Shown here: positions 1-64,000 of the stretch, in pieces
How the letters are laid out: every line of letters begins with the position of its first letter
How positions within the stretch are numbered: the stretch's first letter is position 1
DNA from: Proteiniphilum sp.
GTDB lineage: Bacteria > Bacteroidota > Bacteroidia > Bacteroidales > Dysgonomonadaceae
Assembly: GCA_028705255.1 (NCBI GenBank)
Contig: JAQWDW010000006.1
Coordinates: 5,562 to 69,561 of the forward strand
Length of the DNA stretch: 64,000 bases
Reading direction: 5' to 3'
The notes under the pieces: generated by a model
Seen by the model: only the letters and a program-made list of their open reading frames with translations
Told to the model about the DNA's origin: nothing
The model's database searches: none
Translations under genes and position numbers: made by a program

Positions 1-277
1 TGCGGTTGGTGGAAAAACGATCGCGCCGTCCTGTGAGAATCTTGTGACTGTATGCCTGATGGCCCACATCCCACACAATGCGGTCGTAGGGAGTATGATA
101 AAGATAATGCAATGCCACGGTCAGCTCTATAGTTCCCAGACTTGAACCAAAATGTCCGGGGTTATTGGAGAGTTGCTCAATGATAAATTCGCGCAGATCC
201 GCACATACGGTCTCCAGTTGCTCAATCGAGAACTTCTTCAGATCGTCGGGACTGTTTATCTCATGTAAATATTGCAT
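1..277 (-). CDS. dxs: 1-deoxy-D-xylulose-5-phosphate synthase, N-terminal part (runs off the window)
   Basis: Manual translation from ATG at 277 gives [33 protein letters not shown]...[17 protein letters not shown]...[21 protein letters not shown], the diagnostic DXS N-terminus. Not in the ORF track. Confidence 0.95.
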
Positions 278-359
278 AATATATTATTCCTGTCCCTGTT
301 ATAACGGAAGCGGCATAAAATAGTTTAGAATCAGTATTTTCTTGTTGTTACACAGGATT

Positions 360-2558
360 TTAATTGGCCATGTCGGAGAAAAACTTGATGCGAACCATCC
401 TGATTTCGGTATCGGTGTATTCGGCAAGATCGGCCTGTGCCCTGTCCAGATCATCTATTTCGGTCTCCTTGAAATAGGAATAAATATCTTGAATCACATC
501 CTGATCCATCACCTCATTGAGGAAATAATCGATGTTGATTTTCGTGCCAGAGTAAACAATGGCTTCCACCTCGGAGAGCATCTCGTTGAAGTCGATCCCT
601 TTCGATTCGGCCAGGTCATCGAGGGCCACCTTGCGGTCTATAGCCTGCACAATGGATACTTTTAGTTTTGATTTGTTGGCGACGGTCTTCACACGCAGAT
701 CTTCAGGACGGGTGATGTCGTTCTCCTCCACGTGCTTCTTGATCAAGTCCACAAATTCTTTGCCGTATCGCTTGGCCTTGCCAGCTCCCACACCGGGAAT
801 GTTCTGCAGTTCATCGAGTGTGATGGGATAGGAAGTAGCCATCGCCTCGAGTGAGGAGGGTTGGAAAATTACGTAGGGAGGTACATTCAGCTTTTTCGAG
901 ATTTTCTTACGAAGATCTTTCATCATGGAGAAGAGCACCGGGTCTGCTGCGCCGCCACTTCCTGCGGAGGCAATCACATCTGAATCATCACTATCCAGAT
1001 CTGTCATATCATCCTCATCTTCATCATCTTTTGTAATTTTGAATGAGATGGGATTTTTGATGAATTCTTTCCCTTTCTTGGTAATTTTGAGAATGCCGTA
1101 ATTCTCGATATCCTTTCTCAGGTAGTTGTCGAGCAGGGCCTGACGTATTAGGGCTTCCCAGGTGCTTGTTTCTTCATCTGCACCCGATCCGAACTCTTCC
1201 AGTTCGTTGTGTCCGTATGTTTCAATGTCGGATGATTCTTTTCCAACAAGGAAATCAATCAGGTAATCGGCTTTTTGTTTTTCCTTTAAAGCAATAATTG
1301 CTTCTAATAGAGTAATGAGTAGTTCTTTCGCTTCCACTTTTTTCTTGGGATTTAAACAATTATCACAGTGTTCACAATTCGGTTCCAGATAATCTTCACC
1401 GAAATAGTGTAACAATACTTTTCTTCGGCACACCGACGTTTCTGCATAGGCAGCTGTCTCCAGCAAGAGTTGTTTACCTATCTCCTGTTCAGAAACGGGT
1501 TTGCCCTGCATGAAACGCTCCAGTTTTTGCAAGTCTTTTTCGGAATAAAACGCGATGCATTTTCCTTCGCCACCGTCTCGTCCGGCCCGTCCTGTTTCCT
1601 GGTAGTATCCTTCCAGGCTTTTGGGTATATCGTAATGAATGACATACCGGACGTCGGGTTTGTCTATTCCCATACCAAAAGCGATGGTGGCGACAATCAC
1701 GTCTGCTTTCTCCATCAGGAAGGCATCCTGATTGTAACTGCGGTTAGCAGCGTCCATGCCGGCGTGGTAGGGCAGAGCCCTAATATTGTTGGCTTGAAGG
1801 ATCTCGGCAAAGTCATCTACCTTCTTGCGGCTCAGACAATACACGATGCCCGATTTGTTTCCTTGCGAGAGGATGTATTTGATGATCTCCCGATCAATTT
1901 GATCGGTTTTATGTCGAACCTCGTAGTAGAGATTGGGACGGTTGAAGGATGATTTGTATACCATGGCCCCGCTCATACCAAGGTTCTTTTGTATGTCGTG
2001 CTGTACTTTGGGAGTGGCTGTGGCAGTGAGGGCGATGATGGGTCGCGGGCATATCTCTCCTATGATGGGTTTGATACGCCGGTATTCGGGACGGAAATCA
2101 TGTCCCCATTCCGAGATGCAATGGGCTTCATCTACTGCATAGAAGGAGATGGGTACGTTCTGCAGGAACTCAATGTTCTCCTGCTTGGTAAGCGATTCGG
2201 GAGCTACATAGAGCATTTTTGTTTTCCCTGAAAGGACATCTTTCTTGACCGCTTCGATCTCCTGTTTGCTGAGTGATGAGTTGAGAAAGTGGGCGATGCC
2301 GTCTTCTTCGCTGTAGTTACGCATGGCATCAACCTGGTTCTTCATCAGTGCAATCAAAGGGGAGATGACGATGGCCGTTCCCTCCGAGAGTAGGGCAGGC
2401 AGCTGATAGCAGAGGGATTTTCCGCCGCCGGTAGGCATCAGCACAAAGGTGTCCTTCCCCGATAAGATACTCTGTATAATGGCTTCCTGATTGCCCTTAA
2501 ACGTATCGAATCCGAAATATCTCTTTAACCCCTTATATAGATTGTCTTGTTCCTTCAT
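360..2558 (-). CDS. recQ: ATP-dependent DNA helicase RecQ
   Basis: MPTGGGKSLCYQ, DEAHCISEWGHDFRP, QETGRAGRDG, Zn-binding CRR...CEHCDNC, RQC and HRDC domains. Confidence 0.97.
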   Translation of the reverse strand: MKEQDNLYKGLKRYFGFDTFKGNQEAIIQSILSGKDTFVLMPTGGGKSLCYQLPALLSEGTAIVISPLIALMKNQVDAMRNYSEEDGIAHFLNSSLSKQEIEAVKKDVLSGKTKMLYVAPESLTKQENIEFLQNVPISFYAVDEAHCISEWGHDFRPEYRRIKPIIGEICPRPIIALTATATPKVQHDIQKNLGMSGAMVYKSSFNRPNLYYEVRHKTDQIDREIIKYILSQGNKSGIVYCLSRKKVDDFAEILQANNIRALPYHAGMDAANRSYNQDAFLMEKADVIVATIAFGMGIDKPDVRYVIHYDIPKSLEGYYQETGRAGRDGGEGKCIAFYSEKDLQKLERFMQGKPVSEQEIGKQLLLETAAYAETSVCRRKVLLHYFGEDYLEPNCEHCDNCLNPKKKVEAKELLITLLEAIIALKEKQKADYLIDFLVGKESSDIETYGHNELEEFGSGADEETSTWEALIRQALLDNYLRKDIENYGILKITKKGKEFIKNPISFKITKDDEDEDDMTDLDSDDSDVIASAGSGGAADPVLFSMMKDLRKKISKKLNVPPYVIFQPSSLEAMATSYPITLDELQNIPGVGAGKAKRYGKEFVDLIKKHVEENDITRPEDLRVKTVANKSKLKVSIVQAIDRKVALDDLAESKGIDFNEMLSEVEAIVYSGTKINIDYFLNEVMDQDVIQDIYSYFKETEIDDLDRAQADLAEYTDTEIRMVRIKFFSDMAN

Positions 2559-2825
2559 TCAGCAAATTGCGTGGTGGGAAATTGTTGTCACCAAAGGTCG
2601 ATACAAAATTAAAAAAGTATTTCATATTTCCAAGCATAAAATCTAGTTTGTAAATGCATCGCGTATATGTTTCTGGTAGCTTGTTTTTCCACACAGGTAA
2701 ACTGACAGATAAATTTACATCCAAGATAATGGATAAAAATAATCCTTGCAAATATATTGGTGAAAACTCTATTTTTTAGTCGACAAATCTACTAAAAAAA
2801 CGCCTGACTAGCACGCGTTCTTAAC

Positions 2826-2860
2826 AAACCGCGGGACTCCTGTTCAGTGTCCGGCGGTTT
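2826..2860. terminator. Stem-loop downstream of clpX, possible terminator or attenuator
   Basis: AAACCGC/GCGGTTT outer arms and GGAC/GTCC inner arms. The U-tract is weak on the minus strand. Confidence 0.35.
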
Positions 2861-2883
2861 TATTCTTTTTTGTGGGGCTGAAG

Positions 2884-4125
2884 TCAGGCTACACGCAAGT
2901 GGTGCAGATCGGAATTTTCGAGTTGATGGATGGCATATTCGCGTGTCACATGCAACTTTTTCTTTTCCTCTGAAGGCAGCGTGAACATGGCATCAATCAT
3001 GATGGCTTCCACAATGGAGCGTAGTCCGCGTGCGCCCAGCTTAAACTCAATGGCTTTGTCCACAATATATTCATAGGCACCCTGATCGAAGGTGAGGGCC
3101 ACCCCATCCATTTCAAACAGCTTCTGATATTGCTTGACGATGGAGTTCTTGGGCTCGACCAGAATACGTAACAAAGCGTCTCTATCCAGCGGCTCCAGGT
3201 AGGTGAGGATGGGAAGCCTTCCAATGATCTCCGGAATCAGACCGAACGATTTTAAATCGAGCGGCGTGATATATTTCAACATGTTGTGCCGGTCGATGTT
3301 CGCTTTGTCGCTACTGGCGGCATAACCCACCACACGTGTGTTGAGACGTTGGGCAATTTTCTTCTCAATGCCGTCGAAGGCACCTCCGCAGATAAACAGA
3401 ATGTTCTTGGTGTTAATTGCAATCATGCGCTGTTCCGGATGCTTGCGACCACCCTGGGGCGGTACATTCACCACAGAACCCTCGAGCAGCTTCAACAGTC
3501 CCTGCTGTACACCTTCACCACTCACATCACGGGTGATGGAAGGGTTGTCACTTTTACGGGCTATTTTGTCGATTTCGTCGATGAACACAATACCTCTCTC
3601 GGCAGCATTGACATCGTAGTCGGCCACCTGCAGCAGTCGGGTGAGGATGCTTTCGATGTCCTCGCCCACATATCCCGCCTCGGTTAGTACTGTGGCATCC
3701 ACGATGGTGAAGGGGACATGCAACATCTTAGCAATGGTGCGTGCCAGCAAGGTCTTGCCTGTGCCGGTGGCACCTACCATGATGATGTTTGATTTCTCGA
3801 TCTCCACCTCATCTTTCAGATTTTTCTGTAGAATACGTTTGTAATGGTTGTAGACCGAAACCGACAGAAACCGCTTTGCACTATCCTGCCTGATCACGTA
3901 CTGATCCAGGAATTCCTTGATCTGTGCCGGCTTGGGCAGAGATAAGAGGGAGATACCCGGATCGGCTTTTGCATTACTCTTAAAGGTATCGTTCACGATC
4001 TCGTGAGCCTGCTCGGCGCACATATCGCAGATGTACCCTGTCATGCCTGATATGAGCAGGTTTACTTCCTGTTCGCTTCTTCCGCAAAAACTGCAATGAT
4101 TGCTGCTGTTCGCTTTTTTAGCCAT
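2884..4125 (-). CDS. clpX: ATP-dependent Clp protease ATP-binding subunit ClpX
   Basis: N-terminal CSFC...CDMC zinc finger, Walker [26 protein letters not shown]. Confidence 0.98.
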
Positions 4126-4137
4126 CGTTTTTTACTT

Positions 4138-4830
4138 TTATCCTTTTCTTGTCAGTACATCATCCACCATGCCATAAGCTTTGGCTTCCGATGCGGTCAT
4201 CCAGAAGTCGCGATCAGAGTCACGTGCTACCTCCTCAAGAGGTTTTCCGGAATGTTTGGATATGATGGTATACAATTCCTGTTTGATCTTGGCAATTTCG
4301 CGGGCTGTGATTTCGATGTCGGAGGCTTGACCTTGTACACCTCCCATGGGCTGATGGATCATCACTCGGGAGTGGGTAAGGGCGAAGCGTTTCTTCTCGG
4401 CGCCGGAAACCAGCAACACAGCAGCCATGGATGCAGCAATACCTGTGCAGATGGTGGAGACATTGCTCGAGATGAACTGCATGGTGTCATAGATGCCCAG
4501 ACCGGCATATACCGATCCTCCAGGGGAGTTGATGTAAATGGAGATATCCTTGCCGGGGTCAGCCGAATCGAGATAAAGCAGTTGCGCCTGTATTACATTG
4601 GCTGTATAATCGTCGATGGCTGTTCCGAGGAAGATGATGCGGTCCATCATCAACCTTGAAAAAACATCCATCTGTGCCACGTTGAGCTGACGTTCTTCAA
4701 TGATGGTGGGGGAAATGTAGCCTCCTCCCTGGCTGGTGATTTGCATGTAACTTTCGAGTCTGGTGCTGCTCATGCCCAGATGCTTTGTTGCATATTTTTT
4801 AAAATCGTCTTGCATAGATTCTTTTATCAA
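4138..4830 (-). CDS. clpP: ATP-dependent Clp protease proteolytic subunit ClpP
   Basis: DVFSRLMMDRIIFLG, YINSPGGSV, AASM (catalytic Ser), RVMIHQP. The true start may be the second Met (MQDD). Confidence 0.98.
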   Translation of the reverse strand: MIKESMQDDFKKYATKHLGMSSTRLESYMQITSQGGGYISPTIIEERQLNVAQMDVFSRLMMDRIIFLGTAIDDYTANVIQAQLLYLDSADPGKDISIYINSPGGSVYAGLGIYDTMQFISSNVSTICTGIAASMAAVLLVSGAEKKRFALTHSRVMIHQPMGGVQGQASDIEITAREIAKIKQELYTIISKHSGKPLEEVARDSDRDFWMTASEAKAYGMVDDVLTRKG

Positions 4831-4985
4831 ACGTTTTTTTTTTGTCGAATTAATAACTGCAAAAAAAGTGCCACTATTTTTCGATGCTGTTTCTGCAGAA
4901 TGGATCCGACAAACAAAAATATAAGGAATTGTTGAATTATAAAATAAAACCTTGAAAAACAGTTGATTTTTTCAGTAATGTTTTG

Positions 4986-6437
4986 TTATTCTGCCGACGA
5001 TTCGCTCTCAAGAGCTGATTCCTCTTTGTTGTCACCTTCTTCTGCGTGATGGTCTGTATTTTCTCCATGCTCGTGGGCATGTTCGCTCATGAGTTCGCTG
5101 AACTCTTTTGAGGAGATCTCTTTCTCAGTCACAGCCAGGTTATCTTTCAGCCAGTCGATGATTTTCTCCTCAGTCGCTCTGTCGTATAGATTCTGAATGG
5201 TTTCCTCCTTCTCCAGCAGGCTTTTTGTATAATTCTGTAACACATCAGCCGGCAGGTTGGTCATTCCGTATTGTGCAAATTGTGCTTTGGCAACTTCCGC
5301 AGCCAGTGCTTCGATATCCTGATACTCCACTTTGATTCCGCCTTCTTCTACAATCTTCTGCTTGGCGATATGGAACTTGAGATCCTCTAAGATTGCCGGA
5401 TAATCGGCTTCAATCTCCTCGACAGTTTTCTTGTCGTTCGATTCGAGCAGCCAGCGTTTCAGAAATGCATCGGGGAATTGTACATCTTTCATCTTCTCCA
5501 CGATGATATCTTTTGCTGTATGGATGAACAGGTGGTCGGCATTGGGTTTAAACTGATTGCCGAGTTCCGAAGCAATCTTGGTGCGGAACTCTTCTTCGGT
5601 GGTAACAACCCCTTGACCCAGCACCCGGTCGAAAAGCTCCTGGTTCAGTTCAGCTTCCTGGTAACGGGTTACCTCTTTGATGTCGAAACGGAAATCGGCA
5701 TTGATATCTTTTACATGATCTTTGGTAGTCTGTAGCAACGAGGCCACCTCGGCTTCGTTGTTATCATAGGCACTCTTCGGGTTGAAAACGATGCTGTCTC
5801 CTACCTTGGCGCCGATAAACTGATTTTTTACGGTCTCTTCCTTCAGGTAGGAAGGCATCAGGATGGCATTTTCGATCAGCTGACCGTTTTCTTTCTCCTT
5901 CTCCCCATCCATTTCGGTGAGCGTCCCCTTAATCAGGTCGGTATCTTTCGCCTCTTCCTCGATGGAAGCATAGGTGCCGTAATTCTGCTTATAGGCATCC
6001 AACTGTTTCTCCAGAAGATCATCCTCCAGCTTCACCCGATAATAGGTCATTTCGGTGTCTTTATCGAGCGGCAACGCAAACTCCGGTGTGAGAGCCACGT
6101 CGAAATAAAATGTAAGGATTTCATCCTTGTCGAGGTCTACCCGCATCTCTTCGCTGTCATCGGAGATGGGTTCGCCCAGGATTTTTAATTTGTTTTCCCG
6201 GATGAAGTTGGTCAGCTCTTCCGTGACTAGCTTGTTCACCTCATCTACCAGAACCGCTTTGCCATACATGCGTTGGATTACACTCTTGGGTACTTTACCC
6301 TGACGGAATCCGGGAATGTTGGCTTTCTGCCGGAATTGATTCAGTGACTTATCTACCTTTTCCTGATAATCTGCTTTCTCCAGTTCTATGACAATGGTTC
6401 CGTTTACATCGTCCTTTTTATTCAGTGTTGACTTCAT
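4986..6437 (-). CDS. tig: Trigger factor with a His/acidic C-terminal extension
   Basis: Ribosome-binding loop IPGFRQGKVP and position in the tig-clpP-clpX order. Confidence 0.93.
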   Translation of the reverse strand: MKSTLNKKDDVNGTIVIELEKADYQEKVDKSLNQFRQKANIPGFRQGKVPKSVIQRMYGKAVLVDEVNKLVTEELTNFIRENKLKILGEPISDDSEEMRVDLDKDEILTFYFDVALTPEFALPLDKDTEMTYYRVKLEDDLLEKQLDAYKQNYGTYASIEEEAKDTDLIKGTLTEMDGEKEKENGQLIENAILMPSYLKEETVKNQFIGAKVGDSIVFNPKSAYDNNEAEVASLLQTTKDHVKDINADFRFDIKEVTRYQEAELNQELFDRVLGQGVVTTEEEFRTKIASELGNQFKPNADHLFIHTAKDIIVEKMKDVQFPDAFLKRWLLESNDKKTVEEIEADYPAILEDLKFHIAKQKIVEEGGIKVEYQDIEALAAEVAKAQFAQYGMTNLPADVLQNYTKSLLEKEETIQNLYDRATEEKIIDWLKDNLAVTEKEISSKEFSELMSEHAHEHGENTDHHAEEGDNKEESALESESSAE

Positions 6438-6508
6438 TGAAATGCGTGATGTTTTAGTGTAAAGTCGGTTAATTTCAACCGATTGAATCCTTTTTTTTAA
6501 TAAGAGTG

Positions 6509-6539
6509 CAAAATTAGTGTTATTCTTTCAATTTGCAAA
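6509..6539 (-). promoter_or_regulatory. Bacteroidetes primary-sigma promoter of tig-clpP-clpX
   Basis: Minus strand TTTG (6539-6536), 19 nt spacer, TAATTTTG (6516-6509); matches the -33/-7 consensus. Confidence 0.75.
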
Positions 6540-6647
6540 AAATATTTTCCTGTTTGAAGAATGCTTTGGAACCTGAAGCAGCGATGAGATCAGGAAATGA
6601 TTTTTTTTAAAGTGAAAACCCTATCTTTGCAGTTCAAAACAGAATAA

Positions 6648-7556
6648 ATGCAACCAATTTTCAGATCTGCCACGCCGGGCTCCAAGATAGCCACCCTTTT
6701 TATATTGCTTTTTACCGGACTCATTGTGTCCTTGTTGATTATGGGATTAATGAATATGGTATTTGGAATGGATGATGCCAGCAACGCCACATCTATTTAT
6801 ACAGGCTCCGTGTTGCAGTCGCTTTTTGCCATTGCACTACCAGCATACCTGACAGTTGCTCTTACCACTGACAGTTCCACGCGATACTTAAAATTAGGTT
6901 GGGATGAGAAGATGGGGTGGAAGGTTATTTTCGCCGTGTTGTTGTTTGTGTTTTCCTATCCGTTTGTATCTTTTCTGACGCAATGGAACAGCGGCATGCA
7001 ACTGCCCGAATGGATGAGTAGTTTGGAAGAGGTGATGCGGTCAATGGAGGATGCTGCCATGGAGACCACAAAGTTGTTGCTGTCGGGTCGTACTCCAGCC
7101 ATGTTGATCCTCAACCTGATTGTTGTGGCTGGTCTGGCAGCCTTCTCGGAGGAGTTGTTTTTTCGGGGAGCACTGCAGCAGTTTCTGTGTGAGAGATTTC
7201 GGAATGGCCATGTTGCTGTATGGCTTTCGGCACTGCTATTTAGTTTGGTCCACTTCCAGTTTTATGGTTTTTTGCCGAGAATGATGTTAGGTGTGCTGCT
7301 GGGTTATCTGTTTCTTTACACACGAAACCTGTGGGTAGCTGTCATCTTTCACTTCGTGAACAATGCCACGGTGATTCTGCTTTACTTTTTCTGGAGCGAC
7401 AAGGAGTGGTTTAGTCGGATGGAGGAGCTACCGGTAACTATTCCCTTTCTGGTGGTTGCCACAGTGAGTGTGCTGCTTACACTGCTTCTGTTTTGGATCT
7501 ATCTGAAAAGAGACCGACAATCGGTCGATGGAGCAGAAACAATCAACTTATATTGA
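6648..7556 (+). CDS. CPBP (CAAX/Abi) family intramembrane metalloprotease
   Basis: Multiple TM segments, EELFFRG, FSLVHF and HFVNN motifs. Confidence 0.9.
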   Translation: MQPIFRSATPGSKIATLFILLFTGLIVSLLIMGLMNMVFGMDDASNATSIYTGSVLQSLFAIALPAYLTVALTTDSSTRYLKLGWDEKMGWKVIFAVLLFVFSYPFVSFLTQWNSGMQLPEWMSSLEEVMRSMEDAAMETTKLLLSGRTPAMLILNLIVVAGLAAFSEELFFRGALQQFLCERFRNGHVAVWLSALLFSLVHFQFYGFLPRMMLGVLLGYLFLYTRNLWVAVIFHFVNNATVILLYFFWSDKEWFSRMEELPVTIPFLVVATVSVLLTLLLFWIYLKRDRQSVDGAETINLY

Positions 7557-7557
7557 T

Positions 7558-8133
7558 ATGATACAGATACAAGATACCCTCATCTCGGACGATTTGTTCG
7601 AAGTACATTTTGTTTGTGACCTATGCAAATGCAAAGGTCAGTGTTGTGTGGATGGAGAGTCAGGGGCGCCGATCACCCGCGAAGAGTTTACAGAAATCAA
7701 TGAGATACTGCCTGCTATATGGGAAGACCTCACGCCCAAAGCACAGGAGCTGATCAAACAGCAGGGAATTGCTTATACCGACAGCGATGGGGAACTGGTT
7801 ACCTCCATCATCCAGGGTGAAGAGTGTGTCTTTGCCAGCTTCGATGCCAACGGAGTTTGCAAGTGCACAATCGACAGTGCTTTCCGAGAAGGACGCATTG
7901 CCGTTCAGAAACCTGTTTCGTGTCATCTTTACCCGGTGAGGTTGCATAATTATGCTGATTTTACGGCGGTGAACTATCATCGCTGGTCGGTCTGCCAGCC
8001 CGCCCGTAAACTGGGACGAAAAGAGGGCGTACCTCTATACCAGTTCTTGCGGGAACCACTGATCAGAAGATTCGGTGAATCGTGGTACCGGGAGGTATGT
8101 GAGGCGGCAACATTGCTCAGTGAAAAAAAGTAA
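7558..8133 (+). CDS. DUF3109 family Cys-rich protein
   Basis: FVCDLCKCKGQCCVDGESGAP and KPVSCHLYP. The start is set at MIQIQ (7558), just after the upstream stop. Confidence 0.8.
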   Translation: MIQIQDTLISDDLFEVHFVCDLCKCKGQCCVDGESGAPITREEFTEINEILPAIWEDLTPKAQELIKQQGIAYTDSDGELVTSIIQGEECVFASFDANGVCKCTIDSAFREGRIAVQKPVSCHLYPVRLHNYADFTAVNYHRWSVCQPARKLGRKEGVPLYQFLREPLIRRFGESWYREVCEAATLLSEKK

Positions 8134-8193
8134 CAGGATCATGCTATTTTTTTCCTCATTTGCTTTCCAGATTTGAAATCTTTGTTTTATTTT

Positions 8194-8218
8194 TGCACAT
8201 ATATAAATAAAATGTGCA
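8194..8218. promoter_or_regulatory. Inverted repeat, candidate TetR operator
   Basis: TGCACAT-N11-ATGTGCA, overlapping the end of a TATTTTTG -7 box (8188-8195). Confidence 0.45.
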
Positions 8219-8816
8219 GAATAAGGTGACTTCGCCCATTTCAAAAACGAAAAACAATTTAATTGACGTAGCCCGGCAGCTTTTTGCAAAACAAGGTGTC
8301 GAGAATACGACAATGAATGACATTGCCGAGGCATCTCAACGAGGCAGACGTACCCTTTATACCTACTTCAGCAGCAAGAGCGATATCTATAAGGCTGTAA
8401 TTGAGTCGGAGCTCGATGTGCTCTTCGGCAGACTGGAGGAGGTGACACGCCGAAATATGCCTGCAGATGAGAAGCTTATTCTGCTGGCTTTTACCCGTTT
8501 TGGCGCCATCAAGGAGGTGGTGACCCGCAACGGTAACCTGCGGGCTGATTTCTTCAGAGATATCTGGAAGGTAGAAAATGTACGCAAGGAGTTTGACAGG
8601 AAAGAGATCCATTACCTGGAGACCATCATCCAGGATGGTTGCGAAAAGGGAATCTTTCAACCCTGCGACATCAGACAAACAGCCGAGATATTGCATTACG
8701 CATTCAAGGGTCTTGAAGTGCCCACCATTCGCGGTGCCATGAAGCTCGACTACAATAAAAAGGAGGACAGGGAAATTATTTCTTCCATTTTGTTTAAAGG
8801 AATGTATGCGAAATAA
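8214..8816 (+). CDS. TetR/AcrR family transcriptional regulator
   Basis: N-terminal HTH ARQLFAKQGVENTTMNDIAEASQRGRRTLYTYFSSK. The start codon is uncertain. Confidence 0.92.
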   Translation: MQNKVTSPISKTKNNLIDVARQLFAKQGVENTTMNDIAEASQRGRRTLYTYFSSKSDIYKAVIESELDVLFGRLEEVTRRNMPADEKLILLAFTRFGAIKEVVTRNGNLRADFFRDIWKVENVRKEFDRKEIHYLETIIQDGCEKGIFQPCDIRQTAEILHYAFKGLEVPTIRGAMKLDYNKKEDREIISSILFKGMYAK

Positions 8817-8977
8817 ACTATTTCAGTTATCTGATTTTGGGTATAGCAATCAACGATTGTCGGCATACATGAGCAATTGATGAATAATAATCGTATGAAA
8901 CGAGCATTCAGACTATTTCTCTCAAGAGAATAAATCCTTGCGGGTTCCATACTCCACAATGAAAATAAAATAATCAT

Positions 8978-9724
8978 ATGAAGTTATTAGAAGGGAAAAC
9001 AGCGTTGATTACCGGTGCTGCCCGCGGAATCGGGAAAGCCATCGCTTTGAAATTTGCATCGGAGGGAGCCAATATTGCGTTCACCGACCTGGTGATAGAC
9101 GAAGCCGGTGAAGCCACCGAACATGAAATTGCTTCTCTCGGTGTGAAATGCAAAGGGTACGCTTCCAATGCTGCTAATTTTGAAGAAACACACCATGTGG
9201 TGGAACAAATCATGCAGGATTTCGGTCGTATCGATGTTCTGGTTAACAATGCCGGCATCACCAAAGATGGTTTAATGATGCGAATGAGCGAACAACAATG
9301 GGATGCGGTGATCAACGTAAACCTGAAGTCCGCTTTTAATTTTATCCATGCTGTCACACCCGTGATGATGCGCCAGAAAACAGGAAGCATCATTAACATG
9401 AGTTCGGTAGTGGGGGTTTCCGGAAATGCGGGGCAAGCAAACTATTCAGCATCTAAAGCAGGAATGATTGGACTGGCCAAATCGGTGGCCAAAGAGCTGG
9501 GATCAAGGGGCATTCGTGCCAATGCCATCGCTCCGGGCTTCATCATCACCGATATGACGGGACAACTTTCAGAAGAGGTGCGCAATGAGTGGGCAAAACA
9601 AATACCATTGCGACGCGGAGGGACGCCAGAAGATGTAGCGAATGTAGCTATTTTCCTCGCTTCAGACCTTTCTTCGTACGTGAGTGGCCAGGTAATCCAT
9701 GTCTGCGGTGGCATGAATACCTGA
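8978..9724 (+). CDS. fabG: 3-oxoacyl-ACP reductase
   Basis: TGAARGIG, NNAGIT.DGL, YSASK, NAIAPGFI.TDMT. Confidence 0.93.
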   Translation: MKLLEGKTALITGAARGIGKAIALKFASEGANIAFTDLVIDEAGEATEHEIASLGVKCKGYASNAANFEETHHVVEQIMQDFGRIDVLVNNAGITKDGLMMRMSEQQWDAVINVNLKSAFNFIHAVTPVMMRQKTGSIINMSSVVGVSGNAGQANYSASKAGMIGLAKSVAKELGSRGIRANAIAPGFIITDMTGQLSEEVRNEWAKQIPLRRGGTPEDVANVAIFLASDLSSYVSGQVIHVCGGMNT

Positions 9725-9807
9725 TCAGGGTAACAATCATATTGTCAGAGGCACACGGGAGTACCTATGTGCCTCTGAATATTTTTAAACGGATCCTGAA
9801 TTATAAG

Positions 9808-10482
9808 ATGACTGTTTTATACGAAGACAACCACCTCATCATTGTCAACAAGGCACCCGGTGAGATTGTACAGGGCGACAAGACGGGCGATGAGCCACTG
9901 TCGGAGATGGTAAAAACCTTTCTTAAGGAGAAGTATCACAAGCCTGGCAATGTTTTTTGCGGTGTCACCCACCGGCTCGACCGGCCGACGAGTGGAGTGG
10001 TGGTGTTTGCCAAAACCAGCAAGTCACTCACCCGGCTCAACGACATGTTTCGTAAGGGTGAAGTGAAGAAGATTTACTGGGCTATTGTGAAAAACCGGCC
10101 CCCGGCAGACGAAGATACCCTGACCCATTATCTCATCAAAAATGAGAAAACCAACAAGTCTGCAGCCTTCGATACAGAAAAACCCCATACAAAAAAGGCC
10201 GTTCTTCATTACCGACAAATTGCGGCATCCACAAACTATTTCCTTCTCGAGATTGATCTGGAGACAGGACGTCATCACCAGATACGCTGCCAGCTTGCAA
10301 AAATTGGCTCTCCCCTCAAAGGTGACCTCAAGTATGGCGCCGAACGTTCCAACCCCGATGGGAGCATCAGTTTGCATGCACGTGCTATTTCCTTTATACA
10401 TCCTGTATCGAAAGAGCCAATTTCCATTACCGCTCCCTTGCCGGAGGATGCATTGTGGCGTGCCTTTGAACCATCAAAATAA
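9808..10482 (+). CDS. RluA family pseudouridine synthase
   Basis: LYEDNHLIIVNK, HRLDRPTSG, TGRHHQIR. The ORF-track upstream extension overlaps fabG, so the start is taken at ATG 9808. Confidence 0.92.
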   Translation: MTVLYEDNHLIIVNKAPGEIVQGDKTGDEPLSEMVKTFLKEKYHKPGNVFCGVTHRLDRPTSGVVVFAKTSKSLTRLNDMFRKGEVKKIYWAIVKNRPPADEDTLTHYLIKNEKTNKSAAFDTEKPHTKKAVLHYRQIAASTNYFLLEIDLETGRHHQIRCQLAKIGSPLKGDLKYGAERSNPDGSISLHARAISFIHPVSKEPISITAPLPEDALWRAFEPSK

Positions 10483-10567
10483 ACAAGATTGCCACTTTCG
10501 CAGCTGTTCGTTTCCCTGGTATCTGTAAAAATCCTATATTTGTGAGATAAAAAAATATACCCGAACA

Positions 10568-11470
10568 ATGAAACCTACATTATTTGTTTTGGCTGCAGGA
10601 ATGGGCAGTCGTTATGGCGGATTAAAACAACTCGACGGCGTCGGTCCAAGTGGTGAGACCATCATGGACTATTCTATTTATGATGCTGTAAATGCCGGAT
10701 TTGGCAAGTTGGTTTTCGTAATCCGTAAATCATTTGAAGCCGACTTCAGAGAAAAGATTGTCAGCAAATATGACAAGAAAATACCGGTGGAACTGGTGTT
10801 TCAGGAGCTCGACCATCTTCCTGAGGGATTTACTCCACACCCTGATAGAGTGAAGCCTTGGGGCACCAACCACGCAGTGATGATGGGCAAAGAGGTGATT
10901 AAGGAACCTTTTGCCGTGATCAATGCCGACGACTTCTACGGGAGGGAGAGTTTTGGTGTACTGGCCGACTATCTTTCGGGTCTCGCCGGCAGTGAGAATA
11001 AATATTGCATGGTGGGTTACCACGTGGGAAATACGCTATCCGAAAGCGGTACCGTGGCACGAGGGGTATGTGAGACCGATGCCGTGGGACATCTTACCGG
11101 CGTGGTGGAACGTACACAGGTGATGCGTGTAGAGGGCAAAGTAAGCTACAAGGATGAAAACGACCAATGGGTTCCCATAGCTGACCATACCCCGGTGTCG
11201 ATGAATATGTGGGGCTTCACACCCGATTACTTCCGCTATTCCGACGACTACTTTATACAGTTCTTGAAGGAGAATGCTGACAATATCAAATCGGAATTTT
11301 TTATTCCTTTGCTGGTGAACCACCTCACTGTAACCGGTAAGGTGACCGTAAAAGTGTTGGATACTCCTTCAAAATGGTTCGGCGTGACCTATGCTGAAGA
11401 CCGTCCCGGTGTGGTGGCCAGGCTGAAAGAACTCACCGAAAGCGCTGTTTATCCCTCTCCGTTGTGGTAA
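10568..11470 (+). CDS. Sugar-phosphate nucleotidyltransferase
   Basis: LAAGMGSRYGGLKQ, KPWGT.HAV, INADDFYG. Substrate unknown. Confidence 0.85.
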   Translation: MKPTLFVLAAGMGSRYGGLKQLDGVGPSGETIMDYSIYDAVNAGFGKLVFVIRKSFEADFREKIVSKYDKKIPVELVFQELDHLPEGFTPHPDRVKPWGTNHAVMMGKEVIKEPFAVINADDFYGRESFGVLADYLSGLAGSENKYCMVGYHVGNTLSESGTVARGVCETDAVGHLTGVVERTQVMRVEGKVSYKDENDQWVPIADHTPVSMNMWGFTPDYFRYSDDYFIQFLKENADNIKSEFFIPLLVNHLTVTGKVTVKVLDTPSKWFGVTYAEDRPGVVARLKELTESAVYPSPLW

Positions 11471-11515
11471 ACTTACGAAGTTTTGGGTGGCATTATGCAC
11501 TGAATATGCTGTAGT

Positions 11516-12832
11516 ATGTGGATTGACGTCATTATTGTGCTCCTGTTGATCCTGCTCAACGGGTTTTTTGCTCTGTCGGAGATTGCCATTGTCTCGGCAA
11601 AGAAGAACAAACTCAACCGGGAACGCAAACAGGGAAAAAAGGGAGCCAGCCGGGCACTCAGGTTGCAGGCTGATCCTGATAACTTCCTATCGTCGGTGCA
11701 GGTGGGGATTACCCTCATCGGCATCGTCAACGGTGCATTTGGAGGGCAGGCTTTTGCAGCATATCTGGTACCCTTCTTTGAGCGGTTTGCAACGACAGCC
11801 CCATTTTCAGAGGGCATCTCCATGGTGATCGTGGTCTTCCTGATTACCTATGTATCCATTGTTGTTGGTGAGCTGGTACCCAAAACAATTGCTTTGAATA
11901 ACGCTGAAAAGATGGCCATTGCCGTCGCTCCTTTCATCCATGTGGTGAGCATCATATTTTATCCTTTTGTGAAGCTGCTGGCATTCTCTACCAGTTTTAT
12001 CTCCCGACTGATCGGTCTCAAACCGAGGGATGAGGTAATCTCTGAAATGGAGTTGCGCGCCATGCTGAAGACCGCCTCTCACGAAGGAGTCATTGATGTA
12101 GAAGAGAACATCATTCATGAACAGGTATTCTACTTCTCCGATAAAAGAGCCATCCACCTGATGACCCATCGCACCGATGTGGAGTGGGTGGATATCAGCA
12201 AAGAAAGGGAGGCAATTATTCAGGATCTGCTCCAGATGAAGCACAGCAAGATACTTGCCTGTAGAAAGAAGATTGATGAATTTGCGGGTATTATCTCCAT
12301 GCGTGACTTTCTGCTGCGATTGAGCAAAAGGGAACTTTTCTCGGTGGAGGATCTTATCATGGAGCCGATCATTGTACCCAACACACTTCGGGCACAGAAG
12401 GTGTTGGAAAACTTTAAAAGCAACCACAAGTTTGTGGCTGTTGTAGTGGACGAATATGGTAGCCTCGATGGAATCATCACCATGCATGATATATTCGAAA
12501 ATCTGGTGGGAGCCATACCGGAGGAAAATGACGATGCTTTGGCCGACCCGCTCCTGTTTATGCGCGATGATCATTCTGCGTTGGTGAGCGGTGAGGCTCC
12601 GATTGAGATATTGACCCAGCTCGATGAGGATTTCATCGTTGATTTTGATAAGATCGACTATTCTACAGTGGCAGGTTTTGTCTTTGCCTGCATCAACAAA
12701 ATACCTTTCGTGGGCGACAAATTCGATTATGATAACCTCCATTTTGAAATTATGGATGTAGACGGAAATAAAATTGATAAAATATTAGTAACAAAAAAAA
12801 TAAAAGACTCTGATGACGTGGAGATTAATTAA
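11516..12832 (+). CDS. CNNM/DUF21-CBS-CorC (HlyC/CorC) membrane protein, probable Mg/Co homeostasis
   Basis: LNGFFALSEIAIVSA, GELVPK, paired CBS domains (VVDEYG), C-terminal CorC domain. Confidence 0.9.
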   Translation: MWIDVIIVLLLILLNGFFALSEIAIVSAKKNKLNRERKQGKKGASRALRLQADPDNFLSSVQVGITLIGIVNGAFGGQAFAAYLVPFFERFATTAPFSEGISMVIVVFLITYVSIVVGELVPKTIALNNAEKMAIAVAPFIHVVSIIFYPFVKLLAFSTSFISRLIGLKPRDEVISEMELRAMLKTASHEGVIDVEENIIHEQVFYFSDKRAIHLMTHRTDVEWVDISKEREAIIQDLLQMKHSKILACRKKIDEFAGIISMRDFLLRLSKRELFSVEDLIMEPIIVPNTLRAQKVLENFKSNHKFVAVVVDEYGSLDGIITMHDIFENLVGAIPEENDDALADPLLFMRDDHSALVSGEAPIEILTQLDEDFIVDFDKIDYSTVAGFVFACINKIPFVGDKFDYDNLHFEIMDVDGNKIDKILVTKKIKDSDDVEIN

Positions 12833-12899
12833 TGCAGAGAATAAATTCTGAAATTTATGTTGTATAACACAATTTTTTTTTGGGTAATTGTCCAAATCT

Positions 12900-12914
12900 G
12901 TGTTAATTTTACAC
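12900..12914. promoter_or_regulatory. NrtR/AraR-type operator overlapping the galM promoter
   Basis: GTGT-TAATTTT-ACAC (GT-N7-AC core). It overlaps a TAATTTTA -7-like box located 21 nt after TTTG (12879-12882). Confidence 0.6.
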
Positions 12915-12973
12915 GAATTTAATTCAAAGATCAATCTTCATCAATATCTTATTCTTTAAACCAAGAAAATTAC

Positions 12974-14053
12974 ATGGACAAAATGTATAGCAAGTCCGGT
13001 TTGCTGGTCGAAGCATTTGAAAAAATAGTTGATGGCAAGCAGACCGGATTATATACGCTGACAAACAAAGCAGGAAGTGAAGTCACCATTACCAATTATG
13101 GTGCAAAAATTGTCTCGTTGATGGTACCAGACAAGAATGGCCTGCTCACTGATGTGGTGTTAGGACATTCCTCGATCGACGAGTATCTCATCTCCGAAGA
13201 GCCTTATTTTGGGGCGGTATGCGGCCGCACGGCAAATCGAATTGCCGGAGGCCGTTTTTCTTTAGAAGGGAAAGAGTACAGGCTTGCAGTGAACAATGGA
13301 CCCAACTCACTTCACGGTGGACTGAAAGGATTCAATGCGGTGGTGTGGGATGTGAGAAATGTCACCTCAGAAAGTATAGAACTTTTTTATTTTTCGCCCG
13401 ATAGTGAGGAAGGTTTTCCAGGAAACCTCTCGGTCATGGTAACTTACACCCTCACAGATGACAATGCGCTCGAGTTACACTATCAGGCTACTACTGATAA
13501 AACAACCATTCTGAACCTGACAAATCATTCTTATTTCAACCTGTCGGGTGAGGGTGATCCCTATATAGGTGATCATCTCCTTATGCTGAATGCCGATGTG
13601 TACCTCCCTACCGATGCCACAGCCATTCCCTACGGCGACCCTGCACCGGTAAAAGATACCCCCATGGATTTCACCAAACCTTATGCAATTGGTGCACGCA
13701 TCAACGATGATTTTGAACAGCTACACTTTGGTAAAGGGTATGATCACACTTATATCATAAATAAACCGTCCGGGGACGATGTACATCATCATTATGCAGG
13801 TTACTGCCAATCTCCTAAAACTGGTATAAAAATGGAGATATACACCACCGAGCCGGGCTTACAGCTGTATACCGGAAACTGGATGACTGGCAGGTTCAAG
13901 GCTAAGAACGGACACTGTTATCCCGAAAGAGCAGCTGTATGCTTCGAGACACAGCATTTCCCCGACAGCATCAACAAACCGGCTTACCCTTCGGTGATAC
14001 TGAAGCCCGGGGAGCAGTTTGATTCACGCACCACCTACCAATTTACACTTTGA
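12974..14053 (+). CDS. galM: Aldose 1-epimerase (galactose mutarotase)
   Basis: GR.ANRI, NSLHGG, NLTNHSYFNL, GYDH, CFETQHFPDS. Confidence 0.93.
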   Translation: MDKMYSKSGLLVEAFEKIVDGKQTGLYTLTNKAGSEVTITNYGAKIVSLMVPDKNGLLTDVVLGHSSIDEYLISEEPYFGAVCGRTANRIAGGRFSLEGKEYRLAVNNGPNSLHGGLKGFNAVVWDVRNVTSESIELFYFSPDSEEGFPGNLSVMVTYTLTDDNALELHYQATTDKTTILNLTNHSYFNLSGEGDPYIGDHLLMLNADVYLPTDATAIPYGDPAPVKDTPMDFTKPYAIGARINDDFEQLHFGKGYDHTYIINKPSGDDVHHHYAGYCQSPKTGIKMEIYTTEPGLQLYTGNWMTGRFKAKNGHCYPERAAVCFETQHFPDSINKPAYPSVILKPGEQFDSRTTYQFTL

Positions 14054-14094
14054 TAATTCGTTACAACAACTATATCGTAAGTTAATTAATTAAT

Positions 14095-15408
14095 ATGAAA
14101 GAAATGAATACAACAACCAATCAATCAACGAACCGGATTGTGCCCATTATCATGATGATCGCACTGTTCGGTATGATCTCATTTGTTACCAATCTGGCAG
14201 CACCCATGGGACAAGTATTAAAGGAACAGTTCGGTGCATCCAACTTCCAGGGTCTGCTTGGAAACGCTGCCAACTTCATAGCATATGCTGTAATGGGTAT
14301 TCCCGGCGGCATTCTCCTGCAGCGTATTGGCTACAAGAAAACAGCGCTCATCGCCATTGCAATCGGCTTCGTGGGAGTACTGATTCAGTATCTTTCAGGT
14401 CATGCTGACCAAAACGTAGCTTTTGGAGTTTATTTGCTTGGCGCTTTTGTCGCAGGTTTCTCCATGTGTCTGTTGAACATTGTAGTGAACCCGATGCTGA
14501 ACACTCTCGGCGGAGGCGGCAACAAAGGGAACCAGCTCATTCAGATTGGAGGTTCTTTCAACTCTGTAATGGCAACCTTTACACCTGCATTCGTGGGAAT
14601 CCTCATTGGTGAAGCAGCCAAAGCCAATATCAAGGATGTGTTCCCAGTCATGTATATTGCCATGGGAGTTTTTGCATTGGTGTTTTTTGTGATGATGGCC
14701 GTTTCAATCCCTGAACCCCATATATCGAAAGACAAGCAGTCATTGAAACAATTGATGACCGGTGCCCTTAAGTTCAGACATTTTGTATTGGGTGCTATCG
14801 CCATCTTCGTCTATGTGGGAGTGGAAGTGGGAACCCCTGGTGTGATGATTTACTGGCTCTCTGATAATCCCGAAGTGGGAAAAACTATCGCCGGTTTTGT
14901 TGCTGGAACATATTGGTTGCTGATGCTTGCCGGTCGTCTCATAGGTGCTTCCATCGCTAGCAAGGTTTCAAGCAAAACGATGCTTACCGTCACCTCATTT
15001 GTAGGACTGATATTGGTGCTGTTGGCAATTTTTTCACCCACTGACAGCATGGTTTCACTGCCTGTACTGCAGCGCTCAGCAGCAGGTGCGCTCTCTTTTG
15101 GCCTTGCTCAGGTACCCATCAATGCGATGTTTATCGTGCTGGTAGGACTCTGTACTTCGATCATGTGGGGTGGCATCTTTAACCTCGCAGTGGAAGGACT
15201 GGGTAAATATACGGCTGCGGCATCCGGATTATTCATGGTACTTGTATGCGGTGGGGGAATCCTTCCTGCCATTCAGGGAAGTGTTGCCGATGCAGCTGGT
15301 TATCTTTCCAGTTACTGGGTTATTGTGATCGGTCTTGCTTACCTGTTATATTATGCAGTGATAGGATCCAAGAATGTGAACAAAAATATTAACGTGGCCG
15401 ATGAATAA
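14095..15408 (+). CDS. MFS sugar:H+ symporter (FucP/GluP type), probable galactose permease
   Basis: About 12 TM segments, NPMLN.LG, YVGVEV, SIMWGGIF. Sits between galM and galK. Confidence 0.88.
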   Translation: MKEMNTTTNQSTNRIVPIIMMIALFGMISFVTNLAAPMGQVLKEQFGASNFQGLLGNAANFIAYAVMGIPGGILLQRIGYKKTALIAIAIGFVGVLIQYLSGHADQNVAFGVYLLGAFVAGFSMCLLNIVVNPMLNTLGGGGNKGNQLIQIGGSFNSVMATFTPAFVGILIGEAAKANIKDVFPVMYIAMGVFALVFFVMMAVSIPEPHISKDKQSLKQLMTGALKFRHFVLGAIAIFVYVGVEVGTPGVMIYWLSDNPEVGKTIAGFVAGTYWLLMLAGRLIGASIASKVSSKTMLTVTSFVGLILVLLAIFSPTDSMVSLPVLQRSAAGALSFGLAQVPINAMFIVLVGLCTSIMWGGIFNLAVEGLGKYTAAASGLFMVLVCGGGILPAIQGSVADAAGYLSSYWVIVIGLAYLLYYAVIGSKNVNKNINVADE

Positions 15409-15413
15409 ACGGT

Positions 15414-15444
15414 AAAAGCCCGTTGAAAAACGGGCTTTTTTTTT
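15414..15444 (+). terminator. Intrinsic terminator between the permease and galK
   Basis: AAAAGCCCGTT/AACGGGCTTTT hairpin followed by a long T run. Confidence 0.75.
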
Positions 15445-15474
15445 CCCTATAATCTCAATAAGTACAACGGAAAT

Positions 15475-16623
15475 ATGACTAAACAAGAAGTAATAGATAT
15501 TTTTCAAAAAAAATACGGTGGTGACACCCCCGATGTGTATACCTCTCCTGGGCGTATCAACCTGATCGGTGAACATACTGATTACAATGGCAGTTTTGTT
15601 TTTCCCGGTGCTATCGACAAGGGAATGACTGCGGCCATTCTTTTTAACGGAACTGACAAGGTAAGAGCCTATGCCATTGACCTGGATGAAAGTAGCGAGT
15701 TCGGACTCAACGAGGAGGATCTCCCGAAAGAGGGATGGGCCAAATATATCTTTGGCGTTTGCCGTGAGATTATCAAAAGAGGTGGCAAACTGAAGGGATT
15801 CGACACAGTTTTCACTGGTGATGTCCCCCTGGGTGCAGGAATGTCTTCCTCCGCAGCGTTGGAGAGCACCTTTGCATTTGCACTGAACGACCTGCTGAAC
15901 CTTGGCATCGACAAATTTGAGTTGGCCCGCATCGGACAAAGCACTGAACACAATTACGTGGGTGTTAAGTGTGGCATCATGGACCAGTTCGCCTCTATTT
16001 TCGGTCAGAAGGGTCATCTGATTCGTCTTGATACCAAATCGATGGAATATGCCTATTTCCCATTCGACCCGAAAGGGTACAAGGTGGTTCTGCTCGACAC
16101 GGTGGTAAAGCATGAACTGGCCTCCTCGGCCTACAACAAACGCCGCGAGTCGTGTGAGCACGCTGCTCGCACGATTGCCAAACGACATCCAGAGGTGATG
16201 TTCCTGCGTGATGCCTCCTTAGAGATGCTAGACGAGGTGAAGAGCGAGATATCCGAAGAGGATTACATGCGCGCGAAGTACGTGATCGAGGAGACCCAGC
16301 GGGTAAGAGAGGTGAGCGACGCCTTGGAACGGGGCGACTATGAAACGGTGGGACAGAAGATGTATGAAACCCATCACGGTATGAGCAAGCTCTATGAAGT
16401 GAGCTGCGAAGAACTCGATTTTCTGAATGATGTTGCACGTGAACATGGCGTCACCGGCTCACGCGTGATGGGAGGCGGATTTGGCGGATGTACCATTAAC
16501 CTGGTGAAGGATGAGCTGTACGATTCTTTTATCCAGGATGCCAAAGCTCAGTTCAGTGCCAAATATGGCCATGATCCCAAAGTCTACGACGTGGTAATCA
16601 GCGACGGAGCACGCAGACTTTGA
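15475..16623 (+). CDS. galK: Galactokinase
   Basis: PGRINLIGEHTDYN, PLGAGMSSSAA, CGIMDQF, GSRVMGGGFGGC. Confidence 0.97.
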   Translation: MTKQEVIDIFQKKYGGDTPDVYTSPGRINLIGEHTDYNGSFVFPGAIDKGMTAAILFNGTDKVRAYAIDLDESSEFGLNEEDLPKEGWAKYIFGVCREIIKRGGKLKGFDTVFTGDVPLGAGMSSSAALESTFAFALNDLLNLGIDKFELARIGQSTEHNYVGVKCGIMDQFASIFGQKGHLIRLDTKSMEYAYFPFDPKGYKVVLLDTVVKHELASSAYNKRRESCEHAARTIAKRHPEVMFLRDASLEMLDEVKSEISEEDYMRAKYVIEETQRVREVSDALERGDYETVGQKMYETHHGMSKLYEVSCEELDFLNDVAREHGVTGSRVMGGGFGGCTINLVKDELYDSFIQDAKAQFSAKYGHDPKVYDVVISDGARRL

Positions 16624-16644
16624 TCCCAACAGAGAGACTATAAA

Positions 16645-16693
16645 CCGGAAGACAGATGCCTCAAGGTATCTGCTTCCGGCTTTATTACTTTTT
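16645..16693 (+). terminator. Long hairpin terminator after galK
   Basis: CCGGAAG-A-CAGATGCC / GGTATCTG-CTTCCGG arms followed by TTTATTACTTTTT. Confidence 0.7.
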
Positions 16694-16729
16694 CTTATAC
16701 CATCAAACAAAATCTCGATACCTTAGGTT

Positions 16730-17422
16730 ATGTCTACCAGCTATTACCAAAACAATGATCATTTTTTGATCGCTGCCGATTGCATCATCTTTGGATTCCG
16801 AAAAAAAGAATTGCATCTGCTACTCACACGCCGTCCTGTGGAGCCACTCAAAAACGAATGGTCCCTGATGGGCGGATTTATGGAAGAAAATGAAAGCCTT
16901 ACCCAAGCAGCAGAAAAGATACTCTATCGCTATACACAGCAGGAAGGTATTTATATGGAGCAGGTAGGTGCTTATGGGGAGCCGGACCGCGACAGTGGTG
17001 CCCGGGTTATTTCAGTGGCCTTTTATGCGCTGGTAAAGATGGAGAACTTTAATACCTCACTGGCTCAAAAATTTGATGCCCGCTGGATCAACATTAACGA
17101 GCTACCTGAGTTGGTCTTCGATCATAACCGCATGGTTAACGATGCACTCACGTTGTTGCGATACAAAGTGTCGACAGAACCGATAATCTTCAATTTCTTC
17201 GATGGAAAGTTCACACTTACCTCACTGCAGGATCTATATGAAACCATTTACCAGATGCCTCTAGACAAGCGAAATTTCAGAAAGAAACTCGCCTCGATGA
17301 ACATCCTAGACAAACTCACCATCAAAGACAAGGAAAACTCCAGACGGGGCGCCTACTATTACACTTTTAATCCAGAAAAATACGGTGCCTTCCTGAAGGC
17401 GGGTAATCGCTTCTCAATCTGA
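16730..17422 (+). CDS. NrtR/AraR-family regulator (Nudix + winged HTH)
   Basis: Degenerate Nudix domain (WSLMGGF...E, AYGEPDRD.GARVIS, FDHNRMV) plus C-terminal FTLTSLQDLYE...DKRNFRKK...RGAYYY wHTH. Confidence 0.9.
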   Translation: MSTSYYQNNDHFLIAADCIIFGFRKKELHLLLTRRPVEPLKNEWSLMGGFMEENESLTQAAEKILYRYTQQEGIYMEQVGAYGEPDRDSGARVISVAFYALVKMENFNTSLAQKFDARWININELPELVFDHNRMVNDALTLLRYKVSTEPIIFNFFDGKFTLTSLQDLYETIYQMPLDKRNFRKKLASMNILDKLTIKDKENSRRGAYYYTFNPEKYGAFLKAGNRFSI

Positions 17423-17450
17423 AACAAAAGCAGTGGTGGGTTGCATTTGT

Positions 17451-18182
17451 TTAGTTTCTGAGATAGTAGTTTACGGTGGTTACCACCCGCACATTCTTGA
17501 TGTAGGGGGTGTTGGCATCCCGGTCGGTAATGGTAAACTGACCCTGCGATGCGTTGCGTATTTTACCCAGCTTGCTGCCTGAATCCAGTGCGAACTTCTC
17601 TGCCGCCTCTCTGGCATTCTTGGTGGCCTCTTCAATCATTGCCGGTTTGATGTTGTTTAAGCCTGTAAATTCATAGAGTGTGTTGTAGCGATAATCTCCG
17701 CCTGTAATGGCTACGCCCTGTTTGAGCAATTCGGTCTGTCCCGATATCAGTTTTCTTATTTTTTCCACATCGGTGGAGGTAACCGTAATGACCGAGGTAG
17801 CATTGTACCGGTACTGAATGGCCTGGTTAAGGTAGCGCTCCGCTTCCATATCGATGATCTCAGGTGGTGCCACGCTTATCTCTTCGCGTGTGATACCATG
17901 CGACACTAAAAAATCGACAATGGTTTTGTTTTTACTTTGAATGTTCGTGTAAAGTGTGCTCAGGTCATTTCCAAGATCTTTATACATCAACGGCCAAATC
18001 ACTTTGTCAGCCGGCACTTCCATTTCTGCAAGTCCTTTCACGGCCACCACACGGTCTTTGTCGCTGAAGTTGTGGATGGCGGCTTTCAGTACGATGCCCA
18101 TCACGACCAAACCTAGAGCCAGAATGGCCGCTTCTATGATACGGTTCCTTGAACGTTCGCTTTTAAATTCTTGTTCCTGCAT
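17451..18182 (-). CDS. SIMPL (DUF541) domain protein
   Basis: N-terminal TM, V.VKGLAE.EV.AD, ATKNAREAAEKFA.DSG..LGKI, VRVVTTV.Y. Confidence 0.85.
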   Translation of the reverse strand: MQEQEFKSERSRNRIIEAAILALGLVVMGIVLKAAIHNFSDKDRVVAVKGLAEMEVPADKVIWPLMYKDLGNDLSTLYTNIQSKNKTIVDFLVSHGITREEISVAPPEIIDMEAERYLNQAIQYRYNATSVITVTSTDVEKIRKLISGQTELLKQGVAITGGDYRYNTLYEFTGLNNIKPAMIEEATKNAREAAEKFALDSGSKLGKIRNASQGQFTITDRDANTPYIKNVRVVTTVNYYLRN

Positions 18183-18270
18183 GCTTAATTTTTTTTAATA
18201 AATGGGTATAATTGGTAAATCCTATTGAATAGATGAATATGGACCTAAAGATACACATCTTTTGTCTGCC

Positions 18271-19290
18271 TCATCCTTTATTAGCTAAGATTTTTTTGTA
18301 AACTTCAATATAACGATTCGCCATGATTTCCTTGCTGAAATGCTTTTCCACATGTTTCCTGCAATTTAGACGGTTTATCTGGTCTGTTTTTTTTATTTTT
18401 TCGATTGCTTCATCCATATTTTCTGCGAGAAAGCCATTCTCTCCGTCGACAATCAATTCCTTCATACTTCCTTTGTTGAAGGCGACTACTGGTGTACCGC
18501 AAGCCATGGCTTCTACTACGGAAAGGCCAAATGGTTCATTGAAGTGGATGGGATGCAGCAGTAGTTTTGTGTTACCCAGAAGAACATTCCGTTTTTCTGG
18601 CCCCACGCTACCGATGTATTCAACCTCTCCCACCTTTAGAAAAGGTTTCACAAACTGGTTGAAATAATCCATATCCTGAATAATACCGGCAATAATTAAT
18701 CGAGTATTTACATACCGAGCTATTTGAATCGCTTCCCAGGTACCTTTGTCATGATGTATTCTTCCAAAATAGAGGATATAATCGTCTTTTGGCTCCGGAA
18801 TATACGTAAACTGATTCAGGTCTATGCCGTGATGAATCGTGTCAATATAATGCAGCTCCGGTGAACGGTCGGCATTGCTGATAGAAACATAATGGGTATG
18901 GTCGTTGTATTTTTTATACACCGGCAGGATACGAGGTGATGAGAAACCGTGTATGGTGGTTAACATCGGTGTCTTTGTGAGCTTGGAAAAGGTAAGTGGT
19001 AGAAAATCGAACTGGTTATGCACAAGATCAAATTCATCCGCATGTTCCAAACACAAAGAGATATGAAGTGATTCCCATACCTTTGGGTCTATGTTTTTAT
19101 CCTCTTCGTAACCCCTGGGGCAGACCGCTATTAATTTGGCATTCGTGCGTGAGTTAGCCGTCGCAAAGAGTGTTACATCCAAACCGTTTTTCACCAGCTC
19201 CTCCGTCAGTAGTGAGGTAACCAACTCCCATGGACCATAATGATCGGGGGGTGTGCGCCAGGCTATGGAAGAGAGCATTGCAATTTTCAT
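18271..19290 (-). CDS. Glycosyltransferase family 4
   Basis: PP..YGPWE, FGRIH.DKG, EPFGLSVVEAMACGTPV. Confidence 0.9.
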   Translation of the reverse strand: MKIAMLSSIAWRTPPDHYGPWELVTSLLTEELVKNGLDVTLFATANSRTNAKLIAVCPRGYEEDKNIDPKVWESLHISLCLEHADEFDLVHNQFDFLPLTFSKLTKTPMLTTIHGFSSPRILPVYKKYNDHTHYVSISNADRSPELHYIDTIHHGIDLNQFTYIPEPKDDYILYFGRIHHDKGTWEAIQIARYVNTRLIIAGIIQDMDYFNQFVKPFLKVGEVEYIGSVGPEKRNVLLGNTKLLLHPIHFNEPFGLSVVEAMACGTPVVAFNKGSMKELIVDGENGFLAENMDEAIEKIKKTDQINRLNCRKHVEKHFSKEIMANRYIEVYKKILANKG

Positions 19291-19303
19291 TCAACATAGA
19301 AGA

Positions 19304-20749
19304 TTAATTGTTCCTCATAGCCTGCAACAAGTCGTCTATTCTGATCGTGGCAAAAGTGGTGATTACATCACCAACGGCATACGGTAGCACCAGTGTGCGG
19401 TTTACCACCATCGCCCCGCAGGTGTAAATTACATTGGGTACGTAGCCGGAGCTTTCCTCTTTCGAAGGGGTGAGCAATGGTTTTTTCAGTCTTCCGATAA
19501 CCTGTAGCGGATCTTCCTTGTCAAGCAACACAGCTCCCAGAGAATAAGTGCGTACAGGGCCAACACCGTGCGTGATCACCAACCAGCCTTCATCAATTTC
19601 CATGGGAGATCCGCAGTTGCCTATTTGAATCAACTCCCAATCATAAGTTGGCTTCAAAAGAGGTTGATATTCATACCAGAAATAAAGATTGTCAGATTTC
19701 ATGATATAGAGCGACTCGTTGTCCTGGCGTCCCAGCATCATGTAAGATCCGTTAATTTTTCTTGGAAAAAGTGCCATACCCTTATTGCTTGCACCAGGAC
19801 CATTCAAAGTGGATATTTTAAACGATTTGAAATCTACCGTCTCAAGGAGTTCGGGCATGATAGTCTTCCCGTTGTAGGCAGTGAAGGTGGCATAATATAC
19901 CACTTGCTGGTCGTCATGGATAAATCGCACAAAACGAGCATCTTCCAGTCCGTTACTCTGAGAAGGCGATGCTGGATAAATTGCCCTTTCCGTAATATTG
20001 TCGGTCGTGAAATCAAGAGAAAAGTTAGAAAGGGCCAGCGATCGGATGTTGTTCATGGAGATTTCCAACTCTTCTGTGCTGACGGTTGTGTTTTCCTTGA
20101 ATGTCCGGTTGATGGCTTTGGTCAATTCCACATAGGAAAATTCATCAGCCATGTGCTGAAAAAGATCCCTGTTGAGGTTTGTGAGAATACCAAGCTCGTG
20201 TGCCTTTTTGATCATCAGTTCTTTCTCATAATGATGTTCAAACCTTTCCGGCTCATAGACAACAGGGGAGTTCTCGGCGACCGATATATTGAAGTCGGCA
20301 TCAATTTCACCCTCCATGAAAGTGATCGAGGATATATGCCCTTCACCCACAGCTCGCAGGCTAATGATAAAACGGATTACCCCTTCCTTATCCTGTATGG
20401 GGTGGGGAACAATGGAGGGATTAAACAGTGCGGTAGATTCAAGCGCATATTGCTGTGTAAAAAAGGCACCGATGAATCGTTTGTCATCCTTAGTGAGCTC
20501 AATGTTGGAAGGAATGCGGTGTTCAATATGTCCAAAGTGTCTGAGAAAAATACGCTGGATGACTTCTGGCGATACTTCAATTCTATCACATGCATCCTGA
20601 AGGATTTGCTTTCTCTCTTTCTTGGAAATCGCAAAAGCACGGAATAGAATATGTTCCACCTGATATTTGTTTGCCGGGACAAAAGGGCGCACCAGCGTAC
20701 GACGTGAGGAAGGCACTATGTGGATGGGATGTCGTTGCATTTCGATCAT
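19304..20749 (-). CDS. GH130-like glycosidase/phosphorylase, long form with N-terminal extension
   Basis: LFNPSIVPHP, NGLEDARFV, NKGMALFPRK, IGNCGSP, HGVG, YVPNVIYTCG. Confidence 0.8.
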   Translation of the reverse strand: MIEMQRHPIHIVPSSRRTLVRPFVPANKYQVEHILFRAFAISKKERKQILQDACDRIEVSPEVIQRIFLRHFGHIEHRIPSNIELTKDDKRFIGAFFTQQYALESTALFNPSIVPHPIQDKEGVIRFIISLRAVGEGHISSITFMEGEIDADFNISVAENSPVVYEPERFEHHYEKELMIKKAHELGILTNLNRDLFQHMADEFSYVELTKAINRTFKENTTVSTEELEISMNNIRSLALSNFSLDFTTDNITERAIYPASPSQSNGLEDARFVRFIHDDQQVVYYATFTAYNGKTIMPELLETVDFKSFKISTLNGPGASNKGMALFPRKINGSYMMLGRQDNESLYIMKSDNLYFWYEYQPLLKPTYDWELIQIGNCGSPMEIDEGWLVITHGVGPVRTYSLGAVLLDKEDPLQVIGRLKKPLLTPSKEESSGYVPNVIYTCGAMVVNRTLVLPYAVGDVITTFATIRIDDLLQAMRNN

Positions 20750-22977
20750 AGTAGTTCATTGTTTTTGTTTCGTAAATAAAATGAGATACTCAATAGGGAT
20801 ATGAGCCACGAGAGTGTTGATTCACCTCCCTGGTTTAGGTTTACACCATCCCGGTGGAGTCCGTCACGGCACCCTCCGGTGGCGAAATCATACAATGGAT
20901 GTGCACAGTCATTGTCGCCTGTGAACCAATAAAAGGCTTTCAACGCGTAATCGGCATAAGTGCCATTCCTTGCATATTCTTCTGCTTGAAGGCAGGCATC
21001 AATCATGCCATTTGCCTCCAGGGGTTGTTGATCGAATTGTGCTTTTCTCTCGAGCGTAAGCCACCCCATGTTACCTACAGGAGAGAAGATACCGTGATGG
21101 AATTGATGTGCGATGAGCCAATCCAAAATCTTTGTGCCCCTGTCAATCAACTTCTTATTGTGTAAGAATAGACCAGCCTGAATCATGGCCTGTGGTATGC
21201 GGCTGTTTGCATAACTTACTTTTTCTTCAAACCAAAGCCATTCTTTGTCGATGTGCGGTTCAAAGAGAGCATATAATCTTTCAGTATTGCGCTTTATCTG
21301 TTCCATCACGGCAGATGATTCGTTCTTCTTTGCATAATAAACCAATCCCAACGTAGCGTAGGCTATTGCACGGGGATGGGTCAGATTGTCTACAGCGGGT
21401 AGTACTTTATCAAACAGATGATTTGCATGATGGCGGAAGTTGGTCATCTGAGTGTAAGATGCTGTATAGCCCAAGGCCCAGGCCACCCTCCCTGTGGTAT
21501 CTTCCGACCCCTCCTCATCGATCCACTCTCTTTGGTAGTTCATTAAGTTTCTGAATTTTCCGTTTTTTTGATTATAGGCATAGTCGATAAACGAAAGATA
21601 AACTCCGGTTAGCCTATTTATCTCATCCACATCCTGCACTTCACTCTCCAGCATGATCGAGAGTAAGAGTGCACGTGTATTGTCGTCGGTGCAGTAACCG
21701 TGATTTCTGTCTGGCACGTTGTATTTTGCATGTTGTAAGATACCTGTATAGTCGGTTAACATTCTGAGATGGTCCAGCTTTATGGGAGGAAGGATGAAGT
21801 TGGGTTCAATTACTTGTTCATTGCTACCGGAACTCTTCAACCGGTCTTCTTCTATTAGCAACTCTGCCAGTTCATCATATTGGCGGCTGATGAGTGACCA
21901 ATAGCATGTTTTGGCCAGGTTAAAGGCATTTTGTGCGATGGTTTTTCGTCTCTCCTCATTTTCAAACAACATATTAATCTGCTTGCTCAGTGACTGTGAG
22001 TCCTGGAAATCGAACAACAAACCTCTTTCTTCGGAAAGCATCTCCTTGGCGTACCAGAACGGAGTGGAAATAATGGGCTTTGCAGCAGCCATGGTATAAA
22101 TAAGTGTTCCGGAAGATATCTGCTTTTCTCCCATATAAGGGATCACATATATGTCACACAACGCCAGAAAACTGAAAAGTTCTTCGTTGGATACAAAACG
22201 GTTGATGAAAATAACATTTTTCTCTAACCCTAGCTTGCCTACCAACCTGATGAGCTTCAGCCGGTAATCTTCTCCATCCTGTTTGATGACATGCGGATGA
22301 GTAGCTCCCAATACTACATAAACTATGTCTGCATTTTTTTCAACCACTTCTGGCAGAGCGTTGATTACCACTTCGATTGATTTGTTTGGAGAGAGCAGTC
22401 CAAATGTAAGCAATACTTTCTTGTTTTCCACTCCCAGTTTTTTCCGAAGGCGGGAAATATCTGCAGGAATATATTGATGAACGCCGTGATGGATATGGAC
22501 ACATTTTTCCACAGGTAAGCCATATATATCATTCAGCAATTCGATTCCTTTTTGAGAGATGCAAACCAGCTTTTGTGAAAGACGGGCAATCTCTGTGACA
22601 ACTTTGTGCTGATTGACGGTCGGATTATCAATGACAGTGTGAAATGTGGTGATGATGGGTATGCGCAGACGTGTCAGAAGCTGAATAATATTTTTACCAT
22701 CCTCTCCTCCGAAAATACCAAACTCATGCTGCAAGATTACTGCATCGAAAGAATTGGCATTCAAATATTGTGCCGCATAAATGTAAGAGGCCATTACATT
22801 CTGTTCCACCTCAAAAACCACATCGTCGGGGTAATCATATTGATTCAGGCCATCGTTCATCGCAACTATAGCCGTGGTTACGCCTATTTCCTTAAATCCT
22901 TCGTTGAGATCCTTTGTGAATGTAGCAATGCCACACTGGCGGGGAGGATAATTTCCTATAATAGCAATTTTATTCAT
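20746..22977 (-). CDS. GT4 glycosyltransferase fused to a C-terminal (alpha/alpha)6-type domain
   Basis: N-terminal YPPRQCGIATF, FGLLSPNK, SSGTL..; C-terminal TGILQHA..PD..HGYCTDDN.RAL...DQQPLE...NQGGESTLSW. Confidence 0.82.
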   Translation of the reverse strand: MNKIAIIGNYPPRQCGIATFTKDLNEGFKEIGVTTAIVAMNDGLNQYDYPDDVVFEVEQNVMASYIYAAQYLNANSFDAVILQHEFGIFGGEDGKNIIQLLTRLRIPIITTFHTVIDNPTVNQHKVVTEIARLSQKLVCISQKGIELLNDIYGLPVEKCVHIHHGVHQYIPADISRLRKKLGVENKKVLLTFGLLSPNKSIEVVINALPEVVEKNADIVYVVLGATHPHVIKQDGEDYRLKLIRLVGKLGLEKNVIFINRFVSNEELFSFLALCDIYVIPYMGEKQISSGTLIYTMAAAKPIISTPFWYAKEMLSEERGLLFDFQDSQSLSKQINMLFENEERRKTIAQNAFNLAKTCYWSLISRQYDELAELLIEEDRLKSSGSNEQVIEPNFILPPIKLDHLRMLTDYTGILQHAKYNVPDRNHGYCTDDNTRALLLSIMLESEVQDVDEINRLTGVYLSFIDYAYNQKNGKFRNLMNYQREWIDEEGSEDTTGRVAWALGYTASYTQMTNFRHHANHLFDKVLPAVDNLTHPRAIAYATLGLVYYAKKNESSAVMEQIKRNTERLYALFEPHIDKEWLWFEEKVSYANSRIPQAMIQAGLFLHNKKLIDRGTKILDWLIAHQFHHGIFSPVGNMGWLTLERKAQFDQQPLEANGMIDACLQAEEYARNGTYADYALKAFYWFTGDNDCAHPLYDFATGGCRDGLHRDGVNLNQGGESTLSWLISLLSISFYLRNKNNELL

Positions 22978-23117
22978 GTGTTGGGTTTATATGAGCTGTT
23001 ACTTCGCATTGATCTTTAGTATAATTATTTTAAACAGATTGGGGGCAAATTGTTTTGTTAATTAAATAGAAATTATATGATACAAACTGAGCGCACTCCT
23101 TATCCAATTGTTGGTTT

Positions 23118-23174
23118 TTCTATCTTTTGTGTGGATATTTGTGTTCGTTTCTATCTTTTTTTCTATCTTTGTGT
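23118..23174 (+). repeat. Three direct copies of TTCTATCTTT upstream of carA; the last contains the -7 box TATCTTTG
   Basis: Copies start at 23118, 23149 and 23161. Confidence 0.6.
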
Positions 23175-23221
23175 CCTAATATCATACGGTATCAATTCAT
23201 CATCATAACAACAGTGACTCT

Positions 23222-24301
23222 ATGCACAGATACAAACCGGTGCGATTGATCCTTGAAAACGGGACGGTTTTTCACGGACAATCGTTTGGAGCCCAAAAGG
23301 CATCATCGGGGGAGGTCGTTTTCAGTACAGCAATGGTCGGTTATCCCGAAAGTCTGACAGACCCCTCCTACGAAGGACAAATTCTAACACTCACATATCC
23401 TATAATCGGAAATTACGGAGTTCCCGCACAAAGCGAAACAGACGGAGTTTCCGATTTTTTTGAGTCCACACGCATCCATGCATCGGGACTGATCGTACAG
23501 GATTACTGCGACGATTATTCGCATTGGAATGCACACCAGAGTCTGGGTGACTGGCTTCAGCAGAATGGGATCCCCGGAATCTCAGGTATTGACACCCGCC
23601 TGCTCACCAAGATATTGCGGGAAAAAGGATCCATGCTTGGTAAGATTGTTTTTGAAAAAGAGAACGAAATTGATTTTTATGATCCGGAAAGCGAAAACCT
23701 GGTTGCAAGAGTAAGTTGCAAAGAACCGGTCGAGTATGGCCATGGAGAGAAAAAAGTAGTCCTGATCGATTGCGGTGCAAAGTTGAACATCGTACGCGAG
23801 CTGATCAAACGAAATGTGCATCTGATCAAGGTGCCCTGGGACTATGATTTCACTGGTATGGATTACGATGGGCTCTTTATCTCCAATGGACCAGGCAACC
23901 CCGATTACTGTGCAATCACGGTGGAGCACATCCGAAAGGCGATGCAACAGGATAAGCCTGTTTTTGGTATTTGTATGGGAAACCAGCTACTGGCCAAGGC
24001 TGCTGGAGCCAACACTTACAAGTTGAAATACGGTCATCGCAGTCACAATCAGCCTGTTAGACGGGTCGATTCCAATGCGTGTTTCATCACTTCACAAAAT
24101 CACGGTTATGCGGTGGATGAATCGCTACTTGGCGATGAATGGGAACCTTGGTTTATCAATATGAACGATGGCACCAACGAGGGTATCCGGCACAAAACAA
24201 AACCTTTTTTCTCCGTACAGTTTCACCCAGAGGCTACAGGAGGACCCACTGACACGCAGTTCTTCTTTGAAGAGTTTGTGAAGCAGATGGTTGTAAGATA
24301 G
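23222..24301 (+). CDS. carA: Carbamoyl-phosphate synthase small subunit
   Basis: LTDPSY.GQ, SNGPG.P, GICMG (catalytic Cys), TSQNHGY, QFHPE. Confidence 0.97.
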   Translation: MHRYKPVRLILENGTVFHGQSFGAQKASSGEVVFSTAMVGYPESLTDPSYEGQILTLTYPIIGNYGVPAQSETDGVSDFFESTRIHASGLIVQDYCDDYSHWNAHQSLGDWLQQNGIPGISGIDTRLLTKILREKGSMLGKIVFEKENEIDFYDPESENLVARVSCKEPVEYGHGEKKVVLIDCGAKLNIVRELIKRNVHLIKVPWDYDFTGMDYDGLFISNGPGNPDYCAITVEHIRKAMQQDKPVFGICMGNQLLAKAAGANTYKLKYGHRSHNQPVRRVDSNACFITSQNHGYAVDESLLGDEWEPWFINMNDGTNEGIRHKTKPFFSVQFHPEATGGPTDTQFFFEEFVKQMVVR

Positions 24302-24329
24302 GATTCAGAAATCATTAGTGAGTATAATT

Positions 24330-27300
24330 ATGACAGATCAAATATTGGCACCGAAAAGGGAGAATTTTCATAGCGAGAGGGAGATCCATAAAGTTCTTGT
24401 CCTGGGATCGGGCGCGCTTAAGATCGGGGAGGCCGGAGAATTCGACTACTCCGGTTCACAGGCACTGAAAGCTCTGCGCGAGGAAGGAGCAGAGTCTATC
24501 CTGATCAATCCGAATATAGCTACTGTACAGACATCAGAAGGGGTGGCCGATAAAATATACTTTCTACCGATCACTCCCTACTTTGTGGAGAAGGTGATAG
24601 CCCGTGAACGACCTGATGGCATCATGCTTGCATTTGGCGGACAAACAGCGTTGAACTGTGGTGTTGCGCTTTATCAATCGGGGGTATTTGAAAAATATGA
24701 TATGCAGGTGCTGGGTACGCCCGTACAGGCGATCATGGATACCGAGGACCGAGATCTGTTTGTGAAGAAACTCGATGAAATCAGCGTGAAGACCATCCAA
24801 AGTGTTGCAGTTTCTACGCTGGACGATGCATTGCATGCTGCCGACAGATTGGGTTATCCCATCATTGTACGAGCTGCCTATGCACTGGGCGGACTTGGCT
24901 CGGGTTTCTGCAACAATGAAGAAGAACTGAGATCTCTTGCCGCAAAGGCGTTTAACTACTCCGGTCAGTTATTGATAGAAAAGTCACTGAAAGGCTGGAA
25001 GGAGATTGAGTATGAGGTGGTACGTGACCGGTACGACAACTGCATCACGGTCTGCAACATGGAAAACTTCGACCCGCTGGGAATCCACACTGGTGAGAGC
25101 ATCGTGGTGGCTCCCTCACAGACATTGACAAACTCAGAATATCACAAGCTGCGTGAACTGGCCATTCAGATTGTCCGTCACATTGGTATCGTGGGTGAGT
25201 GCAATGTACAGTATGCTTTCGATCCCGAGTCGGAAGATTACCGGGTGATTGAAGTGAATGCCCGTCTGAGTCGCTCTTCGGCGCTGGCCTCCAAAGCAAC
25301 CGGTTATCCGCTGGCTTTTGTAGCAGCCAAGCTGGGAATGGGATACGGACTTTTTGACCTGAAAAATTCGGTCACGAAATCAACCAGTGCCTTCTTTGAG
25401 CCGGCATTGGACTATATCGTGGTAAAAATTCCACGCTGGGATCTGGGTAAGTTCAGCGGCGTCTCCAAAGAAATCGGTTCCAGCATGAAATCGGTCGGCG
25501 AAATTATGGCCATCGGTCGCACTTTTGAAGAGGCCATGCAAAAAGGACTTCGCATGATCGGACTGGGTATGCATGGCTTCGTGGAGAACAAGGAACTCAT
25601 CATCGACGACATCGACAAAGCACTGCGGGAGCCGACAGATCAGCGCATTTTTGTGATCAGCAAGGCTTTTCGAAAAGGATATACGGTCGATCAGATTCAT
25701 GAGCTGACAAAAATCGACCGCTGGTTTCTTCATAAACTCCACCACATTGTACTGACAGCAGAAACTCTGGAAGAATATCCCCTCTCATTGGTGGATTTTG
25801 AAAAAAACGAGCACAATGATTTTGATAAAATACTGAAGAGAGCCAAGCAGCAGGGTTTTTCTGATTTTCAGATTGCCAGGGCCCTATGGAAAGAGCAGGT
25901 GGATGATGAGTCATCCTCCGTCATTCGCAATTACAGAAAGAAAAAAGGTATCCTGCCAGTGGTAAAACAGATCGACACGCTGGCAGCAGAATATCCCGCT
26001 CAAACAAACTATCTTTATCTCACATACAACGGATCGGAGAACGATGTACACTACCTGGGCGACTACCGCTCGGTGATCGTTCTGGGATCGGGTGCTTACC
26101 GCATCGGCTCTTCAGTAGAGTTCGACTGGTGTTCGGTAAATGCCCTCGATACAGTTCGCAAGGAAGGTTTTCGCTCGGTAATGGTCAACTACAACCCGGA
26201 GACGGTATCGACGGACTATGATATGTGTGACCGGCTCTACTTCGATGAATTGACGTATGAACGGGTAATGGATATCATTGAACTGGAGAACCCGCATGGC
26301 GTCATTGTTTCCATGGGGGGACAGATACCAAACAACCTGGCTGTGAGGTTAGATGACGCCGGAGTTAATATTCTGGGTACATCTGCCAAAAGCATCGACA
26401 ACGCTGAGGACCGCCACAAGTTTTCTTCCATGCTCGACATGCTGGAAATAGATCAGCCGAGATGGAGGGAACTGACCACGCTCAACGAAATTCACCATTT
26501 CGCCGATGAGGTGGGTTTTCCGTTGTTAGTAAGACCTTCCTATGTGCTCTCTGGTGCAGCAATGAACGTCTGTTCCAATAAGAGTGAAATGGAACGTTTC
26601 CTGACCCTTGCCACGGAAGTATCAAGCAAGTATCCGGTGGTCGTCTCTGAATTTATTGAAGAATCAAAGGAGATTGAGATGGATGCGGTTGCACAAAATG
26701 GAGAGCTGGTTGTATATGCCATCTCTGAACATGTGGAATTTGCGGGAGTACACTCCGGGGATGCCACGATTCTATTCCCTGCTCAGAAGATTTATGTGCA
26801 GACCGCCCGGAGAATTAAACAGATCACGCGACAGATAGCCAAAGCATTGAATATTACCGGTCCTTTCAATATTCAGTTCCTGGCAAAAGACAATGATATC
26901 AAGGTGATAGAATGTAACCTACGCGCTTCGAGATCGTTCCCGTTTGTTTCCAAAATACTAAAAATAAACTTTATAGAACTCGCTACCAAAGTGATGCTTG
27001 ATATTCCGGTCGTAAAACCTGAAAAATCAGCATTTGATCTCGATTACGTAGGAATAAAGGCACCGCAGTTCTCCTTTACCCGTCTGCAAAAGGCCGATCC
27101 GGTACTGGGTGTGGACATGGCTTCTACGGGAGAAGTAGGCGCCATTGGAAATCATTTCGATGATGCATTGCTCACCTCGATGCTGGCAGTGGGCTATCGC
27201 GTCCCAGAAAAAAACATCATGATCTCCTCCGGTGGAACGAAATCGAAAGTAGCCCTGCTCGATGCCTGTCGGCTCTTACAGAAAAATGGATATGCGTTGT

Positions 27301-27617
27301 ACGCCACCGGCGGAACACAAAAGTTTTTGGAAGAAAACGGCGTGAACAGTATCTTTGTGGCATGGCCCGATGATGAAAATGCCACACTGAAAGTAAACGA
27401 TATGATCGCTGAAAAAAAGTTCGATCTGATTATCAATATTCCCAAGAATCTGACCGAACGGGAACTGACCAATGGCTACCGGATTCGTCGCAGTGCCATC
27501 GACTATAATATTCCCTTGATTACCAATGCCCGACTGGCAAGTGCTTTCATCAATGCCTTCTGCAGGATCACGAGTGAGGACATAGAAATCAAGCATTGGA
27601 AAGAGTATACAGATTAG
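24330..27617 (+). CDS. carB: Carbamoyl-phosphate synthase large subunit, copy 1
   Basis: GSGALKIGEAGEFDYSG, two ATP-grasp halves, C-terminal MGS domain. The start is taken at ATG 24330 (track start 24318). Confidence 0.97.
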   Translation: MTDQILAPKRENFHSEREIHKVLVLGSGALKIGEAGEFDYSGSQALKALREEGAESILINPNIATVQTSEGVADKIYFLPITPYFVEKVIARERPDGIMLAFGGQTALNCGVALYQSGVFEKYDMQVLGTPVQAIMDTEDRDLFVKKLDEISVKTIQSVAVSTLDDALHAADRLGYPIIVRAAYALGGLGSGFCNNEEELRSLAAKAFNYSGQLLIEKSLKGWKEIEYEVVRDRYDNCITVCNMENFDPLGIHTGESIVVAPSQTLTNSEYHKLRELAIQIVRHIGIVGECNVQYAFDPESEDYRVIEVNARLSRSSALASKATGYPLAFVAAKLGMGYGLFDLKNSVTKSTSAFFEPALDYIVVKIPRWDLGKFSGVSKEIGSSMKSVGEIMAIGRTFEEAMQKGLRMIGLGMHGFVENKELIIDDIDKALREPTDQRIFVISKAFRKGYTVDQIHELTKIDRWFLHKLHHIVLTAETLEEYPLSLVDFEKNEHNDFDKILKRAKQQGFSDFQIARALWKEQVDDESSSVIRNYRKKKGILPVVKQIDTLAAEYPAQTNYLYLTYNGSENDVHYLGDYRSVIVLGSGAYRIGSSVEFDWCSVNALDTVRKEGFRSVMVNYNPETVSTDYDMCDRLYFDELTYERVMDIIELENPHGVIVSMGGQIPNNLAVRLDDAGVNILGTSAKSIDNAEDRHKFSSMLDMLEIDQPRWRELTTLNEIHHFADEVGFPLLVRPSYVLSGAAMNVCSNKSEMERFLTLATEVSSKYPVVVSEFIEESKEIEMDAVAQNGELVVYAISEHVEFAGVHSGDATILFPAQKIYVQTARRIKQITRQIAKALNITGPFNIQFLAKDNDIKVIECNLRASRSFPFVSKILKINFIELATKVMLDIPVVKPEKSAFDLDYVGIKAPQFSFTRLQKADPVLGVDMASTGEVGAIGNHFDDALLTSMLAVGYRVPEKNIMISSGGTKSKVALLDACRLLQKNGYALYATGGTQKFLEENGVNSIFVAWPDDENATLKVNDMIAEKKFDLIINIPKNLTERELTNGYRIRRSAIDYNIPLITNARLASAFINAFCRITSEDIEIKHWKEYTD

Positions 27618-27670
27618 CAGATTAACTTATTAGCATCACATCAACGAATTATTATATCAACAAATCAATA

Positions 27671-30600
27671 ATGGATCAATCAATCAAAAAAGTCATTTTA
27701 CTGGGTTCCGGTGCCTTGAAGATCGGGCAAGCAGGAGAATTTGACTATTCAGGTTCCCAGGCATTGAAAGCAATGCGGGAGGAGGGAATAGAAACGGTGC
27801 TTATCAATCCGAACATCGCTACCATTCAAACTTCGGAGGGCGTGGCCGACAAGGTTTACTTCCTACCCATCACACCATATTTCGTGGAGAAGGTGATTCA
27901 GAAAGAACAACCCGACGGCATCCTGCTGGCTTTTGGCGGACAGACAGCGCTGAACTGTGGGACCGAACTCTACCAGAGTGGCACGCTGGAAAAGTATGGT
28001 GTACGGGTATTGGGCACTTCTGTGGAGGCCATCATGATCACCGAAGACCGTGACCTGTTCGTGAAGAAACTGAATGAGATTGATGCAAAAACACCACTCT
28101 CCCATGCGGTAGAAACGCTCGAAGATGCATTGATAGCGGCACGCGAGATAGGTTTTCCCATTATGGTACGCTCTGCTTATGCACTTGGAGGACAAGGCTC
28201 TGGTATTTGTGAAAATGAAACAGAGTTTCTTGAGCTCTGTAAAAGTGCACTTTCTTTTTCGAACCAGATCCTGGTGGAGGAGAGCCTGAAGGGGTGGAAG
28301 GAGATTGAGTTTGAGGTGATCCGAGACAGCAACGACCATTGCTTCACGGTGGTGCCGATGGAGAACTTCGATCCACTAGGTATCCATACCGGCGAGAGCA
28401 TCGTGGTGGCACCCATCATCACGCTCACCAAAGAACAGATCTCCCTGCTGGAGGATATCGCAGGAAGGGTTGTCCGCCACATCGGCATCGTGGGTGAATG
28501 CAACATACAATATGCCTTTAATGCCGTCACAAACGACTACCGTATCATCGAGATCAACGCCCGCCTGAGTCGCTCCTCGGCACTGGCTTCCAAGGCCTCT
28601 GGCTATCCGTTGGCTTTTGTCGCTACCAAGCTGGCACTGGGTTACACACTTGACCAGATTGGTGAAATGGGAACGCCGAACTCAGCCTACAAAGCTCCCG
28701 CGGTGGACTATATGATTGTAAAGATACCCCGCTGGGACCTGAATAAGTTCTACGGTGTGAGTCACGAGATCGGCTCTTCCATGAAATCGGTGGGAGAGAT
28801 CATGTCGATCGGGCAATCGTTTGAGGAGATAATCCAGAAAGGATTGCGCATGATCGGGCAGGGGATGCATGGCTTTGTAGGAAACAGAGAGATCACCTTT
28901 GATGACGTGGAAGAGTCGCTGGCAAAACCGACCGACCTACGCATCTTCGCCATAGCCGATGCATTCGAAAAAGGATACAGTGTGGTACAGATTGAGGAAC
29001 TCACAAAGATTGATCCCTGGTTTCTGGGAAAACTGGAAAATATATACAACTACTCAAAAGTACTTTCTACGTATAACAAAATAGAAGAACTGCCGGAGGA
29101 GGTACTCAGAGAGGCCAAGAGGTTGGGTTTCTCCGATTTTCAGATTGCCCGTTTTGTGGAAGAACCATCAGGCACCTTGCAGGAGGCGCTGATCAGGGTG
29201 CGGAAGCTTCGCAAAGGAATGGGCATTTTGCCAGTCGTTCGTCGCATCAATACCGTGGCCTCCGATCATCCTGATAAAACTAATTATCTCTATTTCACCT
29301 ACGGATCGGAGAAAGCGTATGTACCACACAAGGATGAAAAAGAAGCTGTAGTGGTGCTCGGTTCGGGTGCTTACCGCATCGGCTCGTCGGTGGAATTCGA
29401 CTGGTGTTCGGTAAATGCGGTGCAGACCGCACGTGAACTGGGATATGCCTCAGTGATGATCAATTACAATCCCGAGACGGTATCGACCGATTACGATATG
29501 TGTGACCGGCTCTATTTCGATGAACTCACCTTCGAACGGGTGATGGATGTCATCGACATTGAAGAGCCGAAGGGTGTCATTGTTTCCGTGGGTGGACAGA
29601 TACCCAATAACCTGGCCATGAAGCTGCACCATCAGCAGGTACCCATTCTGGGAACCTCGCCCCTTTCCATCGACCGGGCCGAAAACAGGCACAAGTTCTC
29701 CGCCATGCTCGATGAACTTGGTATTGACCAGCCACGCTGGAAAGAGGCAAGCAGCATCTCAGAGATTGATGCTTTCATCGATGAGGTGGGCTTCCCCTTG
29801 CTGATACGGCCCTCCTACGTGCTCTCGGGTGCAGCCATGAATGTTTGTTACGATAGGGAACAGATGCACGTGTTCCTCAAGATGGCTGTCAATGTCTCCA
29901 AAGAATATCCTGTGGTCGTATCCAGCTTTATGCAGAATGCCAAGGAGATTGAATTCGATGCAGTAGCCAAAAATGGGGAAGTGGTGGAATATGCCATCTC
30001 GGAGCATGTGGAATTTGCCGGGGTGCATTCAGGCGATGCCACACTCGTATTCCCTGCGCAGAAGATCTATTTCGAGACCATGCGACGTGTGAAGAAGATC
30101 TCGAAACAGATTGCCCGCGAACTCAATATCAGCGGCCCTTTCAACATCCAGTACCTGGCCAAGAACAACGACATCAAGGTGATTGAGTGTAACCTGCGTG
30201 CATCGCGCTCCTTCCCGTTTGTGTCGAAGGTTCTCAAACACAATTTTATTGAAACAGCCACCCGCATCATGCTGGATGCCCCCTATGCAAAACCCGACAG
30301 CTCGGTGTTCGACCTGGACTATATCGGAGTGAAAGCGTCGCAGTTTTCTTTTTCCAGACTGCAGAATACCGACCCCGTGCTGGGCGTGGACATGTCATCT
30401 ACCGGTGAGGTGGGTTGCATTGGAGAAGACTTTTCCGACGCTATCTTGAAATCGATGCTCTCCGTGGGATATAAAATACCGAAAAAAGGTATCCTGATCT
30501 CCTCGGGAGAAATGAAGTCGAAAGTGGATCTGCTGGAAGCCTGCAAGCTACTGGGAGAGAAAGGCTATGATCTATATGCCAGTCACGGTACCTGTAAGTT

Positions 30601-30883
30601 CCTCGGAGACAATGGCATCAAGGCCACGGATGTGAACTGGCCTGATGAGGATGGAGAAAACAACATTCCCCGGATGATTGCCGACAAGCAGTTCGACCTG
30701 ATCATCAATATTCCAAAGGATGTGACACGACGGGAGCTGACCAACGGCTACATCATTCGGAGAGGGGCAGTTGATTACAACATTCCGCTCATCACCAACG
30801 CCCGTTTAGCAAGTGCATTTATTACCGCCTTCTGCAAAATGGGACTGGAGGATATCGAAATAAAAAGCTGGGATGAGTATTGA
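27671..30883 (+). CDS. carB: Carbamoyl-phosphate synthase large subunit, copy 2
   Basis: Complete second paralogue: GSGALKIGQAGEFDYSG, both ATP-grasp halves, MGS domain. Confidence 0.97.
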   Translation: MDQSIKKVILLGSGALKIGQAGEFDYSGSQALKAMREEGIETVLINPNIATIQTSEGVADKVYFLPITPYFVEKVIQKEQPDGILLAFGGQTALNCGTELYQSGTLEKYGVRVLGTSVEAIMITEDRDLFVKKLNEIDAKTPLSHAVETLEDALIAAREIGFPIMVRSAYALGGQGSGICENETEFLELCKSALSFSNQILVEESLKGWKEIEFEVIRDSNDHCFTVVPMENFDPLGIHTGESIVVAPIITLTKEQISLLEDIAGRVVRHIGIVGECNIQYAFNAVTNDYRIIEINARLSRSSALASKASGYPLAFVATKLALGYTLDQIGEMGTPNSAYKAPAVDYMIVKIPRWDLNKFYGVSHEIGSSMKSVGEIMSIGQSFEEIIQKGLRMIGQGMHGFVGNREITFDDVEESLAKPTDLRIFAIADAFEKGYSVVQIEELTKIDPWFLGKLENIYNYSKVLSTYNKIEELPEEVLREAKRLGFSDFQIARFVEEPSGTLQEALIRVRKLRKGMGILPVVRRINTVASDHPDKTNYLYFTYGSEKAYVPHKDEKEAVVVLGSGAYRIGSSVEFDWCSVNAVQTARELGYASVMINYNPETVSTDYDMCDRLYFDELTFERVMDVIDIEEPKGVIVSVGGQIPNNLAMKLHHQQVPILGTSPLSIDRAENRHKFSAMLDELGIDQPRWKEASSISEIDAFIDEVGFPLLIRPSYVLSGAAMNVCYDREQMHVFLKMAVNVSKEYPVVVSSFMQNAKEIEFDAVAKNGEVVEYAISEHVEFAGVHSGDATLVFPAQKIYFETMRRVKKISKQIARELNISGPFNIQYLAKNNDIKVIECNLRASRSFPFVSKVLKHNFIETATRIMLDAPYAKPDSSVFDLDYIGVKASQFSFSRLQNTDPVLGVDMSSTGEVGCIGEDFSDAILKSMLSVGYKIPKKGILISSGEMKSKVDLLEACKLLGEKGYDLYASHGTCKFLGDNGIKATDVNWPDEDGENNIPRMIADKQFDLIINIPKDVTRRELTNGYIIRRGAVDYNIPLITNARLASAFITAFCKMGLEDIEIKSWDEY

Positions 30884-30907
30884 ATAAATAAGAGGCTGTC
30901 TTAAGAT

Positions 30908-30955
30908 TGAACCGACCTCCAAAAGTTAGAAAAAATACTTTTGGGGGTTGGTTCA
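30908..30955. mobile_element. 48-bp internally deleted IS3-like remnant (abutted terminal inverted repeats)
   Basis: TGAACCGACCTCCAAAAGT ... ACTTTTGGGGGTTGGTTCA: 19-bp arms with 2 mismatches and TG...CA ends. It resembles IS3/IS150-group IRs of the TGAAC..ACCCCAAAAGTTAGA type as I recall them. Confidence 0.55.
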
Positions 30956-31111
30956 GTTATATTATAAGACGGGCCTTCTTGCTACCTTCTTCGGTATTCC
31001 CTTATATTTTCCTTATATTTGGCTTATTCATCAATAAGGAGATAACGACCCATTACCCTTCTATTACCCTTCTATTAGCCGTGCAAGAAGCTATTTCCTG
31101 AAACAAAAAAA

Positions 31112-31150
31112 GCTGTCTCAAAAATTGTTTTGAGACGGCCTCTTGTTTTT
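31112..31150. terminator. Bidirectional REP-like hairpin terminator
   Basis: GCTGTCTCAAAA/TTTTGAGACGGC arms, with an A-run before and a T-run after, between convergent carB2 and the acyl-CoA ligase. Confidence 0.7.
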
Positions 31151-32801
31151 ACTGGTACTTGAACCGCTTGATGCTTCGTTTTGGCGTTTTCTCAAACTCC
31201 TCATCCCGTATTTTAAAAGAGATTATTTTGCTGTAAGAGGGCAATTTGACGTTGATATCGCTGACGATCTTCCCAAAGAAGTTCGTCAGCTGATCGGCGG
31301 CAATGCCTTCTGCCTTCAGCACTTCGTAGTCGGGCACAATAAGAGCCACCACTTTGTGGTTGTCCTCAATTGCCAGCGATTCACTTACATAGGGAGAGCT
31401 GTTTATTTTCTCTTCGATATCTTCGGGATAGATATTTTGTCCCGAAGGACCCAGGATCATGTTTTTGTTCCTGCCCCGTATGAACACGAAGTTATCTTTG
31501 TCGAGCGTTCCGAGGTCGCCCGTTTTTAGCCAACCATCGGGTGTGAAAACCTGCCTGGTCACTTCTTCGTTTTTATAATAACCCAACATCAGGTTACTGC
31601 CACGGGTGAGTATCTCACCCACTACTTTTTCCGGATCTTCGGAATCGATCTTCACCTCCATTCTGTCGACCACCTTGCCACAGGAACGCTCCTTAAAATC
31701 GGTCCAGAATACATAGGAGACAAGAGGGCCGCACTCGGTCATGCCGTAGCCCACGGAATAAGGGAACTTGATTTTCCGCAAGAACTTCTCCACATCGCCA
31801 TTCAAAGCCGCACCTCCAATGACCACCTCAACCAGGTTGCCACCAAAGAATTCGATCATCGACTTCCGTACCTTGTTGTAGATCAATTTGTTTAGCAGGG
31901 GCATCTTGATGATTGTCGCTGCTGCACCCTTTTTCAGTTTCGGTAAAACATTCCGGTTGACAATCTTTTCGATGATGAGCGGTACTGCCAGAACCAGCTT
32001 GGGCTTATACTCGGCAAATGCTTCCATCAATACCTTGGGGGAAGGCGTCTTCCCCAGAAAGCAAATATGGCATCCCATCGAGATGGAGTTGAGTACCTCA
32101 AAGGAAAGTCCGTAAGCATGCGCCATGGGCAGCATACAGACAATGTTGTCACCCGCATGGATGAATTCGAGGCAGTCGTTGGCAAATTTGGTATTCGACC
32201 ACAAGCTGCGATAGGGCAGCATCACCCCTTTGGGACTACTGGTGGTGCCCGATGTATAATTGATGACTGCGAGCTCCTCGGGTTTTTCGGTGCGAAAAGA
32301 AAGGTCATTGACGAAGAACCCCATTTCATATTTTTTCTCAAAATAGGAGGGGGCAGCATGGACAAATGCACCCACCTGATCGGATGTACTTTTTAACAGC
32401 GCAAAGTCGTCGAGTGAAAACACATTCTCAACCTTGGGCAGAGTGGCTTCATTGATCCGACTCCATATGGCCTCATCCACAAAAAACATCTTCGAATCGG
32501 AGTGATCTACAATAAACTGCACACTCTCATTGTCGAATTCATGCAGGATACTTACTGCCACTGCTCCATAGGAGAGGGTGGCAAAAAAAACAATTGCCCA
32601 GCGGGCCGAGTTCTTGCCACAAATCGAGATCTTATCACCACGCTTTATGCCGGCAGCATTGAAATATTCGTGCAGTTGATCAATTTCGCGGGCAAAATCT
32701 TTGTAATAGAAGGTCCTTCCCTCAAAGTCGGTCATGGCTGGTGCATCCCAATTATTGCGGAAGCTTTGTTCAATCAAGCCTAAAAAAGAGTTGTTCGTCA
32801 T
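31149..32801 (-). CDS. Long-chain-fatty-acid--CoA ligase (AMP-binding)
   Basis: YTSGTTSSPKG, GYGMTE, TGDLG, GR.KNMI. Confidence 0.92.
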   Translation of the reverse strand: MTNNSFLGLIEQSFRNNWDAPAMTDFEGRTFYYKDFAREIDQLHEYFNAAGIKRGDKISICGKNSARWAIVFFATLSYGAVAVSILHEFDNESVQFIVDHSDSKMFFVDEAIWSRINEATLPKVENVFSLDDFALLKSTSDQVGAFVHAAPSYFEKKYEMGFFVNDLSFRTEKPEELAVINYTSGTTSSPKGVMLPYRSLWSNTKFANDCLEFIHAGDNIVCMLPMAHAYGLSFEVLNSISMGCHICFLGKTPSPKVLMEAFAEYKPKLVLAVPLIIEKIVNRNVLPKLKKGAAATIIKMPLLNKLIYNKVRKSMIEFFGGNLVEVVIGGAALNGDVEKFLRKIKFPYSVGYGMTECGPLVSYVFWTDFKERSCGKVVDRMEVKIDSEDPEKVVGEILTRGSNLMLGYYKNEEVTRQVFTPDGWLKTGDLGTLDKDNFVFIRGRNKNMILGPSGQNIYPEDIEEKINSSPYVSESLAIEDNHKVVALIVPDYEVLKAEGIAADQLTNFFGKIVSDINVKLPSYSKIISFKIRDEEFEKTPKRSIKRFKYQ

Positions 32802-33168
32802 TATGCTAATTTCTTTAGATTACATCCATGATTCTCCGTAAAGCCGATCATGCACCTTCTGCAGGAAATGCGACCCTACCTTCAAATTTTTCATTTTAGT
32901 CACCGTTGCCTGTATGAAAACCTTTTTCCGTTTTGCAGTACCAAGGGACGAAAACGAAATTACAAAAAGAAACGATCAAATGTAAACAAATTTACCGATT
33001 TTGGTGATTTATTGTTGAAATTTACCCGGATATATTTTTTTTTGCCCACTCCTAGCTTGTTTCTCTCTATAAAATTTCGTTTTATTTCTTTTTTATCTTA
33101 CTTTTACGATTGTGTTTACTTTTGAAGAAAAGTTGGAAAAATCTAACAGGTTATATTTACAAAAAAAA

Positions 33169-33654
33169 ATGCGTTTATCTCAATATAGCAAATCCCAATT
33201 GTATGCATTGTTTACATTGCGCATGTTCATCGGATGGTACTTTTTATACGAAGGATTGGCAAAATTATTCACCCCCAACTGGTCAGCATATGGTTATTTG
33301 ATCGACTCGAAAGGAGTTTTTGCCTCCTTATTTTTACAACTGGCTGAAAATCCAGTCATGCTTGATGTGGTCAACTTCGTCAACGCCTGGGGACTGACAT
33401 TCGTTGGTTTGTCGCTGATTTTGGGTTTGCTCACCCGGCTGGGTTCCCTTGGCGCTTTCCTTTTTTTGTTATTGTTTTATCTTTCCCATCCTCCACTGTT
33501 AAATGTGGAATACATGATGCCTACTGAAGGCTCCTATTTATGGATCGATAAAAACCTGATCATGCTGCTATCGGTTCTGGTGTTGGCGCTATTTCCCACA
33601 TCCAGGATCATCGGTCTTGACAGTTTGCTGTTTCGCAAGGGTAAAAAACAATAA
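33169..33654 (+). CDS. DoxX/DoxD-family membrane protein
   Basis: LRMFIGWYFLYEGLAK, G.SLILGLLTR, WIDKNLI. The start is taken at ATG 33169. Confidence 0.82.
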   Translation: MRLSQYSKSQLYALFTLRMFIGWYFLYEGLAKLFTPNWSAYGYLIDSKGVFASLFLQLAENPVMLDVVNFVNAWGLTFVGLSLILGLLTRLGSLGAFLFLLLFYLSHPPLLNVEYMMPTEGSYLWIDKNLIMLLSVLVLALFPTSRIIGLDSLLFRKGKKQ

Positions 33655-33723
33655 GTTATGCATCCTGGAATTCATGCAAATTCAACGGAGAAGGGAACGA
33701 TATAATCAGGAACGTACACTTTT

Positions 33724-35379
33724 ATGAACGAAGAAGAAAAAAATATACGACAAGAAGGAGAAGATAAACCGGGGAAGGAGGTCTCACAGGGACGGCGCGA
33801 CACGCTCAAAGCTTTGGTAGCAGTACCTGTATTGGGAGCCATGGCCTATGGTGTGTATCAGAAGAAAAAGAAGGAACTCACCAACCGTGATGCCGCTGAA
33901 ATGTTTCGCATGAAAAGCGATGTTGCCCCTTACAGTCCCACCGTATCAGATGCCGCCATCATCAGACTTGGGATCATCGGTTATGGTATCCGAGGAACAC
34001 AGTTGATGCAGGCGTTGGGTTTTGCAACACCTGAATATGTGGAGACTCAAAAGGATTTATCCAAAACGGGCAGTACCCGCTATCAGGACTTTCTGGAGCA
34101 GGAGGATCTGCGGGTGGAGATTACCGCAGTATGCGACATTTTCGATCCCTATGCAGCGGATGCCATCCGTGCCGGTTCTAATATTTACCGGGAAGGTGTG
34201 AACGGGAAGTACGGAGCACAACCGAAGCGCTATCTTCATTACAGGGAACTGCTGGCTGCACCCGACGTGGATGCCGTGGTGATCGCCTCACCTGATCACT
34301 GGCACGGCACGATGGCCATGGATGCCGTGAGGGCCGGCAAACATGTCTATGTGGAAAAGCCCATGACATGGACAGTACCCGAGACCTACATGCTTCGTAC
34401 ATTGGTAAAAGAAAATCCTCAGGTTGTATTTCAACTGGGACATCAGAACAGACAAATAGAGGCGTATGAACGTGCCCGCCAAATCGTGGAAAATAACCTC
34501 CTGGGTAAGATCACGCTGATTGAAACAGGCACCAACCGGAACGATCCCAACGGAGCGTGGGTTTATCCGATTCATGAAGAGGCCAACCCGAAGAATATCG
34601 ACTGGAAACAATTTGAAGGAGATCCAGAGAGAGTAAAAGAGTACATGGATTACATGACTTCTGCGGGTTTGGCGAAGTATGTTGGACCCGAACCGAGGGA
34701 TAAATTCAGTCTGGAACGTTTTTTTCGGTGGCGCTGTTGGTGGGATTACAGTACAGGATTGAGTGGCGACCTGCTCACACACGAATACGATGCCATGAAT
34801 CAGATACTCAATATAGGTATACCTTCATCGGCCAGTTCATCGGGAGGGGTTTACTTCTTTAAGGATGGACGCACCGTACCGGATGTGCTACAGACCGTGT
34901 TTGAATTCAAGGACAAGGATATGACCATGTTCTATTCCGCTACATTGGCCAATCAATTCAGCCGTAGCAGAAAGATCATGGGGCAAGACGCCACCATGGA
35001 GGTGGGCAACATGCTCACTGTGACGGTGGACCCGCAAACGGTGCAATACCGTCAGAAAGTGGAGCAAGGTATCATCAAACCAGGTGAGCCCTTTTACACC
35101 TACGTGCCAGGGCAAAGTGTGGATGCGGTGTCCACAGCTACTGAACGATATTTTGCGGAACGGGGGCTGCTCTATTCATATATCAGCGGCAAACGTTTCA
35201 ACACCACCTTCCTTCATCTGAAAGAGTGGATCAGTTGTATTCGGAGTGGAAAACAGCCTTCCTGCGGCATCGATCAGGGTTTCGAGGAAGCCATTACGGC
35301 GCACATGGGAACAAGGGCTTATCTGGAAGGACGAACCATGTATTGGGATAAAGACAAAGAAGAAATTACAAGAGAATAA
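33724..35379 (+). CDS. Gfo/Idh/MocA oxidoreductase with a Tat-like motif
   Basis: GRRDTLK, GIIGYG.RG, PDHWH, HVYVEKP, WRCWWDY..G..GDLL.H. Confidence 0.9.
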   Translation: MNEEEKNIRQEGEDKPGKEVSQGRRDTLKALVAVPVLGAMAYGVYQKKKKELTNRDAAEMFRMKSDVAPYSPTVSDAAIIRLGIIGYGIRGTQLMQALGFATPEYVETQKDLSKTGSTRYQDFLEQEDLRVEITAVCDIFDPYAADAIRAGSNIYREGVNGKYGAQPKRYLHYRELLAAPDVDAVVIASPDHWHGTMAMDAVRAGKHVYVEKPMTWTVPETYMLRTLVKENPQVVFQLGHQNRQIEAYERARQIVENNLLGKITLIETGTNRNDPNGAWVYPIHEEANPKNIDWKQFEGDPERVKEYMDYMTSAGLAKYVGPEPRDKFSLERFFRWRCWWDYSTGLSGDLLTHEYDAMNQILNIGIPSSASSSGGVYFFKDGRTVPDVLQTVFEFKDKDMTMFYSATLANQFSRSRKIMGQDATMEVGNMLTVTVDPQTVQYRQKVEQGIIKPGEPFYTYVPGQSVDAVSTATERYFAERGLLYSYISGKRFNTTFLHLKEWISCIRSGKQPSCGIDQGFEEAITAHMGTRAYLEGRTMYWDKDKEEITRE

Positions 35380-35419
35380 CCATTATTAACTGAGAGTTAA
35401 AACCAAAAAAAAATTACTT

Positions 35420-36889
35420 ATGTCATCAAAAATTTCAAGAAGAAGATTCTTAGAAACGGGTGCTATTGCTGCAGCCGGTCTAACAGTGGTACCTTCGTCG
35501 GTACTTGGAAAGAGTATGGGTTACACTGCCCCGAGCGATAAATTGAATATCGCGGGAGTGGGTATTGGAGGTATGGGTTTTGCTAACCTGAAGAACCTGG
35601 AAAGCCAGAATATCGTAGGTTTGTGCGATGTGGACTGGAAATATAGCCAGCGTGTGTTCGATTATTTTCCCAAAGCAAAGAAATACTACGATTACAGAAA
35701 GATGTATGAAGAGTTGGGGAAAAGCATCGATGCAGTGGTTGTAGCTACAGCAGACCATACCCACGCACTGATTGCAGCCGAAGCAATTACCATGGGCAAA
35801 CATGTCTATGTACAAAAGCCGCTTACGCACAGCGTATATGAATCACGTTTGCTGACCAAACTGGCCAAAAAGTACAAAGTAGCAACCAGCATGGGTAACC
35901 AGGGTTCATCCGGCCCCGGCGTGCGTCAGGTAGTCGACTGGATCAGGGACGGACAGATTGGCGAAATAACAAAGGTGGAGACATTCACTGACAGGCCCAT
36001 CTGGCCACAGGGATTGATGACCCCACAAAAGGCCGACAAGATACCCTCTACCCTGAAATGGGATCTTTTCATCGGGCCGGCCAACAACCGTCCCTTCAAC
36101 AACATCTATCATCCCTGGAACTGGCGTGGATGGTGGGATTTTGGTACAGGTGCCTTGGGTGATATGGCTTGCCACATTCTTCATCCTGTATTCAAGGGGT
36201 TGAACCTGGGTTATCCTACAAAGGTACAGGGATCATCTACCATGCTGCTGAACGACTGTGCTCCCAATGCTCAGATGGTGAAGTATGTGTTCCCACAGCG
36301 TGACAACATGCCCAAGGTAGGTATGCCCGAAGTAGAGGTATACTGGTATGATGGAGGTCTCCTTCCCATGCGTCCCGAAGGTGTACCGGCCGGCAAAAAT
36401 CTGAACGACTCGGGTGGTGCTGTGATCTTCCATGGTACAAAAGACACCCTGATCTGTGGATGTTACGGTGTGAACCCATGGTTGGTATCGGGTCGTAAGC
36501 CCAATTCTCCCAAAACACAGCGTGAAGTAACCCTTTCTCACGAAATGGACTGGGTGCGTGCCTGCAAAGAATCGGCAGCAAACCGCGTAGAAACAGCTTC
36601 TCCTTTCGCCGAAGCAGGGCCTTTCAACGAAATGGTGGTTATGGGCGTTCTCGCCGTAAGACTGCAGTCGTTGAATCAGGAACTGGAATGGGATGGCGAA
36701 AATATGCGTTTCACCAATATTCCTGCTGACGCCAATATCAGAACCATTATCGAAGACGGTTTCAAAATTACCGACGGTCATCCTACTTTCAATAAGACCT
36801 GGACTGAACCGGTGAATGCTGTAGCATACGCCAATGAGCTTATCAAGCATACATACAAAAACGGTTACGAATTACCGGCTATGCCGTAA
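35420..36889 (+). CDS. Gfo/Idh/MocA oxidoreductase, Tat-exported
   Basis: SRRRFL, GIGGMG, DHTHA, HVYVQKP, WRGWWDFGTGALGDMACH. Confidence 0.92.
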   Translation: MSSKISRRRFLETGAIAAAGLTVVPSSVLGKSMGYTAPSDKLNIAGVGIGGMGFANLKNLESQNIVGLCDVDWKYSQRVFDYFPKAKKYYDYRKMYEELGKSIDAVVVATADHTHALIAAEAITMGKHVYVQKPLTHSVYESRLLTKLAKKYKVATSMGNQGSSGPGVRQVVDWIRDGQIGEITKVETFTDRPIWPQGLMTPQKADKIPSTLKWDLFIGPANNRPFNNIYHPWNWRGWWDFGTGALGDMACHILHPVFKGLNLGYPTKVQGSSTMLLNDCAPNAQMVKYVFPQRDNMPKVGMPEVEVYWYDGGLLPMRPEGVPAGKNLNDSGGAVIFHGTKDTLICGCYGVNPWLVSGRKPNSPKTQREVTLSHEMDWVRACKESAANRVETASPFAEAGPFNEMVVMGVLAVRLQSLNQELEWDGENMRFTNIPADANIRTIIEDGFKITDGHPTFNKTWTEPVNAVAYANELIKHTYKNGYELPAMP

Positions 36890-36900
36890 TTAATGTCTCG

Positions 36901-36943
36901 AAGGGAACAACGATGGCTTCGTCCGTTGTTGTTCCCTTTCTTT
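36901..36943 (+). terminator. Intra-operon hairpin (terminator or mRNA stabiliser)
   Basis: AAGGGAACAAC/GTTGTTCCCTT arms, TTCG in the loop, followed by TCTTT. Confidence 0.55.
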
Positions 36944-36983
36944 CACAATTAAATTGTCTGTTTAATTAAAAAGAAAAATAGTT

Positions 36984-37760
36984 ATGAAAAAAGTTTTTTA
37001 TTTGTTTAGTTTACTCATTATGTCAGGTATGATTTTCGCATCTTGTACCAACGCCAGCAAACAATCCGCGGCTACCGATGGCGTTGATTCCACCGAAGTG
37101 GTTGCAGCTGATGAAGGTTGGATCACTCTTTTCAATGGAACTGATTTCACTGGCTGGCGTGGTTACAACCGTGCCGACATGCCGGCAGCATGGACCATCG
37201 AGGATGGAGCCATCAAGATCAACGGTTCGGGTATGGGTGAAGCAGGTGCCAAGGATGGCGGTGACATCATCTATGACCAGAAATTCAAGAATTTTGAACT
37301 TACCTTCGAGTGGAAAGTGTCAGAAGGCGGTAACAGCGGTATCTTCTATCTGGCTCAGGAAGTAGAAGGAAAACCCATCTACGAATCCTCACCCGAATAT
37401 CAAATACTCGACAACGAAAGACACCCAGATGCAAAATTGGGTAAGGACGGAAACCGTAAGTCGGCTTCTCTTTATGATTTGGTTCCTGCCGTGCCGCAGA
37501 ATTCAAAACCTGCTGGTGAATGGAATACCGGTAGTATCATGGTATACAAGGGCACCGTTATCCACTCTCAGAATGGAGAAAACGTAGTGGAGTATCATCT
37601 CTGGACAGACGCATGGAAAGAAATGGTTGCTGGAAGCAAGTTCAAAGACTGGCCTAACTTCCTGAATGCAGGTGGTGAGAACCAGGAAGGTTACATCGGC
37701 TTGCAGGATCATGGCGACGATGTATGGTACAAAAATATCAAAATTAAAATATTGGATTAA
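36984..37760 (+). CDS. DUF1080 lipoprotein (3-ketoglycoside hydrolase/lyase family)
   Basis: Lipobox FASC, LFNG.DF.GW, GNSGIF, EYQILD, GEWN, IGLQDHG..VWYKNIKI. Confidence 0.9.
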   Translation: MKKVFYLFSLLIMSGMIFASCTNASKQSAATDGVDSTEVVAADEGWITLFNGTDFTGWRGYNRADMPAAWTIEDGAIKINGSGMGEAGAKDGGDIIYDQKFKNFELTFEWKVSEGGNSGIFYLAQEVEGKPIYESSPEYQILDNERHPDAKLGKDGNRKSASLYDLVPAVPQNSKPAGEWNTGSIMVYKGTVIHSQNGENVVEYHLWTDAWKEMVAGSKFKDWPNFLNAGGENQEGYIGLQDHGDDVWYKNIKIKILD

Positions 37761-37818
37761 GAACCCCTAAAGGATATTTCCCCTTCGGGTGGAAATATTC
37801 TTTAATAAAAAAAATACA

Positions 37819-38709
37819 ATGAAAAAACGTTCCATGTTACTAAGTACAGCGTTGCTGTGTAGCTTGTTCATTTTCTCAGGCTGTGAGCAAGGACAGCAAA
37901 AAAATGCTCCTGCAGAAAAAAAAGATATTTATCTCCAGTTATATTCCGTACGTGATGACATCAAGGCCAATTATGCTGCGATCATCGACAGCGTGGCTAA
38001 AATTGGCTACACTGGAGTGGAAGCCGCTGGTTACGCCGACGGTCAGTTCTACGGGATGTCTCCCGCCGATTTCAAGAAGTCGATCGAGGATGCTGGTATG
38101 CAAGTATTGTCGTCGCATACTGGTCGCCCGCTGGCAGAACCCACTTCCGACACCAACTGGGAAGAAACCTGGGCATGGTGGGATACCGCTATTCAGGCAC
38201 ACAAAGATGCCGGTATGAAGTATCTGGTGGTTGCCTGGATCCCAACCCCCAAAACGTTGGCCGACCTGAAGGCTTACTGCGACTACTTCAACCAGATCGG
38301 TGAGAAATGTAATGCCGCCGGCCTTCGGTTTGGCTATCACAATCACAACTTTGAATTTAAAGAAGTGGAAGGTGAAGTGATGTACGATTATATGTTGAAA
38401 AATACCGATCCTGCAAAAGTGTTCTTCCAAATGGATGTTTATTGGACCGTCATGGGACAAAAAGCTCCTGTAGATTATTTCAATGAATATCCTGGACGTT
38501 TTGAGATCCTTCATATCAAAGACAGCAAGGAATTAGGTCAAAGCGGAATGGTAGGATTTGATGCTATCTATAACAATGCAGATAAAGCAGGGGCCAAATA
38601 TATGGTCGTGGAAGTTGAAAGATACACCGGTACTCCTCTCGAAGGAGTAAAGGAAAGTTATGATTATTTGAATACTGCAGCTTTTGTGAAAGGGAGCTAC
38701 TCCAAATAA
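37819..38709 (+). CDS. Sugar-phosphate isomerase/epimerase TIM-barrel lipoprotein (AP_endonuc_2)
   Basis: Lipobox FSGC, LQLYSVR, FGYHNHNFEF, FQMDVYW, LHIKD, VEVE. Confidence 0.88.
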   Translation: MKKRSMLLSTALLCSLFIFSGCEQGQQKNAPAEKKDIYLQLYSVRDDIKANYAAIIDSVAKIGYTGVEAAGYADGQFYGMSPADFKKSIEDAGMQVLSSHTGRPLAEPTSDTNWEETWAWWDTAIQAHKDAGMKYLVVAWIPTPKTLADLKAYCDYFNQIGEKCNAAGLRFGYHNHNFEFKEVEGEVMYDYMLKNTDPAKVFFQMDVYWTVMGQKAPVDYFNEYPGRFEILHIKDSKELGQSGMVGFDAIYNNADKAGAKYMVVEVERYTGTPLEGVKESYDYLNTAAFVKGSYSK

Positions 38710-38727
38710 TTTTTCACCTTTTTGGTG

Positions 38728-38770
38728 CAAACAAAGAACCCAGGGCATAGGTCCCGGGTTTTTTTGTTTG
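38728..38770. terminator. Bidirectional terminator between convergent genes
   Basis: CAAACAAAGAACCC...GGGTTTTTTTGTTTG imperfect hairpin. Confidence 0.6.
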
Positions 38771-38802
38771 TGCAGTTTACAAGTTTCCCTTTTGAGTGGA
38801 AA

Positions 38803-40737
38803 CTATATATTGAATTCAATGATGATTTCTGTACCTTCTTCTGCATCAGATAAAATATTCATTGAGCCTTTGGCAGAAGCCACCCGGTTGCTGATATTAT
38901 TTAATCCGGTTCCTTTTGTGGTTTTCCTCGGATCAAAACCTTTGCCGTTGTCTTGCACGGTAAGCGATATCCTGTCGGCCTGCTGTATGACCTGTACATT
39001 TATCTGAGTTGCTTCGCTGTGCTTGAGTGCATTGTTCACCAATTCAAAAGACGAGCGGTATAGCATCATCTCCAGTTTACCATCCAGCCTTTTCTCCTCT
39101 CCATAAAAATGAAAGTCCACATTGTCCAGATCACTACAAAAATCCTGGAGAGAGGTCTTCAGACCATATTGGAGCAACGACTCGGGCATTAGGTTGTGTG
39201 CCACACGTCGTAGTTCTCTGATTGAATTGTCGAGCATAGCCATCACCTTGGTCACCTTTGTTACATCGTTTTCCGTGAGGGCCCCATTTTCTTTTTTCAG
39301 ATCAAAAAGATTGAGTTTTATCGCTGAGAGCATACCTCCCAGGCCGTCATGCATATCCTGAGCCAGCCTCGATCGTTCTGCCTTCTCTCCTTCCATAATA
39401 GCATTGGCAGCGACGAGCTGTTTTTCTTTTTCAAGTTGTTTTACCTCTTGTTCGACAAGCTCTTTTTTTGCTTTTATTGCTTTTTGACTGAAAAAGAGCA
39501 GCACGATCAACATCACGGAAATCAGTATAACCGATATATAGATGATTCGCGATATTTTCCTGTCGCTTTCCAGCGCTGCGATGACCAATTCTTTCTTTTC
39601 TGTTTGATAGACTGATTCGAGTAAATCGGCATGGCGTAATCTATCTGCGTCCATCAACGTATCTTTCAGCAAATAAGCCCGGTTAAGATAATCATATGCT
39701 TTCCGATAATCGCCATCTTGTGCCGATATGAGTGAAAAATCTACCCACAGTGTATGCTTCATATCATCGGAACCCATTTTTTCCGTCAGCAGTAACGCGT
39801 CCTCCGATACTTGTCTGGCTTCCTCATATTTGCCATCGGCAATCAATGCACCGGAAAGGTTGATCAGGATCCTCATCTGTTCCCATTCATTGGTCAGATA
39901 AAGGGCATAGTCGTATGCCATTTTATATTCAGTCACGGCTCGTGCATAGTCTTTGATGTTCGTGTAATAGTTGCCGTAATTGAGATGTACAAGCTCCATG
40001 ATGTAGTGATCCTGACGCTTTTCGGCAATTTTCTTTGATGACTCAATATAAAGCAGCGCTTTTTCAAACTTTCCCTGCAGAATCAATACATCGGCCAGAG
40101 TGATGCCGGCCACCGATATCATGTAGCTGTCGTCGTTCTTCTCAGCGAGTTCAAGACTTTCGGTGGCATACTTCTCAGCTTTGGGATAATCTTTCAGGAA
40201 CGAGTAAAGATTGGAGAGATTGTTGAGTGTTTTGGGGCGAATGATTCGGTCTCCAATGGCATCAAAAAATGTAAGTGCCTGTGTATAGTATTCAATTGCT
40301 TTCACATAATCACTTTGTCTGTGATAGATGGTTGCAAGATTGTGGTGTACGGCCCCTCTTCCCTTTATTCCTTCTTCATTTTCCAACTTTCTGAAAATCT
40401 TGTCTGCTTTGTGGCATGCTTCGAGGGCTGCAGTGTAGTCGCCGGAAATGTCAGTATAATAACTTCCCAACAACCGGTATCCATTTGCTTCGCTTGGCTT
40501 GTCGTTCTGCTCCTTAGACAAAGCGACTGCCTTCAGGGCGACCTGAAACGACAGTTGGGGATCTGTATAAAGTAATTCCCTCCCTCGGATGAGCAAAGAA
40601 TCAATCGTCGTTTTTCCCTTTTTGTCTGTAAACAGACGGACAAGAGAATCGGCAGGAGTTGTAGCTGACACCCCAGTCGTAGCCACAACCAAAAAGAATA
40701 AGATCAAATCACGACTATGAAATGTTCGTTTTGCCAT
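38803..40737 (-). CDS. TPR-sensor histidine kinase (HisKA_3 type)
   Basis: Signal/TM, TPR repeats, TM, then ERSRLAQDMHDGLGG, ELVNNALKHS, DNGKGF, G.GL. The start is taken at ATG 40737 (MAKRT); the track start is 40869. Confidence 0.88.
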   Translation of the reverse strand: MAKRTFHSRDLILFFLVVATTGVSATTPADSLVRLFTDKKGKTTIDSLLIRGRELLYTDPQLSFQVALKAVALSKEQNDKPSEANGYRLLGSYYTDISGDYTAALEACHKADKIFRKLENEEGIKGRGAVHHNLATIYHRQSDYVKAIEYYTQALTFFDAIGDRIIRPKTLNNLSNLYSFLKDYPKAEKYATESLELAEKNDDSYMISVAGITLADVLILQGKFEKALLYIESSKKIAEKRQDHYIMELVHLNYGNYYTNIKDYARAVTEYKMAYDYALYLTNEWEQMRILINLSGALIADGKYEEARQVSEDALLLTEKMGSDDMKHTLWVDFSLISAQDGDYRKAYDYLNRAYLLKDTLMDADRLRHADLLESVYQTEKKELVIAALESDRKISRIIYISVILISVMLIVLLFFSQKAIKAKKELVEQEVKQLEKEKQLVAANAIMEGEKAERSRLAQDMHDGLGGMLSAIKLNLFDLKKENGALTENDVTKVTKVMAMLDNSIRELRRVAHNLMPESLLQYGLKTSLQDFCSDLDNVDFHFYGEEKRLDGKLEMMLYRSSFELVNNALKHSEATQINVQVIQQADRISLTVQDNGKGFDPRKTTKGTGLNNISNRVASAKGSMNILSDAEEGTEIIIEFNI

Positions 40738-40819
40738 GCTTTTGCGCTTACAGGGATCAGGATGTAAATATACCATTTTTTTTTTAAGATAATATTTATT
40801 TGCATAAATTAAATAAAAA

Positions 40820-40835
40820 ACCCCTTTTAGGGGGT
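40820..40835. promoter_or_regulatory. Palindrome upstream of the Yip1 gene, candidate response-regulator box
   Basis: ACCCC-TTTTAG-GGGGT, 22 nt upstream of a TATTTTTG -7 box (40858-40865). An extra half-site TACCCC lies at 40845-40850. Confidence 0.35.
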
Positions 40836-40909
40836 GTTTTTCTTTACCCCGAAGCAATATTTTTGTCACAGGTCACATTTTTTTTCACCACTCTTAAATA
40901 AATAAAATC

Positions 40910-41491
40910 ATGGACATCATCAAACGGGCAAAAGACATTCTGGTTACCCCCAAAACAGCATGGAACACAATTGCGGAAGAGAATCAAAATCAGCTGGTAA
41001 TTCTCGTCACTTATCTGATTCCACTGGCACTTATTCCTGCGTTGGCGAGTTTTATTGGTTATGGCATCATCGGTCACAGCGTAATGGGTATTCATGTTGG
41101 TTCCGTGGGTTTTGGACTGCGGCAGGCCATTCTCTCGTTTATTTCGTCGTTGGCGGGGGTCTATCTCTCGGCATGGGTTATCTCCCTCCTGTCACCTAAA
41201 TTTGAACTGACGAAAGACTTTAACAGGGCCTTTCAGCTTGTGTCTTACTCTTATACACCCATATTCGTTGCGGGCATCTTATTGATCATTCCCTCCTTGT
41301 CAATAGTAGCCACACTTGCTGGGTTGTATGGGCTATATCTGCTGTATCAAGGGATGACACCGATATTACAGACGCCAGAAGACAAAAAAAACACTTTTTT
41401 CATTGTCTCTCTGTTGTCGATCATTGTGGCATCCGTATTGGTCTCAACGCTGCTTAGTGCGCTGATCATCAAACCATACTCTTTTCTGTAG
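40910..41491 (+). CDS. Yip1 family membrane protein
   Basis: IL..PK.AW..IAEE, about 5 TM segments, SYSYTP, YGLYLLY.G. Confidence 0.85.
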   Translation: MDIIKRAKDILVTPKTAWNTIAEENQNQLVILVTYLIPLALIPALASFIGYGIIGHSVMGIHVGSVGFGLRQAILSFISSLAGVYLSAWVISLLSPKFELTKDFNRAFQLVSYSYTPIFVAGILLIIPSLSIVATLAGLYGLYLLYQGMTPILQTPEDKKNTFFIVSLLSIIVASVLVSTLLSALIIKPYSFL

Positions 41492-41564
41492 ACAATAAAT
41501 ATCCTATTTGCATGGGTCTGTTTAACCAGTTATTCATGCATATTACATCTAATAATTACCACAA

Positions 41565-42254
41565 ATGAAAAAAATAGTATTCTTCACATTGATTCTTTTT
41601 GGCATGACAGCCTTGAAAGCACAGGAAATATTTTTCCCGACAGAGGAAGGGAAAGTACTTGTTTACAAGAGATACGACAAGAAGGGGAAAGTAGCCGAGA
41701 CGATGAAATATACCATTAAAAATATCCTGGTGGAGGGTGACAACATGGAAATCACCTATTTGATCGAATCGATGGACTCGAAAAAAGAAGTGGGACTCAG
41801 CGAAGAAATTACCCTCATAAAGAAAGGGAATGTGATGTATTTCGATATGGGTAACTTCATCAACAAAGCAGTTTTTCAGGAAGGAGGAAAAGAATCTTCC
41901 GATTCACAAATCGAGATCAAAGGGAACAGCATGGAAATACCAGTCGACCCGAAACCGGGAACTTCACTTCCCGATGCAAACGTGGAGATGGCCATGAAAA
42001 TGGGATTTATCAATCTGAAGTTATCCACAAATATAATCAATCGTCGTGTGGAGGCGATAGAGGATATTGCTGTTCCAGCAGGAAGTTTTCAATGTTTTAA
42101 ACTTACCGGCGATATAATTGCTACGGTAATGGGAAAGAAAGCGAATTCTTCCACTGCAGAATGGTATGCAAAGGGTGTGGGTGTGGTAAAATCAGAAACC
42201 TACGATAAAAACGGAAAACTAGACAGTTATATCCAACTTGAAGAAGTCAAATAA
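41565..42254 (+). CDS. Exported hypothetical beta-rich protein
   Basis: Signal peptide ending ALKA; C-terminal E.I.VPAG.F.C...WYAKGVG.VK.E pattern seen in uncharacterised exported proteins. Confidence 0.7.
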   Translation: MKKIVFFTLILFGMTALKAQEIFFPTEEGKVLVYKRYDKKGKVAETMKYTIKNILVEGDNMEITYLIESMDSKKEVGLSEEITLIKKGNVMYFDMGNFINKAVFQEGGKESSDSQIEIKGNSMEIPVDPKPGTSLPDANVEMAMKMGFINLKLSTNIINRRVEAIEDIAVPAGSFQCFKLTGDIIATVMGKKANSSTAEWYAKGVGVVKSETYDKNGKLDSYIQLEEVK

Positions 42255-42256
42255 AA

Positions 42257-42285
42257 AATAACCAGCCCTCAAAGGGCTGGTTATT
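42257..42285. terminator. Bidirectional intrinsic terminator
   Basis: Perfect 13-bp arms AATAACCAGCCCT/AGGGCTGGTTATT between the converging CDS and tRNA. Confidence 0.85.
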
Positions 42286-42291
42286 AATAAG

Positions 42292-42362
42292 TTGTCCCAC
42301 AAGGATTCGAACCTTAACTGGCTGAACCAAAATCAGATGTGCTACCATTACACCATGGGACA
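42292..42362 (-). tRNA. tRNA-Gln(TTG)
   Basis: TGTCCCA/TGGGACA acceptor stem, GTGT/GCAC D-stem, anticodon loop TT-TTG-GT, T-loop TTCGAAT. CCA is not encoded. Confidence 0.95.
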
Positions 42363-42389
42363 ATCCTATCTGCTTCGTGAAAAGCAGTG

Positions 42390-42421
42390 CAAAAGTAGTA
42401 CAATAATTTTAACGTTGCAAA
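42390..42421 (-). promoter_or_regulatory. Promoter of tRNA-Gln
   Basis: TTTG (42421-42418), 20 nt spacer, TACTTTTG (42397-42390). Confidence 0.75.
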
Positions 42422-42464
42422 TTTTTCTCCCGCAAAAAAGAGGGAAAAGGTTCCTTATAGACCA

Positions 42465-43775
42465 TTATTCAGCGATCAACAGGAAATAATTCTTCTTTCC
42501 GCGTTGAGCCAGGATATACTTATTGCCGATCAAGTGCGAAGGAGTGATGAGTTCGTCGAATGTATCTAGTTTCTCTTTGTTGATCATCACACCACCGGCC
42601 TGCACGGTTTTGCGCATTTCTCCCTTGGAGGGAAAGACTTCCGCCTCGTCGGTTAGCAAATCCACCGCCTTGATTCCCGTGGCAAGCTTCTCCTTTGAGA
42701 TGCCAAATTGCGGAACCCCTTCAAAAACCTGTAAGAATGTCTCTTCGTCGATGGCTCTGAGTGTTTGTGAGGTAGATTTTCCAAAAAGAATTTCAGAAGC
42801 ATCCACTGCCGTGTTGTAATCTTCGCGTGAGTGAACCATCACGGTAATTTCTTCAGCCAGTTTCTTTTGTAGGGGACGCAGGTGAGGAGTAGCCCGCTGT
42901 TCCGCCACCAGTGCTTCAATTTCGTCCTGCGACAGAGAAGTGAAGATCTTGATATACTTTTCGGCATCGTTGTCGCTTACGTTCAGCCAGAACTGGTAAA
43001 ATTTATAGGGAGATGTGTAGCGCCGGTCGAGCCAGACGTTACCGCTCTCAGTTTTTCCAAATTTGCCACCGTCGGCTTTGGTGATCAACGGGCAGACCAG
43101 AGCGAATGCTTCACCTCCCTCCACACGGCGAATCAGTTCTGTGCCGGTGGTAATGTTACCCCATTGGTCGGAACCGCCCAGTTGCAGGCGGCATCCATTT
43201 TCCCGGTAAAGATGCAGAAAGTCGTATCCCTGCAGTAGCTGGTAAGAGAACTCGGTGAACGACATTCCTTCGCTTGATTCGCCGCTGAGTCGTTTCTTCA
43301 CGGAATCTTTTGCCATCATGTAATTGACCGTAATGTGTTTCCCGATATCACGGATGAAGTGCAGGAAGCTGTAATCTTTCATCCAGTCGTAGTTATTCAC
43401 TAGCAAGGCTTTATTGGGAATGTCGCTCTCGAAGTCAAGAAATTTGGCCAGTTGTTTTTGTATGGCCTTCTGATTATGGCGCAATGTCTCCTCATCGAGC
43501 AGGTTTCGCTCGGCCGATTTCATGGAAGGGTCTCCAATCATTCCGGTGGCGCCCCCTACCAGTGCAATGGGCGTATGGCCGGCACGCTGAAAATGCTTGA
43601 GCATCATCACACCCACCAGGTGGCCTATGTGCAGCGAATCGGCAGTGGGATCTATGCCGAGGTATCCTGCGGTTTGTTCTTTCATTAACAGTTCCTCCGT
43701 GCCGGGCATCACATCTTGTATCATCCCGCGCCAACGGAGTTCTTCCACAAAATTCATCATTATATAAGCTCTCAA
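42465..43775 (-). CDS. tyrS: Tyrosine--tRNA ligase
   Basis: [27 protein letters not shown]-terminal S4 domain. Confidence 0.98.
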
Positions 43776-43867
43776 TCGTAAATAAAAAAGTGTCGCAAAG
43801 ATACGAAAAGTAATCGGAATTCTGTTCGGAGCCGTTTGTCAATCTCACCCCATCTCCATTTGTTCGC

Positions 43868-45319
43868 TTACCGTTTCCGACGGAACACCAACATCATCAA
43901 CAAGGCAAATACATTCATTATCTCGAGGCGTCCCAGCAGCATGTTGGCCGAGAGGATGTATTTGGCGGCATCGGGCAAATGACCAAAATTTCCAAATGAA
44001 CCGACCGTTTCAAAGCCCGGACCCACGTTTCCAAGGGTCGCGACAGAAGCAGAAAAAGCAGTCATTCCGTCTATATTCATTGTCGTAAGAAGCAATGCTG
44101 TCAGAGATAGCGTAAGTACATACACCACTATGAAAACCATGACCTGCAGTTCCAACTTTTGGTTGATCACCTGTTTATCCATTCTAGCAACATATACTCC
44201 TTCGGGATGTAAAATCTGCTTCAATTGTTTCTGTGCGGATGCGAAAAAAAGATAGATGCGGTCGAATTTGATACCCCCGGCAGTTGAACCAACCATTCCG
44301 CATTGAATAGAGAAATAGAGAAGCAGGAAGATGGAAAAAAAAGGCCAGTTTGCGGTATCTACAGTTGCATACCCAGTGGTGCTTGCCAGCGAGACAACCT
44401 GAAAAGCTGCCAGCCTGAAAGCTTCCCAGAAACTGTAAAAATTTTCTTTTGTCAGCTGTAGAGCGATCAGCACGATGCCGATGAACAGTACGAGCACATA
44501 CATACGGGTCGGATGAGACCGGAACAGGTTGTACTTTTTTCTCGTCATGGTTCCGTAAATGAGTCCGAAGTGCATGCTGCTGATGAGCATGAAGAAAATG
44601 GTGATCGATTCAATCCATACACTGTCATAAGCCGCAATACTTGCATTCCGGGTTGAGAATCCTGAGGTAGCCACGGTGGTGAAGGAATGACAGATGGCAT
44701 CAAAGAAAGACATGCCCGCCACTTTCAGCAAAATTATTTGTGAAACAATCAGGATGAAATAGACCATGACGATGATGCGGGTGATATGCCGTGACCGCAT
44801 GGTGAAGCTCATCTTCGATAAGTCAGAGACTTCTGCCCGGTAAAAGCTGGACAGGGAGCTCCCTTTTTCGGGTAGAATCAGCAGTACAAACAGGATGATT
44901 CCCACTCCTCCGATGAAGGAGGTAGAGGAACGCCAGAAAAGTAATCCCATAGGAAGTGCTTCCACATTGGTCAATATGCTGGCGCCGGTGGTCGTATATC
45001 CTGAAACACTCTCGAAGATGGCATTGGCCAAGTCAAATTCACCTCCCCACATGAGGTAGGGTATCATGCCGGCTAAACAGGTTATCACCCACCCGAATAC
45101 GCTGATGGCCAAACCTTCATGAAACCTGATTTCACCTGTTCTGCCGATCAGTAACTGGGGCAATGTACCCATGGCTGCACAGATAGCAAAACTTATGATC
45201 AGAGCTTGAAATGATGATTCCTGGTTAAAAAAAGAGATAGCTGCTGCAATAAGCAAAAACAGCGAATTAAAAAGTAGAATGTGCCCTGAATATTTAACGA
45301 CGACCTTGAATCGGATCAT
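43868..45319 (-). CDS. trkH: TrkH family K+ uptake membrane protein
   Basis: FESVSGYTTTG, ATSGFS, STTGY, LGNVGPG, GRLEI pore-loop motifs. Confidence 0.93.
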   Translation of the reverse strand: MIRFKVVVKYSGHILLFNSLFLLIAAAISFFNQESSFQALIISFAICAAMGTLPQLLIGRTGEIRFHEGLAISVFGWVITCLAGMIPYLMWGGEFDLANAIFESVSGYTTTGASILTNVEALPMGLLFWRSSTSFIGGVGIILFVLLILPEKGSSLSSFYRAEVSDLSKMSFTMRSRHITRIIVMVYFILIVSQIILLKVAGMSFFDAICHSFTTVATSGFSTRNASIAAYDSVWIESITIFFMLISSMHFGLIYGTMTRKKYNLFRSHPTRMYVLVLFIGIVLIALQLTKENFYSFWEAFRLAAFQVVSLASTTGYATVDTANWPFFSIFLLLYFSIQCGMVGSTAGGIKFDRIYLFFASAQKQLKQILHPEGVYVARMDKQVINQKLELQVMVFIVVYVLTLSLTALLLTTMNIDGMTAFSASVATLGNVGPGFETVGSFGNFGHLPDAAKYILSANMLLGRLEIMNVFALLMMLVFRRKR

Positions 45320-45496
45320 ATTTTTTATTCTTGTGCATCGTAATCAGCCGATTCTCAAAAAGGACTGATGCGGTGTACTTTTATCCGGCAAAATTACATT
45401 TTTTTTCTGATTGATTTACATCCTTTTTGTTTTACCCCAAAATATTTTTGCCATGCTCCATCCCGTTGTCTAAGGAAAAAATCGCAATAGAAAATA

Positions 45497-45536
45497 AAAG
45501 TGGCTGCCTCTTTTCTGAAGATGAGGCAGCCACTTT
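45497..45536. terminator. Intrinsic terminator of the TPR lipoprotein gene
   Basis: Perfect 14-bp arms AAAGTGGCTGCCTC/GAGGCAGCCACTTT. Confidence 0.8.
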
Positions 45537-45573
45537 AAAATTTATTGTTGTGGTTTTTTTATGATCGCGGTCC

Positions 45574-47274
45574 TTATTTTACGATCGACATGAACTCCTG
45601 GTTGGTGCGGTATTTTGCAAATTCCAGGTCGTTGGCGGCTTTTACAGCAAAGCTGCGATCGCGGCCAATGGCTGTACGCAAGTTACCTGCAACATCGTTG
45701 AAGTTGTTTGTGCGTGAGGCAATGATAGCCAGCAGATAGGCGGTGGTAGCATCGGGGTTCTCCACTGCTTCCAGCGTTTGTTTTGCTTTGTTGTAATCCC
45801 GTACGAGCAACTGTGCCAGACCGGCATTGTTTGTCTGGTTGTTGCCGTAGGAACCTACAGCCTGATTGTAGTTACCCTGCAACAGACTGAGTACACCCAT
45901 GGCTTGGTCGAGGCTGGCAGCACCTGCAGAGCGGCCTAGCAGTTCATTGGCTTTTTGCAGATCATTGTCCATGATAGCGAGCAACGCTTTGTTCATGTTG
46001 GCTTCAGGAGCTGAAGGATTGACCTGTGCAGCGCGTTCGAAAGACTGTTTTGCTTTTGCGAAGTCGCCTTGTTTATAGAACATGGTTCCAATGTTGTTCC
46101 AGCCTCTGTAATCGTTAGAGAAGTTAGCTGTAACGAACTGGTAAATGCGTTCTTTCACTTTGTCATCGGTTGTGAGGGTTGAGGCATAGAGCAGCTCTTC
46201 CACGGACAGTTCTTTCGGATTGCTGTTCCATGCAGCCATGATTTCTTCATCCGACTTGCCGACGATCTCAATGTTGGCAATGATGCGAGAGCGACGCAGT
46301 TGGGGAAGAATTGTTTCGGCCAGGTCTTCGAACACGTAAGAGATGTTCTTGATCTCCTTTTCACGGGTTTCAGAGTCGGGATACATTTCCAGCACACGGA
46401 GAATCAAGTCTTTATCCTGCAGGTTCGATGCAGAAACAAGCTGACGGAAGCCGTCCCAGTCTTCGGCCGTATAACGGGCGTAGATCTCTGTGTCGATTTT
46501 TTTGCTCTTCAGCTCTTTTGTCAGGTAGGACGATGTATTTTTTTCACGTTGTGCAGCCAGTTTTTCGTTGAGCGAAAGTCCACCGTCGGGAGAAGCATAC
46601 GCCGATACTTCCAGATTCAAGTTTTGTTTTGGGTCGTTGAATGCTTGTTCTACACGGGTTTTCCAGTCACTCAAATCCTTTTTGTCTAGTTCGCTCTGGC
46701 GCAGTTTGGCCTGTTCGATTACGAACATGATGCTGGCCTCCTGGGCTTCCTTGATGATGCGCTGAAATCCGTCGGGGGCTACTGAGGGAGTGCTTGTTTT
46801 CACGTCGGCCAGTGCTGAAGTGGCAATTACGCCGTCAGCCACTTTGAGGTCGGGCAGCTTCGATTGTTTATTTTTTATTCTCCCGTCGAAACGAAGGTAG
46901 AGTTCCGATGAAAGCATCTCGGGCTTGTAGGGGAAAGTAGTGGTAATGGTGAAATTGCCTCCTTTGCTGTTGGAGATGGTCACCCTGTTTCCGGAGATTT
47001 TTTCACCCTGGTAGCTGAATGGCGTTCCGGCCAATTCGCTGTCACCATACTTCAATACGGGAGTAATGGTCAATGTTGCACTTTTGTGGAACCACTTTTC
47101 AGGGAAGGTCCCATTGATTGTAACCGGAATTTGATTACCCACCGTTTCAAGTGGTGAGGGGGTTACATTAAAATTGCTTTGTGAAAGCGGTTTGAGTTTA
47201 CTGCTGCAGGAGGTGGCGAATAATACTACCATCACAGCAAGCAAAAGCGACAAAAGATTTGATTTCCTGTTCAT
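45574..47274 (-). CDS. Lipoprotein with an OmpA-like domain and C-terminal TPR repeats
   Basis: Lipobox ATSC, YASPDG...N.KLA..R (OmpA-like), followed by TPR helices. Confidence 0.75.
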   Translation of the reverse strand: MNRKSNLLSLLLAVMVVLFATSCSSKLKPLSQSNFNVTPSPLETVGNQIPVTINGTFPEKWFHKSATLTITPVLKYGDSELAGTPFSYQGEKISGNRVTISNSKGGNFTITTTFPYKPEMLSSELYLRFDGRIKNKQSKLPDLKVADGVIATSALADVKTSTPSVAPDGFQRIIKEAQEASIMFVIEQAKLRQSELDKKDLSDWKTRVEQAFNDPKQNLNLEVSAYASPDGGLSLNEKLAAQREKNTSSYLTKELKSKKIDTEIYARYTAEDWDGFRQLVSASNLQDKDLILRVLEMYPDSETREKEIKNISYVFEDLAETILPQLRRSRIIANIEIVGKSDEEIMAAWNSNPKELSVEELLYASTLTTDDKVKERIYQFVTANFSNDYRGWNNIGTMFYKQGDFAKAKQSFERAAQVNPSAPEANMNKALLAIMDNDLQKANELLGRSAGAASLDQAMGVLSLLQGNYNQAVGSYGNNQTNNAGLAQLLVRDYNKAKQTLEAVENPDATTAYLLAIIASRTNNFNDVAGNLRTAIGRDRSFAVKAANDLEFAKYRTNQEFMSIVK

Positions 47275-47444
47275 TTGGTTTTAAGTTTATATTAATTAAA
47301 TCAATCAAATTTCCGATGTTTTATAGCAGACAAATATACCCGATTTTTTACAATTAACAAAGTCTTATTTTCAATATTTACGTTAAAATCTGCTATAATT
47401 GTGGCTTATTGTCAGCAAAACGATAGTTGCCTGCGGGAATATTT

Positions 47445-48566
47445 TCATTTTCCAAATCCCAATCTTTGCAGCTCAAGTAAAACAGCCGGAGCCGCTTGAT
47501 CTACCCTGTAGGCCGGATATTCCCGTCGCAGGGGATAGTTGGAGCGAAACCAGTAAAATTTTTCCGGTGCAGCCTTGAGAGCCTCAGTCTCCTTCACTGG
47601 GTCATAGCTATGCCATACTGCGTGAGCCAGCTGTTCCCCGGGAGAGATGTGCTGCAAGTCAATCACAGGCTGTTCGGGGTGGGGCATCTCATTGTATAAC
47701 GGATTGATGTCCAATTCAAAAAAGTCCCGCAAATTCTCGAGGCTCATTTTCGTGGCAGTCCATTTTCCGTCGGCACTGTATCCGGCAATGTGGGGTGTGG
47801 CGATATCGGCCAGCTCAAGAAGGTCGCGGTCTATCTCAGGTTCATTCTCCCAACAATCGATTACCACCCCTGAGATGGTTTTCTCACTGAGTGCCTTTTT
47901 CAGGGCCTGGTTGTCGGTAATAGCACCACGGGCGGCATTGATGATAAATGGCTTTCGAGCGAGGCGCTGTAGAAATGCATCATCTGCTAGGTGAAAGGTT
48001 GCGTAAGGACCTTTTTTTGTCAGGGGAGTGTGAAAGGTGATGATGTCGGCCTCTTGTGTAATTACCTCCATGTCGACAAACAGTCCTGCTGCATTTCCCT
48101 CTTTTTCTGCCCGGGGCGGGTCGTTGAGCAGCACCCTCATTCCCAGCTTGCGGCATGCTGCCTCCACCTTGCTTCCCACATTTCCAACACCCACAATGCC
48201 AATGGTTTTCTCTTTCAATGTGAACTGATACTTTCGTGCCAGCCACAGGAGTGAGGCAGTGACATACTGTTCCACCGAGTTGGCATTGCAGCCGGGTGCG
48301 GTACGCCAGGCAATGTTGTGTTCGTCGCAATAAGCCGTGTCGATGTGGTCGTAACCGATGGTAGCCGAGCAGATCAGTTTCACTGCGGTGTTTTCGAGGA
48401 TCTCTTTCCCAAAATGCGTTACCGTGCGTACAATCAACGCATCTTTGTCCTTGATAGCTTCCTGGGTGAACTGATTCCCCGGCAGGTATTCCACTTCGCC
48501 CAATTGTTCTGCTACCCCCTTCAGGAAGGGTATATGCGCATCGGCCAGTATTCTCAGCTTCATCAT
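47445..48566 (-). CDS. pdxB: Erythronate-4-phosphate dehydrogenase
   Basis: LIVRTVT, SATIG.DHID, PGCNA.SV, GVGNVG, TFHTPL, INAARG, DCWENEP, TPHIAGYS.DGK. Confidence 0.93.
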   Translation of the reverse strand: MMKLRILADAHIPFLKGVAEQLGEVEYLPGNQFTQEAIKDKDALIVRTVTHFGKEILENTAVKLICSATIGYDHIDTAYCDEHNIAWRTAPGCNANSVEQYVTASLLWLARKYQFTLKEKTIGIVGVGNVGSKVEAACRKLGMRVLLNDPPRAEKEGNAAGLFVDMEVITQEADIITFHTPLTKKGPYATFHLADDAFLQRLARKPFIINAARGAITDNQALKKALSEKTISGVVIDCWENEPEIDRDLLELADIATPHIAGYSADGKWTATKMSLENLRDFFELDINPLYNEMPHPEQPVIDLQHISPGEQLAHAVWHSYDPVKETEALKAAPEKFYWFRSNYPLRREYPAYRVDQAAPAVLLELQRLGFGK

Positions 48567-50029
48567 GAATGAATTAAATGGGTATGCATTGCTTTGGCTG
48601 CTTTTCTGCCGTCGCCCATGGCCAGGATGACCGTGGCTCCACCGCGTACGATGTCACCTCCGGCATAAATCGTCTCGTCGGCGGTTTGCATGGTGTCGCT
48701 GTCCACCACAATTGTTCCCCAGGAGGTTACTTCCAATCCGCTGAATGATTGTGGTATCAGTGGGTTGGGGGAGACCCCCACGCTCACGATAACCTCGTCG
48801 ACTTCGAGCCAGATTGTGTCACCCTCAATGGCGACCGGGCGGCGGCGTCCCGACTGATCGGGTTCACCCAGCTGCATTCGTTGCAGCTGCATCCGCTGTA
48901 CGTGCCCTCGCTCATCCCCTTCATATCGGAGTGGGTTGTGCAGTGTGTAGAAATCAATTCCTTCCTCCTTGGCATGCTTCACTTCCTCCACGCGGGCCGG
49001 CATCTCTTCTTCGGAGCGGCGGTAGATGATCATTGCCTTTTCCGCGCCCAGTCTTCGAGCAGTGCGCACCGCATCCATGGCGGTGTTGCCGCCGCCAATC
49101 ACGGCCACTTTCTTTCCCTTGTATACCGGAGTATCACTCTCCGGATCGGCTGCCTGCATGAGGTTCACCCGGGTGAGATATTCGTTGCACGACATGATGC
49201 CGATCAGGTTCTCCCCTGGTATGTTCATGAAGTTGGGCAGGCCGGCGCCACTGCCTACAAAAATGCCGCTAAAGCCGGCTTCCCTGAGATATTCCTGTGA
49301 AATGGTTTTTCCCACGATGCAATTCGTTTCGAACTTCACGCCCATTTTCCGGAGTCCGTCGATCTCTACGTCCACGATCTCATTGGGCAGGCGGAATTCG
49401 GGGATGCCGTATCGCAAGACCCCTCCCAGCTCGTGAAGTGCTTCAAACACGGTGACGTCGTAACCCCGTTTCACCATGTCGCCGGCAAAAGCCAGGCCAG
49501 CAGGGCCCGAGCCCACAACTGCTATTTTAATGCCATTGGCGGGGTCGATCTCCGGAACAGACATCTTGCCGCTTTTCCGTTCATAATCGGCCGCAAAGCG
49601 CTCCATATAGCCAATGGCCACGGGTTCTTTCTTTAACTTCAGTGTATAAAAACATTGGCTCTCACATTGCCGTTCCTGGGGACATACACGTCCGCATACT
49701 GCCGGAAGGGCGCTTGTTTCTTTCAGCGTGCGGGCTGCCTCCAGGTAGTCGCCCCGTTCTATGTTTTTGATGAACTTGGGGATGTTGATCTCTACCGGAC
49801 ATCCGGTGATGCAGGTAGGATCCACGCAATCGAGGCAGCGGTGTGATTCCTCCCGGGCCATTGCTTCGGTCAGGCCAAGGTTTACTTCGTCGTAAGTGTG
49901 GCTGCGTATTTCGGGATCCACCTCGGGCATTTTGACTCGGGGTATGGCGGTCCGATCTTTACTCTTCATCGATTTGCGCAGGGTCTCACGCCACTCCTGT
50001 GCTCTTTCCGCCTGTAAATATTCGCTCAT
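48563..50029 (-). CDS. nfnB: NfnB/SudA-like flavo-Fe-S subunit (GltD homologue)
   Basis: RCLDC..P.C..GCPV, CGRVCPQE.QCE, GSGPAGL, GGGNTAMD, GGDIVRGGATV. The adjacent nfnA and the absence of gltB argue against glutamate synthase. Confidence 0.85.
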   Translation of the reverse strand: MSEYLQAERAQEWRETLRKSMKSKDRTAIPRVKMPEVDPEIRSHTYDEVNLGLTEAMAREESHRCLDCVDPTCITGCPVEINIPKFIKNIERGDYLEAARTLKETSALPAVCGRVCPQERQCESQCFYTLKLKKEPVAIGYMERFAADYERKSGKMSVPEIDPANGIKIAVVGSGPAGLAFAGDMVKRGYDVTVFEALHELGGVLRYGIPEFRLPNEIVDVEIDGLRKMGVKFETNCIVGKTISQEYLREAGFSGIFVGSGAGLPNFMNIPGENLIGIMSCNEYLTRVNLMQAADPESDTPVYKGKKVAVIGGGNTAMDAVRTARRLGAEKAMIIYRRSEEEMPARVEEVKHAKEEGIDFYTLHNPLRYEGDERGHVQRMQLQRMQLGEPDQSGRRRPVAIEGDTIWLEVDEVIVSVGVSPNPLIPQSFSGLEVTSWGTIVVDSDTMQTADETIYAGGDIVRGGATVILAMGDGRKAAKAMHTHLIHS

Positions 50030-50082
50030 ATTATTGATGTTTCTTTCTTGTAGATAACCTGAAACAAATGTCCCTTTTTTAT

Positions 50083-50865
50083 TTAATTATAAGCCTTTAG
50101 TCGCATCAGCATCTCATCGAAGTCAACCTGATGGGCATCGAACTCGGGGCCGTCGATGCAGACAAATTTTGTTTTTCCTCCCACGGTCACGCGACAGGCG
50201 CCACACATTCCGGTGCCGTCCACCATGATGGTATTGAGTGAGGCGAGGGTAGGGACCTCATATTTCTTAGTCAACTGTGCCACAAATTTCATCATGATGG
50301 CTGGGCCAATGGTGACACACAAGTCTACTTTCTCCCGTTGTATCACTTTTTCCACCCCTTGGGTGATGAGTCCCTTTTCTCCATATGAACCATCATCGGT
50401 CATGACGATCACCTCATCGGAGTATTGAGCTACCTGTTCTTCGAGTATGACAAGTTCCTTTGTGCGGGCGGCCAGGACGGAGATCACTCTGTTGCCGGCT
50501 TTTTTCATCGCTTCAATAATGGGCAACATGGGTGCCACACCCACGCCTCCTCCTGCACAAACCACTGTGCCAAAGTTTTCGATGTGGGTAGCCTTACCGA
50601 GTGGTCCAACCAGGTCAGTAATGTAGTCGCCTACCTCAAGGCTGCACACCTTTTCCGATGATTTGCCCACGCGTTGAATGACCAGGGTGATTGTGCCTTT
50701 CTGGGGATCGGCAGCCGCAATGGTATAGGGCACCCTTTCACCTTTTTTTCCCACACGTACGATTACAAAATGGCCGGCTTTGCGGCTTTTGGCTATCAGT
50801 GGTGCCTCCACTTCAAGGCGTACCACTTTCTCTGAAAAATTTTCCTTTGCAATAATCTTGTTCAT
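50083..50865 (-). CDS. nfnA: NfnA/SudB-like FAD/2Fe-2S subunit
   Basis: GERVPYTI, GPLG, GGGVG.AP, MVDGTGMCGACRV...CIDGPEF. Confidence 0.88.
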   Translation of the reverse strand: MNKIIAKENFSEKVVRLEVEAPLIAKSRKAGHFVIVRVGKKGERVPYTIAAADPQKGTITLVIQRVGKSSEKVCSLEVGDYITDLVGPLGKATHIENFGTVVCAGGGVGVAPMLPIIEAMKKAGNRVISVLAARTKELVILEEQVAQYSDEVIVMTDDGSYGEKGLITQGVEKVIQREKVDLCVTIGPAIMMKFVAQLTKKYEVPTLASLNTIMVDGTGMCGACRVTVGGKTKFVCIDGPEFDAHQVDFDEMLMRLKAYN

Positions 50866-51048
50866 ACCGATTGGTTACTATGCTACAAAATTACGCTTTT
50901 TTTTCAATGAAAGTGACAGTTTGCTTTTCTTTTAGCTTCATTTATATCTAAATTTATTTGTCGCCGGAGGGTTTACCATAAAGGGTTGATGAGGCAACTT
51001 TCTTTGAAAGGAGAGAGGGAGGGATGAAAAAAAAGCGAATAAAGACCG

Positions 51049-51825
51049 TTAATCTTCAAACCAAAATGCTTTTTCTACATCACTAATATATTTATTTATA
51101 TTTTTCTCTCCTTTCTTTGTTACTAAAAATGAAACGGAGAAGTCTTGGCCCCATTTTATCATTTTCAATTGAAGTTTATGCGAATACTTATCCATATATA
51201 CAGATTTTTTGTCTTTAACAGGAAATGTGATCACATGTTGTGCTTGAAAAGTTTTTTTAGCTCGCTCGGGTGACCAAAAGGTTAATTTCTTTTTAATCTT
51301 TTTTATTTGCTCCTCTGTCAATTTACCTTGAATTGGTTCTATATCTAACACATATCTTAAACTAGCATATAGTGATTTTGGAAATTCAGTTATTGATTTA
51401 TCCACATTCGCATTTATTATAGGACAGGTAATAAATAAAATGCAATCCCCATCTTCATGTATCCACTGGGAAAGTATTATGCCATAATGCGTTGATTTTA
51501 TCAGTTCCTCTGGATTTATTGGAGGAGATTTAAGGATAAAACTTTCAGAAATTATATATTGAGCAGGAGTCTTGAAATTTAAGCCTATATGCTTTGTTAC
51601 ACGTTCTAACTCTCCTCTCAATAAAACAGAGGGTGTGTTTGAGGAGAAATCTTTGTTATGTAACTTTTCACTGGTTATATCTGAGACACCCTTTGCTCCA
51701 ATATAGACCCTGCTATTGTATTTAAGGTATAATCCGTCTGCCGTAATTGTGTCCTCTTGTCCATAAGCAGGAACCAAAAATGCAATAATACATATTGTCG
51801 AAAAGATTTTTCCTATAATATTCAT
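51049..51825 (-). CDS. Exported hypothetical protein, low GC
   Basis: 258-aa ORF with a signal peptide (…LVPAYG/Q). Sampled 60-nt lines are about 28-35% GC, against about 50% in neighbouring housekeeping genes. Confidence 0.75.
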   Translation of the reverse strand: MNIIGKIFSTICIIAFLVPAYGQEDTITADGLYLKYNSRVYIGAKGVSDITSEKLHNKDFSSNTPSVLLRGELERVTKHIGLNFKTPAQYIISESFILKSPPINPEELIKSTHYGIILSQWIHEDGDCILFITCPIINANVDKSITEFPKSLYASLRYVLDIEPIQGKLTEEQIKKIKKKLTFWSPERAKKTFQAQHVITFPVKDKKSVYMDKYSHKLQLKMIKWGQDFSVSFLVTKKGEKNINKYISDVEKAFWFED

Positions 51826-52071
51826 ATAAAAAATATTAATAATCCAAATGCGATTCAGTACCTTTTTGTCAACTTGTCAGCACAATGACCGTTTCGCTTA
51901 TAAACTAAGCTAATTAAAACGTTTTATTTTAGTTGTTCAAAGATAAACCTTATACCTCGCAAATTATAATAAAGTAAGCATTAAGTGATTTTTTTTTCAT
52001 TTGGATTTCTGCTACCTATGGGAAAAATAGTTTAAAGTTTTGTTGGTACGAATAAACGTTATGAATTGAAT

Positions 52072-52102
52072 TTTGTCACATTGAATATAATGTGTAAATT
52101 TG
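52072..52102 (+). promoter_or_regulatory. Promoter of ssrA
   Basis: TTTG (52072-75), 19 nt spacer, TAAATTTG (52095-102). Confidence 0.7.
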
Positions 52103-52188
52103 CATCAAGAAAACTGTTACTGGTTTGTTACCCAACGACTCGTAAACGCCTTGTTTCTTTTTAAGTATCAATAAGGTACTAACAATAT

Positions 52189-52588
52189 GGGGTTGACCGG
52201 TTTTGACAGCGGGTAGAAGAGGTTTGTAAGCATGCAGTGCGTTGTTGGTTTGCACTTTAATCTCAATCGGCAAAGCTATAACTGGCAATAATAACAATTA
52301 CGCTCTTGCTGCGTAACCGAAGTACAGTAGGTTAATCGCTTAATTCTGCCACATGTGGCGGAACAAGACATCACCCGGAAGCTGTGGCTTCGAAGCATTC
52401 CGATCAGGTGGTGCAGGTAAATCGGAGATAGGATAGGAGAGGCTTCGGCTCCTTTCCGAAATTAAGAAGATAAGGATTGAGTTTGGTGTCTTCAATCGCG
52501 CTCCTTCCCGACAAATAAAATGAAGATAAGCATGTAGAAAGCGAATTGCTTCCTCGTTTGGACGAGGGTTCGAATCCCTCCAGCTCCA
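52189..52588 (+). ncRNA. ssrA: tmRNA; tag peptide (A)GNNNNYALAA encoded at 52284-52316
   Basis: 5' GGGGTTG pairs with 3' CAGCTCC-A, including the G3:U wobble; T-arm GAGGG-TTCGAAT-CCCTC; internal tag ORF ending YALAA-stop. Confidence 0.97.
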
Positions 52589-52626
52589 CAATACACATTG
52601 ATTATCAATGTATTGCATTAATCACA

Positions 52627-52668
52627 CACAATAACACGCTCATCTTGAGCTGTTATTGTGTTTTTTTT
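52627..52668 (+). terminator. ssrA terminator
   Basis: CACAATAACA-C-GCTCA / TGAGC-TGTTATTGTG hairpin followed by T8. Confidence 0.85.
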
Positions 52669-52758
52669 GTAGTTACACAAATAAAAGTTCAGTCATTATC
52701 CAACAGTGGGTATTATTTATTTATGGTTTATTGTTTTTTGAGACATCGCTAATCGCGT

Positions 52759-53007
52759 GATAAACTGTTTCCTTTTATCTCTCCTCAGAAATACAATGAT
52801 GCCATCGAGGATATATTCACTTTGGTCAAGATAATAGGTATTGTGACATGGTACAACCCTAAGGACAAGGTAGGTGAGCATAGACTTCTCAATGAGATTG
52901 CAAGCTCACATCTTGCCAGGAGAAAATTTATAGGTAATCTCTATTCACAGGTCCAGGACCCGAACCTTATAGGATCAATGACTGGGCATGTCGAAGAGAG
53001 TATGGCA
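52759..53007 (+). pseudogene. C-terminal fragment of a tyrosine integrase
   Basis: Reads DKLFPFISPQKYNDAIEDIF...NEIASSHLARRKFIGNLYSQVQDPNLIGSMTGHVEESMA, with HxxR (52909) and the second catalytic His (52987). There is no N-terminus, and similarity stops just before the expected catalytic Tyr. Confidence 0.8.
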
Positions 53008-53012
53008 TTGAT

Positions 53013-53043
53013 AAAAAAATCCCGCTACCTGTTGAAGCGGGAT
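53013..53043 (-). terminator. Terminator of the peroxiredoxin gene
   Basis: ATCCCGCT/AGCGGGAT arms with a T-tract on the minus strand. Confidence 0.75.
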
Positions 53044-53067
53044 CAATTTCTATCTTTTCAGACCCTG

Positions 53068-53790
53068 TCAGCTTTTCAGTAAAGCGTTTTCAATGGTTTC
53101 TTTTGAGAGTTTTTTCGTGCAGAAGAACCAATCATAACAATGCATTTCTTCCTCTCTGGTTTCCATTCGTTCTTTAGCTACACCGCAGGAACCGGCTGTA
53201 GGTACGATCACTTCATCTCCCGGACGCCAGTCGGCAGGCAAGGCGACTCCAAATTCATCGGCTGTCTGTAAACCGATAAGGATACGCTTCAGTTCGTCAA
53301 AATTACGGCCAAGTGATAACGGGTAGTAGATAATTGTGCGAATAATACCCCTGGGATCCACGAAAAAAACAGCTCGGACAGCCTGTGTGGAGTTCTCGTT
53401 GGGTTGAATCATCCCATACTTTTTGGCAACTTCCATCGAGATATCCTCAATCAATGGAAAGGTAACTTCTACCTCTTTCATCCCCTTATATTCAATTTTT
53501 TCTTTAATGGTACGCAACCAGGCTATATGGCTGTACAACCCATCCACAGATAATCCAACCAACTGGCAGTTCAGATTTTCAAAATCTTTTTGCATCGAAG
53601 CAAATGTCATGAACTCAGATGTGCATACCGGTGTAAAATCGGCAGGATGACTAAATAGTATCTTCCATTTTCCGGGAAAGTCATCCGGGAAATGAATAAC
53701 GCCCTGCGTTGTTTTTGCTGTAAAAATAGGAGCTTTGTCGCCGATTCGAGGCATAGGAGTAGTGTTTTCTTGATTTGTTTCCATTTTCAT
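53068..53790 (-). CDS. Peroxiredoxin, Prx6-type with extra C-terminal Cys
   Basis: SHPADFTPVCTSE (peroxidatic Cys), GRNFDE, PADW.PG, GSC, CYDWFFC. Confidence 0.92.
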   Translation of the reverse strand: MKMETNQENTTPMPRIGDKAPIFTAKTTQGVIHFPDDFPGKWKILFSHPADFTPVCTSEFMTFASMQKDFENLNCQLVGLSVDGLYSHIAWLRTIKEKIEYKGMKEVEVTFPLIEDISMEVAKKYGMIQPNENSTQAVRAVFFVDPRGIIRTIIYYPLSLGRNFDELKRILIGLQTADEFGVALPADWRPGDEVIVPTAGSCGVAKERMETREEEMHCYDWFFCTKKLSKETIENALLKS

Positions 53791-53909
53791 TTCATTTTAA
53801 ATTAATTACTATATGTTATAAGTGAACAAGTTATAGGTATAGATATACAATAATAAACTGAAGATTCTTGTCAGATGTATAACACGACATTTCCAAATGC
53901 AAATGATAA

Positions 53910-54142
53910 TTATTTTTCGCATGGCCTGGACCAGGCCGAAATACCACCCTCCAGCACTTTCACATTGGTGAACCCGTTTGCCTGTAGGTAATCAGATAGG
54001 GAATCTCAATACAATCGCCAACGGCATAGATATCGGGATCGGATGTCTGCTAGATGGTTATCTCTGCATTCTCATCCATGCGACGTGCTTTAGAAGCTGC
54101 TTTTGGCCATGCAGCAGAACCGCCTATAACAACAACTTTCAT
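53910..54142 (-). pseudogene. Collapsed CoA-disulfide-reductase/rhodanese fusion gene (three fragments)
   Basis: MKVVVIGGSAAWPKAASKARRMDENAEITI* (54142-54050), then QTSDPDIYAVGDCIEIPYLIT (54049-53987), then in another frame LQANGFTNVKVLEGGISAWSRPCEK* (53987-53910). Its ATG overlaps the DUF134 stop (ATGA). Confidence 0.85.
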
Positions 54143-54555
54143 TTTTCTTCCCCATTAATCGGTATTAACTCGTTATTGCCAAAACTTGTACAATTCTTAC
54201 AACGTACATGGTTCTCGATACCTCCTATCAATTTGTAACAACGCCTGCAACGAAACCATTCTTTGTCAAACTGCACATTACCACCCTCTATATTGATCAT
54301 CTTTCCTTCCACAAATGCCTGAGCAATAGTTTTACGGGCTTGTTCATAGATACGCGTCAGAGTGGGTCGGGAAACGTTCATCCGTTCAGCTGCCTGATCC
54401 TGGTTCAAACCTTCATAATCCAATAAACGGATTGCCTCATATTCATCATACAGCAATGAAACAGCACTCAACCTGTTCCGTGGAATGCCAAAGGGTTTAA
54501 ATCCCTGCATCAGGGGAGGATTCGATATTTTTCGGTTTTGTTTGGGACGAGGCAT
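54139..54555 (-). CDS. DUF134 family HTH regulator with a C-terminal CxxC-x12-CxxC
   Basis: MPRPK..R.I...P....FKP.G, DEYEAIRL.D.EGL.Q..AA.RM.VSRPTL.RI...AR..IA.A.VEGK; CRRC and CKNC. Confidence 0.9.
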   Translation of the reverse strand: MPRPKQNRKISNPPLMQGFKPFGIPRNRLSAVSLLYDEYEAIRLLDYEGLNQDQAAERMNVSRPTLTRIYEQARKTIAQAFVEGKMINIEGGNVQFDKEWFRCRRCYKLIGGIENHVRCKNCTSFGNNELIPINGEEK

Positions 54556-54607
54556 GATTTCAATTATCTATTTTTGTTACTTTGAAATCCAAAGATATAA
54601 AATAATT

Positions 54608-54623
54608 TTAAACTTATGTTCGT
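54608..54623. promoter_or_regulatory. Palindromic operator copy B (DUF134 promoter)
   Basis: TTAAACTTATGTTCGT matches ATGAACATATGTTCAT at 12/16. It lies 11-26 nt upstream of the minus-strand -7 box TATCTTTG (54597-54590). Confidence 0.5.
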
Positions 54624-54753
54624 AAATAAAATTATTTTTGATCCTAATTTTCCTCGGTTCTGTTTTTTTAATTTTCTCATTTTCTGATGTAAGAAAATTT
54701 CATATTACATTTTTTAGGCTACAAAAAAAATCGCAAAAAAATATACAAATTTA

Positions 54754-54785
54754 TTTGCATATCGAACATATGTTCATTACATTTG
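54754..54785 (+). promoter_or_regulatory. Promoter of the ORP-like operon with operator copy A in its spacer
   Basis: TTTG (54754-57), 20 nt spacer, TACATTTG (54778-85). The spacer holds TCGAACATATGTTCAT (54762-77; 14/16), including the perfect palindrome GAACATATGTTC. Confidence 0.75.
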
Positions 54786-54848
54786 CCGCATATTTAAAGC
54801 AAGGTACTTCTATAAGCTATCATAAAACCAAATAGAAAATATCATCCT

Positions 54849-55172
54849 ATGAAAGTAGCCATCACATCATCCGGCAAGGAACTGACATCTCTACCGGACA
54901 AGCGTTTCGGACGCTGCAACTGTTTTGTCATCTACGACACCGAGAACGACTCGGTGGAGGTTGTGGATAATCCCGGCAGGGATCTAAACGAGGGTGCGGG
55001 ACCTGCCGCTGCACAGCTGATCGCATCGAAAGGAGCCGAGATGATCATCACAGGACATTTGGGAGGAAAAGCAGCATCAATAGTGCAACAGCTCGGGATG
55101 CAGATGACTCCCCTGGATGAACAACACAGAAGTGTGGAAGAAGTAATTCAATTAATCAAACAAAACAATTAA
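54849..55172 (+). CDS. NifB/NifX (Di-Nase FeMo-co domain) protein, Orange-protein-like
   Basis: MKVAI.S.G, DKRFGRC..FVIYD, GAG..AAQ, IITG.LG.KA. Confidence 0.85.
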   Translation: MKVAITSSGKELTSLPDKRFGRCNCFVIYDTENDSVEVVDNPGRDLNEGAGPAAAQLIASKGAEMIITGHLGGKAASIVQQLGMQMTPLDEQHRSVEEVIQLIKQNN

Positions 55173-55188
55173 ACAAAAGGAGGGTATT

Positions 55189-55464
55189 ATGCCAGGAATG
55201 AACAGAAAAGGCCCCGATGGAATGGGCGCTATGAGTGGGAGAGGACGTGGTCGTTGTAACCCGTCGAACAGAGAGGCTAATAGCTTTGATGCTTCTGAAG
55301 GAGCCGGGATGAATGCTCCTTTGCAACAGGGTGCCGGAATAGGCATGGGCCAGGGACAAGGCAGAGGCATGGGACAAGGCCAAGGCCAGGGCAGAGGCAT
55401 GGGTCAGGGCCAGGCCCAGGGAATGAGAAGAAGAGACGGATCTGGTAGAAGACGAATAGGATGA
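55189..55464 (+). CDS. DUF5320-like small Gly-rich protein
   Basis: MPG..R.GP.G.G.MSGRG.G.C N-terminus followed by Gly/Met/Gln/Arg low-complexity repeats. Confidence 0.7.
   Translation: MPGMNRKGPDGMGAMSGRGRGRCNPSNREANSFDASEGAGMNAPLQQGAGIGMGQGQGRGMGQGQGQGRGMGQGQAQGMRRRDGSGRRRIG
55342..55425 (+). repeat. Imperfect coding tandem repeat (GMGQGQG[QG]R x3)
   Basis: GGCATGGGC.., GGCATGGGA.. and GGCATGGGT.. units with synonymous divergence. Confidence 0.8.
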
Positions 55465-55799
55465 AGCAGGTTATCGCAATACCGCTGGAAGAGGGGAGAC
55501 TCTGTCAGCATTTTGGCCATTGTCAACAGTTTGCCATCATCGAAACGGAAGATGGAGCCATACAGAACGAGACGTTACTAACACCCCCCCCACATGAACC
55601 GGGGCTGTTGCCGGCATGGCTCGCCGAGAGAGGCATCACCGAGGTGATTGCGGCCGGTATCGGGCAGAAAGCGATTCGTCTGTTTGAACAACATAATATC
55701 AAGGTGCACGTGGGTGCCGAGTATAAGAGTCCGCGGGAGCTGGTTATCGATCATTTTAAACAGTCACTGGTCACCGGTCTCAATGCCTGTGACCACTAG
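55461..55799 (+). CDS. NifB/NifX (Di-Nase) protein, HFGHC/PPPHEPG/CDH type
   Basis: AIP..EGRLCQHFGHC, PPPHEPG.LP.W, IAAGIG.KA, terminal CDH. ATGA overlap with the previous gene. Confidence 0.85.
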   Translation: MKQVIAIPLEEGRLCQHFGHCQQFAIIETEDGAIQNETLLTPPPHEPGLLPAWLAERGITEVIAAGIGQKAIRLFEQHNIKVHVGAEYKSPRELVIDHFKQSLVTGLNACDH

Positions 55800-55812
55800 A
55801 AGAGTTGATTCT

Positions 55813-56682
55813 GTGGAAGCAGATTACCGATGTTATTTTTGCTTTGCCCGTACCATTGAGCGACTGATAGAGAAGCATACGCTCACATCTGCCGAGAAAA
55901 AAGCGCTTGCAGCTGAGATGTTCTCCCATTTTCACAATGGGGCTTCCGGTTTTTCCATTCCCGTTCTCTCAAGAGAAGTCTTTCGTATCTTCAGAGAGAG
56001 GAGTGGGGTAGCCGATCCTTACGAAAAGATTAAATATGAGAGCAACGAGCGTCTGCTCGGTGAGTATGCGATGTTTCGGGAGATGATTGACCAATCGGAT
56101 GATCCCTTCGAGGTAGCATTGCGTCTGGCAGTGGCCGGGAACATCATCGATTATGGGGTGAGCGACCACCATGATTTGGAAGAGACAATGGAAAATGTGC
56201 TGAAAAGCACTTTCGCGATTAATCATGTGGGGCGGCTCAAACGGCGGCTGGCTGAAGCCAGAACAGTCCTTTACCTAGGCGATAATGCCGGAGAGATTGT
56301 ATTTGACAAACTGTTCATCGAAACCTTTCATCATCCCAACATATGGTATGCTGTGCGAGGGACACCGGTGATTAACGATGCCACACGGAAAGATGCAGAC
56401 CAAGTGGGGATGGAAGAGGTGGCAAAGGTCATTGACAACGGTTATGATGCCCCCTCTACCCTGCCGGAGAAGTGTTCTCCCTCCTTTCAGCAGCTTTACA
56501 ATGAAGCGGATCTGGTGATTTCAAAAGGTCAGGGTAATCTGGAGGGATTGATTGATGCCTCCAGGCGTAACATCTTCTTTCTGCTAATGGTGAAGTGCAA
56601 TGTGATAGCCGACAGGCTGGGAGTGAAAAAGGGTGGTTTCGTATGTACTGAGAACAAACCAAAAAAAGAAAAAGCAGGATGA
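55813..56682 (+). CDS. DUF89/ARMT1-like damage-control metal phosphatase
   Basis: CxxC near the N-terminus, AGNIID, DNAGEIVFD, INDAT, SKGQGN.E.L, KC. The start is taken at GTG 55813; the track extension overlaps the upstream gene. Confidence 0.88.
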   Translation: MEADYRCYFCFARTIERLIEKHTLTSAEKKALAAEMFSHFHNGASGFSIPVLSREVFRIFRERSGVADPYEKIKYESNERLLGEYAMFREMIDQSDDPFEVALRLAVAGNIIDYGVSDHHDLEETMENVLKSTFAINHVGRLKRRLAEARTVLYLGDNAGEIVFDKLFIETFHHPNIWYAVRGTPVINDATRKDADQVGMEEVAKVIDNGYDAPSTLPEKCSPSFQQLYNEADLVISKGQGNLEGLIDASRRNIFFLLMVKCNVIADRLGVKKGGFVCTENKPKKEKAG

Positions 56683-57536
56683 AGATTGCAATAGCCAGTG
56701 GTAAGGGAGGTACTGGCAAGACCTTTGTCTCGACCAATCTCTTCTGGGTCGCTTCACAGAAGGGCTTCGATTGTGTGCTGGCCGACTGTGATGCAGAGGA
56801 ACCCAATGTGGCGGAATTTCTTGTCGGTGAGGAGGTACAGGTTGAAGAGGTCTATCAGCAGGTGCCGGTGATCGACCCGGAGAGATGTGCCTTCTGCGGG
56901 AAATGTTACGACTACTGCAGCTACAATGCCATCCTTTACCTGCCTGAGAAAAAGATGATTCAGGTGCTGCCCGATCTCTGTCACGACTGTGGTGCCTGCA
57001 GCTATGTTTGTCAAGCGGGAGCGATCACCGAGCATCCCAAGATGCTGGGCAAGGTGAAGCGTGCTGCATACGGAATCGGTCAGCAGATTGTTGAAGGTCG
57101 TGCCGAGGTGGGAGTCTACACACCCGCTCCGGTCATTACCCGTGCTATTCGTGAGGCTGGTGACAGAGAACTGGTGCTCCTCGACTCTCCCCCCGGCATC
57201 TCATGTCCCTTTATCGCGACGGTCGACAGGGCCGACTATGTGGTGCTGGTCAGTGAACCCACCCCCTTTGGGCTGCACGACCTGCAGCTATCTGCAGCCA
57301 CGGTTCGGAAGTTGGGTAAGCCGTTTGGTGTGGTGGTCAATAGAGCCGGACTGGGAGACAATGAAATATACCGGTGGCTTGAACAGGAGACGATCCCTCT
57401 CTTGTTGGAGATTCCTTTCGACCGGAAGGTGGCACGTATCTATGCCGAGGGAGGACTGCCTGCTGCAGTGGATAACGCCTACCGGGAGATGTTCAGCCGT
57501 CTGCTCGCACAAATCGTTCAACAAAACATCTCATGA
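56679..57536 (+). CDS. MinD/ParA-like P-loop ATPase with a 2x[4Fe-4S] insert (ATPase 1)
   Basis: SGKGGTGKT, DCDAEEPN, CAFCGKC...C and CHDCGAC...C, DSPPG.SCP, EPTPFGLHD. Confidence 0.9.
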   Translation: MKIAIASGKGGTGKTFVSTNLFWVASQKGFDCVLADCDAEEPNVAEFLVGEEVQVEEVYQQVPVIDPERCAFCGKCYDYCSYNAILYLPEKKMIQVLPDLCHDCGACSYVCQAGAITEHPKMLGKVKRAAYGIGQQIVEGRAEVGVYTPAPVITRAIREAGDRELVLLDSPPGISCPFIATVDRADYVVLVSEPTPFGLHDLQLSAATVRKLGKPFGVVVNRAGLGDNEIYRWLEQETIPLLLEIPFDRKVARIYAEGGLPAAVDNAYREMFSRLLAQIVQQNIS

Positions 57537-58399
57537 GACAAATTGTCATTATAAGCGGAAAAGGAGGAACAGGCAAGACAAGCCTGAGTGCAGCACTGGC
57601 AACCATGGGTGAACGGCTGATGGTAGCCGACTGCGATGTGGATGCAGCCAACCTGCATCTGTTGCTGGAGCCGACCGATCATTCCCGGCACCCTTTTCCC
57701 ACCGGAGCCAAGGCATTAATCGACCAGCAGCGATGTACACAATGCGGTGCCTGCATGGATCTTTGTCGCTTCGATGCGATCCGGTACCAAGAAGATCATT
57801 ACACCATCTCTGAAACATCATGTGACGGATGTTATCTCTGCATGCGCATCTGTCCGGCTGACGCCATCAGCATGATTGAGAGCAATGGCAGCTACTGGAA
57901 AACCGGCACCTTCCGCAACGGCTGGATGGTACATGCCCAGCTGGAGCCCGGCGAGGAGAACTCCGGCAAACTGGTCAACGTAGTACGTAAGCAATCCCTT
58001 CAGCTGTCGGAGCAGATGGGAGTGGAGACCATCCTGATTGATGGCCCTCCCGGCACCGGCTGCCCCGCAATTTCTGCTATGAGCGGTGCCAACCTGGCAG
58101 TGCTGGTCACCGAGCCAAGTCGCTCCGGTTTCCATGATCTGAAGAGGATAAAGCAGCTTGCCGATGGGTTTGACATTCCCTCCGTTGTGGTGATCAACAA
58201 GTATGACCTGAACGAGCAGGTGACGACCGAGATCGAGTCGTGGTGCCGCAGCGAGCGTCTCTCACTAATCGGCAAGATCCCATTTGAACCGGCTGTGGTG
58301 GAGGCGATGCTGCAATGCCAGTCGGTGGTCGAGTGGGCACCCCGGTCTGCTGCAGCCGATGAAATTACGGCCATCCATCGGCAGATTTTTCAATCGTAG
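57533..58399 (+). CDS. MinD/ParA-like P-loop ATPase with a 2x[4Fe-4S] insert (ATPase 2)
   Basis: SGKGGTGKT, DCDVDAANLHL, CTQCGAC...C and CDGCYLC...C, GEENSGKLV, DGPPGTGCP. Confidence 0.9.
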   Translation: MRQIVIISGKGGTGKTSLSAALATMGERLMVADCDVDAANLHLLLEPTDHSRHPFPTGAKALIDQQRCTQCGACMDLCRFDAIRYQEDHYTISETSCDGCYLCMRICPADAISMIESNGSYWKTGTFRNGWMVHAQLEPGEENSGKLVNVVRKQSLQLSEQMGVETILIDGPPGTGCPAISAMSGANLAVLVTEPSRSGFHDLKRIKQLADGFDIPSVVVINKYDLNEQVTTEIESWCRSERLSLIGKIPFEPAVVEAMLQCQSVVEWAPRSAAADEITAIHRQIFQS

Positions 58400-58427
58400 T
58401 GACGGAACCATTTAAAGAGAAGAAGCG

Positions 58428-59363
58428 ATGATATGTTTCGGACCTGTACCCTCCCGGAGACTGGGACATAGCCTTGGTATCAACAATATACCAGGTGACA
58501 AGATCTGTACCTATGCCTGTATATACTGTCAGGTGGGGGCTACCCGTCATTACACCCTCGAGAGACAGTCGTTTTACACCCCGGAGCAGATCTTCTCTGC
58601 GGTGGAGGAGCACCTGGGCAAGTTACAGGCGATGCCAGACTATCTCACTTTCGTGCCGAACGGCGAACCTACACTTGATATACACCTGAAAGAGTCGATC
58701 CTCCTGTTGAAGCAGATCGGCCTTCCAATCGCTGTGATCACCAATGCTTCGCTGCTGAGTGATCAGCAGGTGCGTGATGCCCTATCGCTTGCCGATTGGG
58801 TATCGGTGAAGGTGGATGCAAGTGATGATGCTGTATGGAAGAGAATCAACAGACCCCATCCCAGGCTCACCTTTGAAGGTTATAAAGAGGGCCTCCAGGC
58901 TTTTGCCTCCTCCTATAAAGGTGTTCTGACTGCCGAGACCCTAATGGTGGAGGGTGTCAATGATTGGGCAAACCTGATGCAACAGAACGCTTCACTGATC
59001 GTGACCCTCAAACCGGCTACGGCCTATCTCTCCATTCCCACACGCCCCCCTGCGATGCGGAGTGTGAAGACACCGGATGAAGCAGCCATTAACAGGGCCT
59101 ATCAGATCTACACCGATGCCGGATTGTACAGTGAAATGCTGCTTGGCTTTGAAGGAAGCGATACCGGTTTCACCGGCGATGCCAGGGCTGATATCCTCAA
59201 TATGAGTGCCGTGCATCCCATACGAGAGGAGACCATGGGCGAGATACTGCGTAAGAACAGGGCAGAAAGCAGCCTGCCCGATCAGCTGATCAGAGAGAAA
59301 GAAATCCGTGAGGTTGTTTATCAGGATAAAAAGTTTTGGATTCGCAATTTTACAAGAAGATGA
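58428..59363 (+). CDS. Radical SAM protein of unknown function
   Basis: FGPVPSRRLG.SLG, CTYACIYC (CxxxCxxC), NGEPTL, ITNASLL, GVND. Confidence 0.9.
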   Translation: MICFGPVPSRRLGHSLGINNIPGDKICTYACIYCQVGATRHYTLERQSFYTPEQIFSAVEEHLGKLQAMPDYLTFVPNGEPTLDIHLKESILLLKQIGLPIAVITNASLLSDQQVRDALSLADWVSVKVDASDDAVWKRINRPHPRLTFEGYKEGLQAFASSYKGVLTAETLMVEGVNDWANLMQQNASLIVTLKPATAYLSIPTRPPAMRSVKTPDEAAINRAYQIYTDAGLYSEMLLGFEGSDTGFTGDARADILNMSAVHPIREETMGEILRKNRAESSLPDQLIREKEIREVVYQDKKFWIRNFTRR

Positions 59364-59442
59364 TTGTACCGATTGTGATATATGGTGCTTCTGCAAAAAC
59401 AATTGATACAGGGTAAATTAAATAAAAAAAAAAGAAGAGAAG

Positions 59443-60282
59443 ATGAACGAACAATGCAATGCAACCAAAAAACCGTTCGAGAAGACGAGATTGAACAACA
59501 TAAAAAATATACTCATCGTTGCCTCGGGCAAGGGAGGTGTTGGCAAGTCGACTGTGGCTGCCGCCCTGGCACTCTCGCTGGCAAGGGAGGGGTATACAAC
59601 CGGCCTGCTGGATGCCGATATCCATGGCCCTTCGGTGCCCACCCTCTTCCACCTGAACAACCAACGGCCGCTATCGATGGAGAAAGAGGGGAAGACCTGG
59701 ATTGAACCCTTTGACCGGTATGGCATCAAGGTGATCTCGATCGGTTTCTTCATCGATCCCTCCCAGTCACTTCTATGGCGCGGTCCCATGGTGTCGAATG
59801 CGCTCAAACAACTGCTCAATGATACCAACTGGGGAGAACTGGATTATCTGGTGATTGACACCCCGCCCGGCACAGGGGATGTACATCTGACCCTGCTGCA
59901 ATCGTACGAGATCACCGGTGCCGTGGTGGTAACCACGCCGCAGACCATCGCGCTGGATGATGTGATCAAAGCGATCGGGATGTTTAACAATAAGAATGTA
60001 TCGGTCCCCGTGCTGGGCATCGTGGAGAACATGGCCTGGTTCACTCCCTCGCTGCATCCCGATGAGAAATATTTCCTCTTTGGGCAGGGGGGTGGTGAGA
60101 AACTGTCGCAGCAGTTTCATCTGCCCCTGATCGCACAGATCCCCATGAATGAGCAGATCCGCCAAAGTTGTGACGAGGGCTCGCTCGATACCCTCTTTCA
60201 GGATGAGCAGATCGCACAATCATTCTCCGGCTTGGTAGATACTATTTTGGCCAATCAGAAAAAAGAAAGCACACATAAATAG
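59443..60282 (+). CDS. Mrp/NBP35 (ApbC-like) P-loop ATPase lacking the CxxC motif
   Basis: SGKGGVGKST, DADIHGPS, WRGPM, DTPPGTGD, VTTPQ, GIVENM. Confidence 0.92.
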   Translation: MNEQCNATKKPFEKTRLNNIKNILIVASGKGGVGKSTVAAALALSLAREGYTTGLLDADIHGPSVPTLFHLNNQRPLSMEKEGKTWIEPFDRYGIKVISIGFFIDPSQSLLWRGPMVSNALKQLLNDTNWGELDYLVIDTPPGTGDVHLTLLQSYEITGAVVVTTPQTIALDDVIKAIGMFNNKNVSVPVLGIVENMAWFTPSLHPDEKYFLFGQGGGEKLSQQFHLPLIAQIPMNEQIRQSCDEGSLDTLFQDEQIAQSFSGLVDTILANQKKESTHK

Positions 60283-60291
60283 AACAGCAGT

Positions 60292-60702
60292 ATGATCGAG
60301 CACGACTACATTTTCCGGGTCTTGTATCCCGATACTGACCAGATGGGAACCATGCACCATGCCAATTACGCAAAATACTACGAGGCAGCCCGTTGGGAAT
60401 TGTTCCGGAGCATCGGTATTTCTTACAAGTCGATCGAAGATGCCGGATACATGCTTCCTGTTACCAGGATGGATTTTCGTTTCCTTAAAACCACCCGGTA
60501 TGATGCTCTGCTAACTGCAAGAACAACCTTGACAGCCGTTAAAGGAGTCCGGCTCTGGTTCAGCTATAAACTATATAATGAAAAGCAGGAACTGATCAAT
60601 GAAGCAGAAACGGAACTGGCCTTCATAAAAAAGGAAAATTGGAAACCGTGCCGTACACCCGATTTCGTTTTAAAAGCCATTCACGCTAACCAGAAAACAT
60701 AA
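60292..60702 (+). CDS. Acyl-CoA thioesterase (YbgC/4HBT hot-dog fold)
   Basis: Y.DTDQMG..HHANY..YYE.AR. Confidence 0.88.
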   Translation: MIEHDYIFRVLYPDTDQMGTMHHANYAKYYEAARWELFRSIGISYKSIEDAGYMLPVTRMDFRFLKTTRYDALLTARTTLTAVKGVRLWFSYKLYNEKQELINEAETELAFIKKENWKPCRTPDFVLKAIHANQKT

Positions 60703-60749
60703 ATCGCCCATATTATTATATCGCATATAAAACTATTGAATTGTCCATT

Positions 60750-60900
60750 CTTCTTTTCCTCAACCCCAGGAAATCCCGATCCAAGCCGCTGCTTCAAGCC
60801 CCCGCCCATTAAAACATAAAAGTTTTTGAAAGCGGTATGATGGGCCAGCCTTATAAACGGGAAAAATATAAAACGAGGCTGGTGGAATCCTGTCCGTCAA
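60750..60900 (-). pseudogene. Possible eroded rhodanese-domain gene
   Basis: The minus strand reads ..DGQDSTSLVLYFSR, then after a frameshift IRLAH..AFKNFYVLMGGGLKQRLGSGFPGVEEK. This resembles the rhodanese LYC..G.RS...GF.NVY.L.GG...W...G.P pattern if TGT>TTT (C>F) and TGG>CGG (W>R) are assumed. Confidence 0.4.
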
Positions 60901-60936
60901 TCAGAATTTTAAGCAACAACTGAAAAATTAGCCAAG

Positions 60937-61683
60937 ATGAAACAAAAGTGGTGTAATAAATCAAACCTGAACCTGAGCATTGACATCATCATGTTATTAC
61001 TGCTCACGCCTTTGGCGGGAATCGGCTTCCTAATAAAATATGTCCTGATCCCCGGTATTCAACGGAACGAACACTACGGGGCTGGTGTTGAACTGGAATT
61101 TTGGGGACTAACACGTCACCAATGGGGATCCATTCACCTGATCATCAGCATCGTTTACCTCGTTCTTTTACTTCTTCACATTATTCTGCATTGGAAAATG
61201 GTTGTTGGATTTTTCAAACGGATGATTCCTAATGAAGCCTTACGTGCAATATCGGCCACACTGATTGCCAGTGCAAGTCTTCTCATGTTTGTCTTTCCTC
61301 TTTTTGTAAAACCGGAGATTGTTACAAGGGAATCGTTACATCTGAACAGAAAAATCAAACAGGAAACTCATCAAACCGTACCGAACGGAGAAATCCGTAA
61401 AAAAGTGTCAAAAGAAACAGAAAAGGATATAGTGGTTTCTCCCCGGGCGGGTCTGAATAAACCGGAACAGACCCTATCCGAAACTGTATTTGTTGACCCA
61501 GAGATCAACGGAAGGCAAACCCTGCAGTTTGTTGCCAACAAATACGACATACCAGTGGAAAAGCTTGCAACTGATCTGAACATCCCTTTAGACCGGGCCG
61601 GTGAAAAAATCGGAAGGCTACGGAAATTGTATGTCTTTACCATGAACGACGTGCGCAAAAGCATTATGAAAAATAAAGAATAG
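60937..61683 (+). CDS. DUF4405 membrane protein
   Basis: TM helices, TR..W..IHL..S..YL.LL.LHI.LHW His pattern, soluble C-terminal domain. Confidence 0.78.
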   Translation: MKQKWCNKSNLNLSIDIIMLLLLTPLAGIGFLIKYVLIPGIQRNEHYGAGVELEFWGLTRHQWGSIHLIISIVYLVLLLLHIILHWKMVVGFFKRMIPNEALRAISATLIASASLLMFVFPLFVKPEIVTRESLHLNRKIKQETHQTVPNGEIRKKVSKETEKDIVVSPRAGLNKPEQTLSETVFVDPEINGRQTLQFVANKYDIPVEKLATDLNIPLDRAGEKIGRLRKLYVFTMNDVRKSIMKNKE

Positions 61684-61781
61684 ACCACCTGTTGGCATAA
61701 CGTTGAATGTTAAAGTGAAACAATAGAAAAGTAAATGATGATTAGTAACCAAAATTGAAAGAAGCTGTGTTCATATATGCC

Positions 61782-62561
61782 TTAAAAGGTGTATGAGTCA
61801 CCTGTTTTTACCGATTGAATCGGAAAGTTCTCAGAAAATGCCACCAGCGCAGGTAATGCGGTACAGTGCGAGGGAATGACATGAGACACCCTGTTTTTTT
61901 TCAGGTAATTGATGGTCTCAATGGTTTGCCGGTCCCGGTTTTTCAGATGAAAACCGCCCATGATACCGTAAATCCTCTGCTCGCCGGTAATGTTTCTTGC
62001 CTGTTCCAGGGTGTTCACCACCCCGGCATGACCACAACCGGTGATCACAAACAATCCTTTCTCTGTCTGTAAAGCGACTGCACTGTCGTCCACTACAAAA
62101 TCGGCTGTTCCGTTCTCGAACGAGAAGGCGGTTTGTTTCGATTCAAAATCAGTGATGCGGGGTATCTCACCCAGAAAGAGCACAGAGTTACTGATAGCGT
62201 AAGGTGCTTTGCTGGTGATGAGGTCAAACTGCTCTGCTGTTTCTTTCCGGCTCATCCTCAGACCAATGTAGGTGTGATCGGTATTTCTATATCGCTTCAC
62301 AAAACAGTCTGGATGGCAGAGCAGCTTGCCTCCTGTGAGATGTGCCAGTCCATTTCCATGATCATAGTGACCGTGACTCAGGATAATCAGTTCCCTCTCC
62401 TCCGGATCAATACCCATGATGAAAGCATTTTGCAAGAAGAGATCACTCTGTCCCGTATCGAACAGGAACTTTATCCCTTCATGCTCTATAAAATAGGAGA
62501 GGCCGTGCTCTGCACCGACGGAGCCACCGGAATAATTATCGGTGAGAATTGAAACTTTCAT
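61782..62561 (-). CDS. MBL-fold metallo-hydrolase (COG1237-type)
   Basis: AEHGLS, FDTGQS, LSHGHYDHGNG, DDSA, GCGHAG, GGFHL, HCT. Confidence 0.9.
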   Translation of the reverse strand: MKVSILTDNYSGGSVGAEHGLSYFIEHEGIKFLFDTGQSDLFLQNAFIMGIDPEERELIILSHGHYDHGNGLAHLTGGKLLCHPDCFVKRYRNTDHTYIGLRMSRKETAEQFDLITSKAPYAISNSVLFLGEIPRITDFESKQTAFSFENGTADFVVDDSAVALQTEKGLFVITGCGHAGVVNTLEQARNITGEQRIYGIMGGFHLKNRDRQTIETINYLKKNRVSHVIPSHCTALPALVAFSENFPIQSVKTGDSYTF

Positions 62562-62597
62562 CTCTTTTTTTGCAAATATAACTATATAAATTTTATT

Positions 62598-62613
62598 ATG
62601 AACAAATGCTCAT
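62598..62613. promoter_or_regulatory. Palindromic operator copy C (MBL hydrolase promoter)
   Basis: ATGAACAAATGCTCAT (14/16). It overlaps the minus-strand TTTG (62606-03), 22 nt upstream of TATATTTG (62580-73). Confidence 0.65.
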
Positions 62614-62741
62614 TTAAATTTACTTTAATATAGCACTAGTGTTATATTAGTAACCTCTGCACTCAGGACCTCAACAGATCGGGGCTCAGGGCAATGCCCG
62701 GGCCCACGCTTGCAGAAGCTTCGTGTCAATTAGAATCAACC

Positions 62742-64000
62742 TTACCTGGCTTGTGAAATATGTATGGCTGCTCCTCCATCTGAAACAAGCGATAATTCAA
62801 GCATGTCATTTGAAGTCACTGGAACTTTTTTAATTTGTATGGCATTAGGATCTTCACATGATTCCAATGTATCAGCGTAAATTTCAGCGATATAATTTTT
62901 TCCTTTCTCTAAAAAGTTTAAAGATAATGATAGCTCTCTTGGCGAGCTGTTGGTGATCGACCCAATCCACCAATCGGTTCCCCTACGACGGGCAACGGTG
63001 ATGTACTCATTCATTTTGGCATGTGGAACTTTTATATCATCCCAATTATTTGGCACTTTTTTTAAAAAATCAAAGCCCGGTTGCCCTTCATATGCTTGTG
63101 GCGTGTCGCACAACGAAGTAAGATAATTCTCCAGTACTACGTACATCGCCAACATATGACTCCGTGTACTCATCACGTACGGATTGATATACTGTGTCTT
63201 AAATTGAGAGCGCGGCAAGGCACGAAAGCCACCCAAATGATAATCCGCAGGACCGGCAAGCATACGGGTAAAAGGGATGGAAATATCATGGTCCGCATTT
63301 ACCGTCGTATCCCATTTACAGACTTCATAATTGAGCGTACCCTCCCGTGTAAATTCATTGGGATAGGTGCGTATGAGTCCTGAAGGTTTGCTCGATCCAT
63401 GGAATTGGATAAATAGGTGATGCTTTGCTGCACATTCCAAAATTTCTTCTTGAATGCGTATCATCTGTTGATCGTCGCGATCCATAAAATCAACCATCAA
63501 ACCTTTCACACCCCACTGTTCGTAGAGCGTGAAAGCTTCTTCCAATTTGTCGTACAAAGGACGCCAGTGTACCCACAAATGTATTCCCACATTTTTACTT
63601 CTGGCATATTCCACAATACGTGGCATATTCAGGCTGGGTATGGGACGGGTAACATCGGCATGAGGACCTGCCCAACCAAAATTGAAGTTGTCATCATAAT
63701 ACCAGGGAGTTTCGGCATACCCATAAATGCCATGGGCATCCAACCCATTTTGAGCGGCAAAATCGATATAGTATTTATTGGTATCAAAGTTGTTACCGGG
63801 AGAAAAAGTGGTATCTGGAACCACATTTCCGCTCCACCAGGTAAATGTAGTTCGACACCCCTTTATCCAGGAAGTATCCTCTATCTTACAGGGCTCATTC
63901 AGGCTGGTAAGGATATTCGATTCAATCAATCCTCCAATGCGGTTCGCAACCGAAATAACACGCCATGGAGTAATGTGGGGAAACTCATTTATTTCAACCT
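62742..64000 (-). CDS. Glycoside hydrolase family 97, 5' part outside the window
   Basis: TPWRVI, YIDFAA..G, G.MVDFM, QFHG..KP.G..RT.PN...EG, RMLAGP.DY..G, TVARR.G..W..G. The frame stays open from 63929 to the window edge. Confidence 0.9.
   Translation of the reverse strand, partial: VEINEFPHITPWRVISVANRIGGLIESNILTSLNEPCKIEDTSWIKGCRTTFTWWSGNVVPDTTFSPGNNFDTNKYYIDFAAQNGLDAHGIYGYAETPWYYDDNFNFGWAGPHADVTRPIPSLNMPRIVEYARSKNVGIHLWVHWRPLYDKLEEAFTLYEQWGVKGLMVDFMDRDDQQMIRIQEEILECAAKHHLFIQFHGSSKPSGLIRTYPNEFTREGTLNYEVCKWDTTVNADHDISIPFTRMLAGPADYHLGGFRALPRSQFKTQYINPYVMSTRSHMLAMYVVLENYLTSLCDTPQAYEGQPGFDFLKKVPNNWDDIKVPHAKMNEYITVARRRGTDWWIGSITNSSPRELSLSLNFLEKGKNYIAEIYADTLESCEDPNAIQIKKVPVTSNDMLELSLVSDGGAAIHISQAR

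Follow-up and report, generated by a model that had tools for sequence, protein, structure and literature searches.

A 233-bp remnant of a CoA-disulfide reductase-rhodanese gene between the DUF134 and peroxiredoxin genes of a Proteiniphilum genome

Erosion of bacterial pseudogenes by a deletional bias was reportedly described by Mira, Ochman and Moran in 2001 for Rickettsia, Mycobacterium leprae and others. The 233-bp "gap" between the genes for a DUF134 regulator and a 1-Cys peroxiredoxin (prx) in the Proteiniphilum DNA analyzed here (the window, 64,000 nucleotides; the gap occupies 54142-53910 on the minus strand) resembles such cases, being the remnant of a gene of ∼565 codons for a CoADR-rhodanese (Npsr-type persulfide reductase), here called cdr, that has shrunk between conserved neighbors through mid-sized deletions at or beside short direct repeats together with point mutations. 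It does not differ in kind from the known process; the remnant is a pseudogene of the ordinary sort, worn down by deletions as already known from other cases, and what is unusual is the clarity of the case, the existence of a positional ortholog in a cultured type strain and at least seven independent erosions in a single clade. A second point of reference is provided by the DUF134-controlled ORP ("orange protein")-like gene sets of anaerobes, for whose orp operons Desulfovibrio vulgaris is the studied reference. The likeness is one of layout, with the remnant directly downstream of DUF134, a DUF134 promoter that bears GAACATAAGTTT and a divergent ORP-like operon. Compared with those gene sets, the cdr-prx arm is accessory and lineage-variable and lies outside the described ORP core.

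The third comparison is with the CoADR-RHD/Npsr enzymes themselves, with which the intact relatives of the remnant share the domain order Pyr_redox_2, Pyr_redox_dim, Rhodanese. For the 564-aa protein of one such relative, encoded on contig C141 of the same-genus genome G015, the best matches among solved structures are AfNpsr of Archaeoglobus (6PFZ; E 1.7e-136; PMC7969121), BaCoADR-RHD of Bacillus anthracis (3ICR), Npsr of Shewanella loihica (3NTA) and CoAPR of Enterococcus faecalis (8A56; PMC9405070), and its domains are Pyr_redox_2, Pyr_redox (161-240), Pyr_redox_dim (341-445) and Rhodanese. Both catalytic cysteines are conserved and aligned in this protein, namely the FAD-proximal Cys45 and the rhodanese Cys527, the latter equivalent to Cys519, the sulfur-accepting cysteine of the AfNpsr rhodanese (PMC7969121). 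In contrast, the window copy lacks both cysteines as well as the NAD(P)H and dimerization domains, is interrupted by a stop codon and a frameshift, has its GxGxxG motif disrupted, and is not a functional member of the family. The remnant encodes no enzyme, and the window adds no new function.

The initial annotation, made from the nucleotide letters, had read the gap as a full-length Cdr-rhodanese gene reduced to 233 bp with its pieces in their original order, and co-linear matches to intact genes bear out this reading; the three pieces, the Gly-to-Trp change, the ATGA overlap and the palindrome that it described are all present where it had placed them. Contig C141 of G015 (loci L023/L052) has the gene order DUF134, metallo-beta-lactamase (MBL)-fold, NifX-like, 564-aa gene, prx, and its five blastn blocks with the window (table 1) are co-linear, DUF134 and prx flanking the cdr pieces in the expected order. 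The window prx is co-linear with the prx of all related loci. The tblastn search maps the pieces to residues 5-35, 281-309 and 540-564 of 564, and relatives with an intact DUF134-cdr-prx arrangement exist, for example L047, L046 and L052. These matches to intact genes in syntenic loci, by both blastn and tblastn, establish descent from a CoADR-RHD/Npsr gene. The closest intact locus (L047) belongs to the cultured type strain Petrimonas sulfuriphila DSM 16547, where three co-linear cdr matches are likewise found and the DUF134 ortholog shares 91% amino acid identity with that of the window. Upstream it retains a divergent NifX-like, Gly-rich, NifX-like, ARMT1 operon (78-86% identity to the window) and, because it is thus syntenic on the other side of DUF134 too, L047 is a positional ortholog with an intact cdr (2901-4604). 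Piece 2 of the remnant is closer to the type-B loci described below (89%) than to L047 (78-81%), a difference that over 64 nt is within noise; these identities leave a minor doubt as to which relative would be the best proxy for the ancestor.

Each piece is short (21-25 codons), and three motif-like stretches might in principle resemble such a gene by chance within an ordinary intergenic spacer. The odds of this are vanishingly small, given blastn matches to the P. sulfuriphila and same-genus MAG genes at ∼80% nucleotide identity with E-values of 1e-9 to 1e-25, strict co-linearity between orthologous flanking genes in many loci, and a third-position bias of the differences that shows coding ancestry; chance similarity of short motifs was ruled out on the E-values and the co-linearity. 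With L047, L046 and L052 intact at this position and three deletions, a TAG codon and a +1 frameshift in the window copy, 54142-53910 is almost certainly a non-functional pseudogene remnant of cdr produced by three deletions and point mutations. Its proper annotation is as a pseudogene, rather than as an intergenic spacer or a 30-aa open reading frame (ORF), and its value is comparative, residing in an exceptionally clean reconstruction and in the repeated independent loss of the same gene.

Table 1. Features of the cdr remnant and its surroundings in the window, decayed cdr loci of relatives (positions on their own contigs), and blastn blocks shared by the window and contig C141 of G015
Feature	Position	Strand	Evidence or state
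Intact DUF134 (PF02001) HTH regulator gene, 138 aa	54139..54555	-	Pfam E 1.1e-23
MBL-derived start, ATG + 4 codons (MKVVV)	54128..54142	-	14/15 nt identical to MBL stub start ATGAAAATTGTTGTT after DUF134 in L047
cdr piece 1, residues ∼9-33/564, IGGSAAWPKAASKARRMDENAEITI, FAD-binding GxGxxG	54053..54127	-	85% nt identity to L047 2934-3008; tblastn E 1e-9
TAG stop at deletion-1 junction	54050..54052	-	Register table
cdr piece 2, residues 281-301, QTSDPDIYAVGDCIEIPYLIT, C-terminal FAD motif of Pyr_redox_2	53987..54049	-	Pfam Pyr_redox_2 264-284/291
cdr piece 3, residues 540-564 and stop, LQANGFTNVKVLEGGISAWSRPCEK, end of rhodanese domain	53910..53987	-	Pfam Rhodanese 81-101/102; blastn 85%, E 8e-10
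Perfect 7+1+7 palindrome GGCCTGG-N-CCAGGCC	53923..53937	.	Within cdr piece 3; sole exact copy in window
Intact 1-Cys peroxiredoxin gene prx (AhpC-TSA + 1-cysPrx_C), last of ancestral operon	53068..53790	-	Pfam E 8.8e-31
DUF134-type operator-like palindrome GAACATAAGTTT, upstream of DUF134	54610..54621	-	Motif scan
Second operator-like palindrome GAACATATGTTC, upstream of divergent operon	54764-54775		Motif scan
cdr of L049 (G015:C163)			Single 1.9-kb deletion
cdr of L091 (G012)			Single 1.54-kb deletion; residues ∼523-564 kept
cdr of L050			Single 2.1-kb deletion, NifX removed too
cdr of L054 (G020)			MBL truncated; cdr down to ∼100 nt
cdr of L090	5504-5735		Multi-piece compressed remnant; four internal deletions
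cdr of L089	1675-1800		Multi-piece compressed remnant; three internal deletions; prx lost as well
blastn block DUF134			79% identity, E 2e-100
blastn block cdr piece 1			80% identity, E 4e-20
blastn block cdr piece 2			80% identity, E 3e-16
blastn block cdr piece 3			85% identity, E 8e-10
blastn block prx			78% identity, E 0.0

The remnant holds a 30-codon ORF (54142-54050, minus strand) that reads MKVVVIGGSAAWPKAASKARRMDENAEITI up to its TAG stop, beyond which the unchanged frame carries on as QTSDPDIYAVGDCIEIPYLIT, and the frame offset by one base yields LQANGFTNVKVLEGGISAWSRPCEK before a TAA at 53912-53910, with 120 nt separating this TAA from the start of prx. Deletion sizes were fixed by base-by-base register tables with L047 as the reference. 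Where the initial annotation counted two internal deletions, the tables give three, of 251, 738 (in frame) and 715 nt (+1 frameshift) and 1,704 nt in total, leaving the window copy with ∼71 of ∼565 codons. Cdr piece 2 is 78-89% identical to intact genes at the nucleotide level.

The 251-nt deletion (deletion 0) links codon 5 of an MBL stub to approximately codon 9 of cdr, in frame. In L047, DUF134 is followed by an MBL stub with an ATGA overlap (ATGAAAATTGTTGTTTTGTCTGAT, MKIVVLSD...), a spacer and then cdr (…AGAATTATTGTTATCGGCGGTTCT), and the corresponding window sequence is ATGAAAGTTGTTGTTATAGGCGGTTCT, in which the MBL register holds up to 54128 and the cdr register from 54135. The junction therefore lies within TTGTTGTT (54135-54128), with the crossover in TTGTT and 8/9 nt common to both parents. 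The remnant ATG overlaps the TGA stop codon of DUF134, whose 3′ end is GAAAAATGA. This ATGA overlap had been noted before and taken for the start of the reductase gene; the overlap is real, and the registers of the L047 stub at the junction mean that neither it nor the first five codons belonged to cdr originally. An original start of cdr at the overlap was ruled out, the overlap belonging to an MBL-fold gene or stub in L047, L049 and L054. MBL 5′ remnants are also retained after DUF134 in G015:C163 (L049) and G020 (L054), which confirms the ancestral presence of the MBL gene at this site.

Deletion 1 (738 nt, 246 codons) lies between ...ATCTTTCAGAAA and ...ACATGCAGACA, with ATCTTTCAGA and ACATGCAGACA as its left and right parents and the microhomology T[T/G]CAGA, and took residues 34-280, including the redox-active Cys45 of the SxxxCG motif (Cys42-45), which is missing from the remnant. 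The most parsimonious path to the TAG at this junction would be a junction codon TTG later changed to TAG. Deletion 2 (715 nt) has a left flank ending in ...CTGATTACC (53995-53987) and a right flank beginning with CTACAGG (53987-53981), so that the junction at 53988/53987 has a 1-nt overlap, and a 6-nt repeat, CTGATT, stands 2-3 nt upstream of each breakpoint. It took residues 302-539, including the rhodanese cysteine Cys527, and left the last 25 residues, which sit one base out of frame as piece 3. Pyr_redox and Pyr_redox_dim, responsible for NAD(P)H binding and dimerization, are gone, and the third glycine of GxGxxG is replaced by tryptophan (TGG at 54109-54107, GGG in intact relatives), so that this motif is not intact either. 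Deletions 0 and 1 sit on short direct repeats, and the joint of deletion 2 shares 1 nt. Earlier guesses at the junction microhomologies were about right, with CAGA found at 54049-54046 and ...TTACC ending the left flank at 53987. Judged from the breakpoints, such short repeats would fit illegitimate recombination or slippage during replication. When metagenome contigs were scanned with the exact junctions for intermediates with one or two deletions, nothing but the finished three-deletion state was recovered, on a contig that is chimeric and of low coverage.

The palindrome in piece 3 had been suggested as a template-switch scar. The palindrome itself is perfect, and its link to the deletions is not supported: a deletion scar was ruled out by the 50 nt that separate it from the closest junction, and perfect 7+1+7 palindromes number six in the 64-kb window. 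At the same site, 13/13 intact relatives and the remnant in L091/G012 read GC(C/A/T)TGGCCnT(A/G)n, encoding AWP(W/Y), and the window reads GCCTGGTCCAGGCCA; since the relatives read otherwise, the palindrome represents 5-6 clustered changes, specific to this lineage, in a gene that no longer functions. Template switching at 53923-53937 may have converted a quasi-palindrome into a perfect one. A role as a repeated operator or a terminator was also discarded, the element being unique in the window and absent from relatives, with no T-run after it and no terminator called.

The source MAG is fragmented into 157 contigs, and assembly or binning could have created the compression through reads of a full-length gene that were collapsed or chimeric. 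This is extremely improbable. An independent MAG from another study (G002/L121) has the identical structure, with 4 differences in 2.2 kb and none within the remnant, and a contig from a fermentation metagenome (L125) spans all three junctions and is 99.9% identical to 54199-53395 (805 nt); the same remnant in two other assemblies excludes an assembly artifact. One of these contigs, L125, is itself chimeric upstream, which would favor an artifact, but point mutations accompany the junctions, which coincide with microhomologies, and other genomes have their own, differing remnants. In L125 (1-2075), similarity to the window breaks off at position 54199 and an unrelated S-layer-like gene takes over; with a coverage of 2.4x, the contig is probably a chimeric assembly.

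The remnant is thus a real feature of the genome, and its differences from L047 bear on its age. There are 39 nucleotide differences, distributed over first, second and third codon positions as 11, 3 and 25, respectively (2/0/9 at positions 1/2/3 for piece 1), and this third-position excess indicates that most of the divergence accrued while cdr was under purifying selection and that decay was recent. Compared with the divergence from the Petrimonas locus the decay is young, yet it predates the separation of the two Proteiniphilum assemblies that are nearly identical. No intact Cdr-RHD was found elsewhere in the 97%-complete MAG, where the best match is 27% identical and without the rhodanese part, and a functional cdr paralog elsewhere in the genome was rejected on this basis.

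Loss of cdr recurs among relatives. Our survey covered 79 DUF134 loci from public genomes, with two intact architectures, DUF134-(MBL stub)-cdr-prx (type A; L046, L047, L082, L086 and L093) and DUF134-MBL-NifX-cdr-prx (type B; L052, L057, L060 and L066). Breakpoints differ among the decayed loci (table 1), and every remnant keeps segments missing from the others, so that none is derivable from another. In a DUF134+prx tree, decayed loci fall beside intact sisters with support of 0.91-1.0. The Proteiniphilum/Petrimonas clade has seen at least seven independent losses of cdr, at least six of them placed on the tree and L089 making a seventh. All decayed lineages keep DUF134, and all but L089 keep prx. 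The clade can be viewed as a natural experiment with at least seven independent cdr losses, each with different breakpoints, in which prx outlasts all but one.

Two of the MAGs carry both states of the locus. The Proteiniphilum sp. STF2_107 MAG has one decayed and one intact DUF134-cdr-prx locus (L090 vs. L093) with flanks that are 93% identical, and the G015 MAG has an intact locus on contig C141 and a decayed one on C163. The coexistence of intact and decayed loci within single MAGs suggests either two paralogous loci or a mixture of strains in the bin. In a genome of another family (L045, G036:C194; 3190-4944, 5373-6534), a small gene lies between cdr and prx, a putative Fur/PerR-family regulator as judged from its sequence, and cdr is interrupted by a masked run of N and an apparent TGA.

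Among six cdr-intact loci scanned, a DUF134-type operator-like site was found upstream of DUF134 in four (L093 has none), and none of the six has such a site before cdr or prx. Within the window, no DUF134 operator-like site was found inside the remnant or before prx, and no terminator-like site was called between DUF134 and prx; a 14-nt repeat common to the prx and DUF134 upstream regions was not significant. From the lack of a terminator-like site and the position of operator-like sites only upstream of DUF134, we infer read-through from the DUF134 promoter into prx. Both cdr and prx were probably cotranscribed with DUF134, as prx probably is to this day, transcription passing through the remnant on its way. 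A tmRNA gene (52200-52591, plus strand; Rfam RF00023, 122 bits) follows prx at close range, in convergent orientation, and the downstream synteny is broken in the window, relatives having a DUF1080 lipoprotein after prx.

Persistence of the remnant might also be explained by co-option of all or part of it, with the last 30-125 nt of cdr serving as a promoter or 5′ regulatory element of prx or the 30-aa ORF as a leader peptide. The 3′ end of cdr is indeed kept beside prx in five of the seven independently decayed loci (window, L091, L054, L090 and L089), and the ORF retains its ATGA coupling to DUF134. Co-option is nevertheless unlikely, since L049 and L050 have deleted the whole 3′ end of cdr and still keep prx, the internal pieces retained differ between lineages, and selection against deletions into prx alone explains the survival of the 3′ end. 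The scans described above place no operator-like site in the remnant or upstream of prx. No structured RNA is apparent either, with no Rfam match to the remnant in a search of 52592-54900 and no excess folding stability (z-score -0.30 vs. shuffled controls).

Erosion of a dead gene, the reading that we prefer, began from an ancestral operon of DUF134, an MBL-fold gene or stub, a Cdr-rhodanese (an NAD(P)H persulfide/CoA-disulfide reductase of the Npsr/CoADR-RHD type) and a 1-Cys peroxiredoxin, as still present in P. sulfuriphila DSM 16547. The 251-nt deletion fused MBL stub codon 5 to cdr at about codon 9, the 738-nt deletion removed residues 34-280 with Cys45, and the 715-nt deletion residues 302-539 with Cys527; a nonsense change, probably TTG to TAG, and the Gly-to-Trp change in GxGxxG were added lesions. 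At most a 30-aa peptide would now be made from the remnant, by coupling to DUF134.

The remnant documents that a DUF134-headed operon once held a persulfide/CoA-disulfide reductase and an MBL-fold enzyme beside a peroxiredoxin, and this ancestral content ties the DUF134 regulon to sulfane-sulfur and thiol redox chemistry. Going by its gene content, the operon would plausibly handle persulfide, CoA-disulfide and peroxide, and it is plausible, as the initial annotation proposed, that cdr offers the best clue to the physiology of the cluster. Petrimonas sulfuriphila, which keeps cdr, reduces S0 to H2S (PMC5940944). We raise, as a tentative and somewhat doubtful suggestion, that the repeated losses were not neutral, cdr being the enzyme of elemental-sulfur reduction, the defining trait of P. 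sulfuriphila, and being shed by each lineage that enters a habitat, such as the anaerobic digester, without use of sulfane sulfur. If so, presence or absence of cdr would be a genomic predictor of the elemental-sulfur-reduction phenotype, and the adjacent 1-Cys peroxiredoxin would be independent of Cdr as its reductase. The link between gene and phenotype is testable in cultured P. sulfuriphila DSM 16547 with its intact syntenic operon.

A possible second and much older cdr remnant lies elsewhere in the window (60729-60866, plus strand), where 46 codons can be aligned over their full length with the C-terminal 46 residues of Cdr-RHD (…NIKVFESGMMGQPYKREK vs. …NVKVLEGGIAAWPYSREK; 37% identity, tblastn E 1e-3, blastp 2e-6) and include an in-frame stop; this stretch has no Pfam match. 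It directly follows the thioesterase gene of the ORP-like operon, and the order thioesterase-MBL-cdr is intact in a genome of another family (G034); within the genus, the flanking thioesterase occurs only in G000 and G002. The window also contains an intact MBL-fold gene (MKVSILTDNYSGG...; 61782-62561, minus strand) that is a paralog of the MBL gene found after DUF134 in relatives, and this intact gene is preceded by a DUF134-operator-like palindrome, TGAACAAATGCTCA, at 62599-62612.

Follow-up and report, generated by a model that had tools for sequence, protein, structure and literature searches.

Control of ORP-type genes has been described in Desulfovibrio vulgaris Hildenborough, where the orp operons are governed by OrpR together with sigma-54 and IHF (PMC8359166, PMC3897727, PMC6345978), and where Orp3 and Orp4 are members of the ORP complex (PMC6345978). 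At the level of DNA recognition the closest described proteins are DeoR of B. subtilis, which binds TTGAACA and contacts bases through R34 and R39 (PMC11229326), and the ArsR/SmtB repressors, whose 12-2-12 operators have the core TGAACA-N2-TGTTCA (PMC8790569). DUF134 (UPF0251), a small protein family, is widely distributed among anaerobic bacteria and archaea (Methanocaldococcus and Methanosarcina were also matched in our search), and the literature searched assigns it no function.

The window analysed here, a stretch of 64,000 nucleotides from Proteiniphilum sp., carries a DUF134 gene beside an ORP-like operon. A preliminary description proposed that the DUF134 protein uses a palindrome recurring at three promoters of this block as its operator. 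From comparative sequence analysis it is probable, at roughly three chances in four, that the palindrome wwATGAAC-aTAt-GTTCATww (16-20 bp) is the operator of an autoregulated DUF134 repressor that blocks all three promoters. No paper on a DUF134 operator was found in the literature search, and such an operator appears to be unpublished.

The DUF134 protein

The coordinates of the features discussed are collected in Table 1. The DUF134 protein matches PF02001 at 84.1 bits over residues 3-95 (cut-off 27) and scores 67.6 against the related NCBIfam model NF003257, under its equivalog cut-off of 115. It is encoded by the single DUF134 gene of the genome and is, by Pfam, the sole regulator-like protein of the block, as the preliminary description had it. 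The features of the family are present, namely the PP..G[FY]KP.G N-terminal arm, the SRPT..R recognition helix and the C-terminal CxxC...CxxC, here the CxxC-x12-CxxC tail that had been noted earlier; its cysteines C103, C106, C119 and C122, along with P13, P14, G18, P21, G23, S62, R63, T65 and R68, are invariant or nearly so in 73 DUF134 sequences. The AF2 model of the protein has a pLDDT of 73.8, and the region after the HTH consists of beta strands and the Cys4 ribbon. Long forms of DUF134 carry an additional Cys-rich domain.

The best PDB sequence match of the HTH is the DNA-binding domain of B. subtilis DeoR (7bhy_A; hmmsearch E = 2e-4), and DeoR is likewise the top Foldseek hit (rmsd 0.6 A, 38% identity, 39 columns). 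In the alignment the arginines of the DeoR segment ISRPTVSR, taken as R34 and R39, correspond to R63 and R68 in the DUF134 segment VSRPTLTR, and both of these are invariant in the 73 proteins. The SorC/DeoR C-terminal sugar-phosphate effector-binding domain (~250 aa) is absent from the 138-aa DUF134 protein, in which only the strands and ribbon follow the HTH, and DUF134 is therefore not a member of the SorC family.

Table 1. Features of the DUF134 block, numbered from the first nucleotide of the window.
Feature	Position	Strand	Remarks
DUF134 regulator, 138 aa	54139..54555	-	N-terminal basic arm, three-helix HTH (residues 36-83), Cys4 ribbon tail
DUF134 promoter -7 box TAtcTTTG	54590..54597	-	
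Copy B, weaker candidate operator TTAAACTTATGTTCGT	54608..54623	.	over -33 region, DUF134 promoter
ORP-like operon promoter	54754..54785	+	TTTG (54754-57), 20-nt spacer, TAcaTTTG (54778-85)
Copy A, candidate operator TCGAACATATGTTCAT	54762..54777	.	-33/-7 spacer, ORP-like operon promoter
NifX/ORP-like first gene (Nitro_FeMo-Co domain)	54849..55172	+	
DUF5320-like Gly/Arg-rich small protein	55189..55464	+	24.1 bits, under cut-off 27
Second Nitro_FeMo-Co protein, like MrpORP C-terminal domain	55461..55799	+	118 bits to NF041136 positions 265-364
ARMT1-like/DUF89 damage-control phosphatase family protein	55783..56682	+	start taken at ATG 55783
Two MinD/ParA-type ATPases, 2x[4Fe-4S] ferredoxin inserts	56679..58399 (56679-57536, 57533-58399)	+	
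Radical SAM protein	58428..59363	+	
Mrp/NBP35 (NUBPL-type) Fe-S carrier ATPase	59443..60282	+	296.6 bits
4HBT thioesterase	60292..60702	+	
DUF4405 membrane protein	60937..61683	+	after 234-nt gap
Metallo-beta-lactamase-fold hydrolase (MBL)	61782..62561	-	third box-bearing promoter
MBL promoter -7 box TAtaTTTG	62573..62580	-	
Copy C, candidate operator ATGAACAAATGCTCAT	62598..62613	.	over -33 region, MBL promoter

Candidate operator copies and their promoters

Promoters of Bacteroidota follow the consensus TTTG / TAnnTTTG, and all three copies of the palindrome were found where the preliminary description had placed them, each on a promoter of this type. Copy A, a 14/16 match with a perfect 12-bp core palindrome (GAACATATGTTC; extended 20-nt site 54760-54779), takes up 16 of the 20 nt of the spacer upstream of the NifX-like gene and directly abuts the -7 box, a spacing of 0 nt that is the commonest class elsewhere (29/98 sites). 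Copy B, a 12/16 match, ends 10 nt upstream of the DUF134 -7 box, in the class of 8-11 nt (34/98 sites), and a better copy, ATGAACATAAGTTTAT, stands in its place in the relatives L007 and L010. Copy C (14/16) includes the TTTG of the MBL promoter and ends 17 nt upstream of its -7 box, a spacing class seen at 5 of the 98 sites. Of the 98 sites elsewhere, 73 keep one of these three spacings (0, 8-11 or 17 nt) to a TAnnTTTG box, compared with 5 of 98 random positions. That each of the three copies here matches one of the recurrent classes fits repression by promoter occlusion, and since every box is inside the core promoter, a bound protein would exclude RNA polymerase.

Could three such matches simply be products of chance in AT-rich promoter sequence? 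Copy B has only 12 of 16 positions, and counting within the window gave two matches with at most 3 mismatches against 0.52 expected, a number reached by 10 of 100 shuffles. These window-only statistics were too weak to decide and were replaced by a weight matrix trained on 51 sites, drawn solely from DUF134 upstream regions of other genomes. In a genome-wide scan, as had been proposed as a check, this matrix ranks A (26.8 bits), C (21.0) and B (17.3) as the three best of 2.97 million positions in the 2.97-Mb genome, with 0.0035, 0.13 and 0.86 hits per genome expected by chance at or above the respective scores. All three are intergenic and lie in one 8-kb block. Together with the conservation of the sites at orthologous promoters, this ranking makes a chance origin extremely improbable. 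The fourth-best site of the genome (C3:10589) is intragenic and was treated as chance, as was a high-scoring site in the DUF134-negative genome G019, which lies inside a 347-aa ORF that is putatively MltG-like from its N-terminus.

Conservation of the box with DUF134

The proposal implied a motif that is rarer in unrelated promoters and conserved with DUF134, and this is what was found: ATGAAC-N4-GTTCAT, with at most one mismatch, occurs within 250 nt upstream of DUF134 in 47/80 Bacteroidota loci and in 3/283 control windows (Fisher p = 1e-33). A site of at least 17 bits is present within ±3 kb in 68 of the 80 loci, and the other 12 have no strong site by that threshold and range. In an unbiased dyad count TGAAC-N4-GTTCA was found in 35/79 DUF134 upstream regions, and the next unrelated dyad in 6; the DUF134-linked box also occurs in 10 of 16 other families of the order. 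The relationship is seen in the reverse direction as well. The 20-mer was used as the sole query to retrieve 80 metagenome contigs: in 38 a DUF134 gene lies no more than 300 nt from the box, about 11 more have the box before DUF5320, NifX-like or ARMT1 genes, and in about 10 it lies just upstream of HTH_5 (ArsR) genes. A crude per-genome count (ATGAAC-N4-GTTCAT, at most one mismatch) gave 11.1 in DUF134-positive and 8.9 in DUF134-negative genomes (p = 0.049), a weak difference dominated by noise. Comparison in both directions, from gene to box and from box to gene, thus favours autoregulation of DUF134 through a linked operator, as had been suggested, and a candidate operator within the core promoter of the regulator gene itself is conserved across genomes. 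A recognition helix with ..FAR in place of ..LTR tends to go with GAGN half-sites (L015, L017, L018, L024); with too few loci to judge, and with copy C as a counter-example, this co-variation was set aside.

The predicted regulon

The operon behind copy A contains, in one cluster, the gene set of ORP clusters: Nitro_FeMo-Co protein, two MinD-type ATPases with ferredoxin inserts, which we take to be the equivalents of Orp3 and Orp4, and the Mrp/NBP35 ATPase. Within the genus the NifX-like gene is limited to the DUF134-positive genomes (7/25). Elsewhere, unambiguous DUF5320 genes often stand behind a box, and homologues of the ARMT1-like gene are box targets in L085, L092, L099, L117 and L177. 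Membership of the DUF4405 gene is uncertain because the gap that precedes it has neither a box nor a strict -7 box. Control of the sigma-54/OrpR type was rejected: no sigma-54 promoter (TGGCAC-N5-TTGC) is present in either intergenic region (54556-54848 and 62562-62741), and no EBP-like gene is found among the ORFs of the block.

The suggestion that the MBL hydrolase has been recruited into the pathway stands in part. A box occurs in its promoter here, 36 nt upstream of the homologue in the same-genus relative L035 and 38 nt upstream in the distant MAG L090. Elsewhere in the order, 20 of the 21 MBL homologues whose start could be placed have no upstream box of at least 10 bits; recruitment is therefore lineage-specific, and the gene was rejected as a core member of the regulon.

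Alternative explanations

The near identity of the box to the ArsR/SmtB core quoted above raises the question of whether an ArsR/SmtB-family metal-sensing repressor encoded elsewhere, on contig C73 (486-854) or C96, binds the boxes, with DUF134 merely one of the regulated genes. The genome does encode these two ArsR-like proteins, the C73 gene has ATGAATATATGTTCAT 45 nt upstream, and the ArsR genes behind the box in the reverse search point the same way. The complete genome G017, which counts against DUF134 as the binding protein, keeps boxes at its ORP-like operon, at one DUF5320 gene and at its MBL gene; neither an adjacent DUF134 gene nor a remnant was found beside the ORP-like operon, and its sole DUF134, a remote paralogue, has no box at its own gene. 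Nevertheless, no ArsR gene is among the box neighbours in the 80 DUF134 loci, in most of which DUF134 is adjacent, and the site of the C73 gene has a GAAT half-site and scores 11.6 bits. The DUF134-linked targets are Fe-S and redox genes and not metal exporters, with the one exception of an ArsP_2 permease, and the HTH of DUF134 is similar to that of DeoR, which reads TTGAACA, so that binding by an ArsR protein is quite unlikely. The C73 site belongs to an ArsR-thioredoxin-DUF302 operon and was rejected as a member of the regulon; similar GAAT-type sites are present in G011, G017, G029 and G033.

It is also conceivable, if unlikely, that DUF134 binds the boxes and either acts differently at some promoters, for example by activation from copies B and C, or needs a partner, such as a DUF5320 or Cys-rich co-repressor. 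Copies B and C would be centred at about -30 and -37, positions from which activators can work as well; apart from DUF134 itself, DUF5320 genes make up the most frequent class of target; and the Cys-rich domain of the long forms might be read in the same way. Against this, the most frequent spacing class, to which copy A belongs, falls in the -33/-7 spacer, where repressors typically sit, and in L011, L024 and others paired sites bracket the -7 box and the start of transcription. The Firmicutes LexA/DinR protein recognizes the Cheo box CGAACATATGTTCG (GAAC-N4-GTTC), and copy A contains CGAACATATGTTCA, a 13/14 match to that consensus. That a LexA-type repressor uses these boxes as SOS sites is nonetheless hardly credible, as no recognisable DNA-repair gene was seen among more than 100 box-adjacent genes and the box tracks DUF134 genes.

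Model and implications

In the preferred reading, with DUF134 as the repressor, a dimer would read the two TGAAC half-sites directly through its DeoR-like HTH and, once bound, would keep RNA polymerase from all three promoters. The units predicted to be repressed are the DUF134 gene itself, the MBL gene and an operon of nine or ten genes that includes the NifX/ORP-like proteins, DUF5320, the ARMT1-like protein, the MinD-ferredoxin ATPases, radical SAM and Mrp/NBP35. A signal at the conserved Cys4 tail, perhaps Zn, an Fe-S cluster or thiol redox state, would then release DUF134. By analogy, the redox sensing of OrpR through an Fe-S cluster may suggest the kind of signal that acts at the DUF134 boxes.

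A broader and more tentative idea, which we consider possible yet doubtful, casts DUF134 as a sensor-repressor built on its Cys4 tail (Fe-S or thiol-redox), with the role in Bacteroidota and other anaerobes that sigma-54/OrpR has in Desulfovibrio. It would silence genes for ORP-type Fe-S handling, and in some lineages also those for peroxiredoxin, CoA-disulfide reductase, DUF5320 and MBL, as long as it sits on one conserved box, and would leave that box upon oxidation or damage to the cluster. If that were true, the ORP module, which is poorly understood, would gain a named regulator as well as a named physiological trigger. The box, its position in the promoter and the small conserved regulon make DUF134 a directly testable candidate repressor, tie the MBL gene and the nine-or-ten-gene operon into one predicted control unit, and offer a first handle on the control of ORP-like iron-sulfur gene clusters outside Desulfovibrio.

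Comparison with known systems

The operon here and the orp operons of D. vulgaris have in common the ORP-type Nitro_FeMo-Co proteins, the MinD-ferredoxin ATPases and Mrp/NBP35, with the Mrp and Nitro_FeMo-Co parts of MrpORP encoded here as separate genes. OrpR, like DUF134, is encoded beside the genes controlled; it is an enhancer-binding activator of sigma-54 promoters, whereas the boxes described here occupy repressor positions in housekeeping-type promoters. The ArsR/SmtB repressors share with the proposed DUF134 system a nearly identical core and autoregulated, promoter-overlapping operators (PMC8790569), and differ in their winged-helix HTH_5 fold, to which the DUF134 protein gave no match, and in their targets, which are metal efflux or sequestration genes. 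LexA/DinR of Firmicutes shares the dyad of the DUF134-linked box and belongs to another protein family with another regulon, SOS genes being absent from the targets seen here. DeoR (SorC family; dra-nupC-pdp operator; PDB 7BHY, 8R7Y; PMC11229326) has in common with DUF134 the small sigma-70-region-4-like HTH, the SRPT..R recognition motif and half-sites arranged in a palindrome that overlaps the promoter. DeoR is a tetramer of 313-residue subunits that carry a sugar-phosphate effector domain, and its composite operator spans 39 bp; DUF134 instead combines this HTH with an N-terminal basic arm, a Cys4 ribbon and a single palindrome of 16-20 bp.

Three promoters and their palindromes

Three promoters of the window can be placed, with a probability of roughly 0.75, under a predicted repressor-operator system in which the DUF134 protein also controls its own gene. 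The preliminary description had located palindromes of the ATGAAC-N4-GTTCAT type on the promoters of the ORP-like operon (copy A), the DUF134 gene (copy B) and the MBL gene (copy C), and all three are found where it had placed them (see table). The promoter elements follow the consensus of Bacteroidota, TTTG at -33 and TAnnTTTG at -7. Copy A, with the perfect palindrome GAACATATGTTC inside it, takes up 16 nt of the 20-nt stretch that separates TTTG from TAcaTTTG and so lies within the -33/-7 spacer of the operon, as had been proposed. Copies B and C end 10 and 17 nt upstream of their respective -7 elements.

Features of the gene block and its promoters, in window coordinates
Feature	Position	Strand
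1-Cys peroxiredoxin	53068-53790	-
Oxidoreductase remnants	53900-54145	-
DUF134 regulator	54139-54555	-
TAtcTTTG (-7, DUF134)	54590-97	-
Copy B, TTAAACTTATGTTCGT	54608-23	
TTTG (-33, ORP-like operon)	54754-57	
Copy A, TCGAACATATGTTCAT	54762-77	
TAcaTTTG (-7, ORP-like operon)	54778-85	
Nitro_FeMo-Co (NifX/ORP-like)	54849-55172	+
DUF5320-like	55189-55464	+
Second Nitro_FeMo-Co	55461-55799	+
ARMT1-like	55783-56682	+
Two MinD-type ATPases with ferredoxin inserts	56679-58399	+
Radical SAM	58428-59363	+
Mrp/NBP35	59443-60282	+
Thioesterase	60292-60702	+
DUF4405	60937-61683	+
MBL-fold hydrolase	61782-62561	-
TAtaTTTG (-7, MBL)	62573-80	-
Copy C, ATGAACAAATGCTCAT	62598-613	

Within the window alone the statistics are weak, with 2 matches at up to 3 mismatches against 0.52 expected, and a weight matrix was therefore trained on other genomes (20 nt, from 51 sites upstream of DUF134 genes) and run over the whole 2.97-Mb assembly. 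In this genome-wide scan with background statistics, a check that the preliminary description had suggested, copies A, C and B rank first, second and third, at 26.8, 21.0 and 17.3 bits, scores for which the exact score distribution gives 0.0035, 0.13 and 0.86 expected matches per genome. The fourth-ranked match (16.0 bits) is intragenic; copies A, B and C are all intergenic, in promoter regions of the same 8-kb block.

Association of the box with DUF134 genes

DUF134 is carried by 19 of 41 relatives' genomes. The palindrome abuts the -7 box in nearly all DUF134 genes of the MxRPKxxRK...PP type, a pattern that recurs in 10 of 16 further families of the order. Scanning one genome per species yielded 80 more DUF134 loci, almost all from Bacteroidota, and here the expected link between motif and gene is borne out: ATGAAC-N4-GTTCAT with at most 1 mismatch occurs within 250 nt upstream of DUF134 in 47 of the 80 loci, whereas control windows taken at these loci contain it in 3 of 283 cases (Fisher p = 1e-33). 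A site scoring 17 bits or more lies within ±3 kb in 68 of the 80. Among the loci with the box are those of the cultivable Anaerorudis cellulosivorans (L054) and Prolixibacter bellariivorans (L092). In several apparent exceptions the site precedes a gene for a small Cys-rich membrane protein, itself ahead of DUF134. When all 5-N(0-10)-5 dyads are counted without bias, TGAAC-N4-GTTCA comes first, being present in 35 of 79 regions, and the runner-up among unrelated dyads reaches 6. The reverse test, in which metagenome contigs were scanned for WWATGAACATATGTTCATWW with protein information unused, returned DUF134 on 39 of 80 contigs, at most 300 nt from the box in 38; on the other 41 the box stands ahead of DUF5320, NifX-like or ARMT1-like genes in about 11 and of ArsR/SmtB-family genes in about 10.

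In several Bacteroidales MAGs (L060-L064 and L068, about 2731-3000) the box lies ahead of a membrane protein of 81-87 aa, encoded directly upstream of DUF134, which has the motif CTTCLFG...FYCG..C and no Pfam family match.

The DUF134 protein and its likely mode of action

In the AlphaFold model of DUF134 (pLDDT 73.8), an N-terminal arm leads into a three-helix HTH (residues 36-83), which is followed by a beta-rich tail. The four cysteines of the tail, C103, C106, C119 and C122, are each kept in 90% or more of 73 homologues. The best PDB match, both by sequence (E = 2e-4) and by fold (0.6 Å over 39 columns), is the operator-bound DNA-binding domain of B. subtilis DeoR, which recognizes the half-site TTGAACA and touches bases through R34 and R39 (PMC11229326). 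In the sequence alignment R63 and R68 of the DUF134 motif VSRPTLTR, both invariant in DUF134, pair with the two arginines of DeoR ISRPTVSR, which were taken as R34 and R39. This match and the aligned invariant arginines identify the DUF134 HTH as a type known to read the present half-site, and the absence of an effector domain sets DUF134 outside the SorC family.

In two families of the order (L017 and L018) a variant box, ATGAGAATATTCTCAT, lies upstream of DUF134 at -38 and -62 and the recognition helix has SRPTFAR in place of SRPTLTR, which, as far as sequences from two families and very small numbers go, may reflect co-variation of protein and site. Long forms of about 160-215 aa (L011, L024, L076-L080 and L087-L108; L011 and L024 were aligned) have an additional C-terminal Cys-rich segment, CICPxCG...PC....CPxC, and often two boxes, one on either side of the -7 box.

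Among strong sites in related loci, 73 of 98 keep a fixed distance to a TAnnTTTG box, as do 5 of 98 positions chosen at random. Three spacing classes emerge, 0 nt (29 sites), 8-11 nt (34) and 17 nt (5), of which copies A, B and C, at 0, 10 and 17 nt, represent one each, and in several loci two boxes flank the -7 box. DUF134 protein bound at such positions would keep RNA polymerase off the promoter, which makes repression, including that of its own gene, the most probable mode. The autoregulated regulon originally proposed gains support as a predicted system, the box being present at the DUF134 promoter here as well as in the majority of loci elsewhere.

Composition of the predicted regulon

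Across genomes the box precedes DUF134 itself and NifX/ORP-like, DUF5320 and ARMT1-like genes, with further targets in an ArsP_2 permease, a thioesterase and the MBL hydrolase. The NifX-like first gene is confined, among genomes of the genus, to those positive for DUF134 (7 of 25). The suggestion that the MBL gene has been drawn into the pathway holds here, in the same-genus relative G017 (box 36 nt upstream) and in a distant MAG (L090), but not generally: elsewhere in the order, 20 of 21 homologues with a placeable start have no box of at least 10 bits upstream, the single exception (L124) having a 16.3-bit box 135 nt upstream. The MBL gene is therefore a lineage-specific recruit.

Regulon membership also differs between lineages for the 1-Cys peroxiredoxin, which has a strong box upstream in L043 and L074 and none in the window (matrix score below 6), where its gene adjoins DUF134. 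In the 348-nt gap between these two genes lie short in-frame pieces of a rhodanese-domain oxidoreductase, among them MKVVVIGGSAAWPKAASKARRMDENAEITI*, DPDIYAVGDC and a VLEGGISAW tail, which represent a heavily deleted pseudogene. Its intact homologues (562 aa), CoA-disulfide-reductase-like, are box targets in L097 and L103.

The complete genome G017 keeps boxes at the ORP-like operon, a DUF5320 gene and the MBL gene, with neither an adjacent DUF134 nor a DUF134 remnant found at the operon. Its sole DUF134 is a remote paralogue with the recognition helix SRPTFTRL and no box of its own, and the G017 boxes are read either by this paralogue or by another factor. The operon (L035:5689-12986; ORP-like, three boxes) has extra ORFs between its first and second genes (about 6237-7934), which may be an insertion, and seems to lack the ARMT1-like, radical SAM, Mrp and thioesterase genes.

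Alternative regulators and known systems

ArsR/SmtB repressors may cross-bind a box of the DUF134 type, since their operators share the core TGAACA-N2-TGTTCA (PMC8790569) and this genome has ArsR-like genes on contigs C73 and C96, the first of them preceded by ATGAATATATGTTCAT at a distance of 45 nt. As main binder, however, ArsR fits poorly with a box that tracks DUF134 genes, shows no ArsR gene beside it in DUF134 loci and precedes Fe-S and redox genes; the C73 site itself scores only 11.6 bits. That site (L150:443-458) has one GAAT half-site, is otherwise like the DUF134 box, and is probably the operator of the C73 ArsR itself, whose gene has DUF6132, thioredoxin and DUF302 genes downstream. 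The DUF134 box also resembles the Firmicutes LexA box, but LexA is a very unlikely binder, since the targets include no recognisable DNA-repair gene. DUF134 remains the preferred reader of the box.

A full-text literature search found no functional study of DUF134 (UPF0251, PF02001, COG1342) or DUF5320. The sole zero-mismatch sigma-54 consensus match in the window is TGGCACTTTTTTTGCA (4858-4873, minus strand). The two intergenic regions of the block contain no sigma-54 promoter, so that control of the OrpR type does not apply. In its gene content the block is an orange-protein (ORP)-like cluster, like the orp genes of Desulfovibrio (PMC6345978).

Follow-up and report, generated by a model that had tools for sequence, protein, structure and literature searches.

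Organization of the gene block

In the window (64,000 nt of contig JAQWDW010000006.1 from Proteiniphilum sp.), a block at 54139-62611 was found to hold the following features:

54139-54555, minus strand: DUF134 (UPF0251) HTH regulator, divergent (PF02001, 84.1 bits)
54556-54848: divergent control region with palindromes and promoter boxes
54849-55172, plus strand: NifX1, NifX fold of the Orp8/orange-protein/IssA clade (PF02579, 69.7 bits; IPR003731)
55189-55464, plus strand: DUF5320-like small protein (PF17253, 24.1 bits; cut-off, 27)
55461-55799, plus strand: NifX2, stand-alone MrpORP Di-Nase domain (PF02579, 65.4 bits; NF041136, 118.3 bits)
55783-56682, plus strand: DUF89/ARMT1-like metal-dependent phosphatase (PF01937, 197.8 bits)
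56679-57536, plus strand: ATPase1, MinD/ParA type with 2x[4Fe-4S], Orp3/Orp4 type (CbiA/ParA P-loop, two Fer4 motifs)
57533-58399, plus strand: ATPase2, paralogue of ATPase1 (CbiA/ParA P-loop, two Fer4 motifs)
58428-59363, plus strand: radical SAM enzyme of an uncharacterized family (PF04055, 56.4 bits)
59443-60282, plus strand: short Mrp/NBP35-type P-loop protein (PF10609, 296.6 bits)
60292-60702, plus strand: YbgC/FadM-family (4HBT fold) acyl-CoA thioesterase, last operon gene (TIGR00051, 81.1 bits, cut-off 68.7; PF13279, 54 bits)
60937-61683, plus strand: DUF4405 membrane protein, satellite (PF14358, 44.4 bits)
61782-62561, minus strand: MBL-fold metallo-hydrolase (COG1237 type), satellite (PF00753, 34.8 bits)
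62600-62611: MBL-side palindrome GAACAAATGCTC (GAGCATTTGTTC on the MBL strand), 19 nt upstream of the MBL -7 box TATATTTG

Nine genes are predicted to form one operon, running from NifX1 through DUF5320, NifX2, DUF89, ATPase1, ATPase2, radical SAM, and Mrp to the thioesterase; outside it are the divergent DUF134 regulator and two satellites, DUF4405 and the MBL-fold hydrolase. Domain profile searches confirmed all ten domain calls of the first-pass annotation, together with its gene coordinates and plus-strand operon. Operon genes are separated by gaps of 16, 28, 79, and 9 nt or overlap. The ATGA overlaps reported earlier were found at three junctions (DUF5320/NifX2, DUF89/ATPase1, and ATPase1/ATPase2), and NifX2 and DUF89 overlap by 17 nt with the in-frame ATG at 55783 as the DUF89 start, which we preferred to the listed TTG at 55648, an unlikely start. 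The borders first given, 54849-60702, proved too narrow. DUF4405, separated from the thioesterase by 234 nt, also neighbors the cluster in loci L015, L021, L024, L025, L034, and L049, and MBL does so in 21 loci, archaea among them; because of this recurrence, and because the MBL promoter shares the operon palindrome, both were counted in the block. On the other flank, a 1-Cys-type peroxiredoxin gene (53068-53790) lies beside DUF134, as it does in L015, L019, L025, L035, L037, and L058, and DUF134 is followed by the remnant of a gene resembling CoA-disulfide reductase.

Relationship to the orange-protein gene set

Gene content and profile matches show the block to be the Bacteroidales (Proteiniphilum) form of an anaerobe-wide orange-protein (ORP) type gene set. 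With the orp genes of Desulfovibrio vulgaris Hildenborough (Orp3/DVU2103, Orp4/DVU2104, Orp5, Orp8/DVU2108, and MrpORP/DVU2109) it shares the Orp8-type NifX fold, a paralogous pair of MinD-like ATPases with two [4Fe-4S] motifs each, an Mrp-type P-loop protein, a Di-Nase domain with CxHFGHC and CDH, and an occurrence in anaerobes only. The assignment to an ORP-type cluster was thus upheld, with NifX1 of the Orp8 type, NifX2 matching the MrpORP Di-Nase domain, and an ATPase pair that groups 1:1 with MrpORP-adjacent pairs. Since this type of set is already common to many anaerobes and partly studied, the Proteiniphilum block is a further well-conserved example with lineage-specific twists and not a new kind of system. 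It differs from Desulfovibrio in carrying DUF5320, DUF89, radical SAM, thioesterase, DUF4405, and MBL genes, and in its control, with one operon, DUF134, and a palindromic candidate operator instead of two divergent operons dependent on sigma54, EBP, and IHF.

NifX2 matched positions 265-364 of the MrpORP model NF041136 (118.3 bits; E = 4e-34) and has CQHFGHCQ near its N terminus and CDH at its C terminus. The signature motifs of the MrpORP Di-Nase domain are CxHFGHC and a C-terminal CDH (PMC6345978), and, judged by profile and motifs, NifX2 is this domain in detached form. MrpORP, single in Desulfovibrio, is thereby represented in Proteiniphilum by two genes 3.6 kb apart. In L055, L072, L088, L090, and L101, NifX2 is fused to Mrp, and the fused proteins score 501 to 518 bits against the MrpORP cut-off of 450 and adjoin ATPase1/ATPase2 pairs.

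The Mrp part is unlike MrpORP. It scores no better on the MrpORP model (277 bits) than on ApbC (275.5 bits), and it has neither a DUF59 domain nor the cluster-binding CxxC (ENMAWFTPSLHPDEKYFLFG at that place). CxxC is absent from all 13 Bacteroidota operon Mrps and from 119 of the 120 nearest database homologues, and present in 24 of 26 Mrps from other phyla. On the two scores and the missing CxxC, the operon Mrp was rejected as a clean MrpORP orthologue. MrpORP needs CxxC to bind a transferable [4Fe-4S] cluster and passes Fe-S to Orp3, Orp4, and Orp8, which co-purify (PMC6345978). Without CxxC, this hand-on step cannot work the same way in Proteiniphilum.

The ATPase pair

ATPase1 is of the deviant-Walker-A MinD/ParA type with an inserted 2x[4Fe-4S] ferredoxin domain, and ATPase2 has the same architecture at about 31% identity. 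In a tree spanning bacteria and archaea, ATPase1 fell into one clade (85 sequences; support, 94) and ATPase2 into another (78 sequences; support, 99), and both clades include, grouped 1:1, pairs adjoining proteins that pass the NCBI MrpORP cut-off. By this tree, the two are ancient paralogue clades. Our census was based on 43 loci with full flanks around the cluster; ATPase2 adjoins ATPase1 in 42 of them and is likely its heterodimer partner. Conservation in ATPase1 is 99 to 100% for the SGKGGTGK motif, for all eight Cys of the ferredoxin domain, and for Cys176, which lies seven positions past the Walker B Asp.

The deviant Walker A with its signature Lys is shared with SIMIBI ATPases of the NifH/BchL/CfbC and Mrp/Nbp35 types, whose nucleotide-switched dimer interface carries an Fe-S cluster. 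Also shared is the spacing of Asp125-Cys132 in NifH, with the Walker B Asp followed at seven residues by an invariant Cys; by this spacing, Cys176 would correspond to the cluster ligand Cys132. Unlike NifH-type proteins, ATPase1 and ATPase2 have a complete 2x[4Fe-4S] ferredoxin domain inserted after switch I and no second ligand at the Cys97 position. We found no solved structure of the 2x[4Fe-4S] MinD-like ATPase family.

For the Desulfovibrio ORP complex, the MinD-like ATPases and the polar localization of MrpORP led to the original proposal of a function in cell division or positioning, with a role in septum positioning (PMC3897727; PMC6345978). We regard such a function as very unlikely here. 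The ATPases do score on the MinD model TIGR01969, but at 55 to 83 bits, well under the cut-off; moreover, the recurrent neighborhood includes no MinC/MinE or division gene, all conserved partners are metal-sulfur proteins, and most species of the genus lack the cluster, which would be odd for division.

NifX1 and the DUF5320 protein

PDB matches of NifX1 were TM1290 (1RDU; E = 5e-15), D. gigas ORP (2WFB; E = 4e-14, with 36 of 96 residues, 37.5%, identical), and MTH1175 (1EO1; E = 1e-11), which has been placed in the IssA clade (PMC5524996). IssA of Pyrococcus furiosus (PF2025), a thioferrate iron-sulfur storage protein, combines the IPR003731 domain with a cationic Gly-rich tail with one Cys and binds thioferrate (PMC5524996). 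NifX1 shares with IssA and its "IssX" relatives the NifX-fold domain of the MTH1175/IssA clade, and the disordered cationic Gly-rich tail with a single Cys has its counterpart in the DUF5320 protein (pI 11.9; 27 Gly, or 30%; 13 Arg). There, an N-terminal MP..GP..GRGRGRC motif with the only Cys precedes a Gly/Gln/Met/Arg repeat tail, and the gene has DNA repeats at 55336-55428. Positional homologues score 92 to 109 bits on PF17253. Seven proteins encoded at other loci, from Chloroflexota, Methanobacteriota, Desulfobacterota, and Bacteroidota, carry the DUF5320 tail (27 to 48 bits) fused to a NifX1-type domain, giving one polypeptide beside the same ATPase pair in other phyla.

We infer that NifX1 and DUF5320 together make up an IssA-like binder of iron-sulfide, split in Proteiniphilum but a single protein in other phyla, in which the DUF5320 protein would be the separate-gene equivalent of the IssA-type cationic tail. 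Counting against this likeness, the Proteiniphilum tail, Gln/Met-rich and encoded separately, has no aromatic residues and a Pfam score under the cut-off, whereas a Trp/Gly/Arg tail pattern was stressed for IssA (PMC5524996). An ATPase pair has not been reported with IssA.

The kinship with D. gigas ORP, the carrier of a non-covalent S2MoS2CuS2MoS2 cluster (PMC6345978), would also fit proteins that bind thiomolybdate-copper and buffer or detoxify the thiometallates of sulfidic habitats, and a cationic tail would bind any anionic metal sulfide. Such Mo/W-Cu-sulfide handling is unlikely in our view, with no Mo, W, or Cu transport or cofactor gene recognized in the block or its recurrent neighborhood, recurrent partners (Mrp and the ferredoxin-type ATPases) that are Fe-S proteins, and Fe-S species bound by both the MrpORP Di-Nase domain (PMC6345978) and IssA (PMC5524996). 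The Mo/Cu cofactor suggested by the first-pass annotation likewise found no support in the sequence data.

Distribution and accessory enzymes

Across the 43 loci, NifX1 was present in 41, NifX2 in 34, and Mrp in 24, followed by DUF134 (22), DUF89 (13), the DUF5320 motif (12), radical SAM (10), and MBL (8). The modules described earlier as extras are not peculiar to Proteiniphilum: next to the ATPase pair, DUF134, DUF5320, DUF89, radical SAM, and MBL turn up again in Desulfobacterota, Planctomycetota, Chloroflexota, and archaea, with archaea also among the DUF89 and radical SAM loci. Of 16 Bacteroidota loci, 5 have the thioesterase after Mrp; no locus from the other phyla of the census does. 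Within the genus, 5 of 25 genomes have the cluster. The closest relative, G002, has a DUF89 truncated at its N terminus, and G017 has none; this patchiness and the truncation indicate that the system, or parts of it, is dispensable.

DUF89 has the DNAGE and KGQGN motifs and scores under the NCBIfam equivalog cut-offs (175 versus 440). The radical SAM protein combines a GPVPSRRLGxSLG N terminus, a single CX3CX2C, and a C-terminal helical/winged-helix-like domain, and only three of its Cys are invariant. Its PDB profile matches were weak (viperin, MoaA, QueE, and TYW1), and a Foldseek search with the AF2 model (pLDDT, 86.8) returned PFL-AE, RlmN, NifB, TYW1, and viperin, none clearly ahead of the others. 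The MBL hydrolase matched 2P4Z (E = 1e-29) and 3H3E (TM1679; E = 3e-28).

The radical SAM enzyme, DUF89 phosphatase, MBL hydrolase, and thioesterase could instead make an organic or organometallic small molecule, with the NifX proteins and ATPases as carriers or reductases. Radical SAM and MBL co-occur (10 of 17 versus 11 of 72 loci; Fisher P = 5e-4, uncorrected), and the weak radical SAM relatives act on nucleotides. We nevertheless consider biosynthesis decidedly unlikely: the enzymes are optional, the thioesterase even confined to Bacteroidota, whereas the NifX/ATPase core is near-universal; DUF89 is truncated in G002; the recurrent genes include no synthase, ligase, or transporter of the sort typical for a product pathway; and the radical SAM fold search gave no specific match. 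Nor did the sequence data support the small-molecule product first suggested.

The NifX fold, present twice, and NifB among the Foldseek matches (TM 0.54; 17 to 20% identity) might point to a remnant of nitrogenase-type cofactor (NifB-co/FeMo-co) maturation. This is exceedingly improbable. Only two PF02579 domains occur in the 97%-complete assembly, both within the operon, which indicates no NifX/NafY-type nitrogenase set; the radical SAM protein has only the three SAM-cluster Cys, with no auxiliary-cluster ligands and no TIGR01290 NifB match, and the P-loop search of the genome gave no NifH-like match.

Candidate operator and proposed control by DUF134

A perfect palindrome, GAACATATGTTC, lies at 54764-54775 in the operon control region, 2 nt upstream of TACATTTG (54778-54785), which we take to be a Bacteroidetes-type -7 box. 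A second, weaker one, AAACTTATGTTC, is found on the DUF134 side (54610-54621). Divergent Bacteroidota loci retain the palindrome GAACAWWTGTTC ahead of NifX1, DUF134, and MBL; before MBL, L015 and L016 have GAACATTTGTTC, and L034 and L036 have GAACTTTTGTTC. The regions upstream of these three genes, 3% of the 605 kb searched, hold 28 of the 39 sites, and at ≤1 mismatch none was found upstream of 140 internal operon genes.

By phylogenetic footprinting within Bacteroidota, the 12-bp palindrome can be assigned to DUF134, a candidate repressor of the block. The earlier proposal of DUF134 instead of sigma54 control is supported by this conserved candidate operator and by a control region that has no sigma54-type GG-N10-GC element. 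The protein is a full-length PF02001 match and adjoins NifX-like and MinD-ferredoxin genes, as its family (UPF0251, COG1342) does in many anaerobes; no member with a published function or operator was found in the searchable literature. Its C-terminal CxxC...CxxC module is conserved in Bacteroidota homologues, and some homologues have Gly/Arg tails or a fused NifX domain.

A Cys-rich C terminus could sense redox state, and with the peroxiredoxin beside DUF134 in Proteiniphilum and six other loci and the CoA-disulfide-reductase-like relic it would suit a system that repairs or reloads oxygen-damaged Fe-S clusters under oxidative or thiol stress. This, too, we judge unlikely, given that the peroxiredoxin adjoins the cluster in only 4 of the 43 full-flank loci, that a search allowing ≤1 mismatch located no palindrome ahead of Prx genes, and that strict anaerobes, methanogens and Bathyarchaeia among them, have the system just as commonly.

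Proposed mechanism

The best explanation overall, to which we give slightly better than even chances, is an ORP-type gene set for ATP-driven holding and hand-on of iron-sulfide, and we infer for the block as a whole such a function on an anionic iron-sulfide. The isolation of orange protein with a Mo-Cu-S cluster, not iron sulfide, counts against it (PMC6345978). In this mechanism, DUF134 would bind the palindrome and repress the operon, its own gene, and the MBL gene, since the palindrome lies between or over the -33 and -7 boxes of all three promoters, and its Cys-rich C terminus may sense metal or cluster status. NifX1 and the DUF5320 protein with its cationic Gly/Arg tail would hold anionic inorganic iron-sulfide, either thioferrate-like or as small Fe-S fragments, and NifX2 a small Fe-S cluster. 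ATPase1 and ATPase2, with two [4Fe-4S] clusters each, would form an ATP-dependent sandwich heterodimer whose nucleotide turnover is coupled to electron or cluster transfer, loading or unloading the NifX carriers, while the CxxC-less Mrp, DUF89, radical SAM, MBL, thioesterase, and DUF4405 would act as accessory modules.

Gene organization and domain content

The first-pass annotation had described a nine-gene operon related to the orange protein (ORP) cluster, and its gene list and overlaps proved accurate, since domain scores, coordinates and junctions agree and the DUF89 gene has its sole in-frame ATG at 55783.

Genes of the operon, the divergent DUF134 gene and the two satellite genes
54139-54555, divergent from the operon: DUF134 protein (PF02001, 84.1 bits)
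54849-55172, +: NifX1 (PF02579, 69.7 bits)
55189-55464, +: DUF5320-like protein (PF17253, 24.1 bits; cut-off 27)
55461-55799, +: NifX2 (PF02579, 65.4 bits)
55783-56682, +: DUF89 protein (PF01937, 197.8 bits)
56679-57536, +: ATPase1 (ParA/CbiA P-loop plus two Fer4 motifs)
57533-58399, +: ATPase2 (ParA/CbiA P-loop plus two Fer4 motifs)
58428-59363, +: radical SAM enzyme (PF04055, 56.4 bits)
59443-60282, +: Mrp (PF10609, 296.6 bits)
60292-60702, +: YbgC/FadM thioesterase (TIGR00051, 81.1 bits; cut-off 68.7)
60937-61683: DUF4405 membrane protein, satellite
61782-62561, -: MBL-fold hydrolase, satellite

From NifX1 to the thioesterase, the junctions are a 16-nt gap, an ATGA overlap, a 17-nt overlap, two further ATGA overlaps and gaps of 28, 79 and 9 nt. 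No terminator-like sites were found inside the operon outside coding repeats, and from this, the overlaps and the short gaps we infer that the nine genes are co-transcribed. The operon has a GC content of 51.6%, higher than that of the window as a whole (45.9%) and of the region just upstream (36.9%). Only two PF02579-type NifX-fold domains occur in the whole assembly (2.97 Mb, 97% complete), both inside the operon. By the names attached to homologues of 85 to 89% identity, the host is a Proteiniphilum (Dysgonomonadaceae, Bacteroidales).

The DUF134 protein scores above the PF02001 gathering cut-off (27) and covers profile positions 6 to 96 of 98. The DUF89 protein matches Pfam PF01937 above its cut-off and reaches 175.5 and 137.7 bits on NCBIfam equivalogs with cut-offs of 440 and 500; our literature search found no connection between DUF89 and an ORP-type cluster. 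The thioesterase passes the TIGR00051 cut-off and falls below those of the Tol-Pal YbgC and MenI equivalogs.

Relationship to the orange protein system

In Desulfovibrio, the ORP system comprises Orp3 and Orp4, related proteins with two [4Fe-4S] motifs each, the orange protein Orp8, with one Di-Nase domain, and MrpORP, in which an Mrp P-loop domain is joined to a Di-Nase domain, all expressed from two divergent sigma54 operons (PMC6345978; PMC3897727). The MrpORP Di-Nase domain is marked by CxHFGHC(E/Q) at its start and CDH at its end, and a CxxC motif of its P-loop domain (C215/C218 in DvH) is needed for the transferable bridging [4Fe-4S] cluster; Orp3, Orp4 and Orp8 form a physical complex to which MrpORP passes Fe-S (PMC6345978).

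As in Desulfovibrio, the window encodes an Orp8-type single-domain NifX-fold protein, NifX1, which matched the D. gigas ORP structure 2WFB with an E value of 3.9e-14 (36/96 residues identical), and a pair of paralogous MinD-like ATPases with two [4Fe-4S] ferredoxin motifs each, ATPase1 and ATPase2, in the place of Orp3 and Orp4. NifX2 gave no match to 2WFB at E ≤ 0.01; it aligned to positions 265 to 364 of the NCBIfam MrpORP equivalog NF041136 (118 bits, E 4e-34; model cut-off, 450 bits) and carries the motifs CQHFGHCQ and, at the C terminus, ACDH. The MrpORP-type single polypeptide is absent from the window, where Mrp (model positions 1 to 257) and NifX2 are separate genes. MrpORP is one fused polypeptide with CxxC; here the genes are split and Mrp lacks CxxC. 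Regulation also differs: the divergent Desulfovibrio operons depend on sigma54, a cognate enhancer-binding protein (EBP) and IHF, while the window has DUF134 and a palindromic putative operator. The proposal of an ORP-type cluster is supported for the core of NifX1, NifX2 and the ATPase pair, and needs correction for Mrp and for the modules that had been taken as extras.

None of the 80 loci of our census comes from Desulfovibrio, and loci with proteins above the NF041136 cut-off served as stand-ins for the comparison. Five loci (L055, L072, L088, L090 and L101, from Desulfobacterota, Planctomycetota and unclassified bacteria) encode fused Mrp-Di-Nase proteins that scored 501 to 518 bits, each adjoined by an ATPase1/ATPase2 pair. 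A tree of 163 ATPases with Mrp at the root resolved the ATPase1 and ATPase2 types as one clade each (support, 94 and 99), with the archaeal sequences as a single clade within each of them and the window's ATPases in a Bacteroidota-dominated group (support, 98 to 100). On the evidence of this two-clade tree and of the fused loci, the pair is an old duplication retained as a pair, and the ATPase genes of the window are orthologous to those that accompany bona fide MrpORP.

The deviant Walker A motif SGKGGTGK, the eight ferredoxin Cys and an extra Cys seven residues past the Walker B Asp (DxPPGxxC) are conserved in 99 to 100% of the 163 ATPases, and the Cys of the DCD motif at 95% and 67%. The Asp-Cys distance equals that between Asp125 and Cys132 of NifH, a likeness of spacing. 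We found no solved structure for this family. From these features, ATPase1 and ATPase2 may form an ATP-switched heterodimer whose clusters would be coupled to the loading or unloading of the NifX carriers. One species of the same genus (G015) has three copies of the pair, on contigs C178, C234 and C141 (L005, L020 and L019). Two are near-identical in type, at 87 to 89% to the window, and the third is divergent, at 53%, so the pair may have been acquired or duplicated more than once.

Distribution and accessory genes

The census scanned an ATPase1 alignment over one genome per species. The 80 loci retrieved are spread over Bacteroidota, Desulfobacterota, Planctomycetota, Chloroflexota, Clostridia, Cloacimonadota, Spirochaetota, Bathyarchaeia, Methanosarcina, Methanothrix, Methanocellaceae, Thermoplasmata and others. 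Components were counted in the 43 loci with full flanks.

Components found at the 43 full-flank ATPase1 loci
ATPase2: 42/43
NifX1: 41/43
NifX2: 34/43
Mrp: 24/43
DUF134: 22/43
DUF89: 13/43
DUF5320 motif: 12/43
Radical SAM: 10/43
MBL-fold hydrolase: 8/43
Thioesterase: 5/43, Bacteroidota only
DUF4405: 4/43, Bacteroidota only

The additional modules had been listed as extras. These counts, and one Methanocellaceae locus that holds DUF134, Mrp, NifX1, NifX2, DUF89, both ATPases, MBL and radical SAM together, identify them as accessories that recur with the system rather than additions of this genome. The locus of the window is itself a further example of a cluster that is widespread, rather than a system of a new kind. 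The satellite genes DUF4405 and MBL lie next to the cluster again in other Bacteroidota, the latter also in archaea. Within Bacteroidales the cluster is patchy: of 25 genomes from the genus, 5 have it, as do 6 of the 16 other families sampled.

Several loci showed individual changes. In the closest relative (L015; G002:C55, 13898-14571), with proteins 91 to 100% identical to those of the window, DUF89 has lost ca. 117 N-terminal residues. Another locus (L016, genome G017) is without the DUF89, radical SAM, Mrp and thioesterase genes and has an insertion of ca. 1.9 kb separating NifX1 from DUF5320. In two loci labeled Hyphomicrobiales (L033 and L050), the gene order is of the Bacteroidota type and the ATPases fall among those of Bacteroidota in the tree; L033 also has the Bacteroidota-type palindrome. 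These metagenome bins may have been assigned to the wrong taxon.

DUF5320 and the comparison with IssA

IssA-type iron-sulfur storage proteins bind thioferrate and form nanoparticles. In IssA of Pyrococcus furiosus (PF2025), an IPR003731 domain is followed by a disordered, cationic tail that is rich in Gly and contains a single Cys; the ligand thioferrate is anionic, and MTH1175 belongs to the IssA clade (PMC5524996). NifX1 matched MTH1175 (1EO1) in a PDB sequence search with an E value of 1.3e-11. The DUF5320-like protein, with a pI of 11.9, 27 Gly, 13 Arg, one Cys and no Trp or Tyr, matched only positions 1 to 58 of PF17253 (E 8e-5) and remained below the cut-off, while its homologues at the same position scored 92 to 109 bits. 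The tail differs from that of IssA: there the tail is on the same polypeptide and its aromatic residues are stressed, whereas in the window it is a separate gene (55189-55464) and devoid of aromatics.

Seven proteins, found in Chloroflexota, Methanobacteriota, Desulfobacterota and one Paludibacteraceae genome, join a NifX1-type domain and a DUF5320-scored tail (27 to 48 bits) in one polypeptide; two of the seven are NifX1-DUF5320-NifX2 triple fusions. NifX1 and the tail protein of the window may together represent a split IssA. By the evidence of these seven proteins, DUF5320 is functionally tied to NifX1, and the ORP and IssA literatures are linked.

In Desulfobacterales, L090:1170-2162, L081:8456-9349 and L094:399-1235 encode single polypeptides with NifX1, a Gly/Arg tail with coiled coil and NifX2, the last part with HFGH and CDH/CSH motifs. 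A weak match of one DUF5320 protein to a sulfur globule protein (E 0.003) was judged compositional, and this identity was rejected. The tail of the window's DUF5320-like gene is built of imperfect 18-, 12- and 24-nt DNA repeats (GGC ATG GGN CAR GGN ...; 55336-55428), so that its length is probably unstable between strains; identity of the protein in relatives is 66 to 99%, with 83 to 100% for the flanking genes.

Mrp proteins without CxxC

The Mrp of the window scored practically the same on the MrpORP and ApbC models (277 versus 275.5 bits) and has ENMAWFTPSLHPDEKYFLFG in place of the MrpORP CxxC. Mrp had been counted as a member of the ORP core; the gene is indeed there, and it is not a clean MrpORP, given the split, the missing CxxC and the near-equal scores. 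The CxxC-less motif ENM[AS]WFTPxxHP[DE]EKY[FY] occurs in all 13 Mrps of Bacteroidota operons and in 119 of the 120 nearest database homologues, from a search that returned only the short CxxC-less subfamily. By contrast, 24 of 26 operon Mrps of other phyla have CxxC. The absence of CxxC is a trait of all Bacteroidota copies examined and no genome-specific lesion, so the published Mrp hand-on step is not transferable unchanged to them, and these proteins offer a natural test of whether the cluster hand-on from Mrp to Orp is essential.

DUF134 and a palindromic putative operator

The control region has a perfect palindrome, GAACATATGTTC (54764-54775), which is 2 nt upstream of TACATTTG, with TTTG 21 nt further up. 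We take TACATTTG to be a Bacteroidetes-type -7 box that forms a promoter element with TTTG. The MBL gene has a related site 19 nt upstream of its -7 box (GAGCATTTGTTC when read on the MBL strand), and a weaker palindrome site lies on the DUF134 side of the control region. Within the window alone, palindromes were not above chance (4 found versus 3.5 expected), and the case for an operator rests on placement and on conservation across genomes.

We scanned 605 kb from 37 Bacteroidota loci for sites with at most one mismatch to GAACAWWTGTTC. Among the 39 sites, 28 fall in the stretches of up to 250 bp that precede NifX1, DUF134 or MBL genes and make up 3% of the sequence (binomial P of ca. 3e-34, not corrected for relatedness), and none was found upstream of internal operon genes. 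Such sites occur even in loci whose proteins are just 35 to 60% identical to those of the window. This placement and conservation support a DUF134 regulon in which the putative operator would have a repressor-like position. There is no sigma54-type GG-N10-GC element in 54556-54848 and no EBP gene in the gene block, and control by DUF134 instead of sigma54, as originally proposed, gains support from both absences as well as from the conserved palindrome. A sigma70-type promoter scan was uninformative in Bacteroidota.

Our literature search found no published function for DUF134 or DUF5320. A CxxC...CxxC module at the C terminus is common to the DUF134 proteins of Bacteroidota, and many have a second, CICPxC...CPEC. 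Several DUF134 proteins among the genes of L042, L099, L084, L066, L062 and L081 end in DUF5320-like Gly/Arg-rich tails, and one from Clostridiales (L100:8909-9604) is fused to a NifX2-type domain; these tails and this fusion hint that DUF134 might sense the cargo.

The radical SAM enzyme

In the radical SAM family the N terminus, GPxxSRRxxxSLG, is invariant, and the only invariant Cys are C27, C31 and C34, the three of the SAM cluster. A PDB search with the single sequence gave no match, and a profile search gave weak matches to viperin, MoaA, QueE and TYW1. In Foldseek, the AF2 model (pLDDT 86.8) resembled PFL-AE, RlmN, NifB, TYW1 and viperin about equally, with no winner. A NifB-like enzyme was considered and rejected because the ligands of the auxiliary K-clusters are missing; NifB was no better in Foldseek than PFL-AE, RlmN or viperin, and its family TIGR01290 was absent among the NCBIfam matches. 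A NifB-like role is thus unlikely. The gene co-occurs with MBL (P 5e-4, uncorrected).

Possible function

Iron-sulfur storage and traffic in strict anaerobes are poorly understood, and the only pieces studied to our knowledge, the ORP complex and IssA, have been treated separately. The locus and its relatives point to one conserved gene neighborhood for both, with a dedicated regulator that has a traceable putative operator and, at its center, a fixed ATPase pair of unsolved structure. Reasoning from gene content, the most likely function would be the ATP-driven holding and handing on of anionic iron-sulfide under the control of DUF134.

More tentatively, and with rather low confidence, ORP-type loci in general could be a self-regulated store and mobilizer of inorganic iron sulfide found throughout anaerobes and rewired in Bacteroidota. 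NifX-fold domains and DUF5320-type Gly/Arg tails would nucleate an anionic Fe-S polymer or its fragments, and the ferredoxin-bearing ATPase heterodimer would load or release this material with ATP and low-potential electrons. DUF134 would be a repressor that senses clusters, a type not known from published work. The Bacteroidota Mrp would have exchanged its CxxC for the conserved motif WFTPxxHP(D/E)EKY, and the Di-Nase domain would act there as a free carrier. Since Proteiniphilum and its Bacteroidales relatives, fermenters found in anaerobic digesters, can be grown in culture, the Proteiniphilum version could be a model for knock-out studies and work in anaerobic biochemistry.

Neighboring genes

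Two GC-rich genes (ca. 55% GC) at 48563-50865 (-) read as an NfnAB/sulfide dehydrogenase-like pair, with a GltD-like protein of 488 aa bearing Fe-S motifs and an FAD/NAD-binding subunit of 260 aa; in other genomes they showed no association with the cluster. Adjoining the DUF134 side is a 1-Cys-type peroxiredoxin (AhpC/TSA plus 1-cysPrx_C; 53068-53790, -), a neighbor also in L015, L019, L025, L035, L037 and L058, although at only 4 of the 43 full-flank loci; the palindrome is absent from it. Right after DUF134, with an ATGA overlap, comes what is left of a pyridine-nucleotide-disulfide oxidoreductase gene, interrupted by a stop (53791-54142, -; MKVVVIGGSAAWPKAASKARR...*...TSDPDIYAVGDC); it resembles CoA-disulfide reductase or NADH oxidase, at a position where other Bacteroidota have an MBL gene of 276 to 280 aa.
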